Shown here: positions 1 to 64,000 of the stretch, in pieces
How the letters are laid out: each line of letters opens with the position of its first letter
How positions within the stretch are numbered: position 1 is the first letter of the stretch
Assembly (NCBI GenBank): GCA_963729605.1
Contig: CAVSNY010000006.1
Coordinates: 32,001-96,000, forward strand
DNA length: 64,000 nucleotides
Source: an uncultured Gammaproteobacteria bacterium
GTDB lineage: Bacteria; Pseudomonadota; Gammaproteobacteria; DRLM01
Direction: 5' to 3'
The notes under the pieces: generated by a model
Databases searched by the model: none
What the model saw: the letters and a program-made list of their open reading frames with translations, nothing else
What the model was told of the DNA's origin: nothing
Made by a program: the position numbers and the translations under genes

Positions 1-641
1 TTCTCCAGCATGCTCACCAAACGGAAGGTGCCGACATGGGGCTTGCTGACGTAGAGAATTTCTTCCGGCGCGCCGGCCTTCACGAATTCGCGCAAGATCT
101 TCACGCCCAGATGACGCGGGTCCTGGATCTGGGTATGCAGTTTACCGTCGGAAAAGGTGCCGGCGCCGCCCTCGCCGAATTGCACGTTCGATTCCGGATC
201 GAGCCGGTGATGGCGCCACAGCGCCCAGGTGTCCTTGGTGCGTTGCCGCACCTCCCTGCCCCGCTCCAGGATCAGCGGCTTGAAACCCATTTGCGCCAGC
301 AGCAGCGCCGCCATGAAACCGCAGGGCCCTGTGCCGATGATCACCGGGCGTTTTTTAAGATTGACCGGCGCGTGCGCGACGAATTTATATTCGGTATCCG
401 GCGTGGGTTTGATGTGCTGATCGCCGCCGCATCGCTTCAACAACCGCGCCTCGTCGGCCACCGCCACATCCAGCGAATAGACGAACACGATCTCCGTCTT
501 CTTGCGCGCATCATAAGCGCGGCGGGCGATGTTATAGCCGAGTAATTCAGACGCGTCGATTTTCAGCCGTTGCAGGATCGCCGTGCGGATCGCATCCGCC
601 GGGTGGCCGAGGGGGAGTCTGATTTCCGTGAGTCGTAACAT
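1..641 (-). CDS. NAD(P)/FAD-dependent oxidoreductase (COG2509-like), runs off the window start
   Basis: Manual translation from ATG at 641: MLRLTEIRLPLGH..., FAD-binding IIGTGPCG, then ESNVQFGEGGAGTFSDGKL and KPHVGT motifs typical of this family; absent from the ORF track because it has no stop in the window. Confidence 0.85.
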   Translation of the reverse strand, partial: MLRLTEIRLPLGHPADAIRTAILQRLKIDASELLGYNIARRAYDARKKTEIVFVYSLDVAVADEARLLKRCGGDQHIKPTPDTEYKFVAHAPVNLKKRPVIIGTGPCGFMAALLLAQMGFKPLILERGREVRQRTKDTWALWRHHRLDPESNVQFGEGGAGTFSDGKLHTQIQDPRHLGVKILREFVKAGAPEEILYVSKPHVGTFRLVSMLE

Positions 642-739
642 CGCAGGGTCCGTGGTCAGCCGTCGGGGCGGCGCCATTTTACCCGTTAACGCGGCAAGAG
701 GAACGATTAGCCGGCGCCGGCGAAACAAGCTTGACGGCG

Positions 740-768
740 TTCCCCTCTCCCGCGAGAGGAGAGGGGAA
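740..768. repeat. REP-like / terminator hairpin TTCCCCTCTCC-N7-GGAGAGGGGAA
   Basis: 11-bp perfect inverted repeat downstream of dsbC; same CCCTCTCC/GGAGAGGG core as the element at 57986-58025. Confidence 0.6.
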
Positions 769-810
769 ACCATTCATCGCACTTTCGGCGGATTGGCCAA
801 GTTTGAAAAC

Positions 811-1557
811 TCAACGCGCGGCGGTGGCGAGTTGATCGAGCACCTGGCTCAAACGCGCGGCGGGCATATAACCGGGCACCACGGTGCCGTCTTCCATTAC
901 CATGGTCGGCGTGCCCGATACCCCGACCCGTTCCGCGGCGGCCAGGTGTTTTTGCACGGGATTGTCACAGGTCTTTTGTTCAACGGCTTGGCCGAGTTTG
1001 GCGCGGGTCATCGCCGCCCGGCGGTCTTTCGCGCACCACACGCTCACCATCTTGGAATAAGAAGGCGTGTCCACCCCCGAGCGCGGGAAGGCCAGATAAC
1101 GAACGGTGATGCCGGCCTTGTTGTAGTCGGCCATCTCGCCGTGCATCTTGCGGCAATAGCTGCAATCCGCGTCGGTGAAGATGGTGACCACATGTTTCTC
1201 CTGCTTGGGCGGCGCGGCGAAGATAATCATGTCCTTTTGGTTGAGGCCCTTGATCAGCTGCACCCGGCCCTGGGCGCGGCGCTCCTCCGAGAGATTGGCC
1301 TTGTTCGCCACGTCGATGAGGTCGCCCTGCACGGCGAAACGGCCGTCCTTGGTGACATACAAAACTTCCGGCCCGAAACTCACTTCATACAAACCCGGCA
1401 CCGGACTCTCGACGATGCGATCGGGCGCCGTGCCCGGTACCAGTTTCTGCATCGCCTTGGCGATGGTTTCGACATCGTCCGCCGCGGCCAGCCCCAACAT
1501 ACCCGCGGCCGCCAGCGCGCCCACGGTCCAGGAAATCAATTTGCTCTTCATCGTCAC
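811..1557 (-). CDS. dsbC: Thiol:disulfide isomerase DsbC
   Basis: Signal peptide, N-terminal dimerisation region (SPVPGLYEV), FTDADCSYC active site, cis-Pro GTP, located downstream of xerD. Confidence 0.93.
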   Translation of the reverse strand: MTMKSKLISWTVGALAAAGMLGLAAADDVETIAKAMQKLVPGTAPDRIVESPVPGLYEVSFGPEVLYVTKDGRFAVQGDLIDVANKANLSEERRAQGRVQLIKGLNQKDMIIFAAPPKQEKHVVTIFTDADCSYCRKMHGEMADYNKAGITVRYLAFPRSGVDTPSYSKMVSVWCAKDRRAAMTRAKLGQAVEQKTCDNPVQKHLAAAERVGVSGTPTMVMEDGTVVPGYMPAARLSQVLDQLATAAR

Positions 1558-1620
1558 ATCGCTCGTTATAGAAAATCGGTCTTTGTTGGAGGCCCCGGCG
1601 GCGGCGAGGTTCCTTCCCGT

Positions 1621-2568
1621 TCAGCCTCGCGGGTGATGCTCGCCGTGCACCTGTTTCAAACGCTCGCGCGCCACGTGCGTATAAATCTGGGTGGTGGACA
1701 GATTGTGATGACCCAACAACATCTGCACCGCCCGCAAGTCCGCCCCGTGGTTGAGCAAATGGGTGGCGAAGGAATGGCGCAAGGTATGAGGCGACAGGCT
1801 GGCGCGCACCCCCACCCGCCGCGCATGGCGCTTGATCAAATACCAAAAGGCCTGGCGGGTCATAGCATCGCCGCGTTGTGTGACAAATAAGGCCTTGCTC
1901 TGCGCCCCGTGCAGCAACTCCGCCCGCGCCTCGCGTAAATAACGCTCCAGCCAGTTGGCGGCCTCTTCGCCCAGGGGCACCAGCCGCTCTTTGTCGCCCT
2001 TGCCCACCACCCGCACCACGCCCTGGCGGAGATTGAGCTGGGTCACTTCCACACCCACCAATTCGGAGACCCGCAATCCCGAGGCGTACAGCAATTCCAG
2101 CATGGCGCGGTCGCGCAGGCCCAAGGTCTGGTTGACGTCCGGCGCGCCGAGCAAGGCATCCACCTCCGCTTCGGTGAGCGCCTTGGGCAAAGACCGGCCC
2201 AGTTTGGGCGAATCAACGAGGGCGCTGGGATCGACGCTCAAACGCCGTTCGCGTACCTGATATTGATAAAAGCGCCGCAGACTCGACAATAAACGCGCGG
2301 TGGTGCGCGGCCGCGCGCCGCCGTATACCCGCTGCGCCAGATACTCCAACACGTCGTCGCGTCGCGCGTTGAACAGGTCGCGTCCCTGCCGGGCCAACCA
2401 CGCCGCCCAGCCTTTGAGATCGGCGCGATAGGCCGCCAAGGTGTTGCCGCTCAAACCCTGTTCCATCCACAGCGCGTCGAGAAAGGCCTCGATCACCGCC
2501 ATGTGATCGCCGGCCGGCGCGGCGCCGTTCTTAACGATTAGTTCCTCGCTCAGCGCCTCGGCGCTCAC
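1621..2568 (-). CDS. xerD: Site-specific tyrosine recombinase XerD
   Basis: LYASGLRVSEL, GKGDKER, HTLRHSFATH, LGH, TTQIYT and C-terminal HHPRG; GTG start at 2568 overlaps the ogt stop (alternative ATG at 2502); the 3264 start in the ORF track is over-extended. Confidence 0.95.
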   Translation of the reverse strand: MSAEALSEELIVKNGAAPAGDHMAVIEAFLDALWMEQGLSGNTLAAYRADLKGWAAWLARQGRDLFNARRDDVLEYLAQRVYGGARPRTTARLLSSLRRFYQYQVRERRLSVDPSALVDSPKLGRSLPKALTEAEVDALLGAPDVNQTLGLRDRAMLELLYASGLRVSELVGVEVTQLNLRQGVVRVVGKGDKERLVPLGEEAANWLERYLREARAELLHGAQSKALFVTQRGDAMTRQAFWYLIKRHARRVGVRASLSPHTLRHSFATHLLNHGADLRAVQMLLGHHNLSTTQIYTHVARERLKQVHGEHHPRG

Positions 2569-3101
2569 GGCATGGCCCGCTCGTGTTGCAACAGCCAGTG
2601 TTTGAGGGCCAGCGCCGGGCCTTCGACGCGGCCCATGAAACCGCCGGCGCCGCCGGCCGCCACCACCCGATGGCAGGGCACGAACAGCGGGATGGGATTG
2701 GCGCGGCAGGCGCCGCCCACCGCCCGCGGGCCGCTGCCGAGCCGTTCGGCCAGTACACCGTATCGGCGGGTCTCCCCGGCCGGGATGGCACGCAGCGCGA
2801 CCCACACGCGTTTTTGAAACGGCGTGCCCGCCAGCTCCAGGGGTAGATCGAGGGGCCGCCGAGGATCGGCGAAATAGGCCCGCAACTGCGCCGCGGCGCG
2901 CCTGCCCAAGGCGGTGCGCGGCGCCCGGTCGGGCGCGCCGTCGTCGATGAAGCTCACATCGCACAAGGCCCCGTTCTCCTCGCGCAAGCCTATCTTCACG
3001 CCGGGCACCGGGCTCGCGAGGATGACGTCGTAGTAATCGAGCGGCGACGGCGCGGAAGTGACCCGCGGACCGGGAGTCAATCTGATTGGCGCGCGGTTCA
3101 T
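2565..3101 (-). CDS. ogt: Methylated-DNA--protein-cysteine methyltransferase
   Basis: GTPFQKRVW, PRAVGGAC, NPIP, PCHRV active site. Confidence 0.92.
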   Translation of the reverse strand: MNRAPIRLTPGPRVTSAPSPLDYYDVILASPVPGVKIGLREENGALCDVSFIDDGAPDRAPRTALGRRAAAQLRAYFADPRRPLDLPLELAGTPFQKRVWVALRAIPAGETRRYGVLAERLGSGPRAVGGACRANPIPLFVPCHRVVAAGGAGGFMGRVEGPALALKHWLLQHERAMP

Positions 3102-4837
3102 GGCCTACCCTCCAGTTGATCCAAGGCCCGCAGCGCATAGGCGCGGCGGGCGGGATCAGTATCGGCCCCCAGCAGGCCGGCGTACAAACGGCGGGCGTCG
3201 GCGCGCAGCCCGGCCTTGGCCAGCACCGCGGCGGCATGATAACGGCCGAGCTGGCCCCAATCATCCGTCGCGCCGGTTTCGCCGGCGAGATAGGCCGTTC
3301 GCAGATAGCTGAGGGCGGCCCGCTGATAGTCGCCCAAGGCCTCGTAGGCCTGGCCCGCCCAGAATTGCAGCTCGCGCTGCGTCTCCATTTCCGGGGTGGC
3401 GGCGGCCAGGCCGTGCAACATATCCAGCGCGGCCTGAGAATGCCCCAAGCCCTGCACCACCCCCGCCGCGCGCATCACTTCCCGCCGTTGCGCCGGGGTA
3501 AAACTCGCGACCTGCCCCATCAACTCCTTCAGCACGCTGATCCCCAATTCGTCGCTGCCGGTAGCGAGCAACACCCGCGCCCGCGCCACTTGCCAAGCCA
3601 GCGTTTCCGTAGCCGCCGCGGGTACCGGCAAATCGCCGACCAAAGAGGTGGCGGCGGGTGAATCACCTTCGTCGAAAGCCACGGCCGCCAGACTGTAACG
3701 CACCCCGGGCGGGATGGTTTCCAAGCTCGGAAACCGTGCGGAGCGGAGATAAAGGCTCCGCAACAAGGCGCCGCGGCTTGGGTGGTTTTCAAACGAATCG
3801 ACCACCTGCCGATGCGCGGCGGCGGCGAGGGGGTGGGCCGGGTCATGCCAGGCCAGCAACGCCAACAAGGCCCGCGCCTCCACGGGTTTGACGTCGCGCA
3901 GACGCTGCTCGATCTCGAACCAGGGCGGATAATCATCGGTGCTCAACTGCGCGCGTTGTGCCAGGACCATGCCGTAATTGAGATAGGCGTCCCACAAAAT
4001 GTCGGCATTGACCAACAGCTCGTCGCCCGCCCCGCCGTGACCGAGGGCGAGCGCGCGTTCCAAGGCATCGATACGCGTCGCGTCGTCGGCGCCGAGACGC
4101 GCCGCCTCGGCCGCCACCGCCCACAATTTTCGCCGCGCGGCCGGTTGGCCGCCGTCGGCCAGCGCCAGGGCGCGGGCCTGCGCGGCGACGCGGTCGGGTG
4201 AATCGCGTTGGCTGCGCAATTCCGCGAGCAGCGCCAGGGCGCGGCTCTCCAAATCAGTCTTTTCGGCAAGCAGATCGGCCGCCTCGGCGGCACGCCCCTC
4301 GGCGAGCCACCCCCGCGCGATGAGCCGGGTCTCTTCCTCATCGGGCTGGGCCGTGTCTTGCTGATAACGTTGCAGCGCGACGGCCGCGTCCTCGCTGCGT
4401 TGTTCGGCGAGATAACTCTCGATGATCAGGCGCCGCCACTCGGCGAGCTGAGCGGCGCTGAGACTTTCTTCCGGGGCCCAGATCAAGCGAGCCAGGCGTT
4501 CCCGCGCGGCGGCGGGATTTCCCAAAGCCAGCTCGGCCTCGGCGGCGCGGGTCTGCGCCCATTTGCGCACGTCGTCGGCGGTGTCGGGCGGGAGCGCCTC
4601 CGCCCGCTTCACCACGTCTTCCCATTCCTCCAGGGCTAAATGCAAGGCGATGCGCTGCTTTTCCCAACGCGCCCAGCCGGCGGCGTCGCCGTCGGTCTCG
4701 GTTTGATAACGGTCGATGAGGGTTTGCGCGAGTTGCGGCGCGCCGTGGCGGATCAGCGTGGTGATGTCGTCATCGCCGCCGTCGGCGTGCGCGAGATTGC
4801 CGGCCAGGCCCGCCAGCAACAGGGCCAGCGCCCGCAT
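3098..4837 (-). CDS. Exported alpha-helical (TPR-like) hypothetical protein
   Basis: Signal peptide MRALALLLAGLAGNLAHA; Ala/Leu/Arg-rich helical repeats (FWAGQAYEALGDYQRAALSY); start placed at 4837, downstream of the rplS terminator. Confidence 0.7.
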   Translation of the reverse strand: MRALALLLAGLAGNLAHADGGDDDITTLIRHGAPQLAQTLIDRYQTETDGDAAGWARWEKQRIALHLALEEWEDVVKRAEALPPDTADDVRKWAQTRAAEAELALGNPAAARERLARLIWAPEESLSAAQLAEWRRLIIESYLAEQRSEDAAVALQRYQQDTAQPDEEETRLIARGWLAEGRAAEAADLLAEKTDLESRALALLAELRSQRDSPDRVAAQARALALADGGQPAARRKLWAVAAEAARLGADDATRIDALERALALGHGGAGDELLVNADILWDAYLNYGMVLAQRAQLSTDDYPPWFEIEQRLRDVKPVEARALLALLAWHDPAHPLAAAAHRQVVDSFENHPSRGALLRSLYLRSARFPSLETIPPGVRYSLAAVAFDEGDSPAATSLVGDLPVPAAATETLAWQVARARVLLATGSDELGISVLKELMGQVASFTPAQRREVMRAAGVVQGLGHSQAALDMLHGLAAATPEMETQRELQFWAGQAYEALGDYQRAALSYLRTAYLAGETGATDDWGQLGRYHAAAVLAKAGLRADARRLYAGLLGADTDPARRAYALRALDQLEGRP

Positions 4838-4862
4838 GATAGATCGCGGATTTAAACGCGGG

Positions 4863-4914
4863 AAAAATAGCAACGGACCGCGGAAGCGGAGAAGTCCGTT
4901 CCACAGTCCGTTGC
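4863..4914 (-). terminator. Probable intrinsic terminator of the rpsP-rimM-trmD-rplS operon
   Basis: Minus strand GCAACGGACTGTGGAACGGA...TCCGCTTCCGCGGTCCGTTGC stem followed by TATTTTT, just after the rplS stop. Confidence 0.65.
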
Positions 4915-4940
4915 GCGCAGCGGGCATGGCTGCGTAGAAG

Positions 4941-5285
4941 TTACAGTTTTTCTTTGATGCGGGCGGATTTGCCTTGGCGGCCGCGCAAGTAGTAGAGCTT
5001 GGCGCGGCAGACGTCGCCGCGGCGGACCACTTTGATGCCGGCCACCACCGGGCTGTGGGTTTGGAATACGCGTTCCACGCCTTCGCCGTGGGAGATCTTG
5101 CGCACGGTGAAGGAGGAGTTGAGGCCGCGGTTGCGCTTGGCGATGACCACGCCTTCGAAGGCCTGCAGACGTTCGCGATTGCCTTCCTTGACCTTCACTT
5201 GCACTTCCACGGTGTCGCCGGGACCGAAGGCCGGGATCTCCGTCTTCATTTGTTCGGCTTCAAGCTGCTGGATGATGTTGCTCAT
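4941..5285 (-). CDS. rplS: 50S ribosomal protein L19
   Basis: [37 protein letters not shown]. Confidence 0.98.
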
Positions 5286-5336
5286 ACACTAGTACCCCAA
5301 AAAAATAACTATGTTTTCACCGAAACGAACGTCCGC

Positions 5337-6074
5337 TCATATACCGCGTTCGCGTTTAAATTCTGCCAACAGGGTTTGTTGCTCCCCGGTCAGCGGTAAA
5401 CCTTGCAGCAGGTCCGGGCGTTCCAGCCAGGTGCGGCCCAGCGCCTGTTTCAAGCGCCAGCGGCGGATCGCCTCATGGTCGCCCTGCACCAACACCGCCG
5501 GCACCGTCGCGCCGTCGATCTCTTCCGGGCGGGTGTAGTGGGGATGATCCAGCAACCCCGCCATGAAGGAGTCCTGTTCGGCGGACTGCTCATGGCCCAG
5601 CACCCCGGGCAATACGCGGATCACCGCGTCCATCATCACCATCGCCGCCAACTCGCCGCCGCTCAGCACGTAATCGCCGATCGACCATTCCTCATCCACT
5701 TCGCCGTCGATCACCCGCTGATCGATGCCTTCATAACGGCCCGCCACCAAAATCACGCCGGGCCGTTGAGCAAACTCCATCACCGCCGCCTGATCCAAGC
5801 GCCGCCCTTGCGGGCTGAGGTAGATCACCCGGCTGGCCGGCGCCTCGGCCCGCGCCGCTCGGATGGCGTCGCGCAGCGGCTTGACCAGCATCACCATGCC
5901 GGGACCGCCGCCGTAAGGCCGGTCGTCCACCGTGCGGTGGCGATCCGTGGTGTAATCCCGCGGATTCCACAGCGCGAGATTCACTATTCCCCGCTGCACC
6001 GCCCGGCCGGTGACCCCGTGACGGGTCGCGATCTCGAACAGTTCCGGAAACAGGCTGATGACGTCGAAACGCAC
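5337..6074 (-). CDS. trmD: tRNA (guanine-N1)-methyltransferase
   Basis: [42 protein letters not shown]. Confidence 0.98.
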
Positions 6075-6077
6075 CGC

Positions 6078-6587
6078 TTAAAACTCCGGGTCCCACTCGA
6101 CCCGCATCACACCCTGCCCGAGATCCACCTCGGTGACGACCTGGCCCCGCACATAAGGGATCAACCGTTCCCGTTCGCCCTTCACCACCAGCACATCGTT
6201 GGCGCCGGTCTCCAGCAAGTGGTCCACCACCCCCAGCTCCACGCCGTCTTGGGTGAGGACCCGCAAGCCTTGCAAATCGCTCCAATAAAACTCGTCGGGC
6301 GCCAAGGCCGCCAGCGTCGAGCGCGGGACGCCGATCTCGCAGCCGGTGAGGGCCTGCACCGCGTCGCGGTCATCGTAGTCCGCCAGACGGGCCACGATGG
6401 TTTTACCGTGGGGCCGCCCCTCGGCCAAGGCCAGGGGACGCCATTCGCCCGCCATGTGCACCCACCATTGGCGATGGGTCAGTATTTCTTCGCGCGGCTC
6501 GGTATAGGAATACACCTTGACCCAGCCGCGTACGCCATAAGGCCCGCCGATCCGGCCGATCACCACCCGCTGGGCCTCTACCGCCAT
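6078..6587 (-). CDS. rimM: 16S rRNA processing protein RimM
   Basis: GVRGWVKV, EFYWSDL, ETGANDVL; lies between rpsP and trmD. Confidence 0.97.
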   Translation of the reverse strand: MAVEAQRVVIGRIGGPYGVRGWVKVYSYTEPREEILTHRQWWVHMAGEWRPLALAEGRPHGKTIVARLADYDDRDAVQALTGCEIGVPRSTLAALAPDEFYWSDLQGLRVLTQDGVELGVVDHLLETGANDVLVVKGERERLIPYVRGQVVTEVDLGQGVMRVEWDPEF

Positions 6588-6619
6588 AGCCCCTCGCTCG
6601 GATGAGACACGGACCGGGA

Positions 6620-6865
6620 TCAGGGCTTGGGCTGGCTCTTCAATAATTGATCGACGCGGTCGGAGGGTTGGGCGCCTTTCGACAACCAGTAGCCGACCCG
6701 CTCGGCGTTGACTTCCAACTTGGTCTCGGCGCCCTGGGCGACCGGGTTGAAGAAGCCGACGCGTTCGATGAAACGGCCACCCCGCGCGCTGCGGCTATTG
6801 GTCACCACGATGTGGTAAAAAGGCCGTTTTTTCGCGCCACTTCGAGCCAAACGAATGCTTACCAT
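6620..6865 (-). CDS. rpsP: 30S ribosomal protein S16
   Basis: [39 protein letters not shown]. Confidence 0.98.
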
Positions 6866-6988
6866 GTCTGTACCTGTCCCCTAAAATTCATGTGCCGCAT
6901 CCCTCGCCGGGCAAGGTAGCGGTAAAAGCGCGTTATTTTACGCAATTTTCCCGAAATGGGAAGGGGCAATCTCGGCGCGGGCCACGCC

Positions 6989-8347
6989 TCAAAAAGGCAG
7001 ACGGCCCGGCAGGCGGCCGCCCAAGCCCCGCAACATCTTGCTCAAGCCGCCTTTTGACATCTTTTTCATCATGCGCTGCATCTGGTCGAATTGCTTGAGC
7101 AGGCGGTTGACGTCCTGCACCTGGGTGCCGGACCCGGCGGCGATCCGCCGTTTGCGCGAGCCTTTAATCAAATCGGGAGTGCGCCGCTCCAGCGGAGTCA
7201 TCGAACCAATGATGGCTTCCATGCGCAGCATCTCCTTGTCATTGACCTGCTGCTTCACCGCGTCGGGCACGTTGCCCATGCCGGGCAGTTTGTCCATCAG
7301 GGCGCCGAGGCCGCCCATCTGCCGCATCTGCTGCATCTGCTCGCGGAAATCCTCCAGGTCGAAACCTTTGCCTTTTTTCAGCTTATTGGCCAGTTGCTCG
7401 GCCTTGCCCCGGTCGAGGTTGCGCTCCGCCTCCTCCACCAGGGACAACACGTCGCCCATGCCCAAAATCCGCGAGGCGAGCCGGTCGGGATGAAAGGGTT
7501 CGAGGGCCCCGGTCTTCTCGCCCATGCCGAGAAACTTGATGGGTTTGCCGGTGACGTGGCGCACCGACAAGGCCGCGCCGCCGCGGGCGTCGCCGTCGGC
7601 CTTGGTCAGCACCACGCCGGTGAGGGGCAGCGCCTCGCTGAAGGCCTTGGCGGTGTTCACCGCGTCCTGGCCGGTCATGCCGTCCACCACGAACAGGGTT
7701 TCGACGGGGCGCAGCGCCGCATGCAGGCGCTTGATCTCGTCCATCATCTCCGTGTCCACATGCAGGCGGCCGGCGGTGTCGATGATCACCACGTCGATGA
7801 ATTGTTTGCGCGCCGACTCCACCGCCGCCAGCGCGATGGCCACCGGGTCCTGGTCCGGCGTGCTGGGGAAAAACACCGCGCCCACTTCCCCGGCCAGGGT
7901 TTGTAATTGATCGATGGCGGCGGGACGGTAAATATCGCAGCTCGCCACCAGCACGGTCTTTTTGCGGCGATCCTTCAAAAAGCGCGAGAGTTTGGCCACC
8001 GTCGTGGTTTTACCGGACCCCTGCAAGCCCGCCATCAGCACCACCGCCGGCGGGGTGACATTGAGCTGCAAGTCTTCGTTGGCCTGACCCATCAGGGCCA
8101 CCAACTCGTCGCGCACCACGCCGATCAGGGCCTGGCCGGGCGTCAGGCTTTCCAAGACATCCTTGCCCACGGCGCGGGCGCGCACGTGTTCGATGAAATC
8201 GCGGACCACCGGCAAGGCGACGTCGGCCTCGAGCAGGGCCATACGCACGTCGCGCAAGGCCTCTTTAATATTGTCCTCGGTGAGTCGCCCTTGGCCGCGC
8301 AGCGTCTTTAAGGTGCGGCTCAGCCTTTCGGTCAGGCTTTCAAACAT
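6989..8347 (-). CDS. ffh: Signal recognition particle protein Ffh
   Basis: GLQGSGKTT, DTAGR, TKADGDARGGAA, Met-rich M domain with SRKRRIAAGSG. Confidence 0.98.
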   Translation of the reverse strand: MFESLTERLSRTLKTLRGQGRLTEDNIKEALRDVRMALLEADVALPVVRDFIEHVRARAVGKDVLESLTPGQALIGVVRDELVALMGQANEDLQLNVTPPAVVLMAGLQGSGKTTTVAKLSRFLKDRRKKTVLVASCDIYRPAAIDQLQTLAGEVGAVFFPSTPDQDPVAIALAAVESARKQFIDVVIIDTAGRLHVDTEMMDEIKRLHAALRPVETLFVVDGMTGQDAVNTAKAFSEALPLTGVVLTKADGDARGGAALSVRHVTGKPIKFLGMGEKTGALEPFHPDRLASRILGMGDVLSLVEEAERNLDRGKAEQLANKLKKGKGFDLEDFREQMQQMRQMGGLGALMDKLPGMGNVPDAVKQQVNDKEMLRMEAIIGSMTPLERRTPDLIKGSRKRRIAAGSGTQVQDVNRLLKQFDQMQRMMKKMSKGGLSKMLRGLGGRLPGRLPF

Positions 8348-8408
8348 GAGATCCCCTAGTCGCGCCCGTCCCGGCGAGCGGCGCGCCGATTACATTGATG
8401 GAGGGGGA

Positions 8409-9173
8409 TTATAACGTGATGATGTCGCCGCTGTTCAAGCGGTGAATACGGCGTCCGGCCAGGGCGGCCTGACATTCGGTGAAAATCGTGTCCTCTTCGC
8501 CCGGCTTGTTGTGAGTAATGTAGATCTCCGGCTGGTGGCGGAGCTTCTTGATGTCGTCGGCCAGCAGGCTGGGACAGTAATGTTTGGCCATGCGGCTGAT
8601 GGCGAGATCGGCGTTGGCGAAGGCCGTTTCCACTATTAATACATCCAAGCGGTCGTGGCCGTTCAAGCCCGCCCAGAAACTGTCGTTGGTAAAGGTGTCG
8701 CCGCTGAAGGCCAGCGCCCCGCCGGCGCAGGTCACCCGATAACCCACCGCGGGTACGGCATGGGCGACCCGGATCATCTCCCAACTCCGCCCCGCCAAGG
8801 TCACCACCTCGCCGGGGGACATGGGCGCGTATTTCATTACCGGCTGCTGGGGGGTAGGTAATTTATTAAAGTCGGGCCAGATCACCCAATTGAAGATATG
8901 CTGCTGCAGGGCCTGCAAGGTCTCGGGCAGGCCATGTACGATCAGCGGTTCCTGGCGTTCTTCGAAGATGCTGTCGAGCATGAGGGGAATGAAGGCGATG
9001 TGGTCGAGATGGGAATGGGTGAGAAAAATATGGCGTATCTTCGCCATCTCGATGAGATTCAAATCGCCTACGCCGCTGCCGGCGTCGATGAGGATGTCGT
9101 CATCCACCAGCAACGAAGTGGTGCGCAATCCGTGGCCGACGCCGCCGCTGCATCCCAGAACCCGAATTTGCAT
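8409..9173 (-). CDS. Metallo-beta-lactamase-fold 3',5'-cyclic nucleotide phosphodiesterase (class II-like)
   Basis: MQIRVLGCSGG, THSHLDH metal motif, HIFNWVIWPDF, FSGDT, ITHNKPG; AAGGAG RBS before ATG 9173. Confidence 0.8.
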   Translation of the reverse strand: MQIRVLGCSGGVGHGLRTTSLLVDDDILIDAGSGVGDLNLIEMAKIRHIFLTHSHLDHIAFIPLMLDSIFEERQEPLIVHGLPETLQALQQHIFNWVIWPDFNKLPTPQQPVMKYAPMSPGEVVTLAGRSWEMIRVAHAVPAVGYRVTCAGGALAFSGDTFTNDSFWAGLNGHDRLDVLIVETAFANADLAISRMAKHYCPSLLADDIKKLRHQPEIYITHNKPGEEDTIFTECQAALAGRRIHRLNSGDIITL

Positions 9174-9326
9174 AGATCTCCTTAGCGACATCCTTATTTT
9201 CGCCCGCCCGACTATAACATGGGCCCATTGGCGGACGATGGCCTGATCAAGCGCTTACGGATTACCCCTTCTCTCGTCTGGCGAGGTATGCCATCATTCG
9301 CGCTGTTGCGTGACACTCATCAGTCC

Positions 9327-10133
9327 ATGACCACACTCTATATCGCCATCCCGGCCATGATTCTTTACTTCGCCGCGGGCATCAAACTCGGCCTGCGGCT
9401 CTCCAAAGGGACCCAAAACCCCGGCGCCAAACGACCTCTGTTGGCCCTCGGTTTGGTGGCTGCGGCCCTGCACGCCGCCATCCTGTACCAAAATCTCTTT
9501 TTGGTTAGCGGACTGAACCTGGGATTTTTTAATGCCTTATCGCTGCTATCGTGGCTGATCGCCCTCCTGGTGTTGCTGGCCGCCCTCACCCAGCCCCTGG
9601 AAAATCTCGGCATCGCGGTATTACCGCTCGCCGCGATCGCCCTGCTGCTGGAACAGATCTTCCCCTCGGCGCACCTGGTCAGCGGCGAAGCCGCCATCGC
9701 CTTGCGCCTGCATATCGCCATTTCCATCTTCGCCTACAGCCTGTTCAGCATCGCCGCCGTTCAGGCCATTTTGCTGGCCATTCAAGACCGCCATCTGCAC
9801 GGTAAACGCCCCGGCGGCTACATCCGCGCCCTGCCGCCGCTGGAAACCATGGAAACCCTGTTATTCCAATTGATCGGCATCGGCTTCATTCTGCAGAGCC
9901 TGTCGCTGCTGACCGGCATCTTGTATTTGGAGGACATGTTCGCCCAGCATCTGGTCCACAAGACGGTGTTCTCCATCATTGCCTGGGTGATTTTCGCGAT
10001 TTTGCTGCTGGGCCGCTGGCGTTCGGGCTGGCGCGGACGCGTCGCCATCCGCTGGACCCTGGGCGGATTCACCGCGTTGCTGCTCGCTTATCTCGGCAGC
10101 AAGTGGGTCTTGGAAATCGTGCTCAACCGTTGA
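9327..10133 (+). CDS. ypjD: Inner membrane protein YpjD (CcsA/cytochrome c assembly family)
   Basis: About 8 TM segments, LPPLETME, HKTVFSIIAW, GWRG, LAYLGSK; upstream of yfjD. Confidence 0.88.
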   Translation: MTTLYIAIPAMILYFAAGIKLGLRLSKGTQNPGAKRPLLALGLVAAALHAAILYQNLFLVSGLNLGFFNALSLLSWLIALLVLLAALTQPLENLGIAVLPLAAIALLLEQIFPSAHLVSGEAAIALRLHIAISIFAYSLFSIAAVQAILLAIQDRHLHGKRPGGYIRALPPLETMETLLFQLIGIGFILQSLSLLTGILYLEDMFAQHLVHKTVFSIIAWVIFAILLLGRWRSGWRGRVAIRWTLGGFTALLLAYLGSKWVLEIVLNR

Positions 10134-10222
10134 TGAACGCGTGGACGGCGGGCACAGCGGTTCGGGTCGGCCTCCCCAGCGGACAGCGGACTTTTTTATC
10201 ACGGAAACTGCGCTGACAGACC

Positions 10223-11503
10223 ATGGAAGATATTCCGCTAAGCGTCCTGTTCACCGCGCTGATCGTGATGATGATGCTCTCGGCCTTCTTTTCCGCGTCG
10301 GAAACGGCCATGATGAGCATCAATCGTTACCGTCTGCGCCATCTCGCCAAATCCAAACATCGCGGCGCCATGCTGACCAGCGCCCTCTTGGCGCGCCCCG
10401 ACCGGCTCATCGGCCTCATCCTGCTGGGCAACAACTTCGTCAACATCGCCGCCTCGGCCTTGGCGACCTTGATCGGCCTGCGCCTGATGGGAGAACCCGG
10501 TATCGCGGTAGCCACCGGCCTGCTCACCATCCTCATCCTGATCTTCGGCGAAGTCACGCCGAAGACCCTGGCCGTGTTGCATCCGGAGCGCATCGCGCTG
10601 CCGGTAGCTTATATCCTTACCCCGCTATTAAGGCTGCTGTATCCCATCGTCTGGCTCACCAACGGCATCGCCAATTCGCTGCTGAAGGTGTTCGGCGTAT
10701 CGCCCAAGGAGCCGGCCATGAACCAGCTCAGCCGCGACGAACTGCGCAGCGTGGTCAATGAAGCGGGGGCGCTCATCCCGCGCCGCCATCAACGCATGCT
10801 GCTCAGCATCCTCGATCTGGAAAATGTCACGGTCGAAGACATCATGGTCCCGCGCAACGAGATCATCGGCATCGATATCGACGGCGATCTCGACGATGCC
10901 ATGCGCCTGCTCACCACCAGCCAGCATACCCGGCTGCCGGTCTACCGCGAGAACATCGACAACGTGGTGGGCATCATCCATCTGCGCAACGCCCTGCATC
11001 TGGTGGCCCAAGGCAAACTCACCCGGGAAGCCTTGAATCAGATCGCCCGCGAAGCCTACTTCGTACCGGAAGGCACGCCCCTCAATACCCAACTCTTGAA
11101 TTTCCAGCGGCAAAAACGCCGCATCGGCCTGGTGGTCGACGAATACGGCGACATCCTCGGCCTGGTGACGCTTGAGGATATCCTCGAAGAAATCGTCGGC
11201 GAATTCACCTCCGACGCCGCGGCCACCGTGCGCGAAGTCCACCCGCAGGATGACGGCAGTTTTCTGATCGACGGCAGCGCCAATATCCGCGAATTGAATA
11301 GGCTGATGGAATGGCAGTTGCCGACCGACGGTCCGAAAACCTTCAACGGCCTCATCATCGAACACTTGGAATCGATCCCCGAAACGGGCACCAGCATCAT
11401 GATCGCGGGCTACCCCATCGAGGTCGTCCAAACCAGCGCCAGCACGATCAAGACCGCGAAAATTTATCCCGCGTTACGCCGCGTCACATCGGAAGAGCAA
11501 TAG
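10223..11503 (+). CDS. yfjD: HlyC/CorC family CNNM-CBS transporter
   Basis: FFSASETA, ILLGNN, GEVTPK, CBS pair (HTRLPVY, VVDEYG), CorC C-terminal domain. Confidence 0.9.
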   Translation: MEDIPLSVLFTALIVMMMLSAFFSASETAMMSINRYRLRHLAKSKHRGAMLTSALLARPDRLIGLILLGNNFVNIAASALATLIGLRLMGEPGIAVATGLLTILILIFGEVTPKTLAVLHPERIALPVAYILTPLLRLLYPIVWLTNGIANSLLKVFGVSPKEPAMNQLSRDELRSVVNEAGALIPRRHQRMLLSILDLENVTVEDIMVPRNEIIGIDIDGDLDDAMRLLTTSQHTRLPVYRENIDNVVGIIHLRNALHLVAQGKLTREALNQIAREAYFVPEGTPLNTQLLNFQRQKRRIGLVVDEYGDILGLVTLEDILEEIVGEFTSDAAATVREVHPQDDGSFLIDGSANIRELNRLMEWQLPTDGPKTFNGLIIEHLESIPETGTSIMIAGYPIEVVQTSASTIKTAKIYPALRRVTSEEQ

Positions 11504-11523
11504 ACCTTAACGGCCGACGCGGA

Positions 11524-12672
11524 TCAACCGGCGGCGCGGAGTACCTTGTCCTTGACGTTTTTCTTCTTGGCAGGCTTGGCCACGGCATCGACCGTCTTTT
11601 TTTCCTTCGGCTCTTTTTCACCCTTCTTGGCCGCGGCCCCGGCTTTCTTCACGTCGTGGGCGTTGACGAAACGATTGCGCCCCGTGTGTTTGGCCTCATA
11701 CAAGGCCTCGTCCGCCGCGACGATCAACATCGACGGTAAAATCCCCTCGCGCGGAATAATGCTCGCCACCCCCATGCTGATGGTGACATAGTCCGCCGCC
11801 GATGAATGCGCGTGGTGAATGCCGAGCTTCTCCACGGCTTGGCGGATTTTCTCGGCGACGATCTCGGCGCCGTCGGGATCGGTATCGGGCAGAATGATCG
11901 CGAATTCTTCGCCGCCGTAACGCGCCGCCAAATCGCCGGGGCGATTGGTGCCCTGATCGATGGCTTGCGCCACGCGCCGCAGCACGTCGTCGCCGCCCTG
12001 GTGTCCGTAGTTATCGTTATAGGTTTTGAAGTGGTCGATATCTATCAGTATGAGCGACACCACCTTGTTACCGCGCGCCGCGCGCATCCATTCTTGATCC
12101 AGATATTCATCGAAACGGCGGCGATTGGCGATGCCGGTCAAGCCGTCGAGGCTGGTCAATCTCTGCAATTCCTTATTGGTCTTCTCCAGTTCGATCTGCA
12201 TATCGTGCAAGGCCCGATAGGCCTCGTCGCGCTGCAACTGGGCCAGATAACTGCGGGTATGGGCGCGCACCCGGGCGATCAATTCGATCTTGTCGGGGAT
12301 TTTGACCAGATAATCGCTGGCCTGCAGCTCGAAGGCCTCGCTTTTGATCTTGGGGTCTTCCTTGGAAGACATCACGATGATCGGGATATTTTTGGTCTCG
12401 GGATTGGCGCGGAAGAAACGCAACAACATCATGCCGTCGATGTCGGGCATGACCAAATCCTGCAGGATCACGGTGGGCTGGAATTCCACCGCCTCGGCGA
12501 TGGCCCGCGCCGGATCGGTGCAGTAGTGATATTCGAGGTTTTCCTCGGTCACCAGCATGCGCCGGATCGCCTCGGCGACGATAGGCTGATCGTCCACCAA
12601 CAGTACCCGGGTCATGGTGAACGACGCCTCGTTGGGGGCATCGTCATTCTGGATGATTTTATCCTTGCTCAT
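11524..12672 (-). CDS. wspR: WspR-type response-regulator diguanylate cyclase
   Basis: REC (LVDDQ, VILQDLVMP, YLVKIP), coiled coil, GGEEF active site with RPGD I-site; last gene of the wsp operon. Confidence 0.9.
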   Translation of the reverse strand: MSKDKIIQNDDAPNEASFTMTRVLLVDDQPIVAEAIRRMLVTEENLEYHYCTDPARAIAEAVEFQPTVILQDLVMPDIDGMMLLRFFRANPETKNIPIIVMSSKEDPKIKSEAFELQASDYLVKIPDKIELIARVRAHTRSYLAQLQRDEAYRALHDMQIELEKTNKELQRLTSLDGLTGIANRRRFDEYLDQEWMRAARGNKVVSLILIDIDHFKTYNDNYGHQGGDDVLRRVAQAIDQGTNRPGDLAARYGGEEFAIILPDTDPDGAEIVAEKIRQAVEKLGIHHAHSSAADYVTISMGVASIIPREGILPSMLIVAADEALYEAKHTGRNRFVNAHDVKKAGAAAKKGEKEPKEKKTVDAVAKPAKKKNVKDKVLRAAG

Positions 12673-13715
12673 AATATGACGCCTCTTTTCCCTTTATCGG
12701 CGGTGCCTGGGAAAACCTTCAACAACGCCTGGGCGATATCGCCCACCGGCAACACTTCCACCGCCGCCTTGAGCTGCACGGCCGTTTTAGGCATGCCGTA
12801 CACCGCGCAGGTCGATTCGTGTTCCGCGATAGTATGATGTCCCCGCTCGCGCAGCCGCAGCAGCCCCATGCCACCGTCGCGCCCCATACCGGTCAGCAGG
12901 ACCCCGACCACTCCGCCCCGCCAATAGTTGGCGACACTTTCAAAAAACACATCCACCGACGGTCGATACACCAAGTCGCGCGGCACCGCGGTATACGTGA
13001 GGCGCAACATATCGGTCAAGACCAGATGATCGTTGGTCCCCGCCAACAGCACGGTGCCGACCGCGGGCCGGTCGCCATCGCGAGCCAGGCGCACCGGGAG
13101 CGCGCATTGCGCGTTCAACCATTCGGCCAATTCACCCGCGAATTGCGCATCGACGTGTTGGATGATCACGACCGCGCCGGGAAAATCGGCGGGCAGTCGC
13201 GACAATATCGTCGCCAAGGCCTTGGGACCGCCGGTAGACGAACCGATGGCGAGCAGTTTTATTCCACTCGATGCGCCGACCACCTTTTCACCGACCGAAC
13301 CGTATGAACGGCGGACCGTGGTAGTCCTGGTCAATTTTTCAATGGTCGATATCTTGGCCAGCAAACCCGCCGCACCCTGCTCGCCTTCCTGGGCGAGTAT
13401 CGGGGTGCGCACCGCATCCAAGGCACCGGCGCCCATGGCCTCGAACACCAGGGACGCGTTGCCGCCGACCGAACTGGTCACCACCAAAATCGGGCACGGG
13501 GTATTGATCATGATTTGCCGGGTGGTTTCCGCGCCGTTCATCACCGGCATGATCAAATCCATCAAGATCAAATCCGGCCGATCCTCGGCGCAACGCTTGA
13601 CCGCCTCAGCGCCGTCGCGCGCGACCCAGGCGACTTGATGCTGACCGGCGCTGTTCACCACCCGCCGCAAACTCTCCACCGCAAGCGTCATGTCGTTGAC
13701 AATGGCTATCCTCAC
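12669..13715 (-). CDS. wspF: Chemotaxis methylesterase CheB/WspF
   Basis: MRIAIVND REC domain; GSSTGGP, QH, YRPSVD and TGMGRDG catalytic motifs. Confidence 0.9.
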   Translation of the reverse strand: MRIAIVNDMTLAVESLRRVVNSAGQHQVAWVARDGAEAVKRCAEDRPDLILMDLIMPVMNGAETTRQIMINTPCPILVVTSSVGGNASLVFEAMGAGALDAVRTPILAQEGEQGAAGLLAKISTIEKLTRTTTVRRSYGSVGEKVVGASSGIKLLAIGSSTGGPKALATILSRLPADFPGAVVIIQHVDAQFAGELAEWLNAQCALPVRLARDGDRPAVGTVLLAGTNDHLVLTDMLRLTYTAVPRDLVYRPSVDVFFESVANYWRGGVVGVLLTGMGRDGGMGLLRLRERGHHTIAEHESTCAVYGMPKTAVQLKAAVEVLPVGDIAQALLKVFPGTADKGKRGVIL

Positions 13716-16669
13716 GCCGCTACACCTATCAAATCGATTACTGCTTCCCTGAGCGTTTCATCGTGAAAACTGCCCTTGGTCAGGTAATAATTGGCGCCTG
13801 CCTCCAGGCCGCGATAACGGTCCTCTTCGCGATCCTTGTAAGAAACGATCATCACCGGCATATCTCTATATTTGTCGTCCTGACGGATCATTCTCACCAA
13901 CTCAATACCGTCCATCCGCGGCATATCGATATCGCTGATCACCAGATCGTAGTTCCCTTCGCGCAAGGCATTCCAGCCGTCCATGCCGTCCACCGCCACG
14001 TCCACCAAATAACCCGACGCGGTCAGCAATTTGCGCTCTACCTCGCGCACCGTGATCGAATCGTCGACGACCAGAATCCGCTTCTTCTTGACCTGTTCGT
14101 CTTTCTGTTGAGGATCGCCGACCCGGTTGAGACGGCCGACGGTTACGATCTTTTCTATCGAGCGCAACATGTCATCGACATCGACCACCAGCAACGGCGC
14201 GCCGTTCTCCATCAAGGCGGCCGAACTGATATCTTTAATTTTCCCCAATTGCGGCGGCAGGACATGCACGACCAAATCCCGTTCGCCGAGAAACTTATCC
14301 ACCACCAGCCCATAGGAATTCTTGCGTTCGCCCAGCACCACGACCGGCAATTCGTCGCGTTGCGAGTTCACTTCATTAAAACCGAAGACCTGGTACGCCG
14401 ACACCAGGCCGACGTGATGGTCTTCAACGCTGATGTATTGATGGCCTTCGACCTCGCGCAGCGATTGTTTGGGAACATGCATGATCCGTTCGATGCGCGC
14501 CAGGGGAAAGGCATAAGGTTCATCGGCGATTTCCACCAATAGTGCCGGCAACACCGACAGCGTCAAGGGCAATTGCAATTGGAAACGGGTACCGCTGCCC
14601 AATTGCGAGGTGGCGCGCACCATGCCACGCATTTCCTGAACCACATCGTGGACCACGTCCAAGCCGACTCCGCGACCGGATATTTCCGTCACTTCATCCT
14701 TGGTACTGAAACTCGGCAGGAATAAAAATTCCATCAGCTCCGCTTCACTGAGGTTGGCCGACATCTCCTCGGTGACCAGTTTGCGCTCGACCACTTTTTT
14801 GCGGAGCCGCTCGGTATCCACACCGCGCCCATCGTCTTCCACCACCACCGAAAGCATGCCCGATTGATGATAGGCCGAGAGCCGAATGGTGCCGCGCGCC
14901 GGTTTGCCGGCCGCTTCGCGCTGCTCGGCCGGCTCAATCCCGTGATCCATGGAATTGCGCAGCAGGTGGTTGAGCGGCGCCTCGATCTTCTCGAGGATGT
15001 CGCGATCGACCATGGTCGCCTGGCCGTCGATCTGCAATTGCACTTGTTTTCCGAGCTGGCGGGCCAGATCGCGGATCATGCGCGGGAAACCCTGCACGCC
15101 GTCGCCGAACGGCCGCATCCGGCTGGTTACCACTTCGCGGCGCAAACGGCTCGATAAATTCACGGCGCGGCGGTCATACGACTCCAATTCCGCCAAACGG
15201 TCCGCCAAAATTTGCCGGCACTCCGCCGCCCTGCCTTGTGCGTCCCGCAACATCCGCCTTAATTTATCGCGATCCAGATTTTCATCGAGCTGCTCACGCA
15301 AGCCGTCGAGCAAGGTAACGATTTCAGCCTGGCGGCGTTTCAGCCGCAACATACTTTCCGCGTAAGGCCGCAACCAACGCGCCTCCACCATGGATTCGCC
15401 GGCCAAGCCCATCAAACGATTAAGCTGTTCGGCGCTGATGCGCAGCACCCGATCGGCGGCAAGCGCGGCGACGTTCTTTTCCTTTTCCTTTTCCTTTTTA
15501 ATGGGCTCGATCGGGGCTTGTTTGGATTTAATCTCCTGGATTTTTTGGGCGGCGGGCGCCTCCATCTCGTCACGGTTATCGTCCAGGGTTTTTTCCGTGG
15601 GTAATTCCGAATCCATCACCTGTTTAACGGAGGGGCGGTGTCCCGCCAATACAGCCGACAAGGCTTCCAGCAATTGATTATAGGTCTCCTGCTGCATTTC
15701 GCTGAGCGCGGAATCAGGGTGCTCGGTAAGCTGGCCGATGGCGCACAACATATCGTTCGATTTAAGCAGCACATCGATGTCATCGGGCGATAAACGCAGC
15801 TTTCCACTTTGCGCGGCGACCAGACAATCTTCCATGCGATGGGCGAGGCCCACCGCCAAATTGACACCGACCAACCGCGCCGCGCCTTTAATGGAATGGG
15901 CGGCGCGCATCAAGGGTTCAATTCGCTCCGGGGAAATTGGATCTTCTTCCAATTGCAATAAACCGTCGGTCAAGACCTGGCCTTGTTGATCCACTTCGAG
16001 ACGGAACAACTCCATCATGGAAGGATCGGTCAGACTGCCGACCGAATATATCTCGGCCGGCAAGGCCGCGGGGTGCTCTTCACTGGACGGGGCCGTCGTT
16101 TTACGCGAGGCGGTTTTCTTAACACCCTTCTTCGCCGGCTGGCGGCCCTCCGCTAAAATTTTTTCATCGGCACCGGGTTGGTTAGGCGAATTCATACCGC
16201 CGGATTTCTCCGGCGGCGGGGTGCCCACCGGCTTTTCTTTTGATTTTTTGTCAACCGCGATTACTTCTTCCAGCGCTTTTTCCAGATTCGATAACTCGGT
16301 TTGCCGTATCTGCGGCAACTCCACCGTTTCGTCATGAGTAAGATCGGAAATCAGCGTCAACATATCGACGCCTTTCAAAAGCAAGTCGATATCATCGGCG
16401 GTCAGAGACAGTTTTCCGCCCTGCGCGGCAACCAGACAATCTTCCATCTTATGCGCCAAACCGACCGCATATGACAAACCCACCAAACGCGCCGCGCCTT
16501 TAATCGAGTGCGCCGCTCGCATCAAAGGCTCTATTTTTTCAGAGGATCCCGGATCTTCCTCCAAGCGCAAAAGACCTTCGGTCAATACCGCGGCGTGCTG
16601 TTCAACCTCCAGGCGGAATAACTCGAGCATCGATGCGTCGGCAAGATTCTTCGGCTCTTTTTTGCTCAT
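13712..16669 (-). CDS. wspE: Hybrid CheA-like kinase WspE (two Hpt, HATPase, CheW, REC)
   Basis: RAAHSIKGAAR twice; HLLRNSMDHGIE, DDGRG, SGRGVGLDVV; C-terminal VVDDSITVRE REC. Confidence 0.92.
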   Translation of the reverse strand: MSKKEPKNLADASMLELFRLEVEQHAAVLTEGLLRLEEDPGSSEKIEPLMRAAHSIKGAARLVGLSYAVGLAHKMEDCLVAAQGGKLSLTADDIDLLLKGVDMLTLISDLTHDETVELPQIRQTELSNLEKALEEVIAVDKKSKEKPVGTPPPEKSGGMNSPNQPGADEKILAEGRQPAKKGVKKTASRKTTAPSSEEHPAALPAEIYSVGSLTDPSMMELFRLEVDQQGQVLTDGLLQLEEDPISPERIEPLMRAAHSIKGAARLVGVNLAVGLAHRMEDCLVAAQSGKLRLSPDDIDVLLKSNDMLCAIGQLTEHPDSALSEMQQETYNQLLEALSAVLAGHRPSVKQVMDSELPTEKTLDDNRDEMEAPAAQKIQEIKSKQAPIEPIKKEKEKEKNVAALAADRVLRISAEQLNRLMGLAGESMVEARWLRPYAESMLRLKRRQAEIVTLLDGLREQLDENLDRDKLRRMLRDAQGRAAECRQILADRLAELESYDRRAVNLSSRLRREVVTSRMRPFGDGVQGFPRMIRDLARQLGKQVQLQIDGQATMVDRDILEKIEAPLNHLLRNSMDHGIEPAEQREAAGKPARGTIRLSAYHQSGMLSVVVEDDGRGVDTERLRKKVVERKLVTEEMSANLSEAELMEFLFLPSFSTKDEVTEISGRGVGLDVVHDVVQEMRGMVRATSQLGSGTRFQLQLPLTLSVLPALLVEIADEPYAFPLARIERIMHVPKQSLREVEGHQYISVEDHHVGLVSAYQVFGFNEVNSQRDELPVVVLGERKNSYGLVVDKFLGERDLVVHVLPPQLGKIKDISSAALMENGAPLLVVDVDDMLRSIEKIVTVGRLNRVGDPQQKDEQVKKKRILVVDDSITVREVERKLLTASGYLVDVAVDGMDGWNALREGNYDLVISDIDMPRMDGIELVRMIRQDDKYRDMPVMIVSYKDREEDRYRGLEAGANYYLTKGSFHDETLREAVIDLIGVAA

Positions 16670-17370
16670 GTCATCACCCTCTTGAGGGCGGAGAATAATA
16701 ATTTCTCATCCAGGCAACCGACATGCTTATCTCCGAGATCCAACATGCCTTTCATGTAGTTTGTCGCGCTGTGTTCCGCGGTCGCAGGCACATTCTGCAA
16801 ATCAATAGAACCGTAACGATAGATACCTTTCACCTCGCTGACGGGAAACACGTATCTATTTTCCTTATCCGAGAACACCACCAAACGCGCATAAATCCCC
16901 TGCGTGGCATCGTCGCTGGAAACGGCCCTTTTATCCACGCCCAGCAAACGGCCCAGTGAAACGCACAGCTGTAATTCGCCGCGAATATTGACCAGTCCTT
17001 TGAGGACGCTGCTCTTGGCATGGGGGACGCGATGGACTACGCGCATATCCACCACCTCCTGGAACAGGCGGGCCGGCAGCGCCAGCCACTCTTCGGCGAT
17101 CCGGAACACGACGACCGATAGCGAGTTTTGATCTTTTTTCTTTTTGATCTGCTTAAGCTGCTCGGTCCAGGTTTTTATATATTCCGGATCCGCCGCCCTA
17201 TCCAGGAGCAAACGGCCGCTGCTCGAATAGACCTTGCAATTGGCGCAGTGAATGACTTTATCCAACTCGGGACAACGCGGTTTTTCATTGCCCCACACGC
17301 CGATCCGATTCCAACAATCGTTGATGACGATACCGTCCGCCGGCTTGACGTTTTCCTTGACATTACTCAT
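16666..17370 (-). CDS. wspD: CheW-domain protein WspD
   Basis: N-terminal DCWNRIGVWG..CPEL..HCANC Cys cluster typical of WspD; GLVNIRGEL CheW motif. Confidence 0.87.
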   Translation of the reverse strand: MSNVKENVKPADGIVINDCWNRIGVWGNEKPRCPELDKVIHCANCKVYSSSGRLLLDRAADPEYIKTWTEQLKQIKKKKDQNSLSVVVFRIAEEWLALPARLFQEVVDMRVVHRVPHAKSSVLKGLVNIRGELQLCVSLGRLLGVDKRAVSSDDATQGIYARLVVFSDKENRYVFPVSEVKGIYRYGSIDLQNVPATAEHSATNYMKGMLDLGDKHVGCLDEKLLFSALKRVMT

Positions 17371-17418
17371 GGTCCATTCCTCTATGCATCGCCGCATCTC
17401 TCACGTCATGATTCATCA

Positions 17419-18741
17419 CTATTTATCTTTTTCCATGACGCGAGACGCCCGCGAACGATAAACGGCGGCCGCGGCCCAATTTCCCAGCAATTCAGCCTGC
17501 GTGGCAAGGTGCACCAAGGCCTGGTAGTGGCGAGGATCCAAGTACACCGCTTTGCGAAACAATTCGCCGGCGGAAGAATCTTTTCCCTCCGCCTGTCTAA
17601 TCAAACCCAGTAAATAATAACCCTCCGCGGAAACACTGTTTCTGGCCAAGAACTTTTCACAAAACTCCGCCGCCTCCGTCAATTCGCCTTTATCCGCCAG
17701 CCTTCTCACTTCCTTCAAATCCGCATCGTCATCGTTATGGCTCGGCGATAATCTACCGGGGAAATGGCCCGGCGGCCTGGCGTTGTGGGCCGATCCCGCT
17801 TCCAGCGCCGATGTCTCGCCGGAAAAAACCTTTTTTTCCACGACATGGTTATTAGTCGGTTTTTGCTGAAGCGGCTTGGCGGAGGATTCGCGTTTTTTCA
17901 GCGGAGCACCGGCCGTGTCCGCCGACGGGACGGCTTCGTGATCGGCCGGCGATCTTTTACGGAAGGCGAAGGTTCCCGATTGCTTCATGGATAAGAAGAG
18001 GTCGTTAGGCAGCCTGGCACCCTCGGCATGACCGACGAATAACAAGCCATTTTTCGCCAGCACCCGATGCAATTTATCCACGGCCTCTTCTTGTTGGTCG
18101 CGCCTGAAATAAATCAGGACATTCCTGCAAAAAATCACATCGTACAGCTCCGAACTCGGCAGATATTTCGGGTTCAATAAATTCTCGTGCTGTAAATTAA
18201 CCATCTTTTTAATGGCATCGTTCAGCACGTAACCTTCCTCGGTCTTATTGAAATACCGGGAGCGGTAATTGCCTTCATCGCCCCTAAAAGAATTCGGACC
18301 GTAAACCGCGCGCCGCGCCCGATTAAGCGCGCGAACGCTGATGTCTACCGCATCGACCCGCACCGTCTCGGCGCTGAACCCCATGTCTTTTAACGCCATG
18401 GCAATCGAATAAGGTTCCTCGCCGGTCGCGCAAGGGATGCTTAATATTCTCAACACTTTTTCACGGGACGGAGGAAACCATTCGCGGCGCACCACTTCGG
18501 TCAACAAGCGAAAGGGATCCCGATCCCTGAAAAACCAGGTTTCCGGTACCGTGACGGCGTCGATCAATTCTTGGAGCTCAACCGGATCTTTTTTGACCTT
18601 GGCGAAATAATCCTCGGCCCGCTCCACGCCCACTTCATCCATGCGCTGGCGAACGATCCTCTGCACGGTGTTGTTGCCGATGGACTCGCTGTCGAGGCCC
18701 ATCGCTTCCAACAGAAGATTTTCTATAGCGCTGATATTCAT
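17419..18741 (-). CDS. wspC: CheR methyltransferase with C-terminal TPR, WspC
   Basis: VTVPETWFFRD, PCATGEEPYS, IFCRNVLIYF, TPR YYLLGL..RKAVYLDP. Confidence 0.9.
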   Translation of the reverse strand: MNISAIENLLLEAMGLDSESIGNNTVQRIVRQRMDEVGVERAEDYFAKVKKDPVELQELIDAVTVPETWFFRDRDPFRLLTEVVRREWFPPSREKVLRILSIPCATGEEPYSIAMALKDMGFSAETVRVDAVDISVRALNRARRAVYGPNSFRGDEGNYRSRYFNKTEEGYVLNDAIKKMVNLQHENLLNPKYLPSSELYDVIFCRNVLIYFRRDQQEEAVDKLHRVLAKNGLLFVGHAEGARLPNDLFLSMKQSGTFAFRKRSPADHEAVPSADTAGAPLKKRESSAKPLQQKPTNNHVVEKKVFSGETSALEAGSAHNARPPGHFPGRLSPSHNDDDADLKEVRRLADKGELTEAAEFCEKFLARNSVSAEGYYLLGLIRQAEGKDSSAGELFRKAVYLDPRHYQALVHLATQAELLGNWAAAAVYRSRASRVMEKDK

Positions 18742-19220
18742 CGCCCGGCCTCGGCCTGTATTTTTTCGTCTTCCAAGGGACTGAATAAGCTATCCCGCAA
18801 GTCGGCTGGCAAGAGTTTATCGAGGCGGATGCACTGAACCATGCCTTTTTCATCCATGGCCAATTCGCCGAGAAATTCGGCGCTCTGCGCCCCACGTCCC
18901 GAAGAGATGAAAGAGGATCGAGCGAATTTCGCGGTTTCCGTCACATGTTCGGCCAGCAGGCCCAGCATGTGCTGGCCGCCGCCGCCGTAGGGATAGTCAA
19001 CCACGATGATGCGGGTGCTGAGATGACGCCGCACCGTGTCGCCGCTGATCATTTTCGAGACATCGATGACCGGAACCGCCACACTGCGGTAATTGAACAA
19101 TCCCGCCACGTAATCGGGCGTTTTCGGCAGGCGTTTTAGATTAACGTGCGGTATGACTTCGATGACGTGCCTGACGTCCAACCCGAAGCGATCTTCCCCG
19201 ACGGTGAAGAGAAGCAACAT
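18738..19220 (-). CDS. wspB: CheW-domain protein WspB
   Basis: VAGLFNYRS..VPVID, STRIIVVDY, LGLLAE. Confidence 0.87.
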   Translation of the reverse strand: MLLLFTVGEDRFGLDVRHVIEVIPHVNLKRLPKTPDYVAGLFNYRSVAVPVIDVSKMISGDTVRRHLSTRIIVVDYPYGGGGQHMLGLLAEHVTETAKFARSSFISSGRGAQSAEFLGELAMDEKGMVQCIRLDKLLPADLRDSLFSPLEDEKIQAEAGR

Positions 19221-19244
19221 GATATTTACCTCGCAGCGGCGACA

Positions 19245-21302
19245 TTAAGCACTCGCGAACCACGACCCGGATTCATGCGTGCGTTTCTGCACCTTGAAGC
19301 GCGACACCCCGGTTTGCAGGCCATGGGCGGCGTCGTTGAGGCGCTCGATGGCGGAATTGGATTGCCGTATGGAATCCACCGTCTGTTGCGCGGCTTCGTT
19401 GAGCTGGATCATCGCCTGCTTGATCTGATCGGCGCCTTGCGACTGCGATTGCATGCCCTCATGCACGCTTTCAAAACGCGGCGTGAGGGCTTGCACTTGC
19501 TCGATGATTTGTACGAGTTGAGTACCGACCGACTCCACTTCCGCGACGCTGCGCCGCACCTCCTCCGAGAATTTCTCCACGCTCATCACCCCCGCGGTGA
19601 CCGCCGATTGCATCTCCTTCACCATCTGCTCGATGTCCCAGGTGGCCACCGCGGTCTGATCGGCCAAACGGCGAATCTCGGTGGCGACCACCGCGAAGCC
19701 TTGGCCATATTCGCCGGCTTTTTCAGCCTCGATCGCGGCATTGAGAGAAAGCAAGTTGGTCTGATCGGCCACCTTGGTGATGGTGGTGACCACGGTATTA
19801 ATGTTGCTGGCCTTTTCGTTGAGCACTTCGAGTTTGGAGGCGATCGAGGCGGATGCCTCCACCACTTGGTGCATGGTCGATTCCATCTTGTCGAGGCCCG
19901 CCTGGCCGTGACTGGCGGCGGTCGCGGTGGTTTCCGCCACCCGCGCCACTTCCTCCATGGTCCTGACCAGCTCTTTCGACGTGGCGGAAATTTCGGTGGA
20001 CGTCGCGACGATCTCGTTGACCGTGGCGGCCTGTTCGGCGGCGGTCGCCTCCTGTTGTTTGGCGGTGGCGGCGATTTCAGTGGCCGATGAAGTCACTTGG
20101 ATACCCGACTGCTGGACTTGATTGACCAGCCCGCCCAGGTTGTCGACCATTTTTTGTACACCGTTCGCCAATTTGCCGATGGTGTCTTCGCCGCGGATTT
20201 CCAAACGTCCCGTCAAATCGCCCTCCGCGGCACGGATCACCACGCCGAGTATGGTGTCCACCTTTTGCTGAAGATCATCCATCGCCCGGCGCCTGTCTTC
20301 AATCAGTTCGCGCAAATTGTCGATCATCTTCTGCAAGCCCTTGCCAAGCTTGCCGATCGCATCTTCGCCGGAAAAAGGGACCTTACTGGTCAAATCGCCC
20401 GACGCGGTTTTGTCCACCGCATCCAAAAGGATGTTGACCTTGTTCGCCAACTCCTCCGCAATCTGCCGTTCGCGTTCCTGGTGTTCGCGCTCCCGTTGAG
20501 TCGATGAATCGACATTATCCGCCATGGAGTTGAAGGCCATGGCGAGTTTGCCCAGCTCATCGTTGTTGTGGACCACCGCCCGCACACTGTTATTGCCGCT
20601 CGTGCGCGCGTTCAAGGTATCCATCAAGTTTTGCAGCGGGCGGGATATCCAGCCGCGGAACAGAAGATTGACGACCAACAAGCCGCCCATCAGCAACACT
20701 ACATTCGCGAGCGCGCCGACCCACAATTCCTTTTCAACGCCGGCGTCCATATCGGCTAAGGAATAGGTCAAACGGATAGCGCCGTTCACCGACCCCGAGG
20801 GGACTTGATGACATTGCAGGCAATTAACGCCGCGCGTATCGGCGGTGGCTCGAAAGGGCGTCATGACGGTGACCGTGCGCCCCTTTTCGTTCTTGCCCAC
20901 CACCAAGATGTCTTCCCCCATCAAGGCCCTTTGATCGAGATCGTCCATGGGCTGCTCTTCGGGGAAACCGACGCCGAATTGTGCTTTTACCGGTAAACCC
21001 CGAACGACTCTCGCCTCGAGGACATTGGTACGGCGCAGCATTTTTTCGCGCAGGATATTTCTCTGGTCCATAGTGCCGGTCAGCATCATGGTATTGAGGC
21101 TGTCGAAATACAATGTCGAGGTGTCTTTGATTTGCGTTTCCGCCAACAGAAGAATGGCTTCTTTTTGGCGGATACCGGAATAAATCGTCACGGAGCCAAC
21201 GACCAGTATGAAGATCATGGCCACGGTGAAATTGATTTTTGCGCGCACGGATAAACGATTGGCGAAGGGAAGCCGATTAACGATGGTTTGCATGGTATGC
21301 AT
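19245..21302 (-). CDS. wspA: Methyl-accepting chemotaxis protein (WspA-like) with periplasmic CxxCH domain and three HAMP domains
   Basis: TM, periplasmic domain with CLQCH, TM, three HAMP-like repeats; signalling domain [34 protein letters not shown]. Confidence 0.88.
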
Positions 21303-21458
21303 CCTTTTTCATTGCACCACCGAACAATCTGGTGAATGTAATGGCCTGACTAATATGTCATTTTAATAACGCCCCTTTTAGAATGGCCATCGAATCACTT
21401 CGCCGTTCCTTGCGGGACCTGACTGCAAACGGGCACACCTCACGTGAACCCATTGCTA

Positions 21459-21485
21459 TCAACGGCTAAGGGCATTAAAACTTTA
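21459..21485 (-). promoter_or_regulatory. Putative sigma28 (FliA) promoter of the wsp operon
   Basis: Minus strand TAAAGTTT-N11-GCCGTTGA versus consensus TAAAGTTT-N11-GCCGATAA. Confidence 0.65.
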
Positions 21486-21536
21486 ACCAGCGCCGCACAC
21501 ATTCCCTGCCGGACCCCTTTACCGACAAAACCAACC

Positions 21537-21561
21537 TTCGCCGCCAAAATTTGGCGACGAA
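21537..21561. promoter_or_regulatory. Palindromic candidate operator
   Basis: TTCGCCGCCAAA-A-TTTGGCGACGAA, 12-bp arms with one mismatch, in the divergent intergenic region. Confidence 0.4.
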
Positions 21562-21860
21562 ATTGACCGTCACAGGAAAGAAACACCATATTTTTATTGA
21601 CGTTACGGAGAAACCCTGTTAAAAATCCACCTTGCGCGGGAATATGACTATTAAAAATTTTTAGCTTTTATAAACACGCGCTCGGTTGGTACTTGGGTAG
21701 GGACATCGATTCCACAAATGACAGTGGTGCTCACATATTTCAGCACCGTTCGCGACCCTGACTTAGGGGCGCGGGTCTGGTTTCCCATTTCTCGGCAATT
21801 GTTCATCATAAATTTATATTGGTGCGGCAACGCATCGTCGGAGTGGCAAGGATGGCCGCC

Positions 21861-24404
21861 ATGAATGGGCTCAATAAAGACGTTATTGAGTTTCCCAAAC
21901 CCAAACCGCGCGCGCCGGAGCCGCGGCGACAAGCCCGCATTCTCATCGTCAACGACCAAGACGATATTCTTCACCTGTTATCGAAAATCCTGACCAAAGA
22001 AGGTCATTTTCAGATCAGCGAGGCCCGCGACGGCGGTGAAGCGATCCGCCGGCTCCGCGGAGAACCGATAGATCTGCTGATCACCGATATTCATATGCCC
22101 CGGTTGGATGGCTGGCGGCTGGCCCGCATGGTGCGTTCCGGTCTATTCAACTGTCCCGCCACCACGCCGATCATCGTGGCCTCGGCCACCTTCAGCGAAC
22201 GCATCGCCGAAACCACCGCCCGCGAATTCGAGGTCAATCGTTTCTTATCCCTGCCGCTGGCAGACCGCGGTGAATTGGTGCGTTCCGTAGAGACCCTCCT
22301 CGCCGACTCCAACCCCATGCTTAAAAAGCCTCGACTGCTGATCATCGAGGACGACCCGGATACCACGATACTTGCGGAACGGATGTTGCGCGGCCGCTTC
22401 GACATCGAAACGGTGGGGGACGGTGACGCGGGTCTGGCGTCGTGGCGTAAACAGCACCATGACCTGGTGTTGCTGGACGTCATGCTGCCCAAGATGGCGG
22501 GGCCGGAAGTGCTGCGCACGATACTGGCGGAAGACCCGCAGCAGACCATCATTATCATGACCGCCGACAGCAGCGCCGAACGTTGTGAATCGCTGATGCT
22601 GGAGGGCGCGGTCGATTTCGTGTCCAAACCATTTCACGCCAACCAATTGCGCCAAATTTGTGAAATCGCGGTACGGCGGGCCGACTGCCTGGTCAGCAAT
22701 CATCAGTTCTCGGAGCGCACCCGCGCCCTCAAGACCGCGCAAAGCCACTACCACAAAATCGTCGACGCCCATCAGCGCTTGCTGGACAATCTCAGCTCGG
22801 TGGTATTTGAACTCGACCCCGACGGCCGGCTGCGTTTTCTCAACCGTGCCTGGGAACAGCTCAGTCATTTCAAAACCCACGAGAGCATCGGCCGGTTTCT
22901 TTACGACTTTCTGGCGCCACTGGACCGCGGCCAATGCCGCAGCGTCATCCGCGCCTTGGCGCAAGGCCGTAAACAGCACCACGAACAGGAAGTCCGCCTG
23001 CTCAGTAAACGCGGTGAGACGGTGTGGACCGAAATCACCCTCAACGTCAAACCGCATCCGGACACGGGTATCGAAGCGATTTTCGGCCACCTTACCGACA
23101 TTACCGAGCGCAAATTGGCCATGGCCCAATTGGAGCATCTGGCCATCCACGATTCGCTGACCGGCTTATACAACCGCCGCTACTTCGAAATCGGTCTGGA
23201 ACATATGGCCGCCAGCAGCGCCCGCTCCGCGGGCTCCCACGCGCTGCTCTACATCGACCTCGACCACTTCCAAATAGTCAACGACGCGATAGGCCATCGC
23301 GAAGGCGACATGGTGCTCAAGGAAATCGCCACTTTATTATCCTCCCGCACCCGGGAGGCCGACTTGCTATGTCGGATCGGCGGCGATGAATTCGCGATCC
23401 TGCTCACCCACGCCGATGCCGAGCAAGCCACGGCCGCCGCCTACGGCCTCGTCGAAGTCATCAACAATTTCCGTTACCGCCACGAGGGGCTCGAAATCGC
23501 CTTGGGATGCAGCATCGGCATCAGCCTGATCGACGGCGGTCAACCGTCGGGCGCGGTCCATCTCATGCAAGCGGACAAGGCCAGTTTCTCGGCGAAAAAC
23601 CGCGGCCGCAATCTGGTCCATATCTACAATCCGGCCGACAAGGACAGCGACGAATTACGGCAGAGCATCGACTGGGCCCACCGGGTCCGGCAGGCCATCA
23701 ACGAGGATCGTTTGGAACTCTATGTCCAACCCATCCTCGAACTCGCCACCGGCAAGATCAATCATTACGAGGCGCTGTTGCGCCTGCGCACCCGCGAACC
23801 CGTCGACATCATCACGCCGGGCATTTTTATCCCCGCCGTGGAAAAGGCCGGGCAAATCCACATGCTCGACCGCTGGGTCATCAAACGCGCCATTCAAATG
23901 TTGTCCACTCAAAACCGGTTGTCCCAACTGGCGATCAACCTCTCCGGCCACGCCTTCGCCGATCCCGATCTACTCGGCTTCGTCCAAAACGAGTTGGATA
24001 GCCAGCGAGTGGACCCCAAGCGGATCATCTTCGAGATCACCGAAACCGCGAGCGTGGCCAATATCAATGAAACCCAGCGCATGATCAACCAGCTACAGAG
24101 CCTGGGTTGCCGCTTCGCCCTCGACGATTTCGGCACGGGCTTCTGTTCGTTCCATTACCTGCGGCATCTCCCTACCGACTTTCTGAAATTAGACGGTTCG
24201 TACATCAAAAACATCGCCGATAACGACCTCGACTTCGCCATGGTGCGTTCCATGAACGACATCGCCCACATCCTCGGCAAAAAAACCATTGCGGAATGTG
24301 TCGAAACACCGGCCGTCCTGCATCGTCTGCGAGAAATCGGCGTGGACTACGTTCAAGGACACGGCATAGGGCATGCCTTACCCCTGGAGTTTTACTCCGC
24401 TTAA
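21861..24404 (+). CDS. REC-REC-PAS-GGDEF-EAL c-di-GMP signalling protein
   Basis: Two receiver domains (LLITDIHMP; VLLDVMLP..SKPF), PAS ending DITERK, RIGGDEF with READ I-site, YEALLR and DDFGTG; start 21852 or 21861. Confidence 0.9.
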   Translation: MNGLNKDVIEFPKPKPRAPEPRRQARILIVNDQDDILHLLSKILTKEGHFQISEARDGGEAIRRLRGEPIDLLITDIHMPRLDGWRLARMVRSGLFNCPATTPIIVASATFSERIAETTAREFEVNRFLSLPLADRGELVRSVETLLADSNPMLKKPRLLIIEDDPDTTILAERMLRGRFDIETVGDGDAGLASWRKQHHDLVLLDVMLPKMAGPEVLRTILAEDPQQTIIIMTADSSAERCESLMLEGAVDFVSKPFHANQLRQICEIAVRRADCLVSNHQFSERTRALKTAQSHYHKIVDAHQRLLDNLSSVVFELDPDGRLRFLNRAWEQLSHFKTHESIGRFLYDFLAPLDRGQCRSVIRALAQGRKQHHEQEVRLLSKRGETVWTEITLNVKPHPDTGIEAIFGHLTDITERKLAMAQLEHLAIHDSLTGLYNRRYFEIGLEHMAASSARSAGSHALLYIDLDHFQIVNDAIGHREGDMVLKEIATLLSSRTREADLLCRIGGDEFAILLTHADAEQATAAAYGLVEVINNFRYRHEGLEIALGCSIGISLIDGGQPSGAVHLMQADKASFSAKNRGRNLVHIYNPADKDSDELRQSIDWAHRVRQAINEDRLELYVQPILELATGKINHYEALLRLRTREPVDIITPGIFIPAVEKAGQIHMLDRWVIKRAIQMLSTQNRLSQLAINLSGHAFADPDLLGFVQNELDSQRVDPKRIIFEITETASVANINETQRMINQLQSLGCRFALDDFGTGFCSFHYLRHLPTDFLKLDGSYIKNIADNDLDFAMVRSMNDIAHILGKKTIAECVETPAVLHRLREIGVDYVQGHGIGHALPLEFYSA

Positions 24405-24541
24405 AATCGTCGCGCCCGCTCATCCTGCGTGCAACGATAAACGGCGGACCGATCGACAATTCGCAATATTCACTCGATACAATTTGTTGCAAGCAATCCG
24501 ACAGTCTATTATTGTGTGTATCTGTATCCGGGAGAACGTTG

Positions 24542-26506
24542 ATGTCGTCTATCACCCCTAGCGATGCTCTTAATAAGAATAACGAATATCATGACACCTC
24601 CCGAGCACAGCCTTTCAGTGCCGCGGACCTGATACTTTATTACCTGGAACAACTCGACATCGATTTCGTGTTCGGCATCCCCGGCGGGAGCATCGAGCCT
24701 TTATATAATGCCTTGGCCCGCAGCCAACGCCGCGGTGGGCCCCGCCCGGTCGTGGCCCGCCACGAAACCGGCGCGGCCTTCATGGCCGACGGCTACGCCC
24801 GCGAGACCGGTAAGCTCGGCGTGTGTTGCGCCACCACCGGCCCCGGCGCCACCAATATGCTCACCGGCGTGGCCTCCGCCTACCAAGACCAAATCCCCCT
24901 TCTGGCGATCACCGCCCAAACGCCGCTTCGCACCTTTGGCCGCGGCGCGGTGCAAGAATCCAGCTGCACCGGCATCAACACCGTGGCCATGTATGAACAC
25001 TGTACCCGCTACAACACCCTGGTCTCGCACGTCGATCAGTTGGAGCGCAAATTGATCAGCGCCATCACCATCGCCATGCAGCCGCCTTGCGGTCCGGTGC
25101 ATTTGAGCATTCCGCTGGACGTACTCCGCGAACCGGTGAACATCCAACCCGGCCATAATCTCAAATCCCTGCTTTATCCCTCCTTTGCCGTGGATGACGA
25201 AGCAGTCGATCAGCTGCAGAATACCTTGCGCACGTCCCGCAATGCCGTATTCGTGTTGGGCGCCGGCGCGGGCAAGGCGGTGGGTACCATTCTTGAAATC
25301 GCCGTACTGCTCAATGCGCATGTCATTACCACTCCTCACGGCAAAGGCCTGATCAGCGCTTATCATCCCCAATACCGGGGCGTATATGGGCTGGCGGGCC
25401 ATCCCACCGCGCACGGTCTGCTCAAGGATCCCAGCGTGGACGTCGTGCTGGCGATCGGCACCGACCTGGACGAACAGGCGACCAACAGTTGGGACCACAG
25501 CGCCCTGATGGGTAAAAAAGTGGTGTTCATCGACTCCACGCCTCAGCATTTCTCCCGTTCGCCCATGGCGCGTCAACACATCAGCGGCAATCTGCGCAGC
25601 CTGTTCGAAAGACTGATCGGCCGTTTATACAGCAACCGCAAAGATCAGCAGGACGTGTTCTGGCAATTTTCCGAACATAATCGGCCGCGCAATTTTCCGG
25701 TCGTGCAATTCGACCGCCGCGCCAGCGACCGCCGCCACCTCACGCCTCGGCCGCATTTTTCGGAAGGCGTCACTCCGCTGCGCACCAAGGAAAACCGCCA
25801 AACGCTGGACCGGCGCCGCGACCTCGCCATCCCGCAGACCGCGCGCCGCTTCGCGTTAAAAGACGAGGACAAATATATCTCCAACGCCGTCCCCATCAAA
25901 CCGCAACGGCTGATGTACGATTTATCCCGGCTCTTCCCACCCACCACCCGTTTTCTCGCCGATATCGGCAATAGTTTCCTGTGGGTCATCCATTATCTGC
26001 ACCCCTACGACCGCCGAATCATCGGTGACCGCGCCCTCGCCTCCGGCCTGATCCGGCTGGGCATGGGCTTCGCTTCCATGGGTTGGGCCATCAGCGCCGC
26101 GGTGGGCACCGCGGTCGCCTGTCGCGGCAATCCGGTAGTCTGCATCGCCGGCGATGGCGCCGTGCTGATGAGCGGCCAGGAATTGAACACCGCGGTGCAG
26201 GAAAAACTGCCTATCATTTACGTCATCCTCAATGATGCCGCCTTCGGCACCGTCAAACATGGCCAACAAATGGCCGGCGCGGAACCCATCGCCTTTGAAT
26301 TGCCTCCCATCGATTTTGTCGCCTACGCCAAATCCATGGGGGCGGACGGTTACCGCATCGATTCGCCCGAGGACATGGCGGCTCTCGACATCGCCGCGCT
26401 CTGCAACCGCGCCGGCCCCACCGTACTCGATGTCCACATCGATCCGCATGAACGGCCGCCCTTGGAACAACGTATCAAAATGCTCAATGTCGATGCCAAC
26501 GCATAG
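24542..26506 (+). CDS. Thiamine-diphosphate-dependent enzyme (acetolactate-synthase-like fold) with Arg-rich insertion
   Basis: FGIPGG, RHETGAAFMADGYAR (catalytic Glu), TTGPGATN, GDGA..ELNT..VILND ThDP/Mg motif; GGAG RBS at 24531. Confidence 0.88.
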   Translation: MSSITPSDALNKNNEYHDTSRAQPFSAADLILYYLEQLDIDFVFGIPGGSIEPLYNALARSQRRGGPRPVVARHETGAAFMADGYARETGKLGVCCATTGPGATNMLTGVASAYQDQIPLLAITAQTPLRTFGRGAVQESSCTGINTVAMYEHCTRYNTLVSHVDQLERKLISAITIAMQPPCGPVHLSIPLDVLREPVNIQPGHNLKSLLYPSFAVDDEAVDQLQNTLRTSRNAVFVLGAGAGKAVGTILEIAVLLNAHVITTPHGKGLISAYHPQYRGVYGLAGHPTAHGLLKDPSVDVVLAIGTDLDEQATNSWDHSALMGKKVVFIDSTPQHFSRSPMARQHISGNLRSLFERLIGRLYSNRKDQQDVFWQFSEHNRPRNFPVVQFDRRASDRRHLTPRPHFSEGVTPLRTKENRQTLDRRRDLAIPQTARRFALKDEDKYISNAVPIKPQRLMYDLSRLFPPTTRFLADIGNSFLWVIHYLHPYDRRIIGDRALASGLIRLGMGFASMGWAISAAVGTAVACRGNPVVCIAGDGAVLMSGQELNTAVQEKLPIIYVILNDAAFGTVKHGQQMAGAEPIAFELPPIDFVAYAKSMGADGYRIDSPEDMAALDIAALCNRAGPTVLDVHIDPHERPPLEQRIKMLNVDANA

Positions 26507-26527
26507 TCCAAGCAGCGGATCGAGGTC

Positions 26528-27349
26528 ATGACAGACAAAAGCGATAAATTCAACACCCGGATTTGGGACGAAGTGCCCGAGGCCGACAACCCTTTCGCCG
26601 CCGCCGCCAGTTTTTGTCATGGTTATAATGTGTACGGCGACCTGCTCGGCAAAGCCGGTTGGATAGAATACCTCTATCTCTTGTTTCTCGGTGAACCTCC
26701 CTCACGACAGCAAGCCACGTTATTGGAAGGTATTGCCGTCGCCCTCGCCAATCCCGGCATACGGGATCATAGCGTTCATGCCGCAATGAACGGCGGGGTT
26801 GGCGGCTCCACCAGCGCCGCCTGTTTGATGGCGGCCCTCGCGGTCGGCGCGGGACAACTCGGCGGCGCACACGAAGTGTATCGGGCGATGGAATACTGGC
26901 ACAGCGGCGGCCTCGATTCCGCCGCCTGGGAAACCCTGCTGCGCAATCCACCGCAGGAAGAGCGGATCGATATCTGGCTGCCCATGGAACATCCCCCCGG
27001 GTTCGATCCTCACGGCGCCAGTTGCAGCACACCGGTCCGCCAAACCTTGGCCTACCTCAGCGGGTGTAGCCCCGGTCCGCATTTGGCTTGGCTGCAAGAA
27101 CAGCGGGAGAGACTCGAAAAAATCGCCGATGCCCCCCTTGCGATGAGCGGGGTGGCGGCCGCTACCTTCATGGATCTCTCCCTCAGCGCGGACCAAGGGG
27201 AGATGCTTTATTTACTGCTGCGTCTGCCCGGCGCCGCCGTTCACGCGTTAGAACAGAAGGAATATGGCTGGCGACGATTTCCGTTTTTTGCTGGCGCCAT
27301 AAAAATGAACAACAACCCTGACACGCGAAGCTCGGCTGCGATTTTGTAG
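26528..27349 (+). CDS. Citrate synthase / citryl-CoA lyase-fold protein A (non-canonical active site)
   Basis: HGYNVYGDLLG, YLLFLGEPPS, GGA, PGF, LLRLPG..HALEQ follow the citryl-CoA lyase pattern. Confidence 0.7.
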   Translation: MTDKSDKFNTRIWDEVPEADNPFAAAASFCHGYNVYGDLLGKAGWIEYLYLLFLGEPPSRQQATLLEGIAVALANPGIRDHSVHAAMNGGVGGSTSAACLMAALAVGAGQLGGAHEVYRAMEYWHSGGLDSAAWETLLRNPPQEERIDIWLPMEHPPGFDPHGASCSTPVRQTLAYLSGCSPGPHLAWLQEQRERLEKIADAPLAMSGVAAATFMDLSLSADQGEMLYLLLRLPGAAVHALEQKEYGWRRFPFFAGAIKMNNNPDTRSSAAIL

Positions 27350-27361
27350 GAGTATACGACA

Positions 27362-28198
27362 TTGCGTTCGCCATCCGCCCTGCTCAGCAATGAAAACAAC
27401 TGGCACACGACCGCCGGTTCGGCATTACCAGGACAACCCGTCATATATCGAGACAAAGATCTTTTTAAGGACCTCAAGGATTCCCGCTGGCTGCAGTTAT
27501 TAATGTATGGAATAACCGGCCGCTCTTTTGACGAGAAACAAATCAAGCTCCTTGAAGGCATCTGGGTTATATGCACGAGTTATCCCGAGGCCCGCTTATG
27601 GAATAACCGGATCGCGGCCCTGGCCGGCACCGTTAGGACCACGGGTTCTTTAGGTATTGCAGCCGCGATTGCCGCCTCCGAGGCAAGTATCTATGGCCAA
27701 AGACCGGCAATTAAAAGCATAGAATTCTTAATTCGCACCCAAGAAAACCTCGACAAGGGACATAATTTAAAAACCTTGATCACCCATGAGCTAAAAACGC
27801 AGCGTGTAATCCCTGGGTACGGACGCCCACTCATTGGTACCGATGAACGGATTCCCGTAATGATGTCTCTCGCCGAAGAGCTTGGCTATGCGAACGGGTC
27901 CTATGTGAAGCTCGCCTTTGACATAGAAAAGACTTTGCTTGATGGACGTTGGAGGCTTCACATGAACGCGGCGAGTTTGATCGCGGCCTTAGTGGCCGAC
28001 CAAGGCATCAAAGCACGAGAACATTACCTTTATATGATCCAATGTTTCACAGCAGGTATGCTTCCTTGTTATGTCGAAAGTGCGTCCCACCCTGAGGGTA
28101 CTTTTTTGCCAATCCGATGTAGCGGCATCAATTATATCGGGCCACAAAGACGGGCATGGACGAGCGCGGGCACTCAACACAATGCGTCAAAAATGTAA
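27362..28198 (+). CDS. Citrate synthase / citryl-CoA lyase-fold protein B (non-canonical active site)
   Basis: VIYRDKDL, ITGR, IPGYGRP..DER, HMN; TTG start with AGGAG RBS overlapping the upstream stop. Confidence 0.7.
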   Translation: MRSPSALLSNENNWHTTAGSALPGQPVIYRDKDLFKDLKDSRWLQLLMYGITGRSFDEKQIKLLEGIWVICTSYPEARLWNNRIAALAGTVRTTGSLGIAAAIAASEASIYGQRPAIKSIEFLIRTQENLDKGHNLKTLITHELKTQRVIPGYGRPLIGTDERIPVMMSLAEELGYANGSYVKLAFDIEKTLLDGRWRLHMNAASLIAALVADQGIKAREHYLYMIQCFTAGMLPCYVESASHPEGTFLPIRCSGINYIGPQRRAWTSAGTQHNASKM

Positions 28199-28200
28199 TT

Positions 28201-30279
28201 ATGAAAAATAGCACTTATAGAACTCCCGTGATTCTCAGCTTCATTTTTAATGCTTTCGGGACCGCCGCTGTAGCAGTAGAAGATGATTTTTCACTCATGT
28301 ATGGCGATACGGAGTTCGTCACCATCGCGACAGGGGTACAACAAACCATAGCCCACGCCCCCGCCGTAGCCTCGGTCATTTCAGCAGAAAGTATTAAGGA
28401 AATCGGCGCCAGAGATCTTGACGAAATCCTGGAAACCATTCCGGGACTACACGTAGCAAGATCAAATCGTTTATATAACCCTGTATACACGATACGGGGA
28501 ATATATTCCGAAACGAATCCACAGATCCTGATTCTTATCAACGGCATCCCCATCACCAACATCTTTGCCGGCGACCGCAGTCAAGTTTGGGGAGGGATGC
28601 CGGTCAATAATATCGCCCGCATTGAAATCATCCGCGGCCCGGGCTCGGCGGTTTATGGCGCGGACGCCTTTTCAGGCGTCATCAACATCATCACCAAAGA
28701 CGCGAATAATATCGATGGCACCGAAATCGGTGCGCGGGTCGGTTCGTTTGATACAAAAGAGACTTGGCTACAATACGGCGGCGAACACAACGGTTTAAGC
28801 ACCGCCTTCTCTTTTGAATATGGAGTGACCGACGGCCAGCGGGAAACTGTTCAAGCCGACGCTCAAACCGGCCTGGATGGCTTATTCGCAACGAGCGCCT
28901 CGCTGGCCCCCGGCCCAGTGAACTTGGGACGAAAATATTTGGATACCCGCGTTGACTTAAGCATCACCGCTTGGCGGCTGCGCCTGGGTTATCAAGGTCG
29001 GCGCGATGTGGAAACCGGGGCTGGCGTGGCGCAAGCGCTCGATCCCGTCGGCGACAATCAAAGCGATCGGTTCAACGCGGACCTCACCTACCGCTTTACG
29101 CGCGTGGAGAATTGGGACACCAGCATCGAACTGAGTTATTTCGACACCAGCGCCCGTTCCGAGCTGGTGTTGTTTCCACCCGGCGCCTTCGGCGGGGCGT
29201 TTCCGGAAGGGCTGATCGGCAATCCGAACGTCTATGAGCGGCATACCCGCTTTGGGATATCCAGCTTTTATACGGGCTGGGAGAAACACCGGATTCGTTT
29301 GGGCGCCGGTTACAATTTCAGCGATCTATACAAAGTTACAGAAAGCAGAAATTATTTTTTCGCGCCGGGCGGCATCCCCGTCCCCCTGGGTAGCGTCGTT
29401 GACGTTAGCGATTCAGCCGCCTTTGTGCGAGAGGAAGACCGCAAAATAACCTATCTATTCGTTCAAGATGAATGGATGTTCGCGCGGGATTGGAGTCTCA
29501 CCGCCGGAATAAGATACGACAATTATTCGGACTTCGGCGACACCATCAATCCGCGTGCGGCCATCGTCTGGCAAACGTCCTTCGACCTCACTAGCAAATT
29601 TTTGTACGGCCGCGCCTTTCGTGCGCCCTCGTTTGCCGAACTTTACAACATCAACAATCCTGTCGCGCTGGGCAACGCCAATCTCGAGCCGGAAACCATC
29701 GACACCATAGAACTCGCCTTCGATTATCAAATATCCGGCAAGGCGCGCACCGGATTAAATCTCTTTTATTACCAGATGCGAGACATCATTCGCCCCATCA
29801 ATGACCCCGCCCCCGCCACTACCGTAACGGCGCAAAACAGTGGACGCCAGTCCGGTTACGGGCTGGAATGGGAAGTGAACTGGAGTATCACCAACACTGT
29901 ACGTCTCATCGGCAATTATGCGCTGCAACGTTCGGAAGACGACAACACCGGCTCGGATTCCGGCAACGCGCCGCATCATAAAATTTATACCCGCGTCAAC
30001 TGGCGCCCGTTAAACAACTGGAATATCAGCCCGCAGATCACCTGGGTTGGCGAACGCCAGCGGGTCTCCGCCGACTCGCGGCCTCCGGTGGACGACTACC
30101 TCACCATCGATCTAACCGTTCGCCGCACCCAGGATATTAATAAGTTCGCGCTGGCCGGTTCGATCCGTAATCTGCTGGATGAAGATGGATACGAACCCAG
30201 CCTTAGCCCTGGTCAAATTCCCAATGATCTGCCCATGGCGGGACGAAATTTCTATGTCGAGGCACAATATTTTTTCTAA
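28201..30279 (+). CDS. TonB-dependent outer-membrane receptor
   Basis: Signal peptide, plug motifs (APAVASVI, L..IPGL, RIEIIRGPGSAVYGADAFSGVINIITK), barrel (LEPETI, NLLD), C-terminal Phe. Confidence 0.92.
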   Translation: MKNSTYRTPVILSFIFNAFGTAAVAVEDDFSLMYGDTEFVTIATGVQQTIAHAPAVASVISAESIKEIGARDLDEILETIPGLHVARSNRLYNPVYTIRGIYSETNPQILILINGIPITNIFAGDRSQVWGGMPVNNIARIEIIRGPGSAVYGADAFSGVINIITKDANNIDGTEIGARVGSFDTKETWLQYGGEHNGLSTAFSFEYGVTDGQRETVQADAQTGLDGLFATSASLAPGPVNLGRKYLDTRVDLSITAWRLRLGYQGRRDVETGAGVAQALDPVGDNQSDRFNADLTYRFTRVENWDTSIELSYFDTSARSELVLFPPGAFGGAFPEGLIGNPNVYERHTRFGISSFYTGWEKHRIRLGAGYNFSDLYKVTESRNYFFAPGGIPVPLGSVVDVSDSAAFVREEDRKITYLFVQDEWMFARDWSLTAGIRYDNYSDFGDTINPRAAIVWQTSFDLTSKFLYGRAFRAPSFAELYNINNPVALGNANLEPETIDTIELAFDYQISGKARTGLNLFYYQMRDIIRPINDPAPATTVTAQNSGRQSGYGLEWEVNWSITNTVRLIGNYALQRSEDDNTGSDSGNAPHHKIYTRVNWRPLNNWNISPQITWVGERQRVSADSRPPVDDYLTIDLTVRRTQDINKFALAGSIRNLLDEDGYEPSLSPGQIPNDLPMAGRNFYVEAQYFF

Positions 30280-30314
30280 GCCGCGCAACACGGACTAAGA
30301 AACATTTTTCCGAT

Positions 30315-31949
30315 TCATATCCGGCCCGCTTGATTTCCATCCACCGCGCGCGGCAGTAAACCTCCCGTCAGCAAAATACCTTTTACTGGGAGAGGTATCC
30401 TCACTGAAAAAACCGACCCCTGTTGGGGCACGCTTTTTACCGTGATGGTCGCCCCCAACAGATGACACAGTCTTTGGGTGATGCTCAGGCCCAACCCGGT
30501 CCCGCCATACTCGCGGGTCGTACTCATATCCGCCTGGCGGAATTCTTCGAAAATATGGGCCTGCTGATCTTCAGACATACCGATTCCGGTGTCGGAGACC
30601 ACGATCACCAGCAATTCTTTGGCGATACTCACCGATATTTCGATGTGGCCGCACTTGGTAAATTTGCTGGCATTGCTCAACAAATTCAGTAAAATTTGCC
30701 GAAGCTTCTGCGCGTCGATCAATACCATATCCTGCTCGCCTTCAACCCGCACCGAAAGTTGATTGTCGTTTTTCTTGACGAGCACCCGCACCGTATCCAC
30801 CGCCTCGGCGACCAACTCCCGTATGTCGGTTGCCTCAAGCCAAACATCCATCCGACCGGCTTCGATTTTCGCAAGATCCAAGATGGTGTTGATCATCACC
30901 AGCAGATGATTGGCGGCGCTATGCACCCGCCGCAGGTCGGTCACCACCTCGTCATTGCCTTCAATTTCCATCTCTTCGATCACCATCTCCGAATAACCGA
31001 TGATGGCATTGAGCGGGGTGCGCAGCTCATGGCTCATGTTCGCCAAGAATTCCGATTTGTGCCGACTGGCCAGCAGCGCCTCGTCGCGTGCCTCCACCAA
31101 TTCGCGGGTGCGCGAAGACACCAAGGCTTCCAGATTATCGTTTTGCTCGCGCAACTGCCGATCCCGCTCTTCGAGCGCGGCGATCATTTTATTGAAGACG
31201 CGCGCGATGGTTCTAACCTCGGCGGGACCTTCAATCAACGCACGGGAATGACCTTCGCCTTCTCCGGTTTTGCGCATCACCACCGCAAGGGCCTGCAGGG
31301 GCGAGGTGGCGCGGTTGACGATGCTGCGCAACAGCAAAAGCAACACTGCGGCGAAGACCAACGCAACGATGATGTTGTTTATGAAAATAGTCGCTTGAGT
31401 CTTGCGCAACTCGGCCTTGCTGACCGCGACATGTACGAAACCCAATTGTTCGACCCGCGGATCTTGCAGGTGAAATTGTGACTCTATCCCTTCTCCGCCC
31501 TCCGGCCGGGAATACACCGGCGCGAGAAAATGCAGAGATGAGCCGGTTTCCTCCATCAAGGATGCTTTATTAGGGGGGTCGGTCGCCGTCATTACCTCCA
31601 GCGCAGGCGCCCAATCCACCGTTTCTCCCTGTTTCAGTAAAAGGCTATGCTCCATATTATAAATAGAGACGTAGCGGACATTGGGAAAGGCCAGCGTCGC
31701 TTTGGCGGAATCGGCGGCATTCTCCTGAGAGGAAAGCAACAGCGCCAACACGCTTTGCGTCGCGAAATTATCGGTGATTTGCACGCCCTCCCGCACCAGC
31801 GATTCGCGCATATTCATGCTCTGCAAAACCGCGGTCGCCAGCGAGGCCAACAATGCCATGCAGGCGACACCCAGCGACACGGTGTATAAAAGTTGTTTGC
31901 GGAAACTCCACGACGGCGGCAATAGACGATCAAGGATATCCATGCTCAT
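30315..31949 (-). CDS. Membrane sensor histidine kinase (periplasmic domain, HAMP, HisKA, HATPase)
   Basis: Two TM segments, [38 protein letters not shown]; no receiver domain. Confidence 0.92.
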
Positions 31950-31952
31950 CTA

Positions 31953-32906
31953 TTATGGCGCCGGAAAAACAAGCGCGAACTCGCGCTGCTGTTCAATGGA
32001 AATGGTCAAACCCAGATGATCGGCGGTACGCTTGTTCAATGCGGCCTGTAAATCCGTCAAAGGCACGATGGATGAGGCCGCGCCATTGCCTCCCTCGCTC
32101 AAAACCCGTTGCGCCAGTTTCGCGATACTCACTCCCATCGCCTTATTATCGGGGAACAATGAGAACAGCGCACCCCTTTTGGCGTGGGCGGGATTGGAAG
32201 AAAATACGGCCAGATAATTATCCCAAGCCCCCTTCAGGATCAGAGGCAGTATGACTCGATCCTCCACGACCGTCGCATCCGGCAGCAGCCAAATGGCATC
32301 GCTTGATTGCCGACTACTGTTGGCCAGAATATCCCGGTATACCTTGGCGGCGCCCCGGCTGTCTTCCACGGGATACGTCAGCAACCTCATCCCATGACGC
32401 CTGGCGGCGGCATGCCCCAGACTCACCAGCCATTCGCTGTTGGCGCGGTTATAAACCACGCTCACATTTTTAATGTCGGGCAAGATCGCCTTGAGCCTGG
32501 CAAACATCATGTCGGGGTCGGCGGCCAAACTGATACCCGAAACACCTGCGGAAATATCCTCCGGCGCGATGATCAAAGCCCCTACCACGATCGGACGGTT
32601 TAATTGTAATTTTTGCGCGGCGGCAAAGCCGCCTCGTCCAAGCGCGATCACCGCTTCGGTATTTTGACGGAGTAAGATCTCTCGTAATAGATCGCGGTCG
32701 TAGTTGTCGCCGATTGCATGAAAATTAATCTCGCGGGTGGCGCCCTGCTTGATGCCCTCCATAATCGCGGTGACGACCTCGCGATAGGGGTCGCGAATAT
32801 CGGGATATAAAACGGCGATGGCCGCCTGCGAAACAGAGAATGGTAAACTTATTAACAAGCTTACACTTGCCAATACTGCCATCCTCACTAACGAAAAAAA
32901 GGCCAT
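31953..32906 (-). CDS. Periplasmic ABC-type substrate-binding-like protein (no permease nearby)
   Basis: Signal peptide (..FSVSQA), DAIWLLPD, GALFSL, LNKRTA..LGL typical of the ABC_sub_bind-like family; 3 bp from the kinase gene. Confidence 0.75.
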   Translation of the reverse strand: MAFFSLVRMAVLASVSLLISLPFSVSQAAIAVLYPDIRDPYREVVTAIMEGIKQGATREINFHAIGDNYDRDLLREILLRQNTEAVIALGRGGFAAAQKLQLNRPIVVGALIIAPEDISAGVSGISLAADPDMMFARLKAILPDIKNVSVVYNRANSEWLVSLGHAAARRHGMRLLTYPVEDSRGAAKVYRDILANSSRQSSDAIWLLPDATVVEDRVILPLILKGAWDNYLAVFSSNPAHAKRGALFSLFPDNKAMGVSIAKLAQRVLSEGGNGAASSIVPLTDLQAALNKRTADHLGLTISIEQQREFALVFPAP

Positions 32907-33062
32907 TCGCTATCTATAAATTCTGGGGCGGGATTATCAATCTTGGAAACGATCACCTCACTATTGAGGCAATGAGGATTGTAGGGCTTCGGAAGAATAA
33001 ACACAATTTTAAAAGTGGTAGCCCCCCAACAATTTTTTAATTGGAGATTGCGAGTGACTCGG

Positions 33063-33089
33063 AAAGGGGGCGGTGCGAATACCGCCCCC
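33063..33089 (-). terminator. Intrinsic terminator-like hairpin after small ORF
   Basis: 9-bp stem GGGGGCGGT/ACCGCCCCC followed by TTT on the minus strand. Confidence 0.55.
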
Positions 33090-33105
33090 GATTCCATCGC
33101 GACGA

Positions 33106-33285
33106 TTAATGCAGGGTCCTGCGCAGGCCATGTGTTTGATCGGGGACTTGGCCAGGCGTTTCGTCAATCAATATCCCCATACGGGGCTCTTGATGCTTGG
33201 CTTTACCATAAGTCGGATCTTCGGTGACTTCCAGCAACCTCAACTGCAAATCGTCGTCTTGACCACATTTACGCCGATTACTCAT
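33106..33285 (-). CDS. Small hypothetical protein (59 aa)
   Basis: MSNRRKCGQDD...GLRRTLH; GAGGAGG RBS, sigma28-like promoter upstream, terminator downstream. Confidence 0.6.
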   Translation of the reverse strand: MSNRRKCGQDDDLQLRLLEVTEDPTYGKAKHQEPRMGILIDETPGQVPDQTHGLRRTLH

Positions 33286-33361
33286 AACCGCCTCCTCATC
33301 GCCTTTGATCCGGAGCACCGCGGCAACTAGCCTCTTAAATACCCATCACCGCTCACTCTAG

Positions 33362-33389
33362 TTATCGACCCGGTCTCGATACGGCTTTA
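33362..33389 (-). promoter_or_regulatory. Putative sigma28 promoter
   Basis: Minus strand TAAA-N16-GTCGATAA (spacer one base longer than consensus). Confidence 0.5.
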
Positions 33390-33458
33390 ACGACAAAACG
33401 TCAATGCCATCACAGTTCGTCCTTAAAAAAATCATAAACTCTTGGCGGGTCGGCGATA

Positions 33459-33932
33459 TCAGGCCTCGCGGCAACCGTTTGAATCACTCGCGGCAAACCC
33501 GGGCGAAGACGCACCATTGGAGTGCGCTCTAAATCGATACGCCCTTTTCAAACAATGGGTCAACCATTCCCGCAAAAACTGATTGACACGACGTTTCTCA
33601 TAAGGCTGAAACATGTTCGGATTCGGGTAGGGATACAAAGGCTGAAAGCGTCCGGAGCTTTGGTAAGCCAGCACTTCCGCCACCCGCGCGTCTCGATAGA
33701 TGCGTATTTTCATGTTGAGCGCGGGGACGAAACGCTTATCGATGTTCATCGAATGGACAATACAAATCGTCGTGGTATAAGGACTGCGCTCCAACACCCT
33801 CACCTCGATACCGCTGATCGATTCGGCGACCAACACCGCCGCGCCGTCCACGCCTTCCAAGCCTGGCAATAACGCCATCAGCCTGGAGAAATTTTCCTCG
33901 TAGAGACCAAGCGTGTTCTGCATTACATACAT
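33459..33932 (-). CDS. DUF1249 (YqiB-like) protein
   Basis: LYEENFSRL, RSPYTT, IRIYRDARVAEV, YPYPNP..EK..VNQFL.EWL..CL; start uncertain. Confidence 0.8.
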   Translation of the reverse strand: MYVMQNTLGLYEENFSRLMALLPGLEGVDGAAVLVAESISGIEVRVLERSPYTTTICIVHSMNIDKRFVPALNMKIRIYRDARVAEVLAYQSSGRFQPLYPYPNPNMFQPYEKRRVNQFLREWLTHCLKRAYRFRAHSNGASSPGFAASDSNGCREA

Positions 33933-34043
33933 CACATGCAAACCTTCTTGTTGTGAATCACCCTGCGTCGATCATACCATGCCGCTTTCCAATAACACTC
34001 GCATCGGACGCCTTCATCGTTAGTATCGACTTTTCCGACGTCA

Positions 34044-34820
34044 TCATTTAGATCCGGCCGCCCCATCGCCGTCCCGGCCTTGCAGGAAAGGCCGGAGCAA
34101 ATCCATGGGCACGGGAAAAATGATCGTGGAATTATTCTCGGTGGCAATGGCATTCAAGGTCTGCAGATAGCGCAGTTGCAGGGCTTGCGGCGCCTGTCCC
34201 AACACCCGCGCCGCCGCCAATAGATGCTCCGAAGCCTGCAATTCGCCTTCGGCGTGAATCACCTTGGCACGCCGTTCGCGCTCGGCCTCGGCCTGGCGGG
34301 CGATCGCGCGTATCATGCTTTCATCGATATCGACATGTTTGATCTCGACATTGGTGACTTTGATCCCCCAGGCATCGGTCTGGGCATCGAGAATTTTCTG
34401 GATATCGGCATTGAGCTTATCACGGCTGGCGAGCATATCGTCCAGATCGTGCTGACCCAATACCGAACGCAGGGTGGTTTGCGCCAACTGGCTGGTGGCC
34501 GATTCAAAATTCTCCACTTGAATGATCGCCCGCTGGGGGTCCACCACCCGGTAATAAATCACCGCGTTGACCTTTACCGACACGTTATCGCGGGAGATCA
34601 CGTCCTGGCTCGGCACATCCATCACGATGATGCGCAAATCGACCTTGACCATTTGCTGCAAGACCGGAATCACCAGAATCAGACCCGGGCCCTTGACCTT
34701 CCAATATCGGCCCAGCATGAAGATGACGCCGCGCTGGTATTCGCGCAAAACACGAAACGCCGTCGCCAACAAGGCAATGATCACACCGATCAACAGGACG
34801 AACAGGTACGAAGTTACCAT
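34044..34820 (-). CDS. Slipin / SPFH (stomatin-like) protein
   Basis: [54 protein letters not shown]. Confidence 0.92.
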
Positions 34821-34838
34821 GATTTACTCCTTCGTTAT

Positions 34839-36164
34839 TTACTCGGCCGGCATCACCCGCAAAATCAGGCCGTCCATCGCCATCACGCGCACCCGTTGGC
34901 CCGCGCGCAAGGGCTGATCTGAACGGGCGGTCCAACGCTCGCCATGAATATGAATGGGTCCCTCTTGCTCAAAATCCTCCACCACCGTACCCACGCTGCC
35001 GATCATTTCCTCGCGGCCGCTCACCACCGGACGCCGGCGCGCCTTCAAAGCCAACGCGACCACCAACATCAAAAAAGCGAGGCTGACAATTGAGAACAGG
35101 ACAATCACCGGGAGCGATATGCCGTAACCCGCCACATCCGTCTCCAGCAGAATGATGGACCCGAACACGAAGGCGATCACCCCGCCGATGCCCAGCGCGC
35201 CAAAACTCGGCAACAGCGCCTCGCCGATCATAAAGGCCATGCCGAGCATGATCAGCGCCAACCCGGCGTAATTGATCGGCAGCGTCTGAAAGGCGAACAG
35301 GGCGAGCAACAGGGAAATCGCGCCCACCACGCCGGGCAGCACCATCCCCGGATTGGCGAATTCATAAATCAAGCCATAGATGCCGAGCAGCATCAACACG
35401 TAGGCGATGGTCGGATCGGTGATCACCGCCAGCAGACGGGAACGCCAATCGGGCTCCCTCTCTTCCATCGCCATATCGGCGGTATCTATCTGGGTCGCCA
35501 CGCCCAGCACGTTCACCGGCCGGCCGTCGATCTGCGCCAGCAAATCATCCAGGTCTTTGGCGACCATGTCGATGACGCCCAAGCGCAGGGCGTCTTCCGC
35601 CGCCAGACTGGCGGCCTCGCGCACCGCCTGCTCCGCCCATTGCGCGTTGCGTCCCCGCAGCTTCGCCAATGATTGAATATAGGCCACCGCGTCGTTGACG
35701 ATTTTTTTGGTCATGGCGTCATCACCCTGTGCGGGTTTACCGTCCGCTTCACCCCCCGCCGGCGCGGCGGGCATACCCATCTGCACCGGCGTCGCCGCGC
35801 CGAGATTGGTGGCCGGCGCCATGGCCGCGTAATGACTGGCGTACAGAATATAGGTGCCGGCGCTGGCGGCGCGCGCGCCCGGCGGCGCGACATAGGCCGC
35901 CACCGGAACCGGCGAGGCGATGATGTCTTGAATGATGGCGCGCATCGAGACATCCAATCCGCCGGGGGTGTCCAACCGCAGAATCACCAACGCCACGCCG
36001 CGGTCGGCGGCCCGTTGCAGATTGCGTTGAATATAATCGCGGGTGGCGGGACCGATCACGCCGGTGACTTGTAACAACACGGCCCGTCCGCCCGTCTCCT
36101 GCCCTTGCGAGCAGAGCGGCCAGCAACAGGCCAAAATGGACATCCATATCGCGAATCGTCGCAT
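34839..36164 (-). CDS. nfeD: NfeD-family membrane-bound serine protease
   Basis: LDTPGG, RAASAG, GAATPV ClpP-like domain, TM region, C-terminal OB domain (GERW); paired with slipin. Confidence 0.9.
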   Translation of the reverse strand: MRRFAIWMSILACCWPLCSQGQETGGRAVLLQVTGVIGPATRDYIQRNLQRAADRGVALVILRLDTPGGLDVSMRAIIQDIIASPVPVAAYVAPPGARAASAGTYILYASHYAAMAPATNLGAATPVQMGMPAAPAGGEADGKPAQGDDAMTKKIVNDAVAYIQSLAKLRGRNAQWAEQAVREAASLAAEDALRLGVIDMVAKDLDDLLAQIDGRPVNVLGVATQIDTADMAMEEREPDWRSRLLAVITDPTIAYVLMLLGIYGLIYEFANPGMVLPGVVGAISLLLALFAFQTLPINYAGLALIMLGMAFMIGEALLPSFGALGIGGVIAFVFGSIILLETDVAGYGISLPVIVLFSIVSLAFLMLVVALALKARRRPVVSGREEMIGSVGTVVEDFEQEGPIHIHGERWTARSDQPLRAGQRVRVMAMDGLILRVMPAE

Positions 36165-36382
36165 TAACATGCCCTCCGCCCTTTGACGGTATACCACAAG
36201 CGATCGAGCTTGCCCAACCGCGCCGTGCCTCCCCGCTTCCGTTGTGAAGCGGGGCCGAACTTGTTAAATTGTTCCGACCACACGGGAAATGGATCCCATC
36301 GCCTTGACACCGCGGCAAGCCGCGGAGAGTCTTGAAATTAACTTTCGGTTTACCTACATCGTGACGGGCACCGCCTATTAGT

Positions 36383-37717
36383 ATGGATCCGCAAACCGCC
36401 CAAACCCCCGTAAAACCGGCCGGCACCAGCGCCGTCATATTGATCGGCGTCGCCCTGCTTGCCCTGTTACTGGGTAGTTATCAGTGGTACGAGTTGTATG
36501 AAATGCGCACCAGCGGCGCCAGCCCGCTGTGCGCCGTGTCCGAAAACCTCGATTGCGCCGCGGTGTGGACTTCACCGCTGGCCACCGCCGTACATGGCTA
36601 CACCGGCCTGCCTTTCGCGGCCTGGGGCGTAGCCTGGGGCGGTTTGGTGTTGATCCTGGCACTGCAATTGACGCGGCGGCAAATCCCCGCGGCGGAAACC
36701 ATCCTCGCCTTGCGCCTGGTCACCGGCGCCGGTGGCTTACTCTCCATCGGCTTGCTGATCTACAGCATCACCCTCGGCGTTTTTTGCCCTACCTGCCTGT
36801 TGTTCTACGTCTTTGTCGCGATCGGCGCCTATCTCGCCTTCGTCCGGCTGCGTCCCGGGCAATACCCTTGGCCGCGCGCCGCGCTGCATGATCTCGGACT
36901 GTTACTGGTCATCGTCGCGGTATTGTTATACCCCGGCCTGCAAACCCCCAAACAAGATCTGGCCTCGGCCACCCTCGCCAAAATCACCGCGGCCTCCCCC
37001 GGCCACCACGGCGTGGACTTGTCGCAAGACCCGCTGGCCAAATTCCTGCGGGACCTGGAACCGCAAGTGCGGCAAATCGTCAGCGACACCCACGCCTTGT
37101 ATCGCATCGCGCCCCGCATCGAAACGCCGGTGGACATCGACCGTATCGTCTCCGGCAATCCGCAGGCGCCGGTGCATCTCATCGATTGGGTGGATATCCG
37201 CTGCCCTCATTGCCGCAGCCTCGATGAGGCACTCAATGAAATCCGCGGCGTCACCCCCAACACCAGCTGGACCGAGGAATCCCGGCATTTTCCCCTGGAC
37301 AGCGAATGCAACCCCGGCATCTCGCGCAGCGACGGCAGCGGCGTGGCCTGCCTCAGCGCGAAATTGCTGATCTGCCTGGCCGGCTCGCCCCAAGGCAACC
37401 TGGTGCGCACCGCTCTCTTCGACGATCAACGCACACTCACCACGGAGCGGGTTTGGGAGATCGCCGCGAAGCACCAGACGCAACGCGCCCCGCTGGAAAA
37501 ATGCGTCGCCTCGCCGGAGACCGCCGCCACCTTGCGGAGCGACATTCAACTCGCCAACCGGCATGGCATCGAAGGCACGCCGTTGCTGGTGATCAACGGC
37601 CGGCAGGCGCCCCCCTTTCCGCCCTTCATCTTCGCCATGATCATCGCCGCGGGCGACAGCAACGCGGCGGGCTTTCAAGTATTGCCGCCGCCCCGCCCCG
37701 AAGTCCTGGCCCGCTAG
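36383..37717 (+). CDS. VKOR-DsbA/thioredoxin fusion protein
   Basis: VKOR loop CAVSENLDC, membrane CPTC; C-terminal CPHC, HFPL and GTP. Confidence 0.85.
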   Translation: MDPQTAQTPVKPAGTSAVILIGVALLALLLGSYQWYELYEMRTSGASPLCAVSENLDCAAVWTSPLATAVHGYTGLPFAAWGVAWGGLVLILALQLTRRQIPAAETILALRLVTGAGGLLSIGLLIYSITLGVFCPTCLLFYVFVAIGAYLAFVRLRPGQYPWPRAALHDLGLLLVIVAVLLYPGLQTPKQDLASATLAKITAASPGHHGVDLSQDPLAKFLRDLEPQVRQIVSDTHALYRIAPRIETPVDIDRIVSGNPQAPVHLIDWVDIRCPHCRSLDEALNEIRGVTPNTSWTEESRHFPLDSECNPGISRSDGSGVACLSAKLLICLAGSPQGNLVRTALFDDQRTLTTERVWEIAAKHQTQRAPLEKCVASPETAATLRSDIQLANRHGIEGTPLLVINGRQAPPFPPFIFAMIIAAGDSNAAGFQVLPPPRPEVLAR

Positions 37718-37719
37718 CC

Positions 37720-38982
37720 GTGGACGCGCCCGCCCCGCCCGCCGCCAGTTGCGCCGCCCCCGAAGCGAGACACATCCTCAGCGTCGATGAGGCGCAACGA
37801 CGGATCCTGAGCCTGCTGACGCCGATCACCGAACGGGAAACCGTCGGCCTCTACGACAGCCTCGGCCGCATCACCGCCCACACCGTGCGCGCCCCGCGCG
37901 GCGTGCCTCCCTTCGACAACTCGGCGATGGACGGCTACGCACTGCGCGGCGCCGACATCCCCGCCGAGGGCGAACGCGAATTGCGCATCGTTGGCACCGT
38001 CCTGGCGGGCAAACCCTACGCCCGCGCCCTCGGCGCCGGCGAATGCGTGCGCATCATGACCGGCGGCGTCCTGCCCGAAGGCGCCGACAGCGTGATCATG
38101 CAGGAAGAGGTTATTCGCATCGACGACATCGCCGTGATCCGCGCCGGCCATAAGCCCGGCGAACATGTGCGCCACGCCGGCGAAGACATCGCCCAGCACG
38201 ATCCGGTCATCGATGCCGGCAAACGCCTCGCCCCGGCCGATCTCGGCGTGCTCGCCTCGCTGGGCTTCACCCATTGCGAGGTATTGCGCCGTCCACGCGT
38301 CGCGTATTTCTCCACCGGCGACGAACTGCGCCCGCTGGGTGAGCCGCTGTCCACCGGTTGCCTCTACGACAGCAGCCGCTACACGCTCTACGGCCTGCTA
38401 CAGCAATTGGGCGTCGTTCCCGTCGATCTCGGCATCGTGCCCGATCAGCGCCAGGCCTTGCGCGACACCTTGCTGCGCGCCGCGGCCGAGGCCGATGTCG
38501 TCATTTCCACCGGCGGCGTCTCGGTGGGCGAGGCCGATTTCGTGCGCGACACCTTGGGCGCGGTGGGCGAAATCCACTTCTGGCGGGTCGGCATGAAACC
38601 GGGGCGGCCCTTCGCCTTCGGCCGCATCGAACAAACCTGGTTTTTCGGCCTGCCGGGCAATCCGGTCTCCACCATGGTGACCTTCCTGCAATTCGTGCAG
38701 CCGGCCTTGCGCCACCTGATGGGCGAACAGCGCACCCACGGTTACCGGCTGCGCGTACCCTGCATCACCGCGCTCAAAAAGGCGCCGGGCAGAATGGAAT
38801 TTCAGCGCGGCATCTTAACCAGCGACGCCGACGGCCAGGCCGTGGTGCGCAGCACCGGCGCGCAAGGTTCGGCGATATTGAGCTCGATGAGCAAGGCCAA
38901 CTGCTTCATCGTACTGCCCGCGGAATGCGGCGACCTCCCCGCCGGCGCCGTGGTGGAAGTGCAAGTCTTCACATTGTTATAG
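37720..38982 (+). CDS. moeA: Molybdopterin molybdotransferase MoeA
   Basis: PPFDNSAMDGYA, RIMTG, STGDEL, TGGVSVG, KPGRP, LPGNPVS; GTG start just after the VKOR stop. Confidence 0.95.
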   Translation: MDAPAPPAASCAAPEARHILSVDEAQRRILSLLTPITERETVGLYDSLGRITAHTVRAPRGVPPFDNSAMDGYALRGADIPAEGERELRIVGTVLAGKPYARALGAGECVRIMTGGVLPEGADSVIMQEEVIRIDDIAVIRAGHKPGEHVRHAGEDIAQHDPVIDAGKRLAPADLGVLASLGFTHCEVLRRPRVAYFSTGDELRPLGEPLSTGCLYDSSRYTLYGLLQQLGVVPVDLGIVPDQRQALRDTLLRAAAEADVVISTGGVSVGEADFVRDTLGAVGEIHFWRVGMKPGRPFAFGRIEQTWFFGLPGNPVSTMVTFLQFVQPALRHLMGEQRTHGYRLRVPCITALKKAPGRMEFQRGILTSDADGQAVVRSTGAQGSAILSSMSKANCFIVLPAECGDLPAGAVVEVQVFTLL

Positions 38983-39169
38983 CGCGCGATTCATTACCCG
39001 GCGGCGAACCGGCACGACCCCGGTTGCAACTCACGCTTATCCTTCCGCCATCCCCTTTCCGCCGGTCAAAGTTGCAAGCCAATGTAAAAATTACTTGGCT
39101 CGGCATGCCAACAATACCGCGGCGAAAAAAATCAGACCGTATTTTCATCGTCCTGCGATGAGCGAGTCA

Positions 39170-39185
39170 TGGAATGGATATTGCT
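39170..39185 (+). promoter_or_regulatory. Putative sigma54 -24/-12 promoter
   Basis: TGGAAT-GGATA-TTGCT (GG-N10-GC) about 80 bp upstream of the cytochrome start. Confidence 0.45.
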
Positions 39186-39266
39186 GATGCCTAACGCGTC
39201 GTTGCCTAGATTTACCAATGGATTTTAGCTTCCCCGAATGAGGGACTCGTTACAAGGAGTGTACTT

Positions 39267-40653
39267 ATGCTGACGCCACTGCGCCGCGCGACCGCGTTCA
39301 CCCTCCTGCTCTGCTGCTCGTTAACCGCCCGCGCCGGTGATGATAGCCAGACCTATCTACCGGTGATCTCCGATAAACCCTTCAAGGACGTGATGGCCGA
39401 AGACAAGGCCGCCAAGTCCAAGATCATGAAGACCCAGAGCGGTCTGCTGGAAAAGCGTTACGATCTACGCGACCGGCCGCTGGGGCAGGCGAAAATGTCC
39501 GGCGGACGCAAGGCCGTGCAGGACGGCGTCCGCGTAAAATTATCGGATGGCATGACTTGGGATCGCCTGACCCAGATGACACCCCAGGAAATCCGCGATC
39601 AAGGCGTTTTTCCCGCAGGCTTTCTGCCGCTGCCCCACGTCAAACATGCGGCAGGCGGCATGGTGTTTCCAAAAAACGAGATCAAAGCGATCAAGGACCT
39701 CGAAGGGCGCTCCTTGGAACGCTTCGATGTCGAATTCGATCTACCGGAACAGTTCACTCCGGAATTTCCGCCACCGATTTTTCTGACCACGCGCCCTGAA
39801 TTGGGCGACGTCTCGCAAGGCAAACTGCTTTCGATCGACAATTATTTCGATTTGATGCTGGGGATTCTTGACCCCGGTTCAGATAGAGGGCTTGCGGCTG
39901 TTGCTGACCCCGTTTCCTCAACAACAATTCAATCAGACCGGCGACCGAAAAGTCGAAAGACCGAGCCTGGGCGTCGCCTGTCTGGATTGCCATGCCAATG
40001 GCCACACCAATGCCGCCTTTCATCTCAACCCGGACAACCGGCCGCAAGAGGCCCGCTTTCGCATCGAGACACCCAGTTTGCGCGGCATGTTCAATCAGCA
40101 GATCCACGGCTCCAAACGCTCAATACGCTCAGTGGAGGACTTCACCGAGTTTGAACAGCGCACGGCGTATTTCGACGGCGATCAAGTGACCGCGCAGAAA
40201 AAGGGCGTGCACCTGCCCAACCGGGCCGACCAAGTCGCGCTGATGGCGCAGATGCAAAATATCCTCGACTTCCCGCCCGCGCCCAAGCTGGATGTGTTCG
40301 GCAAACTGGATATGGCCAAGGCCGATGCCCGGGAACTCAAGGGCCAGGAACTCTTCTTCGGCAAAGCGCGCTGCGCGGAGTGCCACACGCCGCCCGCTTA
40401 CCTCGACAACAAAATGCATGACCTCAAGGTGGAGCGTTTTTACAAGGAACAAACCATCAATGGCCAGCGTCTCCATGCCGAGGGACCGATCAAGACCTTC
40501 ACTTTACGCGGAATAAAAGATTCGCCGCCCTATCTGCACGACGGCCGCTTGCTCACGTTGGCGGATACGGTGGAATTTTTCAACCTGGTGCTGGGTCTCG
40601 GCCTGACCGCCGAAGAGAAAGAGTCGCTGGTGGCGTTCATGCTGACCTTGTAA
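39267..40653 (+). pseudogene. Di-heme cytochrome c peroxidase-like protein split by a +1 frameshift
   Basis: Signal peptide in ORF 39267; CLDCH, CAECH and PYLHDGR in the shifted frame; removing one T at about 39868 gives a continuous ..LGILTPVQIEGL.. Confidence 0.8.
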
Positions 40654-40693
40654 AAAATCCTCTTGAGCCTATCCGCCCCGGCCTGTACGTACA

Positions 40694-40735
40694 CCGAGGC
40701 AGTGGCCGTCCCGCGTGGAGGGTCCACTACCTCGG
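40694..40735. terminator. Hairpin between convergent genes
   Basis: CCGAGGCAGTGG...CCACTACCTCGG, 12-bp arms with one G-U pair on the minus strand. Confidence 0.4.
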
Positions 40736-40781
40736 CCACGTATCACAACGCCGATTCGAGCGGATAGGTGCGACCTGACCG

Positions 40782-42359
40782 CTAGGTCTCCGCATCCAAC
40801 GCCTGCAACAGCTTTTCCAATTCCGGCAAACGCACGGGCTTGACCAGATGTCCATCACACCCGGCGTGCCGCGATGCGAGTCGGTCACTTTCCTGGCCCC
40901 AGCCGGTCAAGGCGATGATCATCATGGACTTCCCCCAGGACTGGGCACGGATGCGCCGGGTCGCTTCACGGCCGTCGAGCCGCGGCATGCCGATGTCCAT
41001 CAAAATCAAATTGGGCTGGAATTGCTCGGCCTTTTCGACGGCCTCGAGGCCGTCGAAAGCAGTACGGACATCATGGCCCATCATTTCCAGCAACATCGCC
41101 ATCGACTGCGCCGAATCTTGATTGTCATCCACCACCAGGATGCGCTTTTGGCGGCTCGCCGTTTGATTTTTAACGGTGGCGGATTCGGCGGTAGGCGTCT
41201 CTCCCCGCTCGCCGTCCAGCACCGGCAGCCTGACCGTGAAAGTGCTGCCTTTACCTATTCCTTCGCTCGTCACCTCGATGATACCCCCATGCATCTCGAC
41301 CAAGGTCTTGGCCAGCGCGAGTCCGATGCCCAATCCCTGCACCAAACCTTCGGCCTGGGAAAACATCTGGAAGATATAAGGAAAGGCCTGCGGATCGATG
41401 CCGATGCCGGTATCACGTACCGAGACTTCCACCTCGGCGCCGCATAAGCGGGTGGTGAGCCAGATGGTGCCGCCGGGCTCGGTGTATTTGACGCTATTGG
41501 TGAGAAGATTAGAAAAAATCTGGGCGAGGCGCATTAAATCGCCGTCGATAAACACCGGCGTTTCCGGCAAGCTTACGGTGAGCTCGTGCCCTCGCGCCGC
41601 GCTGATCGGCCGCACGGTCTCCAAGGCGGAGGCTATCACCTCATTCAGCGAGACCCGCGAGCGCTGCAAAGCCAATTTGTTCTGACGGATGCGCGCGGCA
41701 TCGAGCAAATCGTCGATGAGCCTCACCAGATGGGAAAACTGGCGATCCATCATCGCCTGCAGTTGTTGGAGCGTCTCCGGATCGTTATCGGCGGACCGCA
41801 ACAATTCCAGACCGTTGCGCAAGGGCGCGAGGGGATTGCGCAACTCGTGGGCGAGCAGCGCGAGAAATTCATCTTTACGGCGATCCGAATCCCGCAACTC
41901 CAATTCGACGCGTTTGGAATCGGTGACATCGCGGGTGGTCCCGGCGATGGCTTCCACCCGCCCATCCTCGGCGAACACCGGCACGAAAATATAATCGTAA
42001 AGACGCCGGCCGTGGGTGCCCGTAAAAGGAACAACGCCGCGTATCGGCCGCCGCGTTATGATGACCTGCTCGATTTCCCGATCATGCATCGCCGCATGCT
42101 CCGGGGGATAACCGAGCTCAAGGCAATTCTTGCCGATCGCTTCGCTCCAGGGCCGCCCCCACATCGCGAGCAGCGCCTCATTGGCATAGGTGAAACGATG
42201 ATTCAAATCGAATACGTAGATGAGGTCCGGCGTATTCGACAATATCGTCTCATACAAGCGAAGACGTTGCTCCGAATCAAGCGGGGTTTGCGCGAACGGA
42301 TAAGCCGGCCCACGCTTGCCCGCCTCCGGTGAGGACTCTTCGACAATCCTTTCGCCCAT
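40782..42359 (-). CDS. Cytoplasmic PAS hybrid histidine kinase (PAS-HisKA-HATPase-REC)
   Basis: PAS ending RDVT, KDEFLALLAHELRNPL, NLLTN, DTGIG, GLGIGL, LVVDDN REC; AGGAG RBS. Confidence 0.92.
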   Translation of the reverse strand: MGERIVEESSPEAGKRGPAYPFAQTPLDSEQRLRLYETILSNTPDLIYVFDLNHRFTYANEALLAMWGRPWSEAIGKNCLELGYPPEHAAMHDREIEQVIITRRPIRGVVPFTGTHGRRLYDYIFVPVFAEDGRVEAIAGTTRDVTDSKRVELELRDSDRRKDEFLALLAHELRNPLAPLRNGLELLRSADNDPETLQQLQAMMDRQFSHLVRLIDDLLDAARIRQNKLALQRSRVSLNEVIASALETVRPISAARGHELTVSLPETPVFIDGDLMRLAQIFSNLLTNSVKYTEPGGTIWLTTRLCGAEVEVSVRDTGIGIDPQAFPYIFQMFSQAEGLVQGLGIGLALAKTLVEMHGGIIEVTSEGIGKGSTFTVRLPVLDGERGETPTAESATVKNQTASRQKRILVVDDNQDSAQSMAMLLEMMGHDVRTAFDGLEAVEKAEQFQPNLILMDIGMPRLDGREATRRIRAQSWGKSMMIIALTGWGQESDRLASRHAGCDGHLVKPVRLPELEKLLQALDAET

Positions 42360-42768
42360 GATCTCTCCTTTACTCACGACTGGCATAACATAGTTATTGA
42401 GAAGCAGTCATCGCCAAGCTATGACTCGAATTCGAGATCTAACTTTCCCTTCCAACCTCCCTAGTTTGGGGTGGCCGCGGCTCATTAGTGTAGCTGAGTG
42501 ATTTTCACAAGGCGAGTAACCGGATTGTTTGGCGACGGCCGGCAAAATCCCGTGATTCAGACATCGCAATAACCGTCAATCCGCCAGCCACGCGCACGAC
42601 GGAAGGGGATCATTCAAAATAGTTTGACAGCAAGAGCGGCTACTGAAAACTGTATTATATATATAGCAATTCCGCTGCGCGGAACCGAATCCGCCGTCCC
42701 GCTGTAGTGATTGACAGCCCATGCAATAGCGATGAGCATATCCGTACGCCAAACTCACCGCCTCATAC

Positions 42769-43308
42769 ATGCGCATATACAAGCTCATCGGTTTCATCGT
42801 GTTGTTGAGCACGTCGTCGCTCGCGAGTCATGCCTCGTCGGTGGCCGGCGCTTACGCGGCCATGGGTATCACACCGACCGAGACTCCGCGGCCGGCGCCC
42901 AGTTTCGTTTTGACCGATCTCAATGGCATTGAAACACGCTTGGCTGATTTGAAAGGCAAACTGATCTTGCTCAACTTCTGGGCGACTTGGTGCGAGCCCT
43001 GCCGCAAAGAAATGCCGGATCTGGAAAGGCTGTGGCAAACATACCGGCATAAAGGATTGGTGGTGTTGGCGGTATCCGAGGACGGCGGCGATACCCGATC
43101 GGTGACCCGTTTCGTCGCCAAGCACCGGCTGAGTTATACCGTGTCAGTGGATCGTGACGGCGAGCTGGCGACCCGCTACCAGGTATCCGGTTTGCCGGCG
43201 ACCTACTTGATCGACCGGCAGGGCAACATCGTCGCCAGCGTACTGGGCAGCAAGGATTGGGCCGGCGCCGAGGCCGGCGCGCTGATCGAACATCTCCTGG
43301 AGAAATGA
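42769..43308 (+). CDS. TlpA-family disulfide reductase
   Basis: Signal peptide, APSFVL, LNFWATWCEPCRKEMP, LPATYLID..G. Confidence 0.92.
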   Translation: MRIYKLIGFIVLLSTSSLASHASSVAGAYAAMGITPTETPRPAPSFVLTDLNGIETRLADLKGKLILLNFWATWCEPCRKEMPDLERLWQTYRHKGLVVLAVSEDGGDTRSVTRFVAKHRLSYTVSVDRDGELATRYQVSGLPATYLIDRQGNIVASVLGSKDWAGAEAGALIEHLLEK

Positions 43309-43410
43309 CCATAGGCGGTCGCGAGGCATAGCGCCGCATTGCCGCATCTGTCGGACCGCGCGGGAATCACGCCCTTGAAACAGGGCTCGAATAAACGCTC
43401 TATCGATACC

Positions 43411-44349
43411 TTACTGCGCTATGTTCGCCGGCAGTTCGCCCAAACCCTGGGAATGGATATGGAGCGACGCGGCGATATTGTCCAACACCTTCTGACGTTC
43501 AGCGATATCGCTGGTGAGTAACGTGACATTTACGTCCTGCATCCAGTCGCCGTAGGCGATGCCGACGGCGATGTATACCTCGCGCAGATCGGCATTGACG
43601 TCCAAAGGCCGATCGAAATCCAGCGTCCGCGCCGCCGGTTCGTTTAAGGCGTTATCATCGACATCGACTTTGACGCGGCGGGTACATTCGCCAACGCCAT
43701 CAACCTCGGCGCAATAATCGGCCTTGATCGAAAAGATTTTACCGGCGAGATCCGGCACTTCGGGCGAAGTGATAGGGTCATCGTTCGAAGCGGCGGCGAA
43801 GGCCGGCTTACCGTAGGCATCGCCCGCCAAGCGCACCAGCGATACCCGTAATCCACAGTAGCGGCCCGGCGCCACGGCGAGGTCGCCCAGCGGCAGGATG
43901 AATCCGTCCTGGGTGACGATGTCGATCACATTCGGTTTGTCCAAGGAGCGCCCACCCACCGGTTCGGCGCCGTGTCCGGCGTGCGCCTCCGCCGTGCCGA
44001 TCAACGTGTCGACCATGCGACGCGGCAATTGCACCAGGCTCGTACACGGCACCAATTCCAACCGGTCAAGCACCAGGTAGGCACGATACAGCGAAAGGAA
44101 CCGGCCGTTTTCATCGCGTATATCGTGGTGTTCAAGCTGGGTCTGATCATAGCCGCCCTGTACCGCCGCGCTGTTTTGCACGCCGGTCGAATCGAGCGGT
44201 ACGCCGCCCGGTTCGGTTTCGCCATGTACCTCGGCGAGATGGAGGACCAAACCGGATTGCATGCCCTCTTCATCACCGCCCGGACAGCCGGCCAGTGCGA
44301 GCACGGTGATGAACATCACGAGATAGCCGCTACGGCGATTAAAAGTCAT
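43411..44349 (-). CDS. Hypothetical lipoprotein with His motif
   Basis: Lipobox VLALAG-C, internal AEAHAGHG, four further Cys; start overlaps the upstream gene stop. Confidence 0.7.
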   Translation of the reverse strand: MTFNRRSGYLVMFITVLALAGCPGGDEEGMQSGLVLHLAEVHGETEPGGVPLDSTGVQNSAAVQGGYDQTQLEHHDIRDENGRFLSLYRAYLVLDRLELVPCTSLVQLPRRMVDTLIGTAEAHAGHGAEPVGGRSLDKPNVIDIVTQDGFILPLGDLAVAPGRYCGLRVSLVRLAGDAYGKPAFAAASNDDPITSPEVPDLAGKIFSIKADYCAEVDGVGECTRRVKVDVDDNALNEPAARTLDFDRPLDVNADLREVYIAVGIAYGDWMQDVNVTLLTSDIAERQKVLDNIAASLHIHSQGLGELPANIAQ

Positions 44350-45232
44350 AAGCCACCCCAACCCGTAAAATAGACTCTTCTTCCTGCCGGCCATGGAGAT
44401 TTTCGATGGCGGGAATCTGATAACTCGCGTTGAAAACCAAATCCTCGACCGGTGTCCAGGCGATGCCCGGGCTCGCCATGACCAGCACGCCGCCGGAATC
44501 GGCATCAGTCACACCGTCATATTGGTCCTGCTCTTTCCAACGGCCGTCCAGGCTGAATTGCAAAGCGAAGCGCTGATGCAGTGCATATTGGGTATGGCCG
44601 GTGAGCAAGATTACGTCGCCGGCCCGATAACCTTGATAACCGTCGCTCACCGCGTGTTGGACGACCGCGCTCGTGTAAAAAAACCACGGCATCCGATAAT
44701 GGCCATACCAGGCGCCGACACTCGGGATGGTCGCACCCGCGCCCGGTTGCGCGTCGAAATCTATCGGTTCACCATGGCTCCGCTGCTCGGAAGAAGTCGG
44801 CAAACGCACGCCGAACTGCATGCCCCAGAGATTCCGCACCGGAAATCCCCCGCCCCCGCCGATGAACCAGCGCGCGGACAGATCGAGATCGCCGACGCCG
44901 CTCGCCTGCTCGCGCGAGAGATCGTAGCGCCGCACCTCCTTGGTGACCAGCGGCAGGCTGGCGGCGATCATCCAGGTTTTGCTCGGCGCATAGCTGAAAC
45001 TGTAGGTGAGACGCCGCTCGTCGATGACGTGCTCGCTGACCGCGGGCTCACCGACTTTTTCACTGCGTTCGAGATACTCCACGCTCGCGCGCATACGGCC
45101 GGCGAAGGGTTTTTCAGTACCCATGGTGGTGATGGTTGGATCGCCGCAAAGGCAGGTTGCACAAGCAAGAACCGCTTGCGTCTGCAACAAGGCGCTCGCG
45201 GCTAAGCCGATAACGATAAAACGACGCGGCAT
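44339..45232 (-). CDS. Outer-membrane beta-barrel transporter (MetA-pathway/SphA-like) with N-terminal CxxCxC
   Basis: Signal peptide then ACATCLCG; SGVGDLDL, LPT, QPGAGA, alternating beta strands, C-terminal YDF. Confidence 0.75.
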   Translation of the reverse strand: MPRRFIVIGLAASALLQTQAVLACATCLCGDPTITTMGTEKPFAGRMRASVEYLERSEKVGEPAVSEHVIDERRLTYSFSYAPSKTWMIAASLPLVTKEVRRYDLSREQASGVGDLDLSARWFIGGGGGFPVRNLWGMQFGVRLPTSSEQRSHGEPIDFDAQPGAGATIPSVGAWYGHYRMPWFFYTSAVVQHAVSDGYQGYRAGDVILLTGHTQYALHQRFALQFSLDGRWKEQDQYDGVTDADSGGVLVMASPGIAWTPVEDLVFNASYQIPAIENLHGRQEEESILRVGVAYDF

Positions 45233-45361
45233 AACATTCGCCTGATTTTTATTGATGACCCCGATTAAGCGTGACCCGCGGCCTCGTTTATCTCCACCGA
45301 GATACGTCGTGCCACCCCATCGGATGATGGCGCGCATTATCGTCGCGCCCGCCGCTCTTGA

Positions 45362-45454
45362 GAATGCGACATGTTGTCGCAGCGCGAGCTGAATATCATT
45401 ATTCTCGGCGATTTTCCGCCGATTGATGTCGGGTTGCGACAACATGTCGCATTC
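45362..45454. promoter_or_regulatory. Two mirror-image TGCGAC-N5-GTCGCA boxes (RegA/PrrA-like)
   Basis: GAATGCGACATGTTGTCGCA (45362-45381) and its exact reverse complement (45435-45454) between divergent genes. Confidence 0.7.
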
Positions 45455-45517
45455 CCAGCGTGACTGCGCTTGAATACGCTGCTGGGCTCCATAACTAACC
45501 TAGAAGGGGTAAACCAG

Positions 45518-46177
45518 ATGAAATTTCCGATCGCGTTCATTCCTGCGGTGGCGCTACTGTTGGCAGGCACGCAGTCTGCCGAGGCCCACGTAACTTTCGT
45601 CGCGAACAATGCTTATGCCGGCAAGAGTTATATCGCCACCGCCAATATTCCCCACGGTTGCACCGATCTCAACGGTACCGCATATGATACCGTCAAGATC
45701 GAAATCAACATCCCCGCGGGTTTTACCGGCACGCGGCCACAAGATTCGACGTTCGGCCCCGCCGTTATCGAGAAAGACGCCAACGGCAACGTCAGCAAAT
45801 TGATATGGACCAAAACGGCGGCGGCCCTAGCGGAAGACAGCCATTTTTATCAGGTCAGCTTCAGAGGCACTTTGCCGAACACGCCGCTGCAATCGCTGGA
45901 TTTCGTCACCACCCAGACCTGCGGCGGCAACACCACCAAAATCTGGGAAGGCGCCGACGTACCCAAACTCCGCATTCTGCCCGCACGCGCCGCGGGTTGG
46001 AATAAATACACCGCCCAGACCACGATCGACGAGGCCACCATCAAAGCGTTCTTCGCCGATGCCCACATCGTCTGGTCCAACGGCGCCTCTTACAGCGCCA
46101 ACGCCGTGACCGCGGGCCTGATCACCAATAAATTGACCACGATCCCGCTCGGCGCGGAATTCTGGGTCAAATATTGA
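45518..46177 (+). CDS. DUF1775/YcnI-like periplasmic copper-binding protein with C-terminal extension
   Basis: Signal peptide ending AEA, mature N-terminus HVT, IPHGC, LIW, F.T.QTC....W. Confidence 0.78.
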   Translation: MKFPIAFIPAVALLLAGTQSAEAHVTFVANNAYAGKSYIATANIPHGCTDLNGTAYDTVKIEINIPAGFTGTRPQDSTFGPAVIEKDANGNVSKLIWTKTAAALAEDSHFYQVSFRGTLPNTPLQSLDFVTTQTCGGNTTKIWEGADVPKLRILPARAAGWNKYTAQTTIDEATIKAFFADAHIVWSNGASYSANAVTAGLITNKLTTIPLGAEFWVKY

Positions 46178-46193
46178 TCGTAAGGAGACAGTC

Positions 46194-46427
46194 ATGACTC
46201 GAATCCTTTTGAGCGCCTTGTTTGGCGTGGTGCTGACGGCGTGTAATAGTTCGCAGGATGCAGCGTCCGGCGACAACAATGTCCCGAGCGGGACCGGCAA
46301 CAACGGCAATCCAACCACGTCCGACCCCACCGGTTTCAATCCAACCGCCTTCGATCCCACCGCCATGATTTTGGACACACCTCCCACCGACGGCAAGTTA
46401 CCCGCCGAACTGGCGCCTCCTGTCTGA
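46194..46427 (+). CDS. Small lipoprotein
   Basis: AAGGAG RBS, lipobox VLTA-C, low-complexity linker with (D/N)PT repeats. Confidence 0.7.
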   Translation: MTRILLSALFGVVLTACNSSQDAASGDNNVPSGTGNNGNPTTSDPTGFNPTAFDPTAMILDTPPTDGKLPAELAPPV

Positions 46428-46435
46428 CCGGCGCA

Positions 46436-46464
46436 GGTGGACTCAAGATGGACTTGAGTCCACC
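46436..46464. terminator. Perfect 12-bp hairpin (terminator or REP-like)
   Basis: GGTGGACTCAAG-ATGGA-CTTGAGTCCACC right after the lipoprotein stop. Confidence 0.6.
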
Positions 46465-46712
46465 CCTTCCACCGCGGCTTCATATTGCTCGCGCCCGCAA
46501 ACCTAACCTCAAGGAAATCGCGTATCCGGACTTCACAGCCGTATACACTTTAGCAATACCGATATCGCAACGGCTTTTTAAGCAGACCGTTTTGCCGGAC
46601 TTTACCGGACTGGCGTCACCGATGTACTTCAAGCGGCGTTACGTAGTATCTTCCGATCATTCGTCCGTTGCCTCTTGACTCGTGAACCGGTTAATTTTTT
46701 TCGCTGAACAGT

Positions 46713-48332
46713 GTGAGTGATCCATCCCAAAAAATCTCCGCCGCCATCGCCTGGGCGCCGCTGCGCAATCCGGTGTACCGGATGTTGTGGCTGGCCTCGC
46801 TGGTCTCCAACATCGGCTCGTGGATGCATGAGGTCGGTGCCGGCTGGTTGATGACATCGCTGGCGCCCACGCCGCTGATGGTGGCGCTGGTGCAAGCCGC
46901 CACCACCGCGCCGGTGTTCCTGTTGGCGCTGCCGGCGGGGGCGCTGGCCGACATCATCGACCGGCGGCGGTACTTGATCGTCACCCAGATTTGGATGATG
47001 ACCACCGCGACGCTGCTGGGCGGCTTGACGCTGGCCGGCTTGACGACCGCGCCGCTGTTATTGTTATTTACCTTCGCCCTCGGCATGGGCACCGCGATGA
47101 TGATGCCGGCCTGGGGCGCGGTCACGCCGGAGTTAGTGCCGCGCGCCGAGCTGCATGCGGCCATCAGCCTCAACACCATCGGCATGAATATCGCGCGCAC
47201 CATCGGTCCGGCGTTGGCGGGTTTGATCGTCGCGGCGGCCGGGCCGGGCGCGGTTTTCGTACTCAATCCCCTGTCGTTTCTTGCGGTGATCTTCGCGCTG
47301 AAGAGCTGGCGGCGCGCGCCGCGGCAAAGCGAGTTGCCCGCCGAACGGTTGTTCGGCGCGGTGCGCGCCGGCCTGCGTTACGCGCGGCATTCCATCGAAC
47401 TGCGGGCGGTGTTGTGCCGTGGCGCCGGTTTTTTTGTCTTCGCGAGCGCCTCCTGGGCCTTGCTACCGCTGATCGTACGCCAGGAACTCAACAGCGGTCC
47501 CGGCACCTACGGATTGTTTCTGGCGTGCATGGGTATCGGTGCCATCGCCGGCGCGCTGCTGCTGCCGCAAGTGCACGGCCGGCTGTCGCGGGACCACCTG
47601 GTGGCCGGGGCCACCCTACTCTATGCCCTGGCCATGCTGGCGCTCGCTCACAGCGGCCATGTGTACACAGCGGCGCTGGCCATGCTGTTGACGGGACTGG
47701 CCTGGATCAGCGTGGTATCGTCGCTGATGACCGCTACCCAGACCGCCCTGCCGGGCTGGGTGCGGGCGCGCGGCCTCGCGCTGTTCTGGGTGGTCTTCAT
47801 GGGCGGCATGGCGGCGGGCAGCGCCTTGTGGGGGCAGGTCGCTTCCTGGTTCGGCATCCCCGCGGCGCTGACCCTGGCCGCACTCGGCGCGGTGATCGGA
47901 ATGGCCGCGACCTGGCGCTTCCGCATCGGACTACACGACATCGCCGACCTTTCGCCGTCGCTGCACTGGCCTACCGCCACGACCGCCGACACCCTCGATA
48001 TGGATCGCGGCCCGGTGATGGTGACGGTGGAATACCGCATCGATCCGGCGCGAATCGGCGAGTTCAGCCGCATCATGCGGCAAATGCGCAGGGCCCGGCG
48101 ACGCGACGGCGCCTTCATGTGGGAACTGTTCAGCGATATCGAAGACCCCGGCCGCCAAGTAGAATGTTTCATGGTCGAATCGTGGATCGAACATTTGCGT
48201 CAGCACGAACGCGTCACGTTCGCCGATCGCGACATCAGCAACCGGGTGCGTACTTTTCACCTCGGTACCGAATCGCCCAAAGTGACTCATCTGGTCGCGA
48301 GCGGCTGGCCGCCGCGCGAATTCATTTCCTGA
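46713..48332 (+). CDS. MFS transporter (MFS_3-like) with soluble C-terminal domain
   Basis: SNIGSWM, PAGALADIIDRRR, about 12 TM segments, C-terminal GPVMVTVEYRI..RRRDGA..W.EHLRQHER. Confidence 0.88.
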   Translation: MSDPSQKISAAIAWAPLRNPVYRMLWLASLVSNIGSWMHEVGAGWLMTSLAPTPLMVALVQAATTAPVFLLALPAGALADIIDRRRYLIVTQIWMMTTATLLGGLTLAGLTTAPLLLLFTFALGMGTAMMMPAWGAVTPELVPRAELHAAISLNTIGMNIARTIGPALAGLIVAAAGPGAVFVLNPLSFLAVIFALKSWRRAPRQSELPAERLFGAVRAGLRYARHSIELRAVLCRGAGFFVFASASWALLPLIVRQELNSGPGTYGLFLACMGIGAIAGALLLPQVHGRLSRDHLVAGATLLYALAMLALAHSGHVYTAALAMLLTGLAWISVVSSLMTATQTALPGWVRARGLALFWVVFMGGMAAGSALWGQVASWFGIPAALTLAALGAVIGMAATWRFRIGLHDIADLSPSLHWPTATTADTLDMDRGPVMVTVEYRIDPARIGEFSRIMRQMRRARRRDGAFMWELFSDIEDPGRQVECFMVESWIEHLRQHERVTFADRDISNRVRTFHLGTESPKVTHLVASGWPPREFIS

Positions 48333-48508
48333 TCATCGATAACGACCGGCGTCGCGCGCGGCGGTCAGACTCCCCGAATAAAATCCGTTTACAAGATCGA
48401 ATACTATAATCAACACAGCGGCGACGAAAACTGGTTTGAGTTCTGTTCGCCAGACCGCTATTGCGAATAAACCCGATTTGGTACGAAGCACGGCGAGAGG
48501 AGTAATAC

Positions 48509-50554
48509 ATGGCGATCCGGCTCCGCGTACTGCTGCTGGAAGATTCGGAGGACGACGCGGAATTGCTGCTGCGCCAGTTGCGGCGCGGCGGTTATGATCC
48601 CGTTTACACCCAGGTACAAACCGCCGAGGCGATGACGGCCGCATTGGCCGAGCACACTTGGGACATCGTCCTTTCCGACTATTCCATGCCCGGTTTCAGT
48701 GCGCCGGTCGCACTGGCCCTGCTGCAGAAAAGCGGAATAGACCTGCCCTTCATCATCGTATCCGGCACCGTCGGCGAAGATTTGGCGATAGCGGCCATGA
48801 AGTCCGGCGCCCATGATTTCATCATGAAAGGTCAATTGAAGCGATTGATACCCAGTATCGAGCTGCGTATGCGCGAAGCCGCCGCACGCCGGGAATATCA
48901 ACAGGCGCAGAAAAATTTGCGTTTGAGCGAAGAACGTTTCCGCCAGTTGGCCGAGAGTATCACCGAGGTGTTCTGGATGACCGATCCCGCCAAAAATGAA
49001 ATCCTCTATATCAGCCCCGGCTACGAGAAAATCTGGGGACGGACCTGTGAAGATTTGTATGCGAACCCCGCCGCGTGGATGGAAGCGATACATTCGGACG
49101 ATCGTGAAAGAGTCATGGGGGCGGCGAGGACCAAGCAGGTCTTGGGCAGTTACGATGAGGAATACCGGGTGATCCAGCCCGATGGCACGCTGCGCTGGAT
49201 CCGCGACCGCGCCTTTCCCATCAAGGACGAAACCGGACGGGTCTACCGGGTCACCGGTATCGCCCAAGACATCACCGACCGCAAGCTCGCGGAAGACCAA
49301 CTGCGTAATGCCAAGGAGTTTTCCGAGACCCTGATTCAAACCGCCAATGTGATCATTCTCGGCCTGGACATCGACGGCAACATCGACATCTTCAACGAGA
49401 CCGCCGAAAAGATCACCGGTTATACCCTCGCGGAATTGAAACACAAAAATTGGTTTGAGATTCTCACCCCCAAGGAACGTTATCCGCGGGTTTGGGAAGA
49501 ATTCAGCCGCCTCACCAGCGGTGGCATACCCCAGGTCTTCGAGAATCCCATCCTCACCAAAACCGGCGAAGAACGCCACATCATGTGGCAGAACAACCAA
49601 GTGAGAGCCAACAACGAAATCATCGCCACCATCTCCTTCGGCAACGACATCACCGAGCGCAAGCAGGCGCAGGAAGAATTACAACGCCGGCATGAGGAAC
49701 TCATGGCCACCAACCGCCGCCTCGAAGAGGTCAACAATCAATTATTGCAGGCCGAAAAGATGGCCGCCATCGGCCAAATGGCCGCCGGGGTCGCCCATGA
49801 AATCAACAATCCGGTGGGTTACGTCCGCTCCAACCTGGACACCTTGCAGAATTATGTCAGCCAGCTGCTGCGGATAGTGGACGCCTATACCGAAACGGAA
49901 GGCATGCTGAACACCCACCGGTCGCTATTCGAACCCATCCACCGTCTGAAGGAGAGCATCGAGCTGGACTATCTCAAGAACGACGTCGTGGAATTGCTAA
50001 AAGAATCCAAGGAAGGGGTAAACCGGGTACAACAGATCGTGAGGGATCTCAAAAGTTTTTCCCACGTCGACGAGGAGGATTGGCTGTGGAGCGATTTGCA
50101 CGATGGTTTGAACAGCACCTTGAACGTCGCCCACCACGAACTCAAGTACAAGGCGCAAGTGATCAAGGAATACGGCGATATCCCGCAGATTCAATGCCGC
50201 CTGTCCCAGCTCAACCAGGTCTTCATGAATCTCCTGATGAACGCGGCCCATGCCATCAACGACCGCGGCACCATCTGGATACGCACCGGGGCCGACGCCG
50301 ATTGGGTATGGGTGGAAATCGAAGACAGCGGCAAGGGGATAGCGCCTGAAAATCTGAGCCGGATCTTCGACCCGTTCTTCACCACCAAACCGGTGGGCAA
50401 GGGTACCGGACTCGGGCTCTCGCTTTCTTACGGCATCGTCGCCAAACACCACGGACGGATCGAGGTCGATAGCCAACCGGGCAAGGGCGCGCGGTTCCGG
50501 ATCTGGTTGCCGCAGCGCCATCACGACCCTGAGCAAGAAATCACGCCGATTTAG
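48509..50554 (+). CDS. REC-PAS-PAS sensor histidine kinase
   Basis: [11 protein letters not shown], two PAS/PAC (DITDRK, DITERK), [34 protein letters not shown]. Confidence 0.92.
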
Positions 50555-50783
50555 TGATTTTGCCCGACTCTCGCGCCGCGCGGCGGCGATCCGCCGTCCC
50601 TCATGTCATTCCGGCGCCTATTTCCGGCAACTATTCCCGCTCACCGCGATAAAGCGGACCCGCGTCCGCTACCCAAGCGGCGCGGGAATCGGTACCATAC
50701 CCCGCCGCCATGGCGCGGGCGGGACTCTCTATAAACTATATAAACAAACGCGCGCGGCCTCGGCGACATCGACAACTCGACTC

Positions 50784-51485
50784 ATGTGGAAACGCTTTCT
50801 TCGCTTCTTAAAAATCCCGGTGCTGATCCTGGCGGCGGCCTTCGTCGGCTACGAACTGTGGGTCGCGGCCTGCGTGGCCTGGTGGGTCAAACACAATCCG
50901 CAGTCCAGCGCCTTCATGGAAGACCGGCACGCGGTGTTGCGCGAGAAAAATCCGCGGGCCGAACTCAAACAGCGCTGGGTGCCTTACGCACGAATCTCGC
51001 CCCACCTCAAACGGGCGGTGATCGCCTCCGAAGACGCGACCTTTACCCAACACGGCGGTTTCGATTGGCAAGCGCTGGAGAAAGCCTTGAATAAAAACTT
51101 AAAGAAAGGCCGCATCGTCGTCGGCGGGTCCACGGTCAGCCAGCAGCTCGCGAAAAATTTATTCCTGTCCGGCAAACGGACCGTGTGGCGCAAGGCGCAG
51201 GAGGCGTATATCACCGTGCTGCTGGAGCTGATGATGGATAAGCGCCGCATCCTGGAAATCTATCTGAACATCATCGAATGGGGCAACGGTATATTCGGCG
51301 CCGAGGCCGCCGCGCGGCATTATTTCGGCGTGGGCGCCGCCGCGCTTACGCCCCGGCAGGCCGCCCGCCTGGCGGCGATGATCCCCAATCCCCGCTACTA
51401 CGACCGCCATCGCCAAACCCGATATTTGCAGTACCGCACCACGGTCATCCTGGCCCGCATGCCCGGCGCCGCGATTCCACGGTAA
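50784..51485 (+). CDS. mtgA: Monofunctional biosynthetic peptidoglycan transglycosylase
   Basis: ASED..F..H.GFD, GGSTVSQQLAKNLFL, RKAQE, KRRILEIYLN. Confidence 0.95.
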   Translation: MWKRFLRFLKIPVLILAAAFVGYELWVAACVAWWVKHNPQSSAFMEDRHAVLREKNPRAELKQRWVPYARISPHLKRAVIASEDATFTQHGGFDWQALEKALNKNLKKGRIVVGGSTVSQQLAKNLFLSGKRTVWRKAQEAYITVLLELMMDKRRILEIYLNIIEWGNGIFGAEAAARHYFGVGAAALTPRQAARLAAMIPNPRYYDRHRQTRYLQYRTTVILARMPGAAIPR

Positions 51486-51502
51486 ACCGGCCGGCGAATG
51501 GT

Positions 51503-51736
51503 TTACCGGCTTTGCCGCGCCAGCGCCTGATCGCGCTGGCGCGCGGAATCCAGCAAGACCGCCTCGACCCCTTTGCTCTTGTCCAAGGCCTGCGTTTGTT
51601 GAGTCCATACATGCTCGGGCGATTTTTTCTCGGCCACGGGATTGGCATGTTCGGCGGCGGGCGCGCTGCCGCGCTGGGAACAGGCCGCGCCGGCGGCCAC
51701 GCTCAAGATCAACACACTCATTTTTATTTTATGCAT
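51503..51736 (-). CDS. Small putative lipoprotein
   Basis: GGAG RBS, lipobox AGAA-C, helical QTQALDKSKGVE C-terminus. Confidence 0.65.
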   Translation of the reverse strand: MHKIKMSVLILSVAAGAACSQRGSAPAAEHANPVAEKKSPEHVWTQQTQALDKSKGVEAVLLDSARQRDQALARQSR

Positions 51737-51887
51737 CGTTGTCTTCTCCAACCGGTCAACCGTCATGCGCGGCGCTCCCGCGCAAAAAACTATCGCCCAC
51801 TCGCTATCGGCCCCATCGCTCATCCCCTAAACCGGGCGCAGCGGGTACACTAAGCGGATGCTCAACATCCATCGACTCTAGCGCGGC

Positions 51888-52976
51888 ATGAAGACCTCCG
51901 ACTCCAATCCCGCCCTGCCCCTGCTGGGGCTGGTGATCCTGGTTGCGATCATCGCCGCCCTGTTGCTCGGCAAGGGCCGGTCCGACACCGACCCCGTCGT
52001 CGAACAAGAGGGCTGGCGCGCCACCACGCCGTTTCAGATCCCGCGCCGCGCCCTGGCCGCGGCGGCCACCACCAGCCACGTCTACGTCATCGGCGGCATG
52101 GACGACGAGGACCGCTACGTGGCGGAAGTGGAATACGCGCCCATCCTCGCCGACGGGCGGCTGGGTCCTTGGCGCTACACGGAACCGCTGGGCGAACCGC
52201 GTTTTTATCTCGCGGCGGCGGTGCACAACGGTTATCTCTACGCCATCGGCGGGGCCAACGGCGAACGCGGCAAAGACAACATCCCCAGCGCCACGGTCGA
52301 ACAGGCCCGTATCCTGCCCGACGGCAGCCTCGGTCCCTGGCGGCGCGCGGCCTATCTCACCACACCGCGGCGCGGCCTGCAGGCCGTGGCCTACGGCGAT
52401 CGGCTCTACGCCATCGGCGGCTACAACGGCGCCTTTCTCAAATCCACGGAACACACGCGAATCACCGCCGACGGCGGGCTGATGGAATGGCGGTTGGACC
52501 CGCAGCAAGCGGTAGTGGATCGCTACATCCACTCCGCCACGCATTACGGCGACAAACTCTATTTGCTCGGCGGCCACGTGCAGGGCGCGGATACCATGAG
52601 TTATGGCGATGTGGAGATGAGTTCGCTTAACGCGGACGGCGGACTTTCGCCTTGGCAAATACAAAAATCCATCTTGCGGACGCCGCGTTTCATCGCCTCC
52701 GCCTTCGCCATGAACGGTTACATCTATATGCTGGGCGGCCACGACGGCGGCAACCGTTTGCAGGGCGTGGAGTTCGCGCAATTGGACGCGCGCGGCGGCG
52801 TGGGCGCATGGTCGCCGGCGGCGCCGCTCATCGAGGGCCGCAGCGCGACCGCGCTGGCGACGAATGGCGATCGGGTTTACGTGTTCGGCGGCATGGGGCG
52901 CACGGGCGCGCTCAACAGCGTGGAAATGGCCCGGCAGTTGAACCAGGGCCGTTTGGGTCACCGGCGCGGCGAGTAA
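51888..52976 (+). CDS. Membrane-anchored Kelch-repeat beta-propeller protein
   Basis: N-terminal TM; six Y(V/A/L/M)xGG blades linked by DG.L..W..PR motifs. Confidence 0.85.
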   Translation: MKTSDSNPALPLLGLVILVAIIAALLLGKGRSDTDPVVEQEGWRATTPFQIPRRALAAAATTSHVYVIGGMDDEDRYVAEVEYAPILADGRLGPWRYTEPLGEPRFYLAAAVHNGYLYAIGGANGERGKDNIPSATVEQARILPDGSLGPWRRAAYLTTPRRGLQAVAYGDRLYAIGGYNGAFLKSTEHTRITADGGLMEWRLDPQQAVVDRYIHSATHYGDKLYLLGGHVQGADTMSYGDVEMSSLNADGGLSPWQIQKSILRTPRFIASAFAMNGYIYMLGGHDGGNRLQGVEFAQLDARGGVGAWSPAAPLIEGRSATALATNGDRVYVFGGMGRTGALNSVEMARQLNQGRLGHRRGE

Positions 52977-53054
52977 TTCCGCTTAGGAAGCGCATCATCG
53001 CTGTAATACGATGGAGGAATGCAGCACGCGCGCCCTGAATTTTCAGAGTACTTT

Positions 53055-54704
53055 TTAAAAATGCGCCCAATCGACCTGGGGACCGGTCTCCTCCAGCCAG
53101 CGGGTAAGCTGTTCGGCGGTCAGGGGCCGACTGATGTAATAACCTTGCGCGAAGTCGCAGCCCAGGGCGGACAACAAACACCAAGTCTTGTAAGACACCA
53201 CGCCTTCCGCAACGGTCTTTAAACCGAGGTTATGTGCGAGATCGACCGTGGCGTGCACGATCACGCTGTCATCATTATCCTCGCTCATGTTGAGGATGAA
53301 GGATTTGTCGATCTTGAGTTCATGCACCGGCAATTGCTTGAGATAGGTCAGCGACGAATAGCCGGTGCCGAAATCGTCGATGGACAGCTTGATGCCGAAG
53401 CCGTGCAATTGATCGAGCACTTTGAGGGCGTGCTGCGGATCGGTCATCACCGCGCTCTCGGTAATCTCCAAATCCAGCCATTCGGGTTTGGCGCTGCAAC
53501 CGCTGAGTACATCCAATAATTGATCGGGCAGATCCTCGTCCTGCAGATTGCACACCGAGAGATTGATCGCGACGTTCAAGGGATAACCGCTGGCCCGCCA
53601 TTTCGCGCATTGCGCCATGGCGGTGCGGGTCACCCACAAACCCAACGGCCGGATGAAGCCGGACTGTTCGGCGAGATGGATGAAACTGTCGGGCGACAAT
53701 AAATCATAGTGGGGATGTTGCCAGCGCACCAAGGCCTCGACGCTGATCATCCTGCCTGACTTCATGTCCACTTTCGGCTGGTAGTGCAGCACCAGTTCGT
53801 TATTTTCCAGGGCTTGGTGCAGTTCGCTTTTGAGTTTGAGATTATTGGGGCTGCGAGGCTGTTCCGGGTGGTAGGTGGCCTGCGAGTCGTGGGAATCCTT
53901 GGCCGTGCTCATGGCCAGGTCGGCGTGCTGGATTAAGGCCTGGGCGTCTTTGCCGTGGGCCGGATACAGCGCGATGCCGAGACTGGCGCTGAGCTGTATC
54001 CGCTGTCCCTCCACCTCCAAAGGTTCGCGCACCGCCTGCAATAACTTGGCGGCGACTTGTCTGGCCTGATCGACGGATTCGGTGGTGGGCAACAGCACCG
54101 CGAATTCATCGCCGCCCAGCCGCGCCACGGTATCCGATTCGCGCAGTTCGCCGGACAGGCGCGATGCCAATTGCTGCAACACCCAATCACCGGCGTAGTG
54201 GCCGTATTGATCGTTGACGTCGTGAAAATCGTCGAGATCGATGATGAACAATGTGAAGGGACTGCCGAGACGCTTGCCGGTGAGTATGCTTTGGTGCAGG
54301 CGGTCGTAAAACAAGATGCGGTTGGGCAAACCGGTCAGGGAATCGTAGACCACCTGATATTCCAAGGCCGCGCGTTTGGTGACCCGTTCGCCGACGTCGC
54401 GAATCAGCAAAATAAAAAAACTGCCTTTATCGCACAAGGACTCGCTCAACACCACCTCCACCGGGATGGTGGTGCCGTCGCGGCGATGGGCCTTGGCTTC
54501 GTAGCTGTTCTCCAAAGGCCGCGAGGACTGGCTGAGTTCGGCGGCCAGGTACAGCCCCGGTATCAGCAATTCGATATTGCGGCCCTTCACATCGCTCAAG
54601 TCATAACGGAAGATTTCTTGGGCAACGGCGTTAAGCGATTCGATGGCGCCCTGATCATTAATGATGACTATGCCATCGTAGCGAGACTTGAGGGCTTTTT
54701 TCAC
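53055..54704 (-). CDS. PAS-GGDEF-EAL protein
   Basis: PAS, DSLTGLPNR, RESD I-site, RLGGDEF, VEALVRW, DDFGTGYSS, VAEGV. Confidence 0.92.
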   Translation of the reverse strand: MKKALKSRYDGIVIINDQGAIESLNAVAQEIFRYDLSDVKGRNIELLIPGLYLAAELSQSSRPLENSYEAKAHRRDGTTIPVEVVLSESLCDKGSFFILLIRDVGERVTKRAALEYQVVYDSLTGLPNRILFYDRLHQSILTGKRLGSPFTLFIIDLDDFHDVNDQYGHYAGDWVLQQLASRLSGELRESDTVARLGGDEFAVLLPTTESVDQARQVAAKLLQAVREPLEVEGQRIQLSASLGIALYPAHGKDAQALIQHADLAMSTAKDSHDSQATYHPEQPRSPNNLKLKSELHQALENNELVLHYQPKVDMKSGRMISVEALVRWQHPHYDLLSPDSFIHLAEQSGFIRPLGLWVTRTAMAQCAKWRASGYPLNVAINLSVCNLQDEDLPDQLLDVLSGCSAKPEWLDLEITESAVMTDPQHALKVLDQLHGFGIKLSIDDFGTGYSSLTYLKQLPVHELKIDKSFILNMSEDNDDSVIVHATVDLAHNLGLKTVAEGVVSYKTWCLLSALGCDFAQGYYISRPLTAEQLTRWLEETGPQVDWAHF

Positions 54705-54782
54705 GAGTGTGGTCCTTTATCCGAGCTGCGCTGAGGCGCTGAGGCGCCACGTCCCGACATGGCGTATGTAACCGTAAGTCAT

Positions 54783-54809
54783 AAAACGGCGGGGGGATGA
54801 AAATCTTTA
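54783..54809 (-). promoter_or_regulatory. Putative sigma28 promoter
   Basis: Minus strand TAAAGATT-N11-GCCGTTTT about 80 bp upstream of the PAS-GGDEF-EAL gene. Confidence 0.55.
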
Positions 54810-54876
54810 GCTTGGGACGGCTAGGGCTTTTACTAAAATCGGCGCCGGCCGCGGTGAAAACGACGAATCGGCCGGC

Positions 54877-57543
54877 TCACGCCGTGGCCTGGGCCTGCTG
54901 GGCGATCAAGGCCTTGAGTTCGGGGATACAGGAACCGCAATTGGTGCCGGCCTTGAGCGCCTGGCCGATGGCCTCGGCCGTCACCAGACCCTGCTGACGG
55001 ATGGCGCGGCTGAGGGTGTTGCTGCCCACGCCGAAACAACTGCACACGATGCGGCCGGCGTCCGGGCGGTCCTTGGGCGGCACGCCGGTGAGCAGGCTCA
55101 GCCGATCCTGCGGGGTCAAGGTTTCCTGCGCGAATAATTGCCCCAGCCAACTGCGCGGCGGCAGCTCGTTGCCCGGGGCGACGAACACGCAACTCTCCAC
55201 CCGCCGCCCCACCAGGCGCACACCGCGATAACGTCCGGCGCCGGCGTCGAGGTATTCCACCCATTCCTTGCCGGCCTGTTCTTCGCTGCAAAGCAGCGCG
55301 CGCGCCCAACGACCCCAATCGTCGGCAACGGTTTCACCGGCCAGTTCGTAACGCCAGAATTGCTGGCCGGGCGCCATCACCCAATATTCCAGCGCGGGGA
55401 GTTGCAGCCGGCGCCGTGACAAGATGAAGCCCTGCCATTTAGGTTGGTAGGCTTCCACCTGCACCGGCGTGTGTTTCAACTCCGGCTGGCCGGACACGGG
55501 ATCGGACTCGGGGTTGACCAGGGCGTCCACCCGGCCGCGCGCGGCGAACTGGTCGGTCCAATGCATGGGCACGAACACCTGGCCCGCCTGTTGTCCGTCG
55601 TTGCAGACGGCGCGGGCGAACATCTCGCCCCAGCGGCTGCGCAGACGAAGCAGCGCGCCGTCTTTGACGCGCAAACGCGCCGCGTCGCGCGGATGCAATT
55701 CCGCGTAGGGTTCCAAGGTATGCGCGGAAAGCCGCGGCGACTTGCCGGTGCGGGTCAGGGTGTGCCAGTGATCGCGTACCCGGCCGGTGTTGAGCACGAA
55801 GGGGTATTCAACGTCGGTGGCATGCACCGGCGCGCGCGGCGTCACCGCCACCAAACGGGCCATGCCGCTGGCGGTGAAGAAGCGGCCGTCGCCGAACAGC
55901 CGCGACGTGCCCGCCGGTTGCGCCGCGCTCACCGGCCATTGGATCGGCTGCAAGTCGGCGTAGGCCGCGTCACTCAACTCGGCGAGGCCGGAGAGATCGA
56001 AGTCGCGCGTGCCGTGATTTTCAAAACCGCTCAAGGCGGCGTGTTCGCGGAACACCGCGGCCGCGCTGTCATAGTCGAAGGCCGCGCCGTGACCCAAACG
56101 CCGCGCCACTTCGCTGACCATCCGCCAATCGGCTTTGGCCTCGCCCGGCGGCGGCAGAAAGGCGCACTGGCGCGAGATGCGCCGCTCCGAATTGGTGACC
56201 GTGCCTTCTTTTTCACCCCAGGCCAGCGCGGGCAGCAAGACATGGGCGAGCGCGGTGGTGTCGGTGCGGGCGATGCAATCGGACACCACCACCAGTTCGC
56301 AGCGCCGCAAGGCGTCGCGCACCCGGTCGGCGTCGGGCATGCTCACCACCGGATTGGTGGCCATGATCCACACCGCCTTGATGCGGCCGTCGCCGATGGC
56401 TTGAAACATGTCCACCGCCTTCAGGCCCGCTTGAGTGGCGATGCGCGGCGCCTGCCAAAAACGGCGCACGCGATCGACATCGGCTTCGGCGAAATCCATG
56501 TGCGCGGCGAGTTGATTGGCGAGGCCGCCGACCTCGCGCCCGCCCATGGCGTTGGGCTGACCGGTCACCGAAAACGGCCCCATGCCGGGCCGGCCGATGC
56601 GGCCGGTCGCGAGGTGGCAGTTGATGATGGCGTTGACCTTGTCGGTGCCGCTGCTGGATTGATTGATGCCTTGCGAATAGACCGTCACGGTCTTTTCGGT
56701 GCGGGCGAACAGGCCGTAAAACTCCGCCACGGCTTCTTCATTTAAGCCGCAGGCCGCCGCGACGGCGGGAATGGTCGCGGCGCCGTCGCGCGCCGCTTGC
56801 AACGCCTGTCCGTAATTTTCGGTGTGGCCTTCGAGAAAATTGAAATCGGCGCGGCCGTTCTGGAATAAATAGGCGAGCAGACCATTGAACAAGACCGCGT
56901 CGCTGCCGGATTTCAGAGGCAGGTGCAGATCGGCGATGTCGCAGGTCGCGGTGCGGCGCGGATCGACGACGATGAGTTTGCGTTTGGGATTCTGCTCTTT
57001 CGCGGCGCGGATACGCTGAAACAACACCGGATGACACCAGGCGGTGTTGGAGCCCACCAGCACCAGCAACTCGGCCTGCTCCAGGTCTTCATAATTTCCC
57101 GGCACGCTGTCGCTGCCGAAGGCGCGTTTATGGCCGGCCACGCTGGACGACATGCACAAACGCGAATTGGTGTCGATGTTGGCCGAACCGATGAAACCTT
57201 TCATCAGCTTGTTGGCGACGTAATAATCCTCGGTGAGCAGTTGCCCGGAAACGTAAAAGGCCACGGCGTCGGGCCCGTGCCGGTCGATGATGCGGCGGAA
57301 GCCGGCGGCGACATGTTCAAGCGCCGCATCCCAACTCACGCGTTCACCACCGACCTGCGGATACAGGAGGCGGCCGTCGAGATCGACGGTCTCGCCCAGG
57401 GCGGAACCTTTGGAACACAAACGGCCGAAATTGGCGGGGTGCTGCTCGTCGCCTTTGATGCCTACGCGATAAGTCTCTCCCGGCGTGGCCAACACGCCGC
57501 AGCCGACACCACAATACGGACAGGTCGTGCGCACCGCTGCCAT
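54877..57543 (-). CDS. nasA: Assimilatory nitrate reductase catalytic subunit
   Basis: TTCPYCGVGCG, LCSKG, NSRLCMSS, GQPNAMGGRE, TGR..HWHT, C-terminal CSCF..GTNCGSC [2Fe-2S] domain. Confidence 0.95.
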   Translation of the reverse strand: MAAVRTTCPYCGVGCGVLATPGETYRVGIKGDEQHPANFGRLCSKGSALGETVDLDGRLLYPQVGGERVSWDAALEHVAAGFRRIIDRHGPDAVAFYVSGQLLTEDYYVANKLMKGFIGSANIDTNSRLCMSSSVAGHKRAFGSDSVPGNYEDLEQAELLVLVGSNTAWCHPVLFQRIRAAKEQNPKRKLIVVDPRRTATCDIADLHLPLKSGSDAVLFNGLLAYLFQNGRADFNFLEGHTENYGQALQAARDGAATIPAVAAACGLNEEAVAEFYGLFARTEKTVTVYSQGINQSSSGTDKVNAIINCHLATGRIGRPGMGPFSVTGQPNAMGGREVGGLANQLAAHMDFAEADVDRVRRFWQAPRIATQAGLKAVDMFQAIGDGRIKAVWIMATNPVVSMPDADRVRDALRRCELVVVSDCIARTDTTALAHVLLPALAWGEKEGTVTNSERRISRQCAFLPPPGEAKADWRMVSEVARRLGHGAAFDYDSAAAVFREHAALSGFENHGTRDFDLSGLAELSDAAYADLQPIQWPVSAAQPAGTSRLFGDGRFFTASGMARLVAVTPRAPVHATDVEYPFVLNTGRVRDHWHTLTRTGKSPRLSAHTLEPYAELHPRDAARLRVKDGALLRLRSRWGEMFARAVCNDGQQAGQVFVPMHWTDQFAARGRVDALVNPESDPVSGQPELKHTPVQVEAYQPKWQGFILSRRRLQLPALEYWVMAPGQQFWRYELAGETVADDWGRWARALLCSEEQAGKEWVEYLDAGAGRYRGVRLVGRRVESCVFVAPGNELPPRSWLGQLFAQETLTPQDRLSLLTGVPPKDRPDAGRIVCSCFGVGSNTLSRAIRQQGLVTAEAIGQALKAGTNCGSCIPELKALIAQQAQATA

Positions 57544-57553
57544 GGGCAACTCC

Positions 57554-57910
57554 TCAACGCGCGGCGCGCGCGCCGGCCAGTTGCAGATACACCACGCCGT
57601 CTTCCACTTTGACGGGATAGGAACCAGTCTGGCCTTGGTCGGGGGCCACCGCGCAGCCGCTGTTCAACTCGATGCACCAGTTGTGCAGCGGGCAGGCGAC
57701 CTTATGATCGAAGACGATGCCTTGCGACAACGGCCCGCCTTTGTGCGGACAACGGTCGTCGAGGGCGAAGACGTGATCGTCGCCGGCGCGGAACACCGCC
57801 ACGTCGCCGCGCGCCGTGCGCACCACCCGCGCGCCGAGGCGCGGGATGTCTTCCAGCCTGCCCACTTCCAACCAATCGTCCATCGTCAACACCGTTGCTG
57901 CACTGCTCAC
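57554..57910 (-). CDS. nirD: Nitrite reductase small subunit (Rieske)
   Basis: CPHKGGPLSQG and CPLH Rieske motifs; between nirB and nasA. Confidence 0.92.
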   Translation of the reverse strand: MSSAATVLTMDDWLEVGRLEDIPRLGARVVRTARGDVAVFRAGDDHVFALDDRCPHKGGPLSQGIVFDHKVACPLHNWCIELNSGCAVAPDQGQTGSYPVKVEDGVVYLQLAGARAAR

Positions 57911-57985
57911 ATCACACCTTTCATTACTATTGATCCGGCATCAAATACATCTGATTTAGGGCATCCCTCTGCCGACGGGGCCCTT

Positions 57986-58025
57986 TCCCCTCTCCCCTAC
58001 CCCTCTCCCGCTAGGGGAGAGGGGA
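57986..58025. repeat. REP-like palindrome in the nirB-nirD spacer
   Basis: TCCCCTCTCCCCTA-N12-TAGGGGAGAGGGGA, perfect 14-bp arms, with an internal CCCTCTCCC. Confidence 0.65.
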
Positions 58026-58117
58026 TGCATTTAAGTGACTGTGGAGTTTTTTCCCCTCGGCACTTGGGAGATGGACGTTGCTTTCAAAATCCAATCCGAC
58101 ATCGTGTCGGCGCTTGC

Positions 58118-60559
58118 CTATTGCGCCACCTGCTTGAGCGGTACGAACTCGTGACGATCGACGCCATGCTCCGCGCGCTCGGCCCAGGGATCCACCTGCG
58201 CCAATTTCTGCGAGTCGAGGAAGCGCCGGTACAATTCCTTGCGGCCCGCCGCGTCTTCCACCACGCGTTGTTTCACATACGACAATCCCACCCGTTCGAT
58301 CCACGGCGCGGTGCGTTCGAGATACTGCGCTTCTTCGCGGTAGACCTGCATGAAGGCGCCGCAGTATTCCATCACTTCTTCTTCGGTCTGCACTTTGCAC
58401 AGCAGATCGGTGACGCGCACCTTGATGCCGCCGTTGCCGCCGACGTGCAGCTCGTAACCGGAATCGACGCACACCACGCCGTAATCCTTGATGGTCGCCT
58501 CGGCGCAATTGCGCGGACAGCCCGACACGGCGATCTTGAATTTGTGCGGCGTCCACGAGCCCCAGGTCATCTTTTCGATCTTGATGCCGAGACCGGTGGA
58601 GTCCTGGGTGCCGAAGCGGCACCACTCCGAACCCACGCAGGTCTTCACGGTGCGCAGTGATTTGCCGTAGGCGTGACCCGACACGAAGCCGGCTTGATTG
58701 AGATCGCCCCACATCCGCGGCAGGTCTTCTTTTTTCACGCCCAATAAATCGATGCGCTGACCGCCGGTGATCTTCACCGTCGGCACTTGGTATTTGTCCG
58801 CCACCTCGGCGATGGCGCGCAGTTCCGCCGGTGTGGTCACCCCGCCCCAGATGCGCGGTACCACCGAATAGGTGCCGTCCTTTTGGATGTTGGCGTGGGC
58901 GCGCTCGTTGATGAAACGCGATTGATAGTCGTCCTGCACTTCGTTCGGCCAGGCCGCGATCAAATAGTAATTGAGCGCGGGGCGGCATTTGGCGCAGCCG
59001 TCCGCTGAACGCCATTCGCAGAAATCCATCACCGCGCGGATGCTGGTGAGGTGTTGCTCGCCGATCGCTTTGCGCACTTTTTCGTGGGTGTGATCGGTAC
59101 AACCACACATGGGTTTTTCTTTCGGCGAGGCCGAATAATCACCCACTGTGTTGGCGAGCAATTGTTCGACCAGGCCGGTGCAGGAACCGCAGGATGCCGA
59201 GGCCTTGGTGTGAGCGCGCACGTCGTCGAGAGTGAACAAGCCTTTCTCGGTGATGGCCTTGACGATGGCGCCTTTGCACACGCCATTGCAGCCGCAGATC
59301 TCGGCGCTGTCCGCCATCATCGCCACGGCGCTTTGGCCGCCGTGGCCGGAGTCGCCGAGATGGGCCTGGCCGAACAGCAGACCGGCGCGGATGTCCGAAA
59401 CGTCGGCGCCGTCGCGCATCAACTGGAAATACCAGGCGCCGTCCACGGTGTCGCCGTAGAGCACCGCGCCCTCGATCTTGTTGTCCTTGAGCACTAACTT
59501 TTTATAGACGCCGTGGCCGGGGTCTTTATAGACGATGTCCTCGCAGCCTTCGCCACCCACGTAATTGCCGGCGGAGAACAAGTCGATGCCGGTCACCTTG
59601 AGTTTGGTCGAGGTCACCGACCCCCGGTAACGGGAGTAACCGAAACCGGCGAGGTGGTTGGCGCAGACCTTGGCCTGCTCGAACAACGGCGCCACCAAAC
59701 CATACGAGGTGCCGCGATGCTGCACGCACTCGCCCACCGCGTAGACCCGCGGATCGTAGGTCTGCATGGTGTCGTTGACGATCACCCCGCGTTCGCAATG
59801 CAGGCCGATCTTTTTCGCCAGTTCGGCGTTGGGGCGGATACCCACCGCCATCACCACCAGATCGGCCTCGACCTCGCTGCCGTCTTTAAACCGCACGCCG
59901 CGCACGCGGTCGTCGCCGATGATCGCGGCGGTCTGCGCGCCCATCAAAAATTTAAGGCCGCGTTGTTCCAGCGACGATTTGAGCAGCATGGCAGCGGGTT
60001 GGTCCAATTGTCTTTCCATCAAGGTATCGAGCAGGTGCACCACGCTGACTTCCATGCCCTGCTTAAGCAGGCCGTTGGCGGCTTCGAGGCCCAGCAAACC
60101 GCCGCCGATCACCACCGCGCGGCGCTGCTGTCGGCTGGCCGCCAACATGGCATTCACGTCGTGAATATCGCGGAAGCTGACCACGCCCGGCAACTCGTGC
60201 CCCGGCACGGGGATGATGAAGGGATTGGAACCGGTGGCGAGCAGCAGGCGGTCATAAGGCGCCACCGTGCCATCTTCGGCGATGACCTGGCGCCGTGCGC
60301 GATTCACCTCCACCACCTTCTTGCCTTTATGTAAGGTGATTTGATTATCGCGATACCATTGCTCGTCGTTGAGCATGATGTCGTTGATGGTCTTCTCGCC
60401 GGCCAGCACCGGCGACAATAAAATGCGGTTGTAATTGCCGTACGGCTCGGCGCCGAACACAGTAATCTCATAACGCTCGGGGGCCAGCGCCAGCAGCTCT
60501 TCCAAGGTCCGCACGCCCGCCATGCCGTTACCGATCAATACCAACTTCTCTTTCGACAT
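58118..60559 (-). CDS. nirB: NAD(P)H nitrite reductase large subunit
   Basis: IGNGMAG, GGGLLGLEAA, two BFD-like Cys clusters, KTCVG..WC and SGCPRNC siroheme ligands; start at MSKEK. Confidence 0.96.
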   Translation of the reverse strand: MSKEKLVLIGNGMAGVRTLEELLALAPERYEITVFGAEPYGNYNRILLSPVLAGEKTINDIMLNDEQWYRDNQITLHKGKKVVEVNRARRQVIAEDGTVAPYDRLLLATGSNPFIIPVPGHELPGVVSFRDIHDVNAMLAASRQQRRAVVIGGGLLGLEAANGLLKQGMEVSVVHLLDTLMERQLDQPAAMLLKSSLEQRGLKFLMGAQTAAIIGDDRVRGVRFKDGSEVEADLVVMAVGIRPNAELAKKIGLHCERGVIVNDTMQTYDPRVYAVGECVQHRGTSYGLVAPLFEQAKVCANHLAGFGYSRYRGSVTSTKLKVTGIDLFSAGNYVGGEGCEDIVYKDPGHGVYKKLVLKDNKIEGAVLYGDTVDGAWYFQLMRDGADVSDIRAGLLFGQAHLGDSGHGGQSAVAMMADSAEICGCNGVCKGAIVKAITEKGLFTLDDVRAHTKASASCGSCTGLVEQLLANTVGDYSASPKEKPMCGCTDHTHEKVRKAIGEQHLTSIRAVMDFCEWRSADGCAKCRPALNYYLIAAWPNEVQDDYQSRFINERAHANIQKDGTYSVVPRIWGGVTTPAELRAIAEVADKYQVPTVKITGGQRIDLLGVKKEDLPRMWGDLNQAGFVSGHAYGKSLRTVKTCVGSEWCRFGTQDSTGLGIKIEKMTWGSWTPHKFKIAVSGCPRNCAEATIKDYGVVCVDSGYELHVGGNGGIKVRVTDLLCKVQTEEEVMEYCGAFMQVYREEAQYLERTAPWIERVGLSYVKQRVVEDAAGRKELYRRFLDSQKLAQVDPWAERAEHGVDRHEFVPLKQVAQ

Positions 60560-60601
60560 CTGTTCCCCGCTCACAAAAATACCGGCATCTGCCCTTAAGG
60601 G

Positions 60602-60617
60602 AGCAACATGCATGCCA
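60602..60617 (-). promoter_or_regulatory. Sigma54 -24/-12 promoter of nirB-nirD-nasA
   Basis: Minus strand TGGCAT-GCATG-TTGCT. Confidence 0.75.
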
Positions 60618-60702
60618 GCAATTGGGGCAAGGCCCGCAAGCCGGCTAAGGCGTTGATGGCTATTAACGAGGCCGGCTAAATAAGCGCTGTGCTCGCCCGG
60701 CA

Positions 60703-60773
60703 TGCACCAACATCGCATCGGCGTATGCACCAAATGGCTACCCGAGGGGTGAGCCGAGCCCACATTTAGTGCG
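60703..60773. promoter_or_regulatory. NtrC-like enhancer sites
   Basis: TGCACCAA at 60703 and 60726; AGCCCACATTTAGTGCG at 60757 resembles TGCAC-N7-GTGCA. Confidence 0.5.
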
Positions 60774-60867
60774 CCCGGTTTACAAGCCGTTAACGCCTGG
60801 ACGCCGCGCCGCGCACTGTGGCATGGTGATACGCGCACCGCGTTATAAATTTTTAAGACCAAAGAAC

Positions 60868-61584
60868 ATGAAACCGATTTATATCTTCCGGCACCTCGTC
60901 TGCGAAGGCCCCGGTTATTTCGCTGAGTTTCTCGAACGGCAACAGATGCCTTACCGGATCGTCGCCATCGATCAGAGCGAAGCCGTCCCAACCAATCTCG
61001 ACGCGATGAGCGGGCTGGTGTTCATGGGCGGCTCCATGAGCGTGAACGATCCCTTGCCGTGGATCGCCGCGGAGCTCAAGTTGATTCAACAAGCCCATGA
61101 AAACGGCATGCCGGTGCTGGGCCATTGTCTCGGCGGACAATTGATCGCCAAGGCCCTCGGTGCCCAGGTACGCGCCAATGCCGTAGCGGAGATCGGCTGG
61201 CACCCCGTGGAAAAAACCGCCGCGGATTCGGCATGGCTTACGAGTCTGCCGCCTCGCTTCGAGGTGTTTCATTGGCACGGCGAGACCTTCGATATCCCCG
61301 CCGGCGCCACCCGTTTATTGCGCAGCGCCTGGTGCGAGAATCAGGCCTTCACCCTCGACTCGCTGCTGGCCTTCCAGTGCCATGTGGAAATGACCGCGCC
61401 CATGGTGCGCGAGTGGGCGGACCTCGGTCGTGAAAGCTTGGCGAAACCTAGCGCCAGCGTGCAGAGCTACGAGGCGATCGTCGCCGCGGCGGAGGAACGC
61501 GCGAGAAACTTGCAGACCATCGCCGAGGCGTTTTATCTACCCTGGCTGGCCCGGGTGCGGGCGCGGGCGGCGGGCCGGGTTTGA
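60868..61584 (+). CDS. Type 1 glutamine amidotransferase-like protein
   Basis: EGPG, MGGSMSVND, LGHCLGGQL, WHGETF, QCHVE catalytic triad. Confidence 0.9.
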   Translation: MKPIYIFRHLVCEGPGYFAEFLERQQMPYRIVAIDQSEAVPTNLDAMSGLVFMGGSMSVNDPLPWIAAELKLIQQAHENGMPVLGHCLGGQLIAKALGAQVRANAVAEIGWHPVEKTAADSAWLTSLPPRFEVFHWHGETFDIPAGATRLLRSAWCENQAFTLDSLLAFQCHVEMTAPMVREWADLGRESLAKPSASVQSYEAIVAAAEERARNLQTIAEAFYLPWLARVRARAAGRV

Positions 61585-61624
61585 TTTGCCGATCTATCCG
61601 CGCGCGGCCGACAGCTCGCGCAAC

Positions 61625-62206
61625 TCACCCGGCCGCGGCCAAGTCCTGCGGGGTATTGATGTTGACGAAGGCGCGGGGTTCATCGCTGAAATCCACCGGC
61701 ACATGGCGGCATTGCTGTAACCAACCCATCGCCGATCCGTCACTGTTCGCAAGATAAGCGCTCAAGTCGGCTTCAAGGTCACGATTCAATAAGACGCAGA
61801 GGGGTTGCATCCGTCCCGCGCCGAAAGCCACCGCGGCGTCGGCCGGTTCCGCCTCCAAAGCGGCGGCGAGACGTCCCACCAAGTGGCCGGATAGAAACGG
61901 CGTATCACAGGGCGCCACCATCAAATAAGGGGTCTTCACCTGCGCGAGGCCGCTGGCGATGCCGGCCAGCGGCCCGCAATAATCAGCATGGTGATCGACT
62001 ACTACAGGCCGGCCCCAGCTCCGATAGCGGGGCAGATGGCGGTTGGCGCTGATCAGCAACGTCCCCACTTGCGGCGCCAGCGCCTCGATGACATGGGCGA
62101 TCAGCGGCCGGCCTTGGAACATCAGCAAACCCTTGTCCGCGCCGTTCATGCGCCGGCCGCGGCCGCCGGCGAGGATGAGGCCGGTAATGTCATCGCGGGG
62201 GATCAT
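61625..62206 (-). CDS. mobA: Molybdenum cofactor guanylyltransferase
   Basis: ILAGGRGRRM..DKGL, GPLAG, PCDTP, NINTP. Confidence 0.95.
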   Translation of the reverse strand: MIPRDDITGLILAGGRGRRMNGADKGLLMFQGRPLIAHVIEALAPQVGTLLISANRHLPRYRSWGRPVVVDHHADYCGPLAGIASGLAQVKTPYLMVAPCDTPFLSGHLVGRLAAALEAEPADAAVAFGAGRMQPLCVLLNRDLEADLSAYLANSDGSAMGWLQQCRHVPVDFSDEPRAFVNINTPQDLAAAG

Positions 62207-62233
62207 GCGGGCTCAAGTACAGGGGCTACTCAT

Positions 62234-62764
62234 TCACTCGCGGCGCAGGCGAGGCAACAATTGCACGAAGTTGCAGGGCTTGTGGCGGCTGTCGAATTGA
62301 TCTTTGAGGATGGCGTCCCACGCCACCTGGCAAGCGTGGGTGGAACCCGGCACGCAGAAAATGAAAGTGGCGTTGGCGATACCCGCCATCACCCGGGATT
62401 GCACGGTGGAGGAACCGATCTCTCGATGGGAAACGGCACGGAATACTTCGCCGAAGCCGTCGATGATTTTATCCAGTAAAGGAGCGATGGCCTCCGGGGT
62501 GCGATCGCGGTCGGTCAAGCCGGTGCCGCCGGTGACGATCACCGCCTGCACCGCCGCGTCGGCGATCCAACGCGAGACCAGGGCGCGAATCTGATAAACA
62601 TTGTCCGGCAGTATCACCTTCTCCACCAGCCGATGCCCCGCGGCGCCGAGCCGTTCGGCCAGCAAACGCCCGGAGGTATCGGTGTCCTCGGTACGGGTGT
62701 CCGAGACGGTAAGCACCGCAATATTGATAGGAATGAATTCAAGCGTTTCGCTGGCACCCGCCAT
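62234..62764 (-). CDS. moaB: Molybdenum cofactor biosynthesis protein B
   Basis: IAVLTVSD, DTSG, TGGTG..DRTPE, GFGE, PGS, PCNF. Confidence 0.93.
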   Translation of the reverse strand: MAGASETLEFIPINIAVLTVSDTRTEDTDTSGRLLAERLGAAGHRLVEKVILPDNVYQIRALVSRWIADAAVQAVIVTGGTGLTDRDRTPEAIAPLLDKIIDGFGEVFRAVSHREIGSSTVQSRVMAGIANATFIFCVPGSTHACQVAWDAILKDQFDSRHKPCNFVQLLPRLRRE

Positions 62765-63215
62765 GACTGACCACCTCATTGCACTGTAAAAATAATTTTC
62801 TCAAACATCCGTATTTCGCGGCGGATCATTGTAGGGCGTCCCGTGCCGCGCGGCTATGGGTAGGCGGGCGGATAAAGGTCGACGGCGCGTCTCGATCACA
62901 CTGAAAGCGGACACACGGGCTATGCGTTCTTAAACATCAGCGATAAATACATCGCGGGATGACATATATGTCCTCTTCGGGTAGGGCACGCAATGTGCCG
63001 AGAGCGGATATATGAACGCTGCCGCGATATCGTCCATCTAAGCCGGCGATCCCCGTAATCTCCGGCCATTCAGACTCGCCGACGTAATCGAAACTTTAAC
63101 CAAGAGTGCCGTCTATGCCTAAAGCAATTTCCTGTGTTACCGATATTGATTTAGTAATACTTGAGTGCTATCTTAAAAATTACTGTGTCACGACTTATCC
63201 GGGAAGGAGCATCTT

Positions 63216-63494
63216 ATGGCATGTGATACCACCCCAAACTATCGTGGCCCGCGAATTAAAGCCGCCTTTGAACGCATGGTCCAAGATTTATTGAGAGCGA
63301 GAGAAGCAAATTGTCATGCCCCGACAAAATGGACAGATTCCCCATTAAACCGGGAAGAGCGTAGACCAGGGAAGGTCGTCCCTTTTGCGTCAGGGCGTTG
63401 GGAATCCGGGCAAAAATCAATCATGAAAACGCCTGCCGGTGCGCCGGCAACGCTGCATTCCAACCGGCCACACCCTACACGGGGCACGCGGTAG
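63216..63494 (+). CDS. Possible small hypothetical protein
   Basis: AAGGAG RBS before ATG; 92 aa, no recognisable motif. Confidence 0.3.
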   Translation: MACDTTPNYRGPRIKAAFERMVQDLLRAREANCHAPTKWTDSPLNREERRPGKVVPFASGRWESGQKSIMKTPAGAPATLHSNRPHPTRGTR

Positions 63495-63778
63495 TCTTCT
63501 TGTAAAAGTGCAATATTAAAAATTCAAAGCATCTTAAATCTATGACGCGAGGCCAAGGCCTTAAATTATCCGCGATTATAAGAATTCATCCTGACTTGGC
63601 CCATCTCCATAACAGGTTTCAATGCCTTTTAGTTGGCGAGGGTGCCCCGCCGAACGAATAACACGATAATTTACCAAATAGCACCCGGAATGGTAGAGTG
63701 AACGCCCCTGCGGAGGCTATTCAAAAAATACATACGGTTTCAGCAGGCTATTATCCAACACACTACTAGGGAGGCGCC

Positions 63779-64000
63779 ATGGCTCGCAAAAAAACGTATC
63801 TTGTCGTTAAACAACTCATCGGCGGAATATCGGCGTTAGGATTAGCCCTGCAATCTGGGTTAGTCGGCGCTCAAGAGGGGGAAACGGATCAATCCGTCGG
63901 GCATACAGCGAAGGTTCTGCAACTTTCGGGCGAAAACCCCATCACCTTCGGCGCCGGTTTGACCATGGTAGGCCAGGGCATGCGCGGCGACACCGACGAT
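63779..64000 (+). CDS. Exported protein, possibly a porin; runs off the window end
   Basis: GGGAGG RBS, signal-like MARKKTYLVV..LVGA, beta-strand-like ITFGAGLTMVGQ. Confidence 0.55.
   Translation, partial: MARKKTYLVVKQLIGGISALGLALQSGLVGAQEGETDQSVGHTAKVLQLSGENPITFGAGLTMVGQGMRGDTDD

Follow-up and report, generated by a model that had tools for sequence, protein, structure and literature searches.

The window, a 64,000-nucleotide stretch of contig CAVSNY010000006.1 from an uncultured gammaproteobacterium, carries between positions 21861 and 32906 seven genes whose coordinates and domains, as given in a preliminary description of this DNA, agree with the open reading frame list and with Pfam (Table 1). 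The genes for a ThDP enzyme, two proteins designated CSa and CSb, and a TonB-dependent receptor (TBDR) form a tight run in which the coordinates give gaps of 21, 12 and 2 nt. The genes for a sensor histidine kinase (HK) and a solute-binding protein (SBP) are spaced by 3 nt on the other strand, and the stop codons of the TBDR and HK genes face each other with 35 nt between them, as expected for the convergent sensing pair described previously. The units of the cluster are thereby split over two strands, and a gap of 137 nt lies ahead of the ThDP gene. The 24542 start of this gene is supported by a homologue that aligns over its full length from residue 1 and by a GGGAGA stretch upstream. Promoter and terminator scans of the window region gave results at chance level only. 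Within the module, export signals are predicted from sequence for TBDR and SBP only.

Table 1. Genes of the cluster and the neighbouring wsp-like operon, with positions in the window.
Feature	Position	Strand	Basis of assignment
wsp-like operon, complete	11527-21302	-	
REC-REC-PAS-GGDEF-EAL response regulator	21861-24404	+	Pfam
ThDP enzyme, three-domain TPP_enzyme_N/M/C	24542-26506	+	Pfam
CSa, citryl-CoA-lyase fold	26528-27349	+	Pfam: no match; NCBIfam citryl-CoA lyase weak; fold search
CSb, citryl-CoA-lyase fold	27362-28198	+	Pfam Citrate_synt borderline; fold search
TonB-dependent receptor (TBDR), Plug + TonB beta-barrel	28201-30279	+	Pfam
Sensor histidine kinase (HK), HAMP-HisKA-HATPase, without receiver	30315-31949	-	Pfam
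PF04392 ABC_sub_bind solute-binding protein (SBP)	31953-32906	-	Pfam 1.5e-16

With CSb as the anchor, 453 genomic relatives were found, of which the best 80 were examined (loci labelled L001 onward); the presence of each gene was counted only over loci with enough flanking DNA. Six core genes were followed: ThDP, CSa, CSb, TBDR, PF04392 SBP, and a sensor with an sCache_4 domain. Among the best 80 of the 453 loci, CSa is found in 73/73 with at least 900 nt upstream, the ThDP gene in 62/64 with at least 3 kb upstream, TBDR in 58/64 with at least 2.3 kb downstream, and SBP and the sensor in 50/57 and 46/52 with enough flank, respectively. All six genes are present together in 40 of the 46 loci with enough flank (best 80 of 453), and the co-occurrence of enzyme and sensing genes, the check that the preliminary description had set for its own proposal, was thus passed. 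In the same set, the genes run co-linearly on one strand, in the same order, in 35 of the 41 loci having all six genes called, linkage is kept through three rearranged layouts, and complete six-gene sets span several orders. Judging by record titles, the hosts are mostly lithotrophs and methanotrophs (e.g. Gallionella, Methylococcaceae, Chromatiales). No further gene family is common to more than 10 of the 80 loci (best 80 of 453). The linkage of this gene set is not chance, and many environmental Proteobacteria share the module. A literature search turned up nothing on the cluster, and no member seems to have been studied.

Several loci depart from this arrangement. The enzymes of L002, L008 and L056 are present with no receptor, SBP or sensor within 10 kb; SBP and sensor are absent from L022 and L037; and L040 has no receptor, SBP or sensor over ~8.5 kb downstream. 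These layouts indicate that the enzymes can stand alone or that the sensors sit elsewhere. L021 contains a second receptor/SBP/sensor triad and no second enzyme set, and receptors in tandem are observed in L018, L031 and L054.

The ThDP enzyme has the three-domain fold (Pfam N, M and C), and the alignment places in it the catalytic HE (HETGAAF) and the ThDP motif GDG...ND (GDGAVLMSG...ILND); no signal peptide is found. By its sequence, it is a putative carboligase of the acetolactate-synthase superfamily. The enzyme does not score as an acetolactate/acetohydroxyacid synthase: the best NCBIfam equivalog reaches 295.6 bits where 509 are required, all 25 equivalogs listed fall below their cut-offs, and the companions ilvN/H, ilvC and alsD are absent from the window region and from the conserved families. 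The earlier observation that ilvH/ilvC-type companions are missing is borne out both at 21.8-36.2 kb and among the conserved locus families. The nearest solved chains are BbmA (7.1e-87) and CsmA (9.7e-79; PDB 8x3x, 8x3z), which have motifs in common with the window enzyme, including TNSWD in the middle domain; no text on the function of either was found in the literature. The NCBIfam ScyA-related model gives 247.8 bits, far below its cut-off of 1000. A single natural fusion of ThDP enzyme and CSa, the 885-residue P0130, was found; an Arg-rich segment of ~60 residues in the window enzyme is absent from it.

CSa and CSb had been described as citrate-synthase-fold proteins. The fold stands: in predicted models (pLDDT 85.2 for CSa and 86.6 for CSb), both adopt the citrate-synthase large-domain (CCL) fold, and the top match of both in fold searches is the citryl-CoA lyase 6hxp (CSb: E 2.3e-10, TM 0.76/0.82; CSa: E 6.8e-08, TM 0.65/0.69). 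The two proteins are, however, stand-alone modules of citryl-CoA-lyase type without the catalytic residues. The 6hxp/ATP-citrate lyase CCL module is the best structural match over the whole length of ~260-280 residues for both proteins, whereas identity to citryl-CoA lyase is 13-20%. Against the NCBIfam citryl-CoA lyase model, CSa and CSb score 49.9 and 41.1 bits, respectively, compared with a cut-off of 245, and CSb passes the Pfam Citrate_synt cut-off of 27 at a borderline 28.0 bits. CSa and CSb are distantly related paralogues (16% identity; hhalign probability 93.5%).

The catalytic His/His/Asp residues of citrate synthases reside in the motifs H-x-D-H, G-x-G-H and N-V-D. These textbook motifs were transferred to CSa and CSb via the 6hxp alignments. 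The Asp position is occupied by Thr, Ser, Pro or another residue in 54/54 CSa proteins (Asp 0/54) and by Ala, Thr, Gly, Ser or Val in 59/59 CSb proteins (Asp 0/59). The first catalytic His is missing from CSb and is observed in only 36/54 CSa proteins, and the catalytic His of the G-Y-G-H motif of citryl-CoA lyase is replaced in the G-Y/F-G-R-P motif of CSb by Arg (59/59). Because the catalytic Asp is lost in both proteins and the His in CSb, CSa and CSb are not citrate synthases. As read off the alignments, from which the N-V-D equivalence is also taken, the absent Asp would correspond to the position altered in the ACLY entries D1026A and D541A. Other elements of citryl-CoA lyase are kept, namely the DxR arginine in CSb (R163 of D-E-R, 59/59) and the RxxG...H..EQ helix in CSa (R232, 54/54); the invariant residues of CSa are H155, G158, F159, P161, R232, H239, E242 and Q243. 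Unlike citryl-CoA lyase, CSa and CSb are conserved together as a heterologous pair. Their role may be that of non-catalytic partners, or they may carry out some other chemistry, and they probably form a heteromer; L002 encodes CSb-like proteins with two modules in tandem. No citryl-CoA synthetase or ATP-grasp-CoA ligase partner is present at 21.8-36.2 kb or among the families shared by the best 80 of 453 loci.

The genes inserted into the cluster in individual lineages bear on the role of these enzymes. Among the best 80 of 453 loci, O-methyltransferase family genes occur in 10 and SDR genes in 6, in 5 of which they lie within the cluster. A sulfotransferase is encoded in L059, L072 and L077, in L072 together with an APS kinase, and a carbamoyltransferase in L003 and L063. 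These tailoring genes are lineage-specific and occupy differing positions within the cluster. Their insertion points to biosynthesis rather than catabolism and favours the biosynthetic role originally assigned to the enzymes, and the stated lack of TCA or catabolic genes extends to the relatives, none being conserved nearby in the best 80 of 453 loci.

TBDR is a 692-residue protein with a signal peptide, a Plug domain at 52-160 and then the barrel (Pfam), and reaches no NCBIfam subfamily cut-off. It lacks the hallmarks of a TonB-dependent transducer of the FecA/FpvA type: the signal peptide leads straight into the Plug domain at residue 52, with no N-terminal signalling extension, and no sigma/anti-sigma family is conserved in the best 80 of 453 loci. 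The signal peptide of the SBP ends SQA at residue 28, and its solved relatives are 3lkv and 3lft. An ABC importer was also rejected. As the preliminary description had stated, no permease or ATPase family is matched by Pfam among the genes at 21.8-36.2 kb, and none is among the families found in more than 10 of the 80 loci (best 80 of 453). Solved PF04392 proteins listed in Table 1 of PMC10443332 bind L-Trp, L-Tyr and L-Phe; because these are ordinary amino acids, some common metabolite could serve as ligand here.

The SBP and sensor genes adjoin on the same strand in 49 of the 51 loci with both, with a median gap of 12.5 nt (best 80 of 453). Pairwise identities of SBP and sensor domain correlate with a Spearman coefficient of 0.70, compared with 0.36-0.41 for other pairs, and 0/999 permutations reach the observed value, identity correlations of this kind being confounded by shared ancestry. 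The window HK comprises a transmembrane (TM) segment, a periplasmic sCache_4 domain (residues ~47-185), a second TM segment, and HAMP, HisKA and HATPase domains, without a receiver or Hpt. Its first 215 residues match only the SBP-adjacent sensors of the loci (53 proteins, E 6e-14 to 1e-130), in which the input domain is of the same family whatever the output; 41/53 score as sCache_4. BarA aligns with HK from the first TM segment through the ATPase domain (residues 31-523, 242.2 bits; cut-off 890), and the sCache_4 periplasmic domain is common to BarA/GacS-type kinases and the window HK. The REC-Hpt tail of this type is lost in the window HK and kept in relatives. The cluster sensors differ from BarA/GacS in that most relatives add REC-GGDEF-EAL and in always being paired with a PF04392 SBP.

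The translated 21861 protein keeps the canonical DD/D/T/K residues in REC2 and an intact GGDEF, which an RxxD site precedes by 5 residues; its EAL motif and DDFGTG are likewise preserved. In L001, L004 and L023 too, a REC-REC-PAS-GGDEF-EAL gene lies upstream of the one for the ThDP enzyme. Among the 44 complete sensors in the best 80 of 453 loci, GGDEF/EAL is part of the sensor polypeptide in 31, as an HK-REC(n)-GGDEF(-EAL) single chain in 26 and as a sensor domain-GGDEF-EAL protein without a kinase in 5, and 12 are kinases without GGDEF. Pfam analysis of seven sensors gave four HAMP-HisKA-HATPase-REC-Hpt-REC-GGDEF-EAL proteins, one HAMP-PAS-GGDEF-EAL protein, one short kinase and one hybrid HK-REC-Hpt. 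Among the GGDEF-less kinases, two have a MerR-HTH-REC regulator as neighbour, and at least one, that of L049, has a REC-PP2C gene next to it. The proposed c-di-GMP output is therefore the commonest but not the sole one. Fusions of kinase and GGDEF-EAL in relatives (26/44, plus the 5 direct couplings; best 80 of 453) lend support to the suggested phosphorylation step, a kinase to REC-GGDEF-EAL relay that would be split in the window. In the CSb tree, short kinases of the window type nest among fused types; no REC-GGDEF-EAL gene adjoins in L011, a relative with a short kinase. The wsp operon noted as a neighbour is complete and lies upstream, but wsp-like genes accompany the cluster in only 5/80 loci (L001, L004, L022, L023 and L054; best 80 of 453). 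With this distribution and the opposite strand of the wsp-like genes, the cluster is not part of a wspA-F/wspR operon.

On balance, we lean slightly towards the view that these genes constitute one conserved module that makes a small molecule, re-imports it and senses it to control c-di-GMP. We infer the product and its chemistry, its release and re-import, the docking of SBP on the sensor, the phosphotransfer and the sign of the c-di-GMP change as follows. A small hydroxylated metabolite would most likely be assembled by the carboligase-type ThDP enzyme and CSa/CSb, all cytoplasmic, and in some lineages it may be O-methylated, O-sulfated, O-carbamoylated or keto-reduced. Once released, the product, alone or as part of a complex, would be pumped back into the periplasm via the TBDR of the cluster, where the PF04392 SBP would bind it. 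The loaded SBP could dock on the sCache_4 domain of the BarA-like sensor, and the bare kinase of the window would phosphorylate the REC-REC-PAS-GGDEF-EAL protein and so change the ratio at which c-di-GMP is made and degraded. Neither an exporter nor an inner-membrane importer is encoded in the cluster. The proposal of the preliminary description is supported in part, a diffusible signal of quorum-sensing type and an acyloin being candidates for the product. A dedicated TonB receptor argues against free inward diffusion, and a compound dependent on one for entry is no freely diffusible autoinducer; a metal chelate or a scarce metabolite would suit the receptor just as well.

The closest known logic is that of ScrABC of Vibrio parahaemolyticus, in which, as described in PMC4488946 and in Table 1 of PMC8050422, a cluster-encoded enzyme makes the extracellular S-signal and a periplasmic SBP relays it to a membrane GGDEF-EAL protein that switches between synthesis and breakdown. 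A synthase, a periplasmic SBP and a membrane GGDEF-EAL protein encoded together recur here as an architecture, with different families. Similar to ScrABC, 5 loci couple the SBP directly to HAMP-PAS-GGDEF-EAL, and 26 have a kinase fused between (best 80 of 453). ScrA is a PLP-type enzyme in place of the ThDP enzyme and two CCL-fold proteins, ScrB is an SBP_bac_3 rather than a PF04392 protein, ScrC has a dCache-like domain instead of sCache_4, and ScrABC contains no TonB receptor or phosphorelay. In the PruA-PruR-DcpA system of Agrobacterium tumefaciens, a self-made pterin and a binding protein set the dominant GGDEF-EAL activity, according to PMC4488946, and the gene for PruR is described as lying next to that of the dual enzyme DcpA, reminiscent of the SBP/output coupling here; the enzyme gene is unlinked, the binding-protein fold is different, and there is no receptor or kinase. 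The receiver-less HK Lpl0330 of Legionella pneumophila is reported to phosphorylate the REC-GGDEF-EAL protein Lpl0329, altering its cyclase activity (bioRxiv 10.1101/604611). This pair, given as equivalent to Lpg0278/Lpg0277, resembles the HK and REC-GGDEF-EAL arrangement of the window. Its upstream partner, Lpg0279, is described as a FIST-domain protein rather than a periplasmic SBP, and the system is without enzymes or receptor.

The same genes could instead serve a metallophore or scarce-nutrient circuit, in which the enzymes make a hydroxy-carboxylate or enediol-type chelator, the metal complex is imported and sensed, and c-di-GMP and lifestyle are switched by metal supply, not cell density. 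A dedicated TBDR as a core member (58/64 loci, best 80 of 453), the kept arginines of carboxylate-binding type (CSb R163, 59/59; CSa R232, 54/54) and the mostly lithotrophic or methanotrophic hosts, which have a high metal demand, would suit such a circuit, as would the precedent of PfeS/PfeR with PfeA, where a two-component kinase senses an imported ferric siderophore in the periplasm. We nevertheless regard this explanation as rather unlikely: the conserved families (best 80 of 453) include no inner-membrane uptake, reductase, esterase, NRPS or NIS synthetase, the output is mostly c-di-GMP and not transcription of uptake genes, and O-methylation, sulfation or carbamoylation of hydroxyls would tend to take away metal ligands.

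We consider it quite improbable that TBDR, SBP and sensor respond to a compound from other organisms and that the three cytoplasmic proteins, instead of making this ligand, transform or break down either it or something related. SBP and sensor pairs are frequently nutrient sensors in Tables 1 and 3 of PMC8050422, and the extra triad of L021 and the tandem receptors of L018, L031 and L054 would suit several outside ligands. However, no inner-membrane transporter would supply the cytoplasmic enzymes, the closest relatives of the ThDP enzyme are carboligase-type synthases, inserted decorating enzymes are typical of biosynthesis and not of catabolism, and catabolic or TCA genes are not conserved nearby in the best 80 of 453 loci. 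The two strands, the 137-nt gap and the chance-level scans would also allow the regulator, the enzyme operon with its receptor and the SBP/kinase pair to be merely adjacent in this genome, which is very hard to credit when all six genes are found in 40/46 loci, in several orders and through rearrangements (best 80 of 453), and when the input domain of the sensor is confined to these loci.

The cluster comprises seven genes, whose coordinates and spacing are as the preliminary description gave them and whose Pfam domains agree with its assignments. Among the cluster proteins, signal peptides are found in the receptor and the binding protein only. The kinase has a periplasmic domain that is flanked by two membrane segments and scores as sCache_4. 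In the regulator, the second receiver is canonical, the GGDEF domain is intact with an RxxD site, and the EAL domain is intact. The upstream neighbor of the cluster is a complete wsp-like operon. Rfam gave zero matches at E <= 1 between positions 21000 and 33600, and scans for promoters (12 found versus 8.9 expected) and terminators (13 found versus 14.4 expected) were at chance.

Coordinates of features in the window and, where a locus handle is given, in related loci
Feature	Coordinates	Strand	Remark
REC-REC-PAS-GGDEF-EAL regulator	21861-24404	+	Pfam
Three-domain ThDP enzyme	24542-26506	+	Pfam
CSa, citrate-synthase fold	26528-27349	+	no Pfam match
CSb, citrate-synthase fold	27362-28198	+	Pfam citrate-synthase, 28.0 bits, barely over the cut-off of 27
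TonB receptor	28201-30279	+	Pfam
HAMP-HisKA-HATPase kinase, receiver-less	30315-31949	-	Pfam
PF04392 binding protein	31953-32906	-	Pfam
Cytochrome-c-assembly and CNNM/CBS genes	9219-11500		upstream of wsp operon
wsp-like operon	11527-21302	-	MCP, CheW, CheR-TPR, CheW, CheA-REC, CheB, REC-GGDEF
Further signalling genes	40785-42386; 48509-50551; 53058-54704	-; +; -	PAS-HisKA-HATPase-REC kinase, REC-PAS-PAS-kinase, PAS-GGDEF-EAL protein
MFS_3 "transmembrane secretion effector" transporter	46713-48329	+	631 bits
Apparent assimilatory nitrate/nitrite reduction cluster	54880-62779	-	with cofactor supply
Tandem CSb-like module proteins	L002:3-1523; L002:6244-8058
MerR-HTH-REC regulators	L003:6421-7023; L029:7092-7733
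REC-HisKA-HATPase protein	L003:18444-19547		after kinase
Cytochrome-c-assembly and CNNM/CBS genes	L011:3462-5666		followed by two short unassigned ORFs (96, 217 aa) and then the ThDP gene
Second receptor/binding-protein/sensor triad	L021:16000-20776	-	beside the first

When one genome per species was scanned with an alignment of CSb relatives, 453 loci were found to encode such a relative. The 80 best-scoring loci (given handles beginning with L) were taken with at most 10 kb of flanking DNA per side, and the locus counts refer to these 80 of the 453. Locus ORFs were searched with the seven window proteins, all called genes were clustered into families, and gene frequencies were counted only over loci whose contig is long enough. 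Just six families are widely common among the 80 loci: the ThDP enzyme, CSa, CSb, the receptor, the binding protein, and the sensor. The seventh-ranked family occurs in just 10 loci. CSa is present in all 73 long-enough loci, the ThDP enzyme in 62 of 64, the receptor in 58 of 64, the binding protein in 50 of 57, and the sensor in 46 of 52. The co-occurrence of enzyme and sensing genes, which the preliminary description had singled out for a neighborhood check, is borne out, with all six core genes present in 40 of 46 such loci among the best 80 of 453. The exceptions are L002, L008, and L056, which are without receptor, binding protein, and sensor (L002 also has a low-scoring ThDP gene), L022 and L037, which are without binding protein and sensor, and L070, in which the ThDP gene is fragmented. 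Inspection of the neighbors at the enzyme-only loci L002, L008, L037, L040, and L056 revealed no recurring partner. Where all six genes are called, 35 of 41 loci have the order ThDP-CSa-CSb-receptor-binding protein-sensor on a single strand; four have the inverted sensor/binding-protein pair visualized in the window, one is otherwise rearranged, and one has an extra triad. The hosts of the 80 loci are mostly labeled Gammaproteobacteria (Methylococcaceae, Chromatiales, Thiotrichales, Cycloclasticus), with further labels from Gallionella/Nitrosomonadales and Noviherbaspirillum and others in single records. No CSb copy was found on plasmids. Noc_1268 of Nitrosococcus oceani ATCC 19707 and a homolog in N. 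watsonii are leads to possible cultured hosts.

The sensing half of the cluster is uniform at its periplasmic end. Residues 1-215 of the kinase, comprising the periplasmic domain and its two membrane segments, match 53 locus proteins, all of which are the sensor adjoining the binding protein, regardless of the cytoplasmic part; sCache_4 is scored in 41 of the 53. Of 51 loci, 49 have the binding protein and sensor genes side by side on the same strand; the median gap between the two genes is 12.5 nt. Pairwise identities of these two proteins correlate at 0.70 over 30 loci, compared with 0.36-0.41 for other pairs of cluster proteins, all of these values being inflated by shared ancestry, and 0 of 999 label permutations reached the observed correlations. 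The excess for the binding protein-sensor pair fits direct contact between the two. Solved PF04392 proteins are described with L-Trp, L-Tyr, or L-Phe as ligands (PMC10443332). The family has zero occurrences in the main text of a 2021 review of signalling binding proteins, where the GGDEF-EAL cases are ScrB-ScrC and NspS-MbaA (PMC8050422). In L021, a second triad is present without a second enzyme set, and tandem pairs of TonB receptor genes are observed in L018, L031, and L054; such additions may represent added channels for variant ligands.

The cytoplasmic part of the sensor is variable. Among 44 sensors unbroken by contig ends (best 80 of 453 loci), 25 are HK-REC(n)-GGDEF-EAL proteins in one chain, and one more is an HK-REC(n)-GGDEF protein interrupted before EAL. 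In five, the sensor domain is joined directly to GGDEF-EAL; the remainder comprises seven short kinases of the window type, five hybrid HK-REC proteins, and one fragmentary sensor. Pfam analysis of seven examples resolved four HAMP-HisKA-HATPase-REC-(REC)-Hpt-REC-GGDEF-EAL proteins of about 1500-1700 residues, one HAMP-PAS-GGDEF-EAL protein of about 830 residues from a Gallionella locus, one short kinase, and one hybrid HK-REC-Hpt protein. Most relatives thus encode sensor and GGDEF-EAL as one protein, and the kinase/regulator pair of the window therefore appears to be a fission form, a relation that is the strongest available support for the predicted phosphotransfer from kinase to regulator. 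In the CSb tree, the window groups with L001, L004, and L011 (SH-aLRT 84); all have short kinases, and the group lies within a set of fused types. Short kinases occur at no fewer than four places in the tree, the direction of change between fusion and fission being tentative because the tree is unrooted.

L001, L004, and L023 likewise have a REC-REC-PAS-GGDEF-EAL gene preceding the ThDP gene. The corresponding gene of L054 encodes PAS-GGDEF-EAL without REC, and L011 has no REC-GGDEF-EAL gene at this position. L003 and L029, short-kinase loci outside the clade of the window, contain MerR-HTH-REC regulators and so represent a form of the module whose output is transcriptional; L003 additionally encodes a REC-HisKA-HATPase protein. 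The hybrid kinase gene of L049 is preceded by a REC-PP2C gene, and gene-family clustering places the same gene in L030, L038, and L073.

The ThDP enzyme retains the catalytic and cofactor motifs and falls under every NCBIfam equivalog cut-off (best, 295.6 bits versus 509). An acetohydroxyacid/acetolactate synthase (AHAS/ALS) of branched-chain amino-acid or acetoin metabolism is rejected on these scores and on the absence of companion genes from the window region and the families common among the loci. Among solved structures, the chains nearest to it are those entered as BbmA and CsmA; a literature search found nothing relevant on their function. Between the middle and C-terminal domains, at approximately residues 356-451, the enzyme has an Arg-rich segment of ~60 residues that is gapped relative to P0130, a protein representative with a ThDP-CSa fusion; in the comparison with BbmA, residues 342-451 are outside the matched stretches.

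Structure models of CSb (pLDDT 86.6) and CSa (pLDDT 85.2) both have the stand-alone citryl-CoA lyase 6hxp as best fold match; ATP-citrate lyase (its citryl-CoA-lyase modules) and citrate synthases rank behind it. The two proteins are distant paralogs (hhalign probability 93.5%, identity 16%). In alignments via 6hxp, the catalytic Asp position is occupied by Asp in 0 of 59 CSb and 0 of 54 CSa sequences, the His of the G-Y-G-H motif is Arg in all 59 CSb sequences, and the other catalytic His is absent from CSb and present in 36 of 54 CSa sequences. The citrate-synthase fold named in the preliminary description is thus upheld, and the activity usual for it is not: these residues rule out a canonical citrate synthase or citryl-CoA lyase. 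Both families retain many invariant polar residues, which argues for selection for some site. Protein-atlas look-ups returned the citrate-synthase label again and nothing further. The CSa family is small, with 327 representatives at E <= 0.001 among 1.84 billion. P0130 (885 aa), which shares 41% identity with the window enzyme over its ThDP part, is the one representative with the fusion and may be an assembly or gene-calling artefact. L002, from a Nannocystis MAG, encodes proteins with two tandem CSb-like modules, with receptor, binding protein, and sensor absent nearby. Together, these fused forms suggest that the ThDP enzyme, CSa, and CSb act as a complex. No longer fused CSb forms were found at E <= 1e-20, which is weak evidence by the search's own grading.

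Extra genes are inserted within the cluster lineage by lineage at varying positions. A small-molecule O-methyltransferase family is found in 10 loci and an SDR family in six, five of them within the cluster (Pfam checked for two members of each); sulfotransferases are observed in L059, L072, and L077, with an APS kinase also in L072, and carbamoyltransferases in L003 and L063. Other insertions are mobile or unrelated genes. All four enzyme types modify hydroxyl or keto groups, and the insertion pattern is that of a biosynthetic cluster with putative lineage-specific products.

Conserved linkage and the sensing, output, enzyme, and tailoring evidence lead to a reading in which the region is probably a module that makes, re-imports, and senses a compound, usually with c-di-GMP as output. 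The ThDP carboligase, together with a probable heteromer of the two citryl-CoA-lyase-fold proteins, would produce a lineage-decorated family of small molecules, and the private TonB receptor would actively re-import the product. The PF04392 binding protein, docked on the sCache_4 sensor, would then read the product in the periplasm, presumably by binding it, and drive c-di-GMP. Adjacency by chance is contradicted by the conservation counts and can be considered highly improbable. The main rival retains the same wiring, with a chelator as product and its metal complex as the sensed species; the TonB receptor in the core set is as expected for a chelator, but uptake machinery is absent and hydroxyl-capping enzymes are present, and this reading is rather unlikely. 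Less likely still is that a foreign compound is sensed and then processed by the cluster enzymes; no inner-membrane transporter able to supply a catabolic pathway was found in the window region or in the families common among the 80 loci. The make, re-import, and sense reading extends, tentatively, to a previously unrecognized class of self-signalling in methanotrophs, sulfur and iron oxidizers, and relatives, combining synthesis by a ThDP enzyme and citryl-CoA-lyase-fold proteins re-purposed for a different catalysis, TonB re-import, PF04392/sCache_4 reading, and c-di-GMP.

The logic of the cluster is the same as that outlined for ScrABC and PruA-PruR-DcpA (PMC4488946), and Legionella Lpl0330/Lpl0329, as presented in bioRxiv 10.1101/604611, is a precedent for the step from kinase to REC-GGDEF-EAL protein. 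These systems have no component family in common with the cluster, and all are without a TonB receptor. Legionella Lpg0279 does not serve as a precedent for the step involving the binding protein, as it is described as a FIST-domain protein rather than a periplasmic binding protein (bioRxiv 10.1101/604611). A literature search, with most subscription journals outside its scope, found no publications on the cluster among the matches listed, judged by title and opening of the abstract, no mention of locus tags Noc_1266 to Noc_1271, and only unrelated work on acyloins, thiamine, and quorum sensing.

If correct, the proposal would define a signalling molecule, with its chain of receptors, in bacteria responsible for the turnover of methane, sulfur, iron, and nitrogen, hosts whose cell-cell or metal-linked signalling is, to our knowledge, little known. 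It would also assign a first function to the CSa family, which is sharply delimited and has a citrate-synthase fold without its catalytic residues, a first part in signal perception to a PF04392 binding protein, and to a TonB receptor the role of supplying a periplasmic c-di-GMP sensor. In its tentative wider form, the proposal would describe an "autoinducer" channel that is energy-dependent, has high affinity, and involves new enzymology at either end. The varied tailoring genes and outputs (c-di-GMP, MerR-type regulators, PP2C partner-switching) would constitute a natural series on the diversification of signal channels.

Two distinct chemosensory clusters adjoin the same enzyme cluster. The wsp-like operon lies beside it in the window, L001, L004, L022, L023, and L054, and in another clade (L003, L013, L030, L038, L049, L073) a CheR-CheD-CheB-MCP-small protein-REC/PP2C/HATPase_c_2 cluster is located upstream of the ThDP gene. 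Comparison of the L011 arrangement with that of the window suggests that insertion or deletion accounts for the presence of the wsp operon and the REC-GGDEF-EAL gene in one relative and not the other. The MFS_3 transporter, 14 kb downstream of the cluster, belongs to the same family as the enterobactin exporter EntS. It is the sole candidate for an exporter noted in the window, and its linkage is absent in other loci. The apparent nitrate/nitrite reduction region encodes a BFD-domain molybdopterin oxidoreductase, a small Rieske protein, a large protein of the NAD(P)H nitrite-reductase type, and MobA-like and MoCF biosynthesis proteins.
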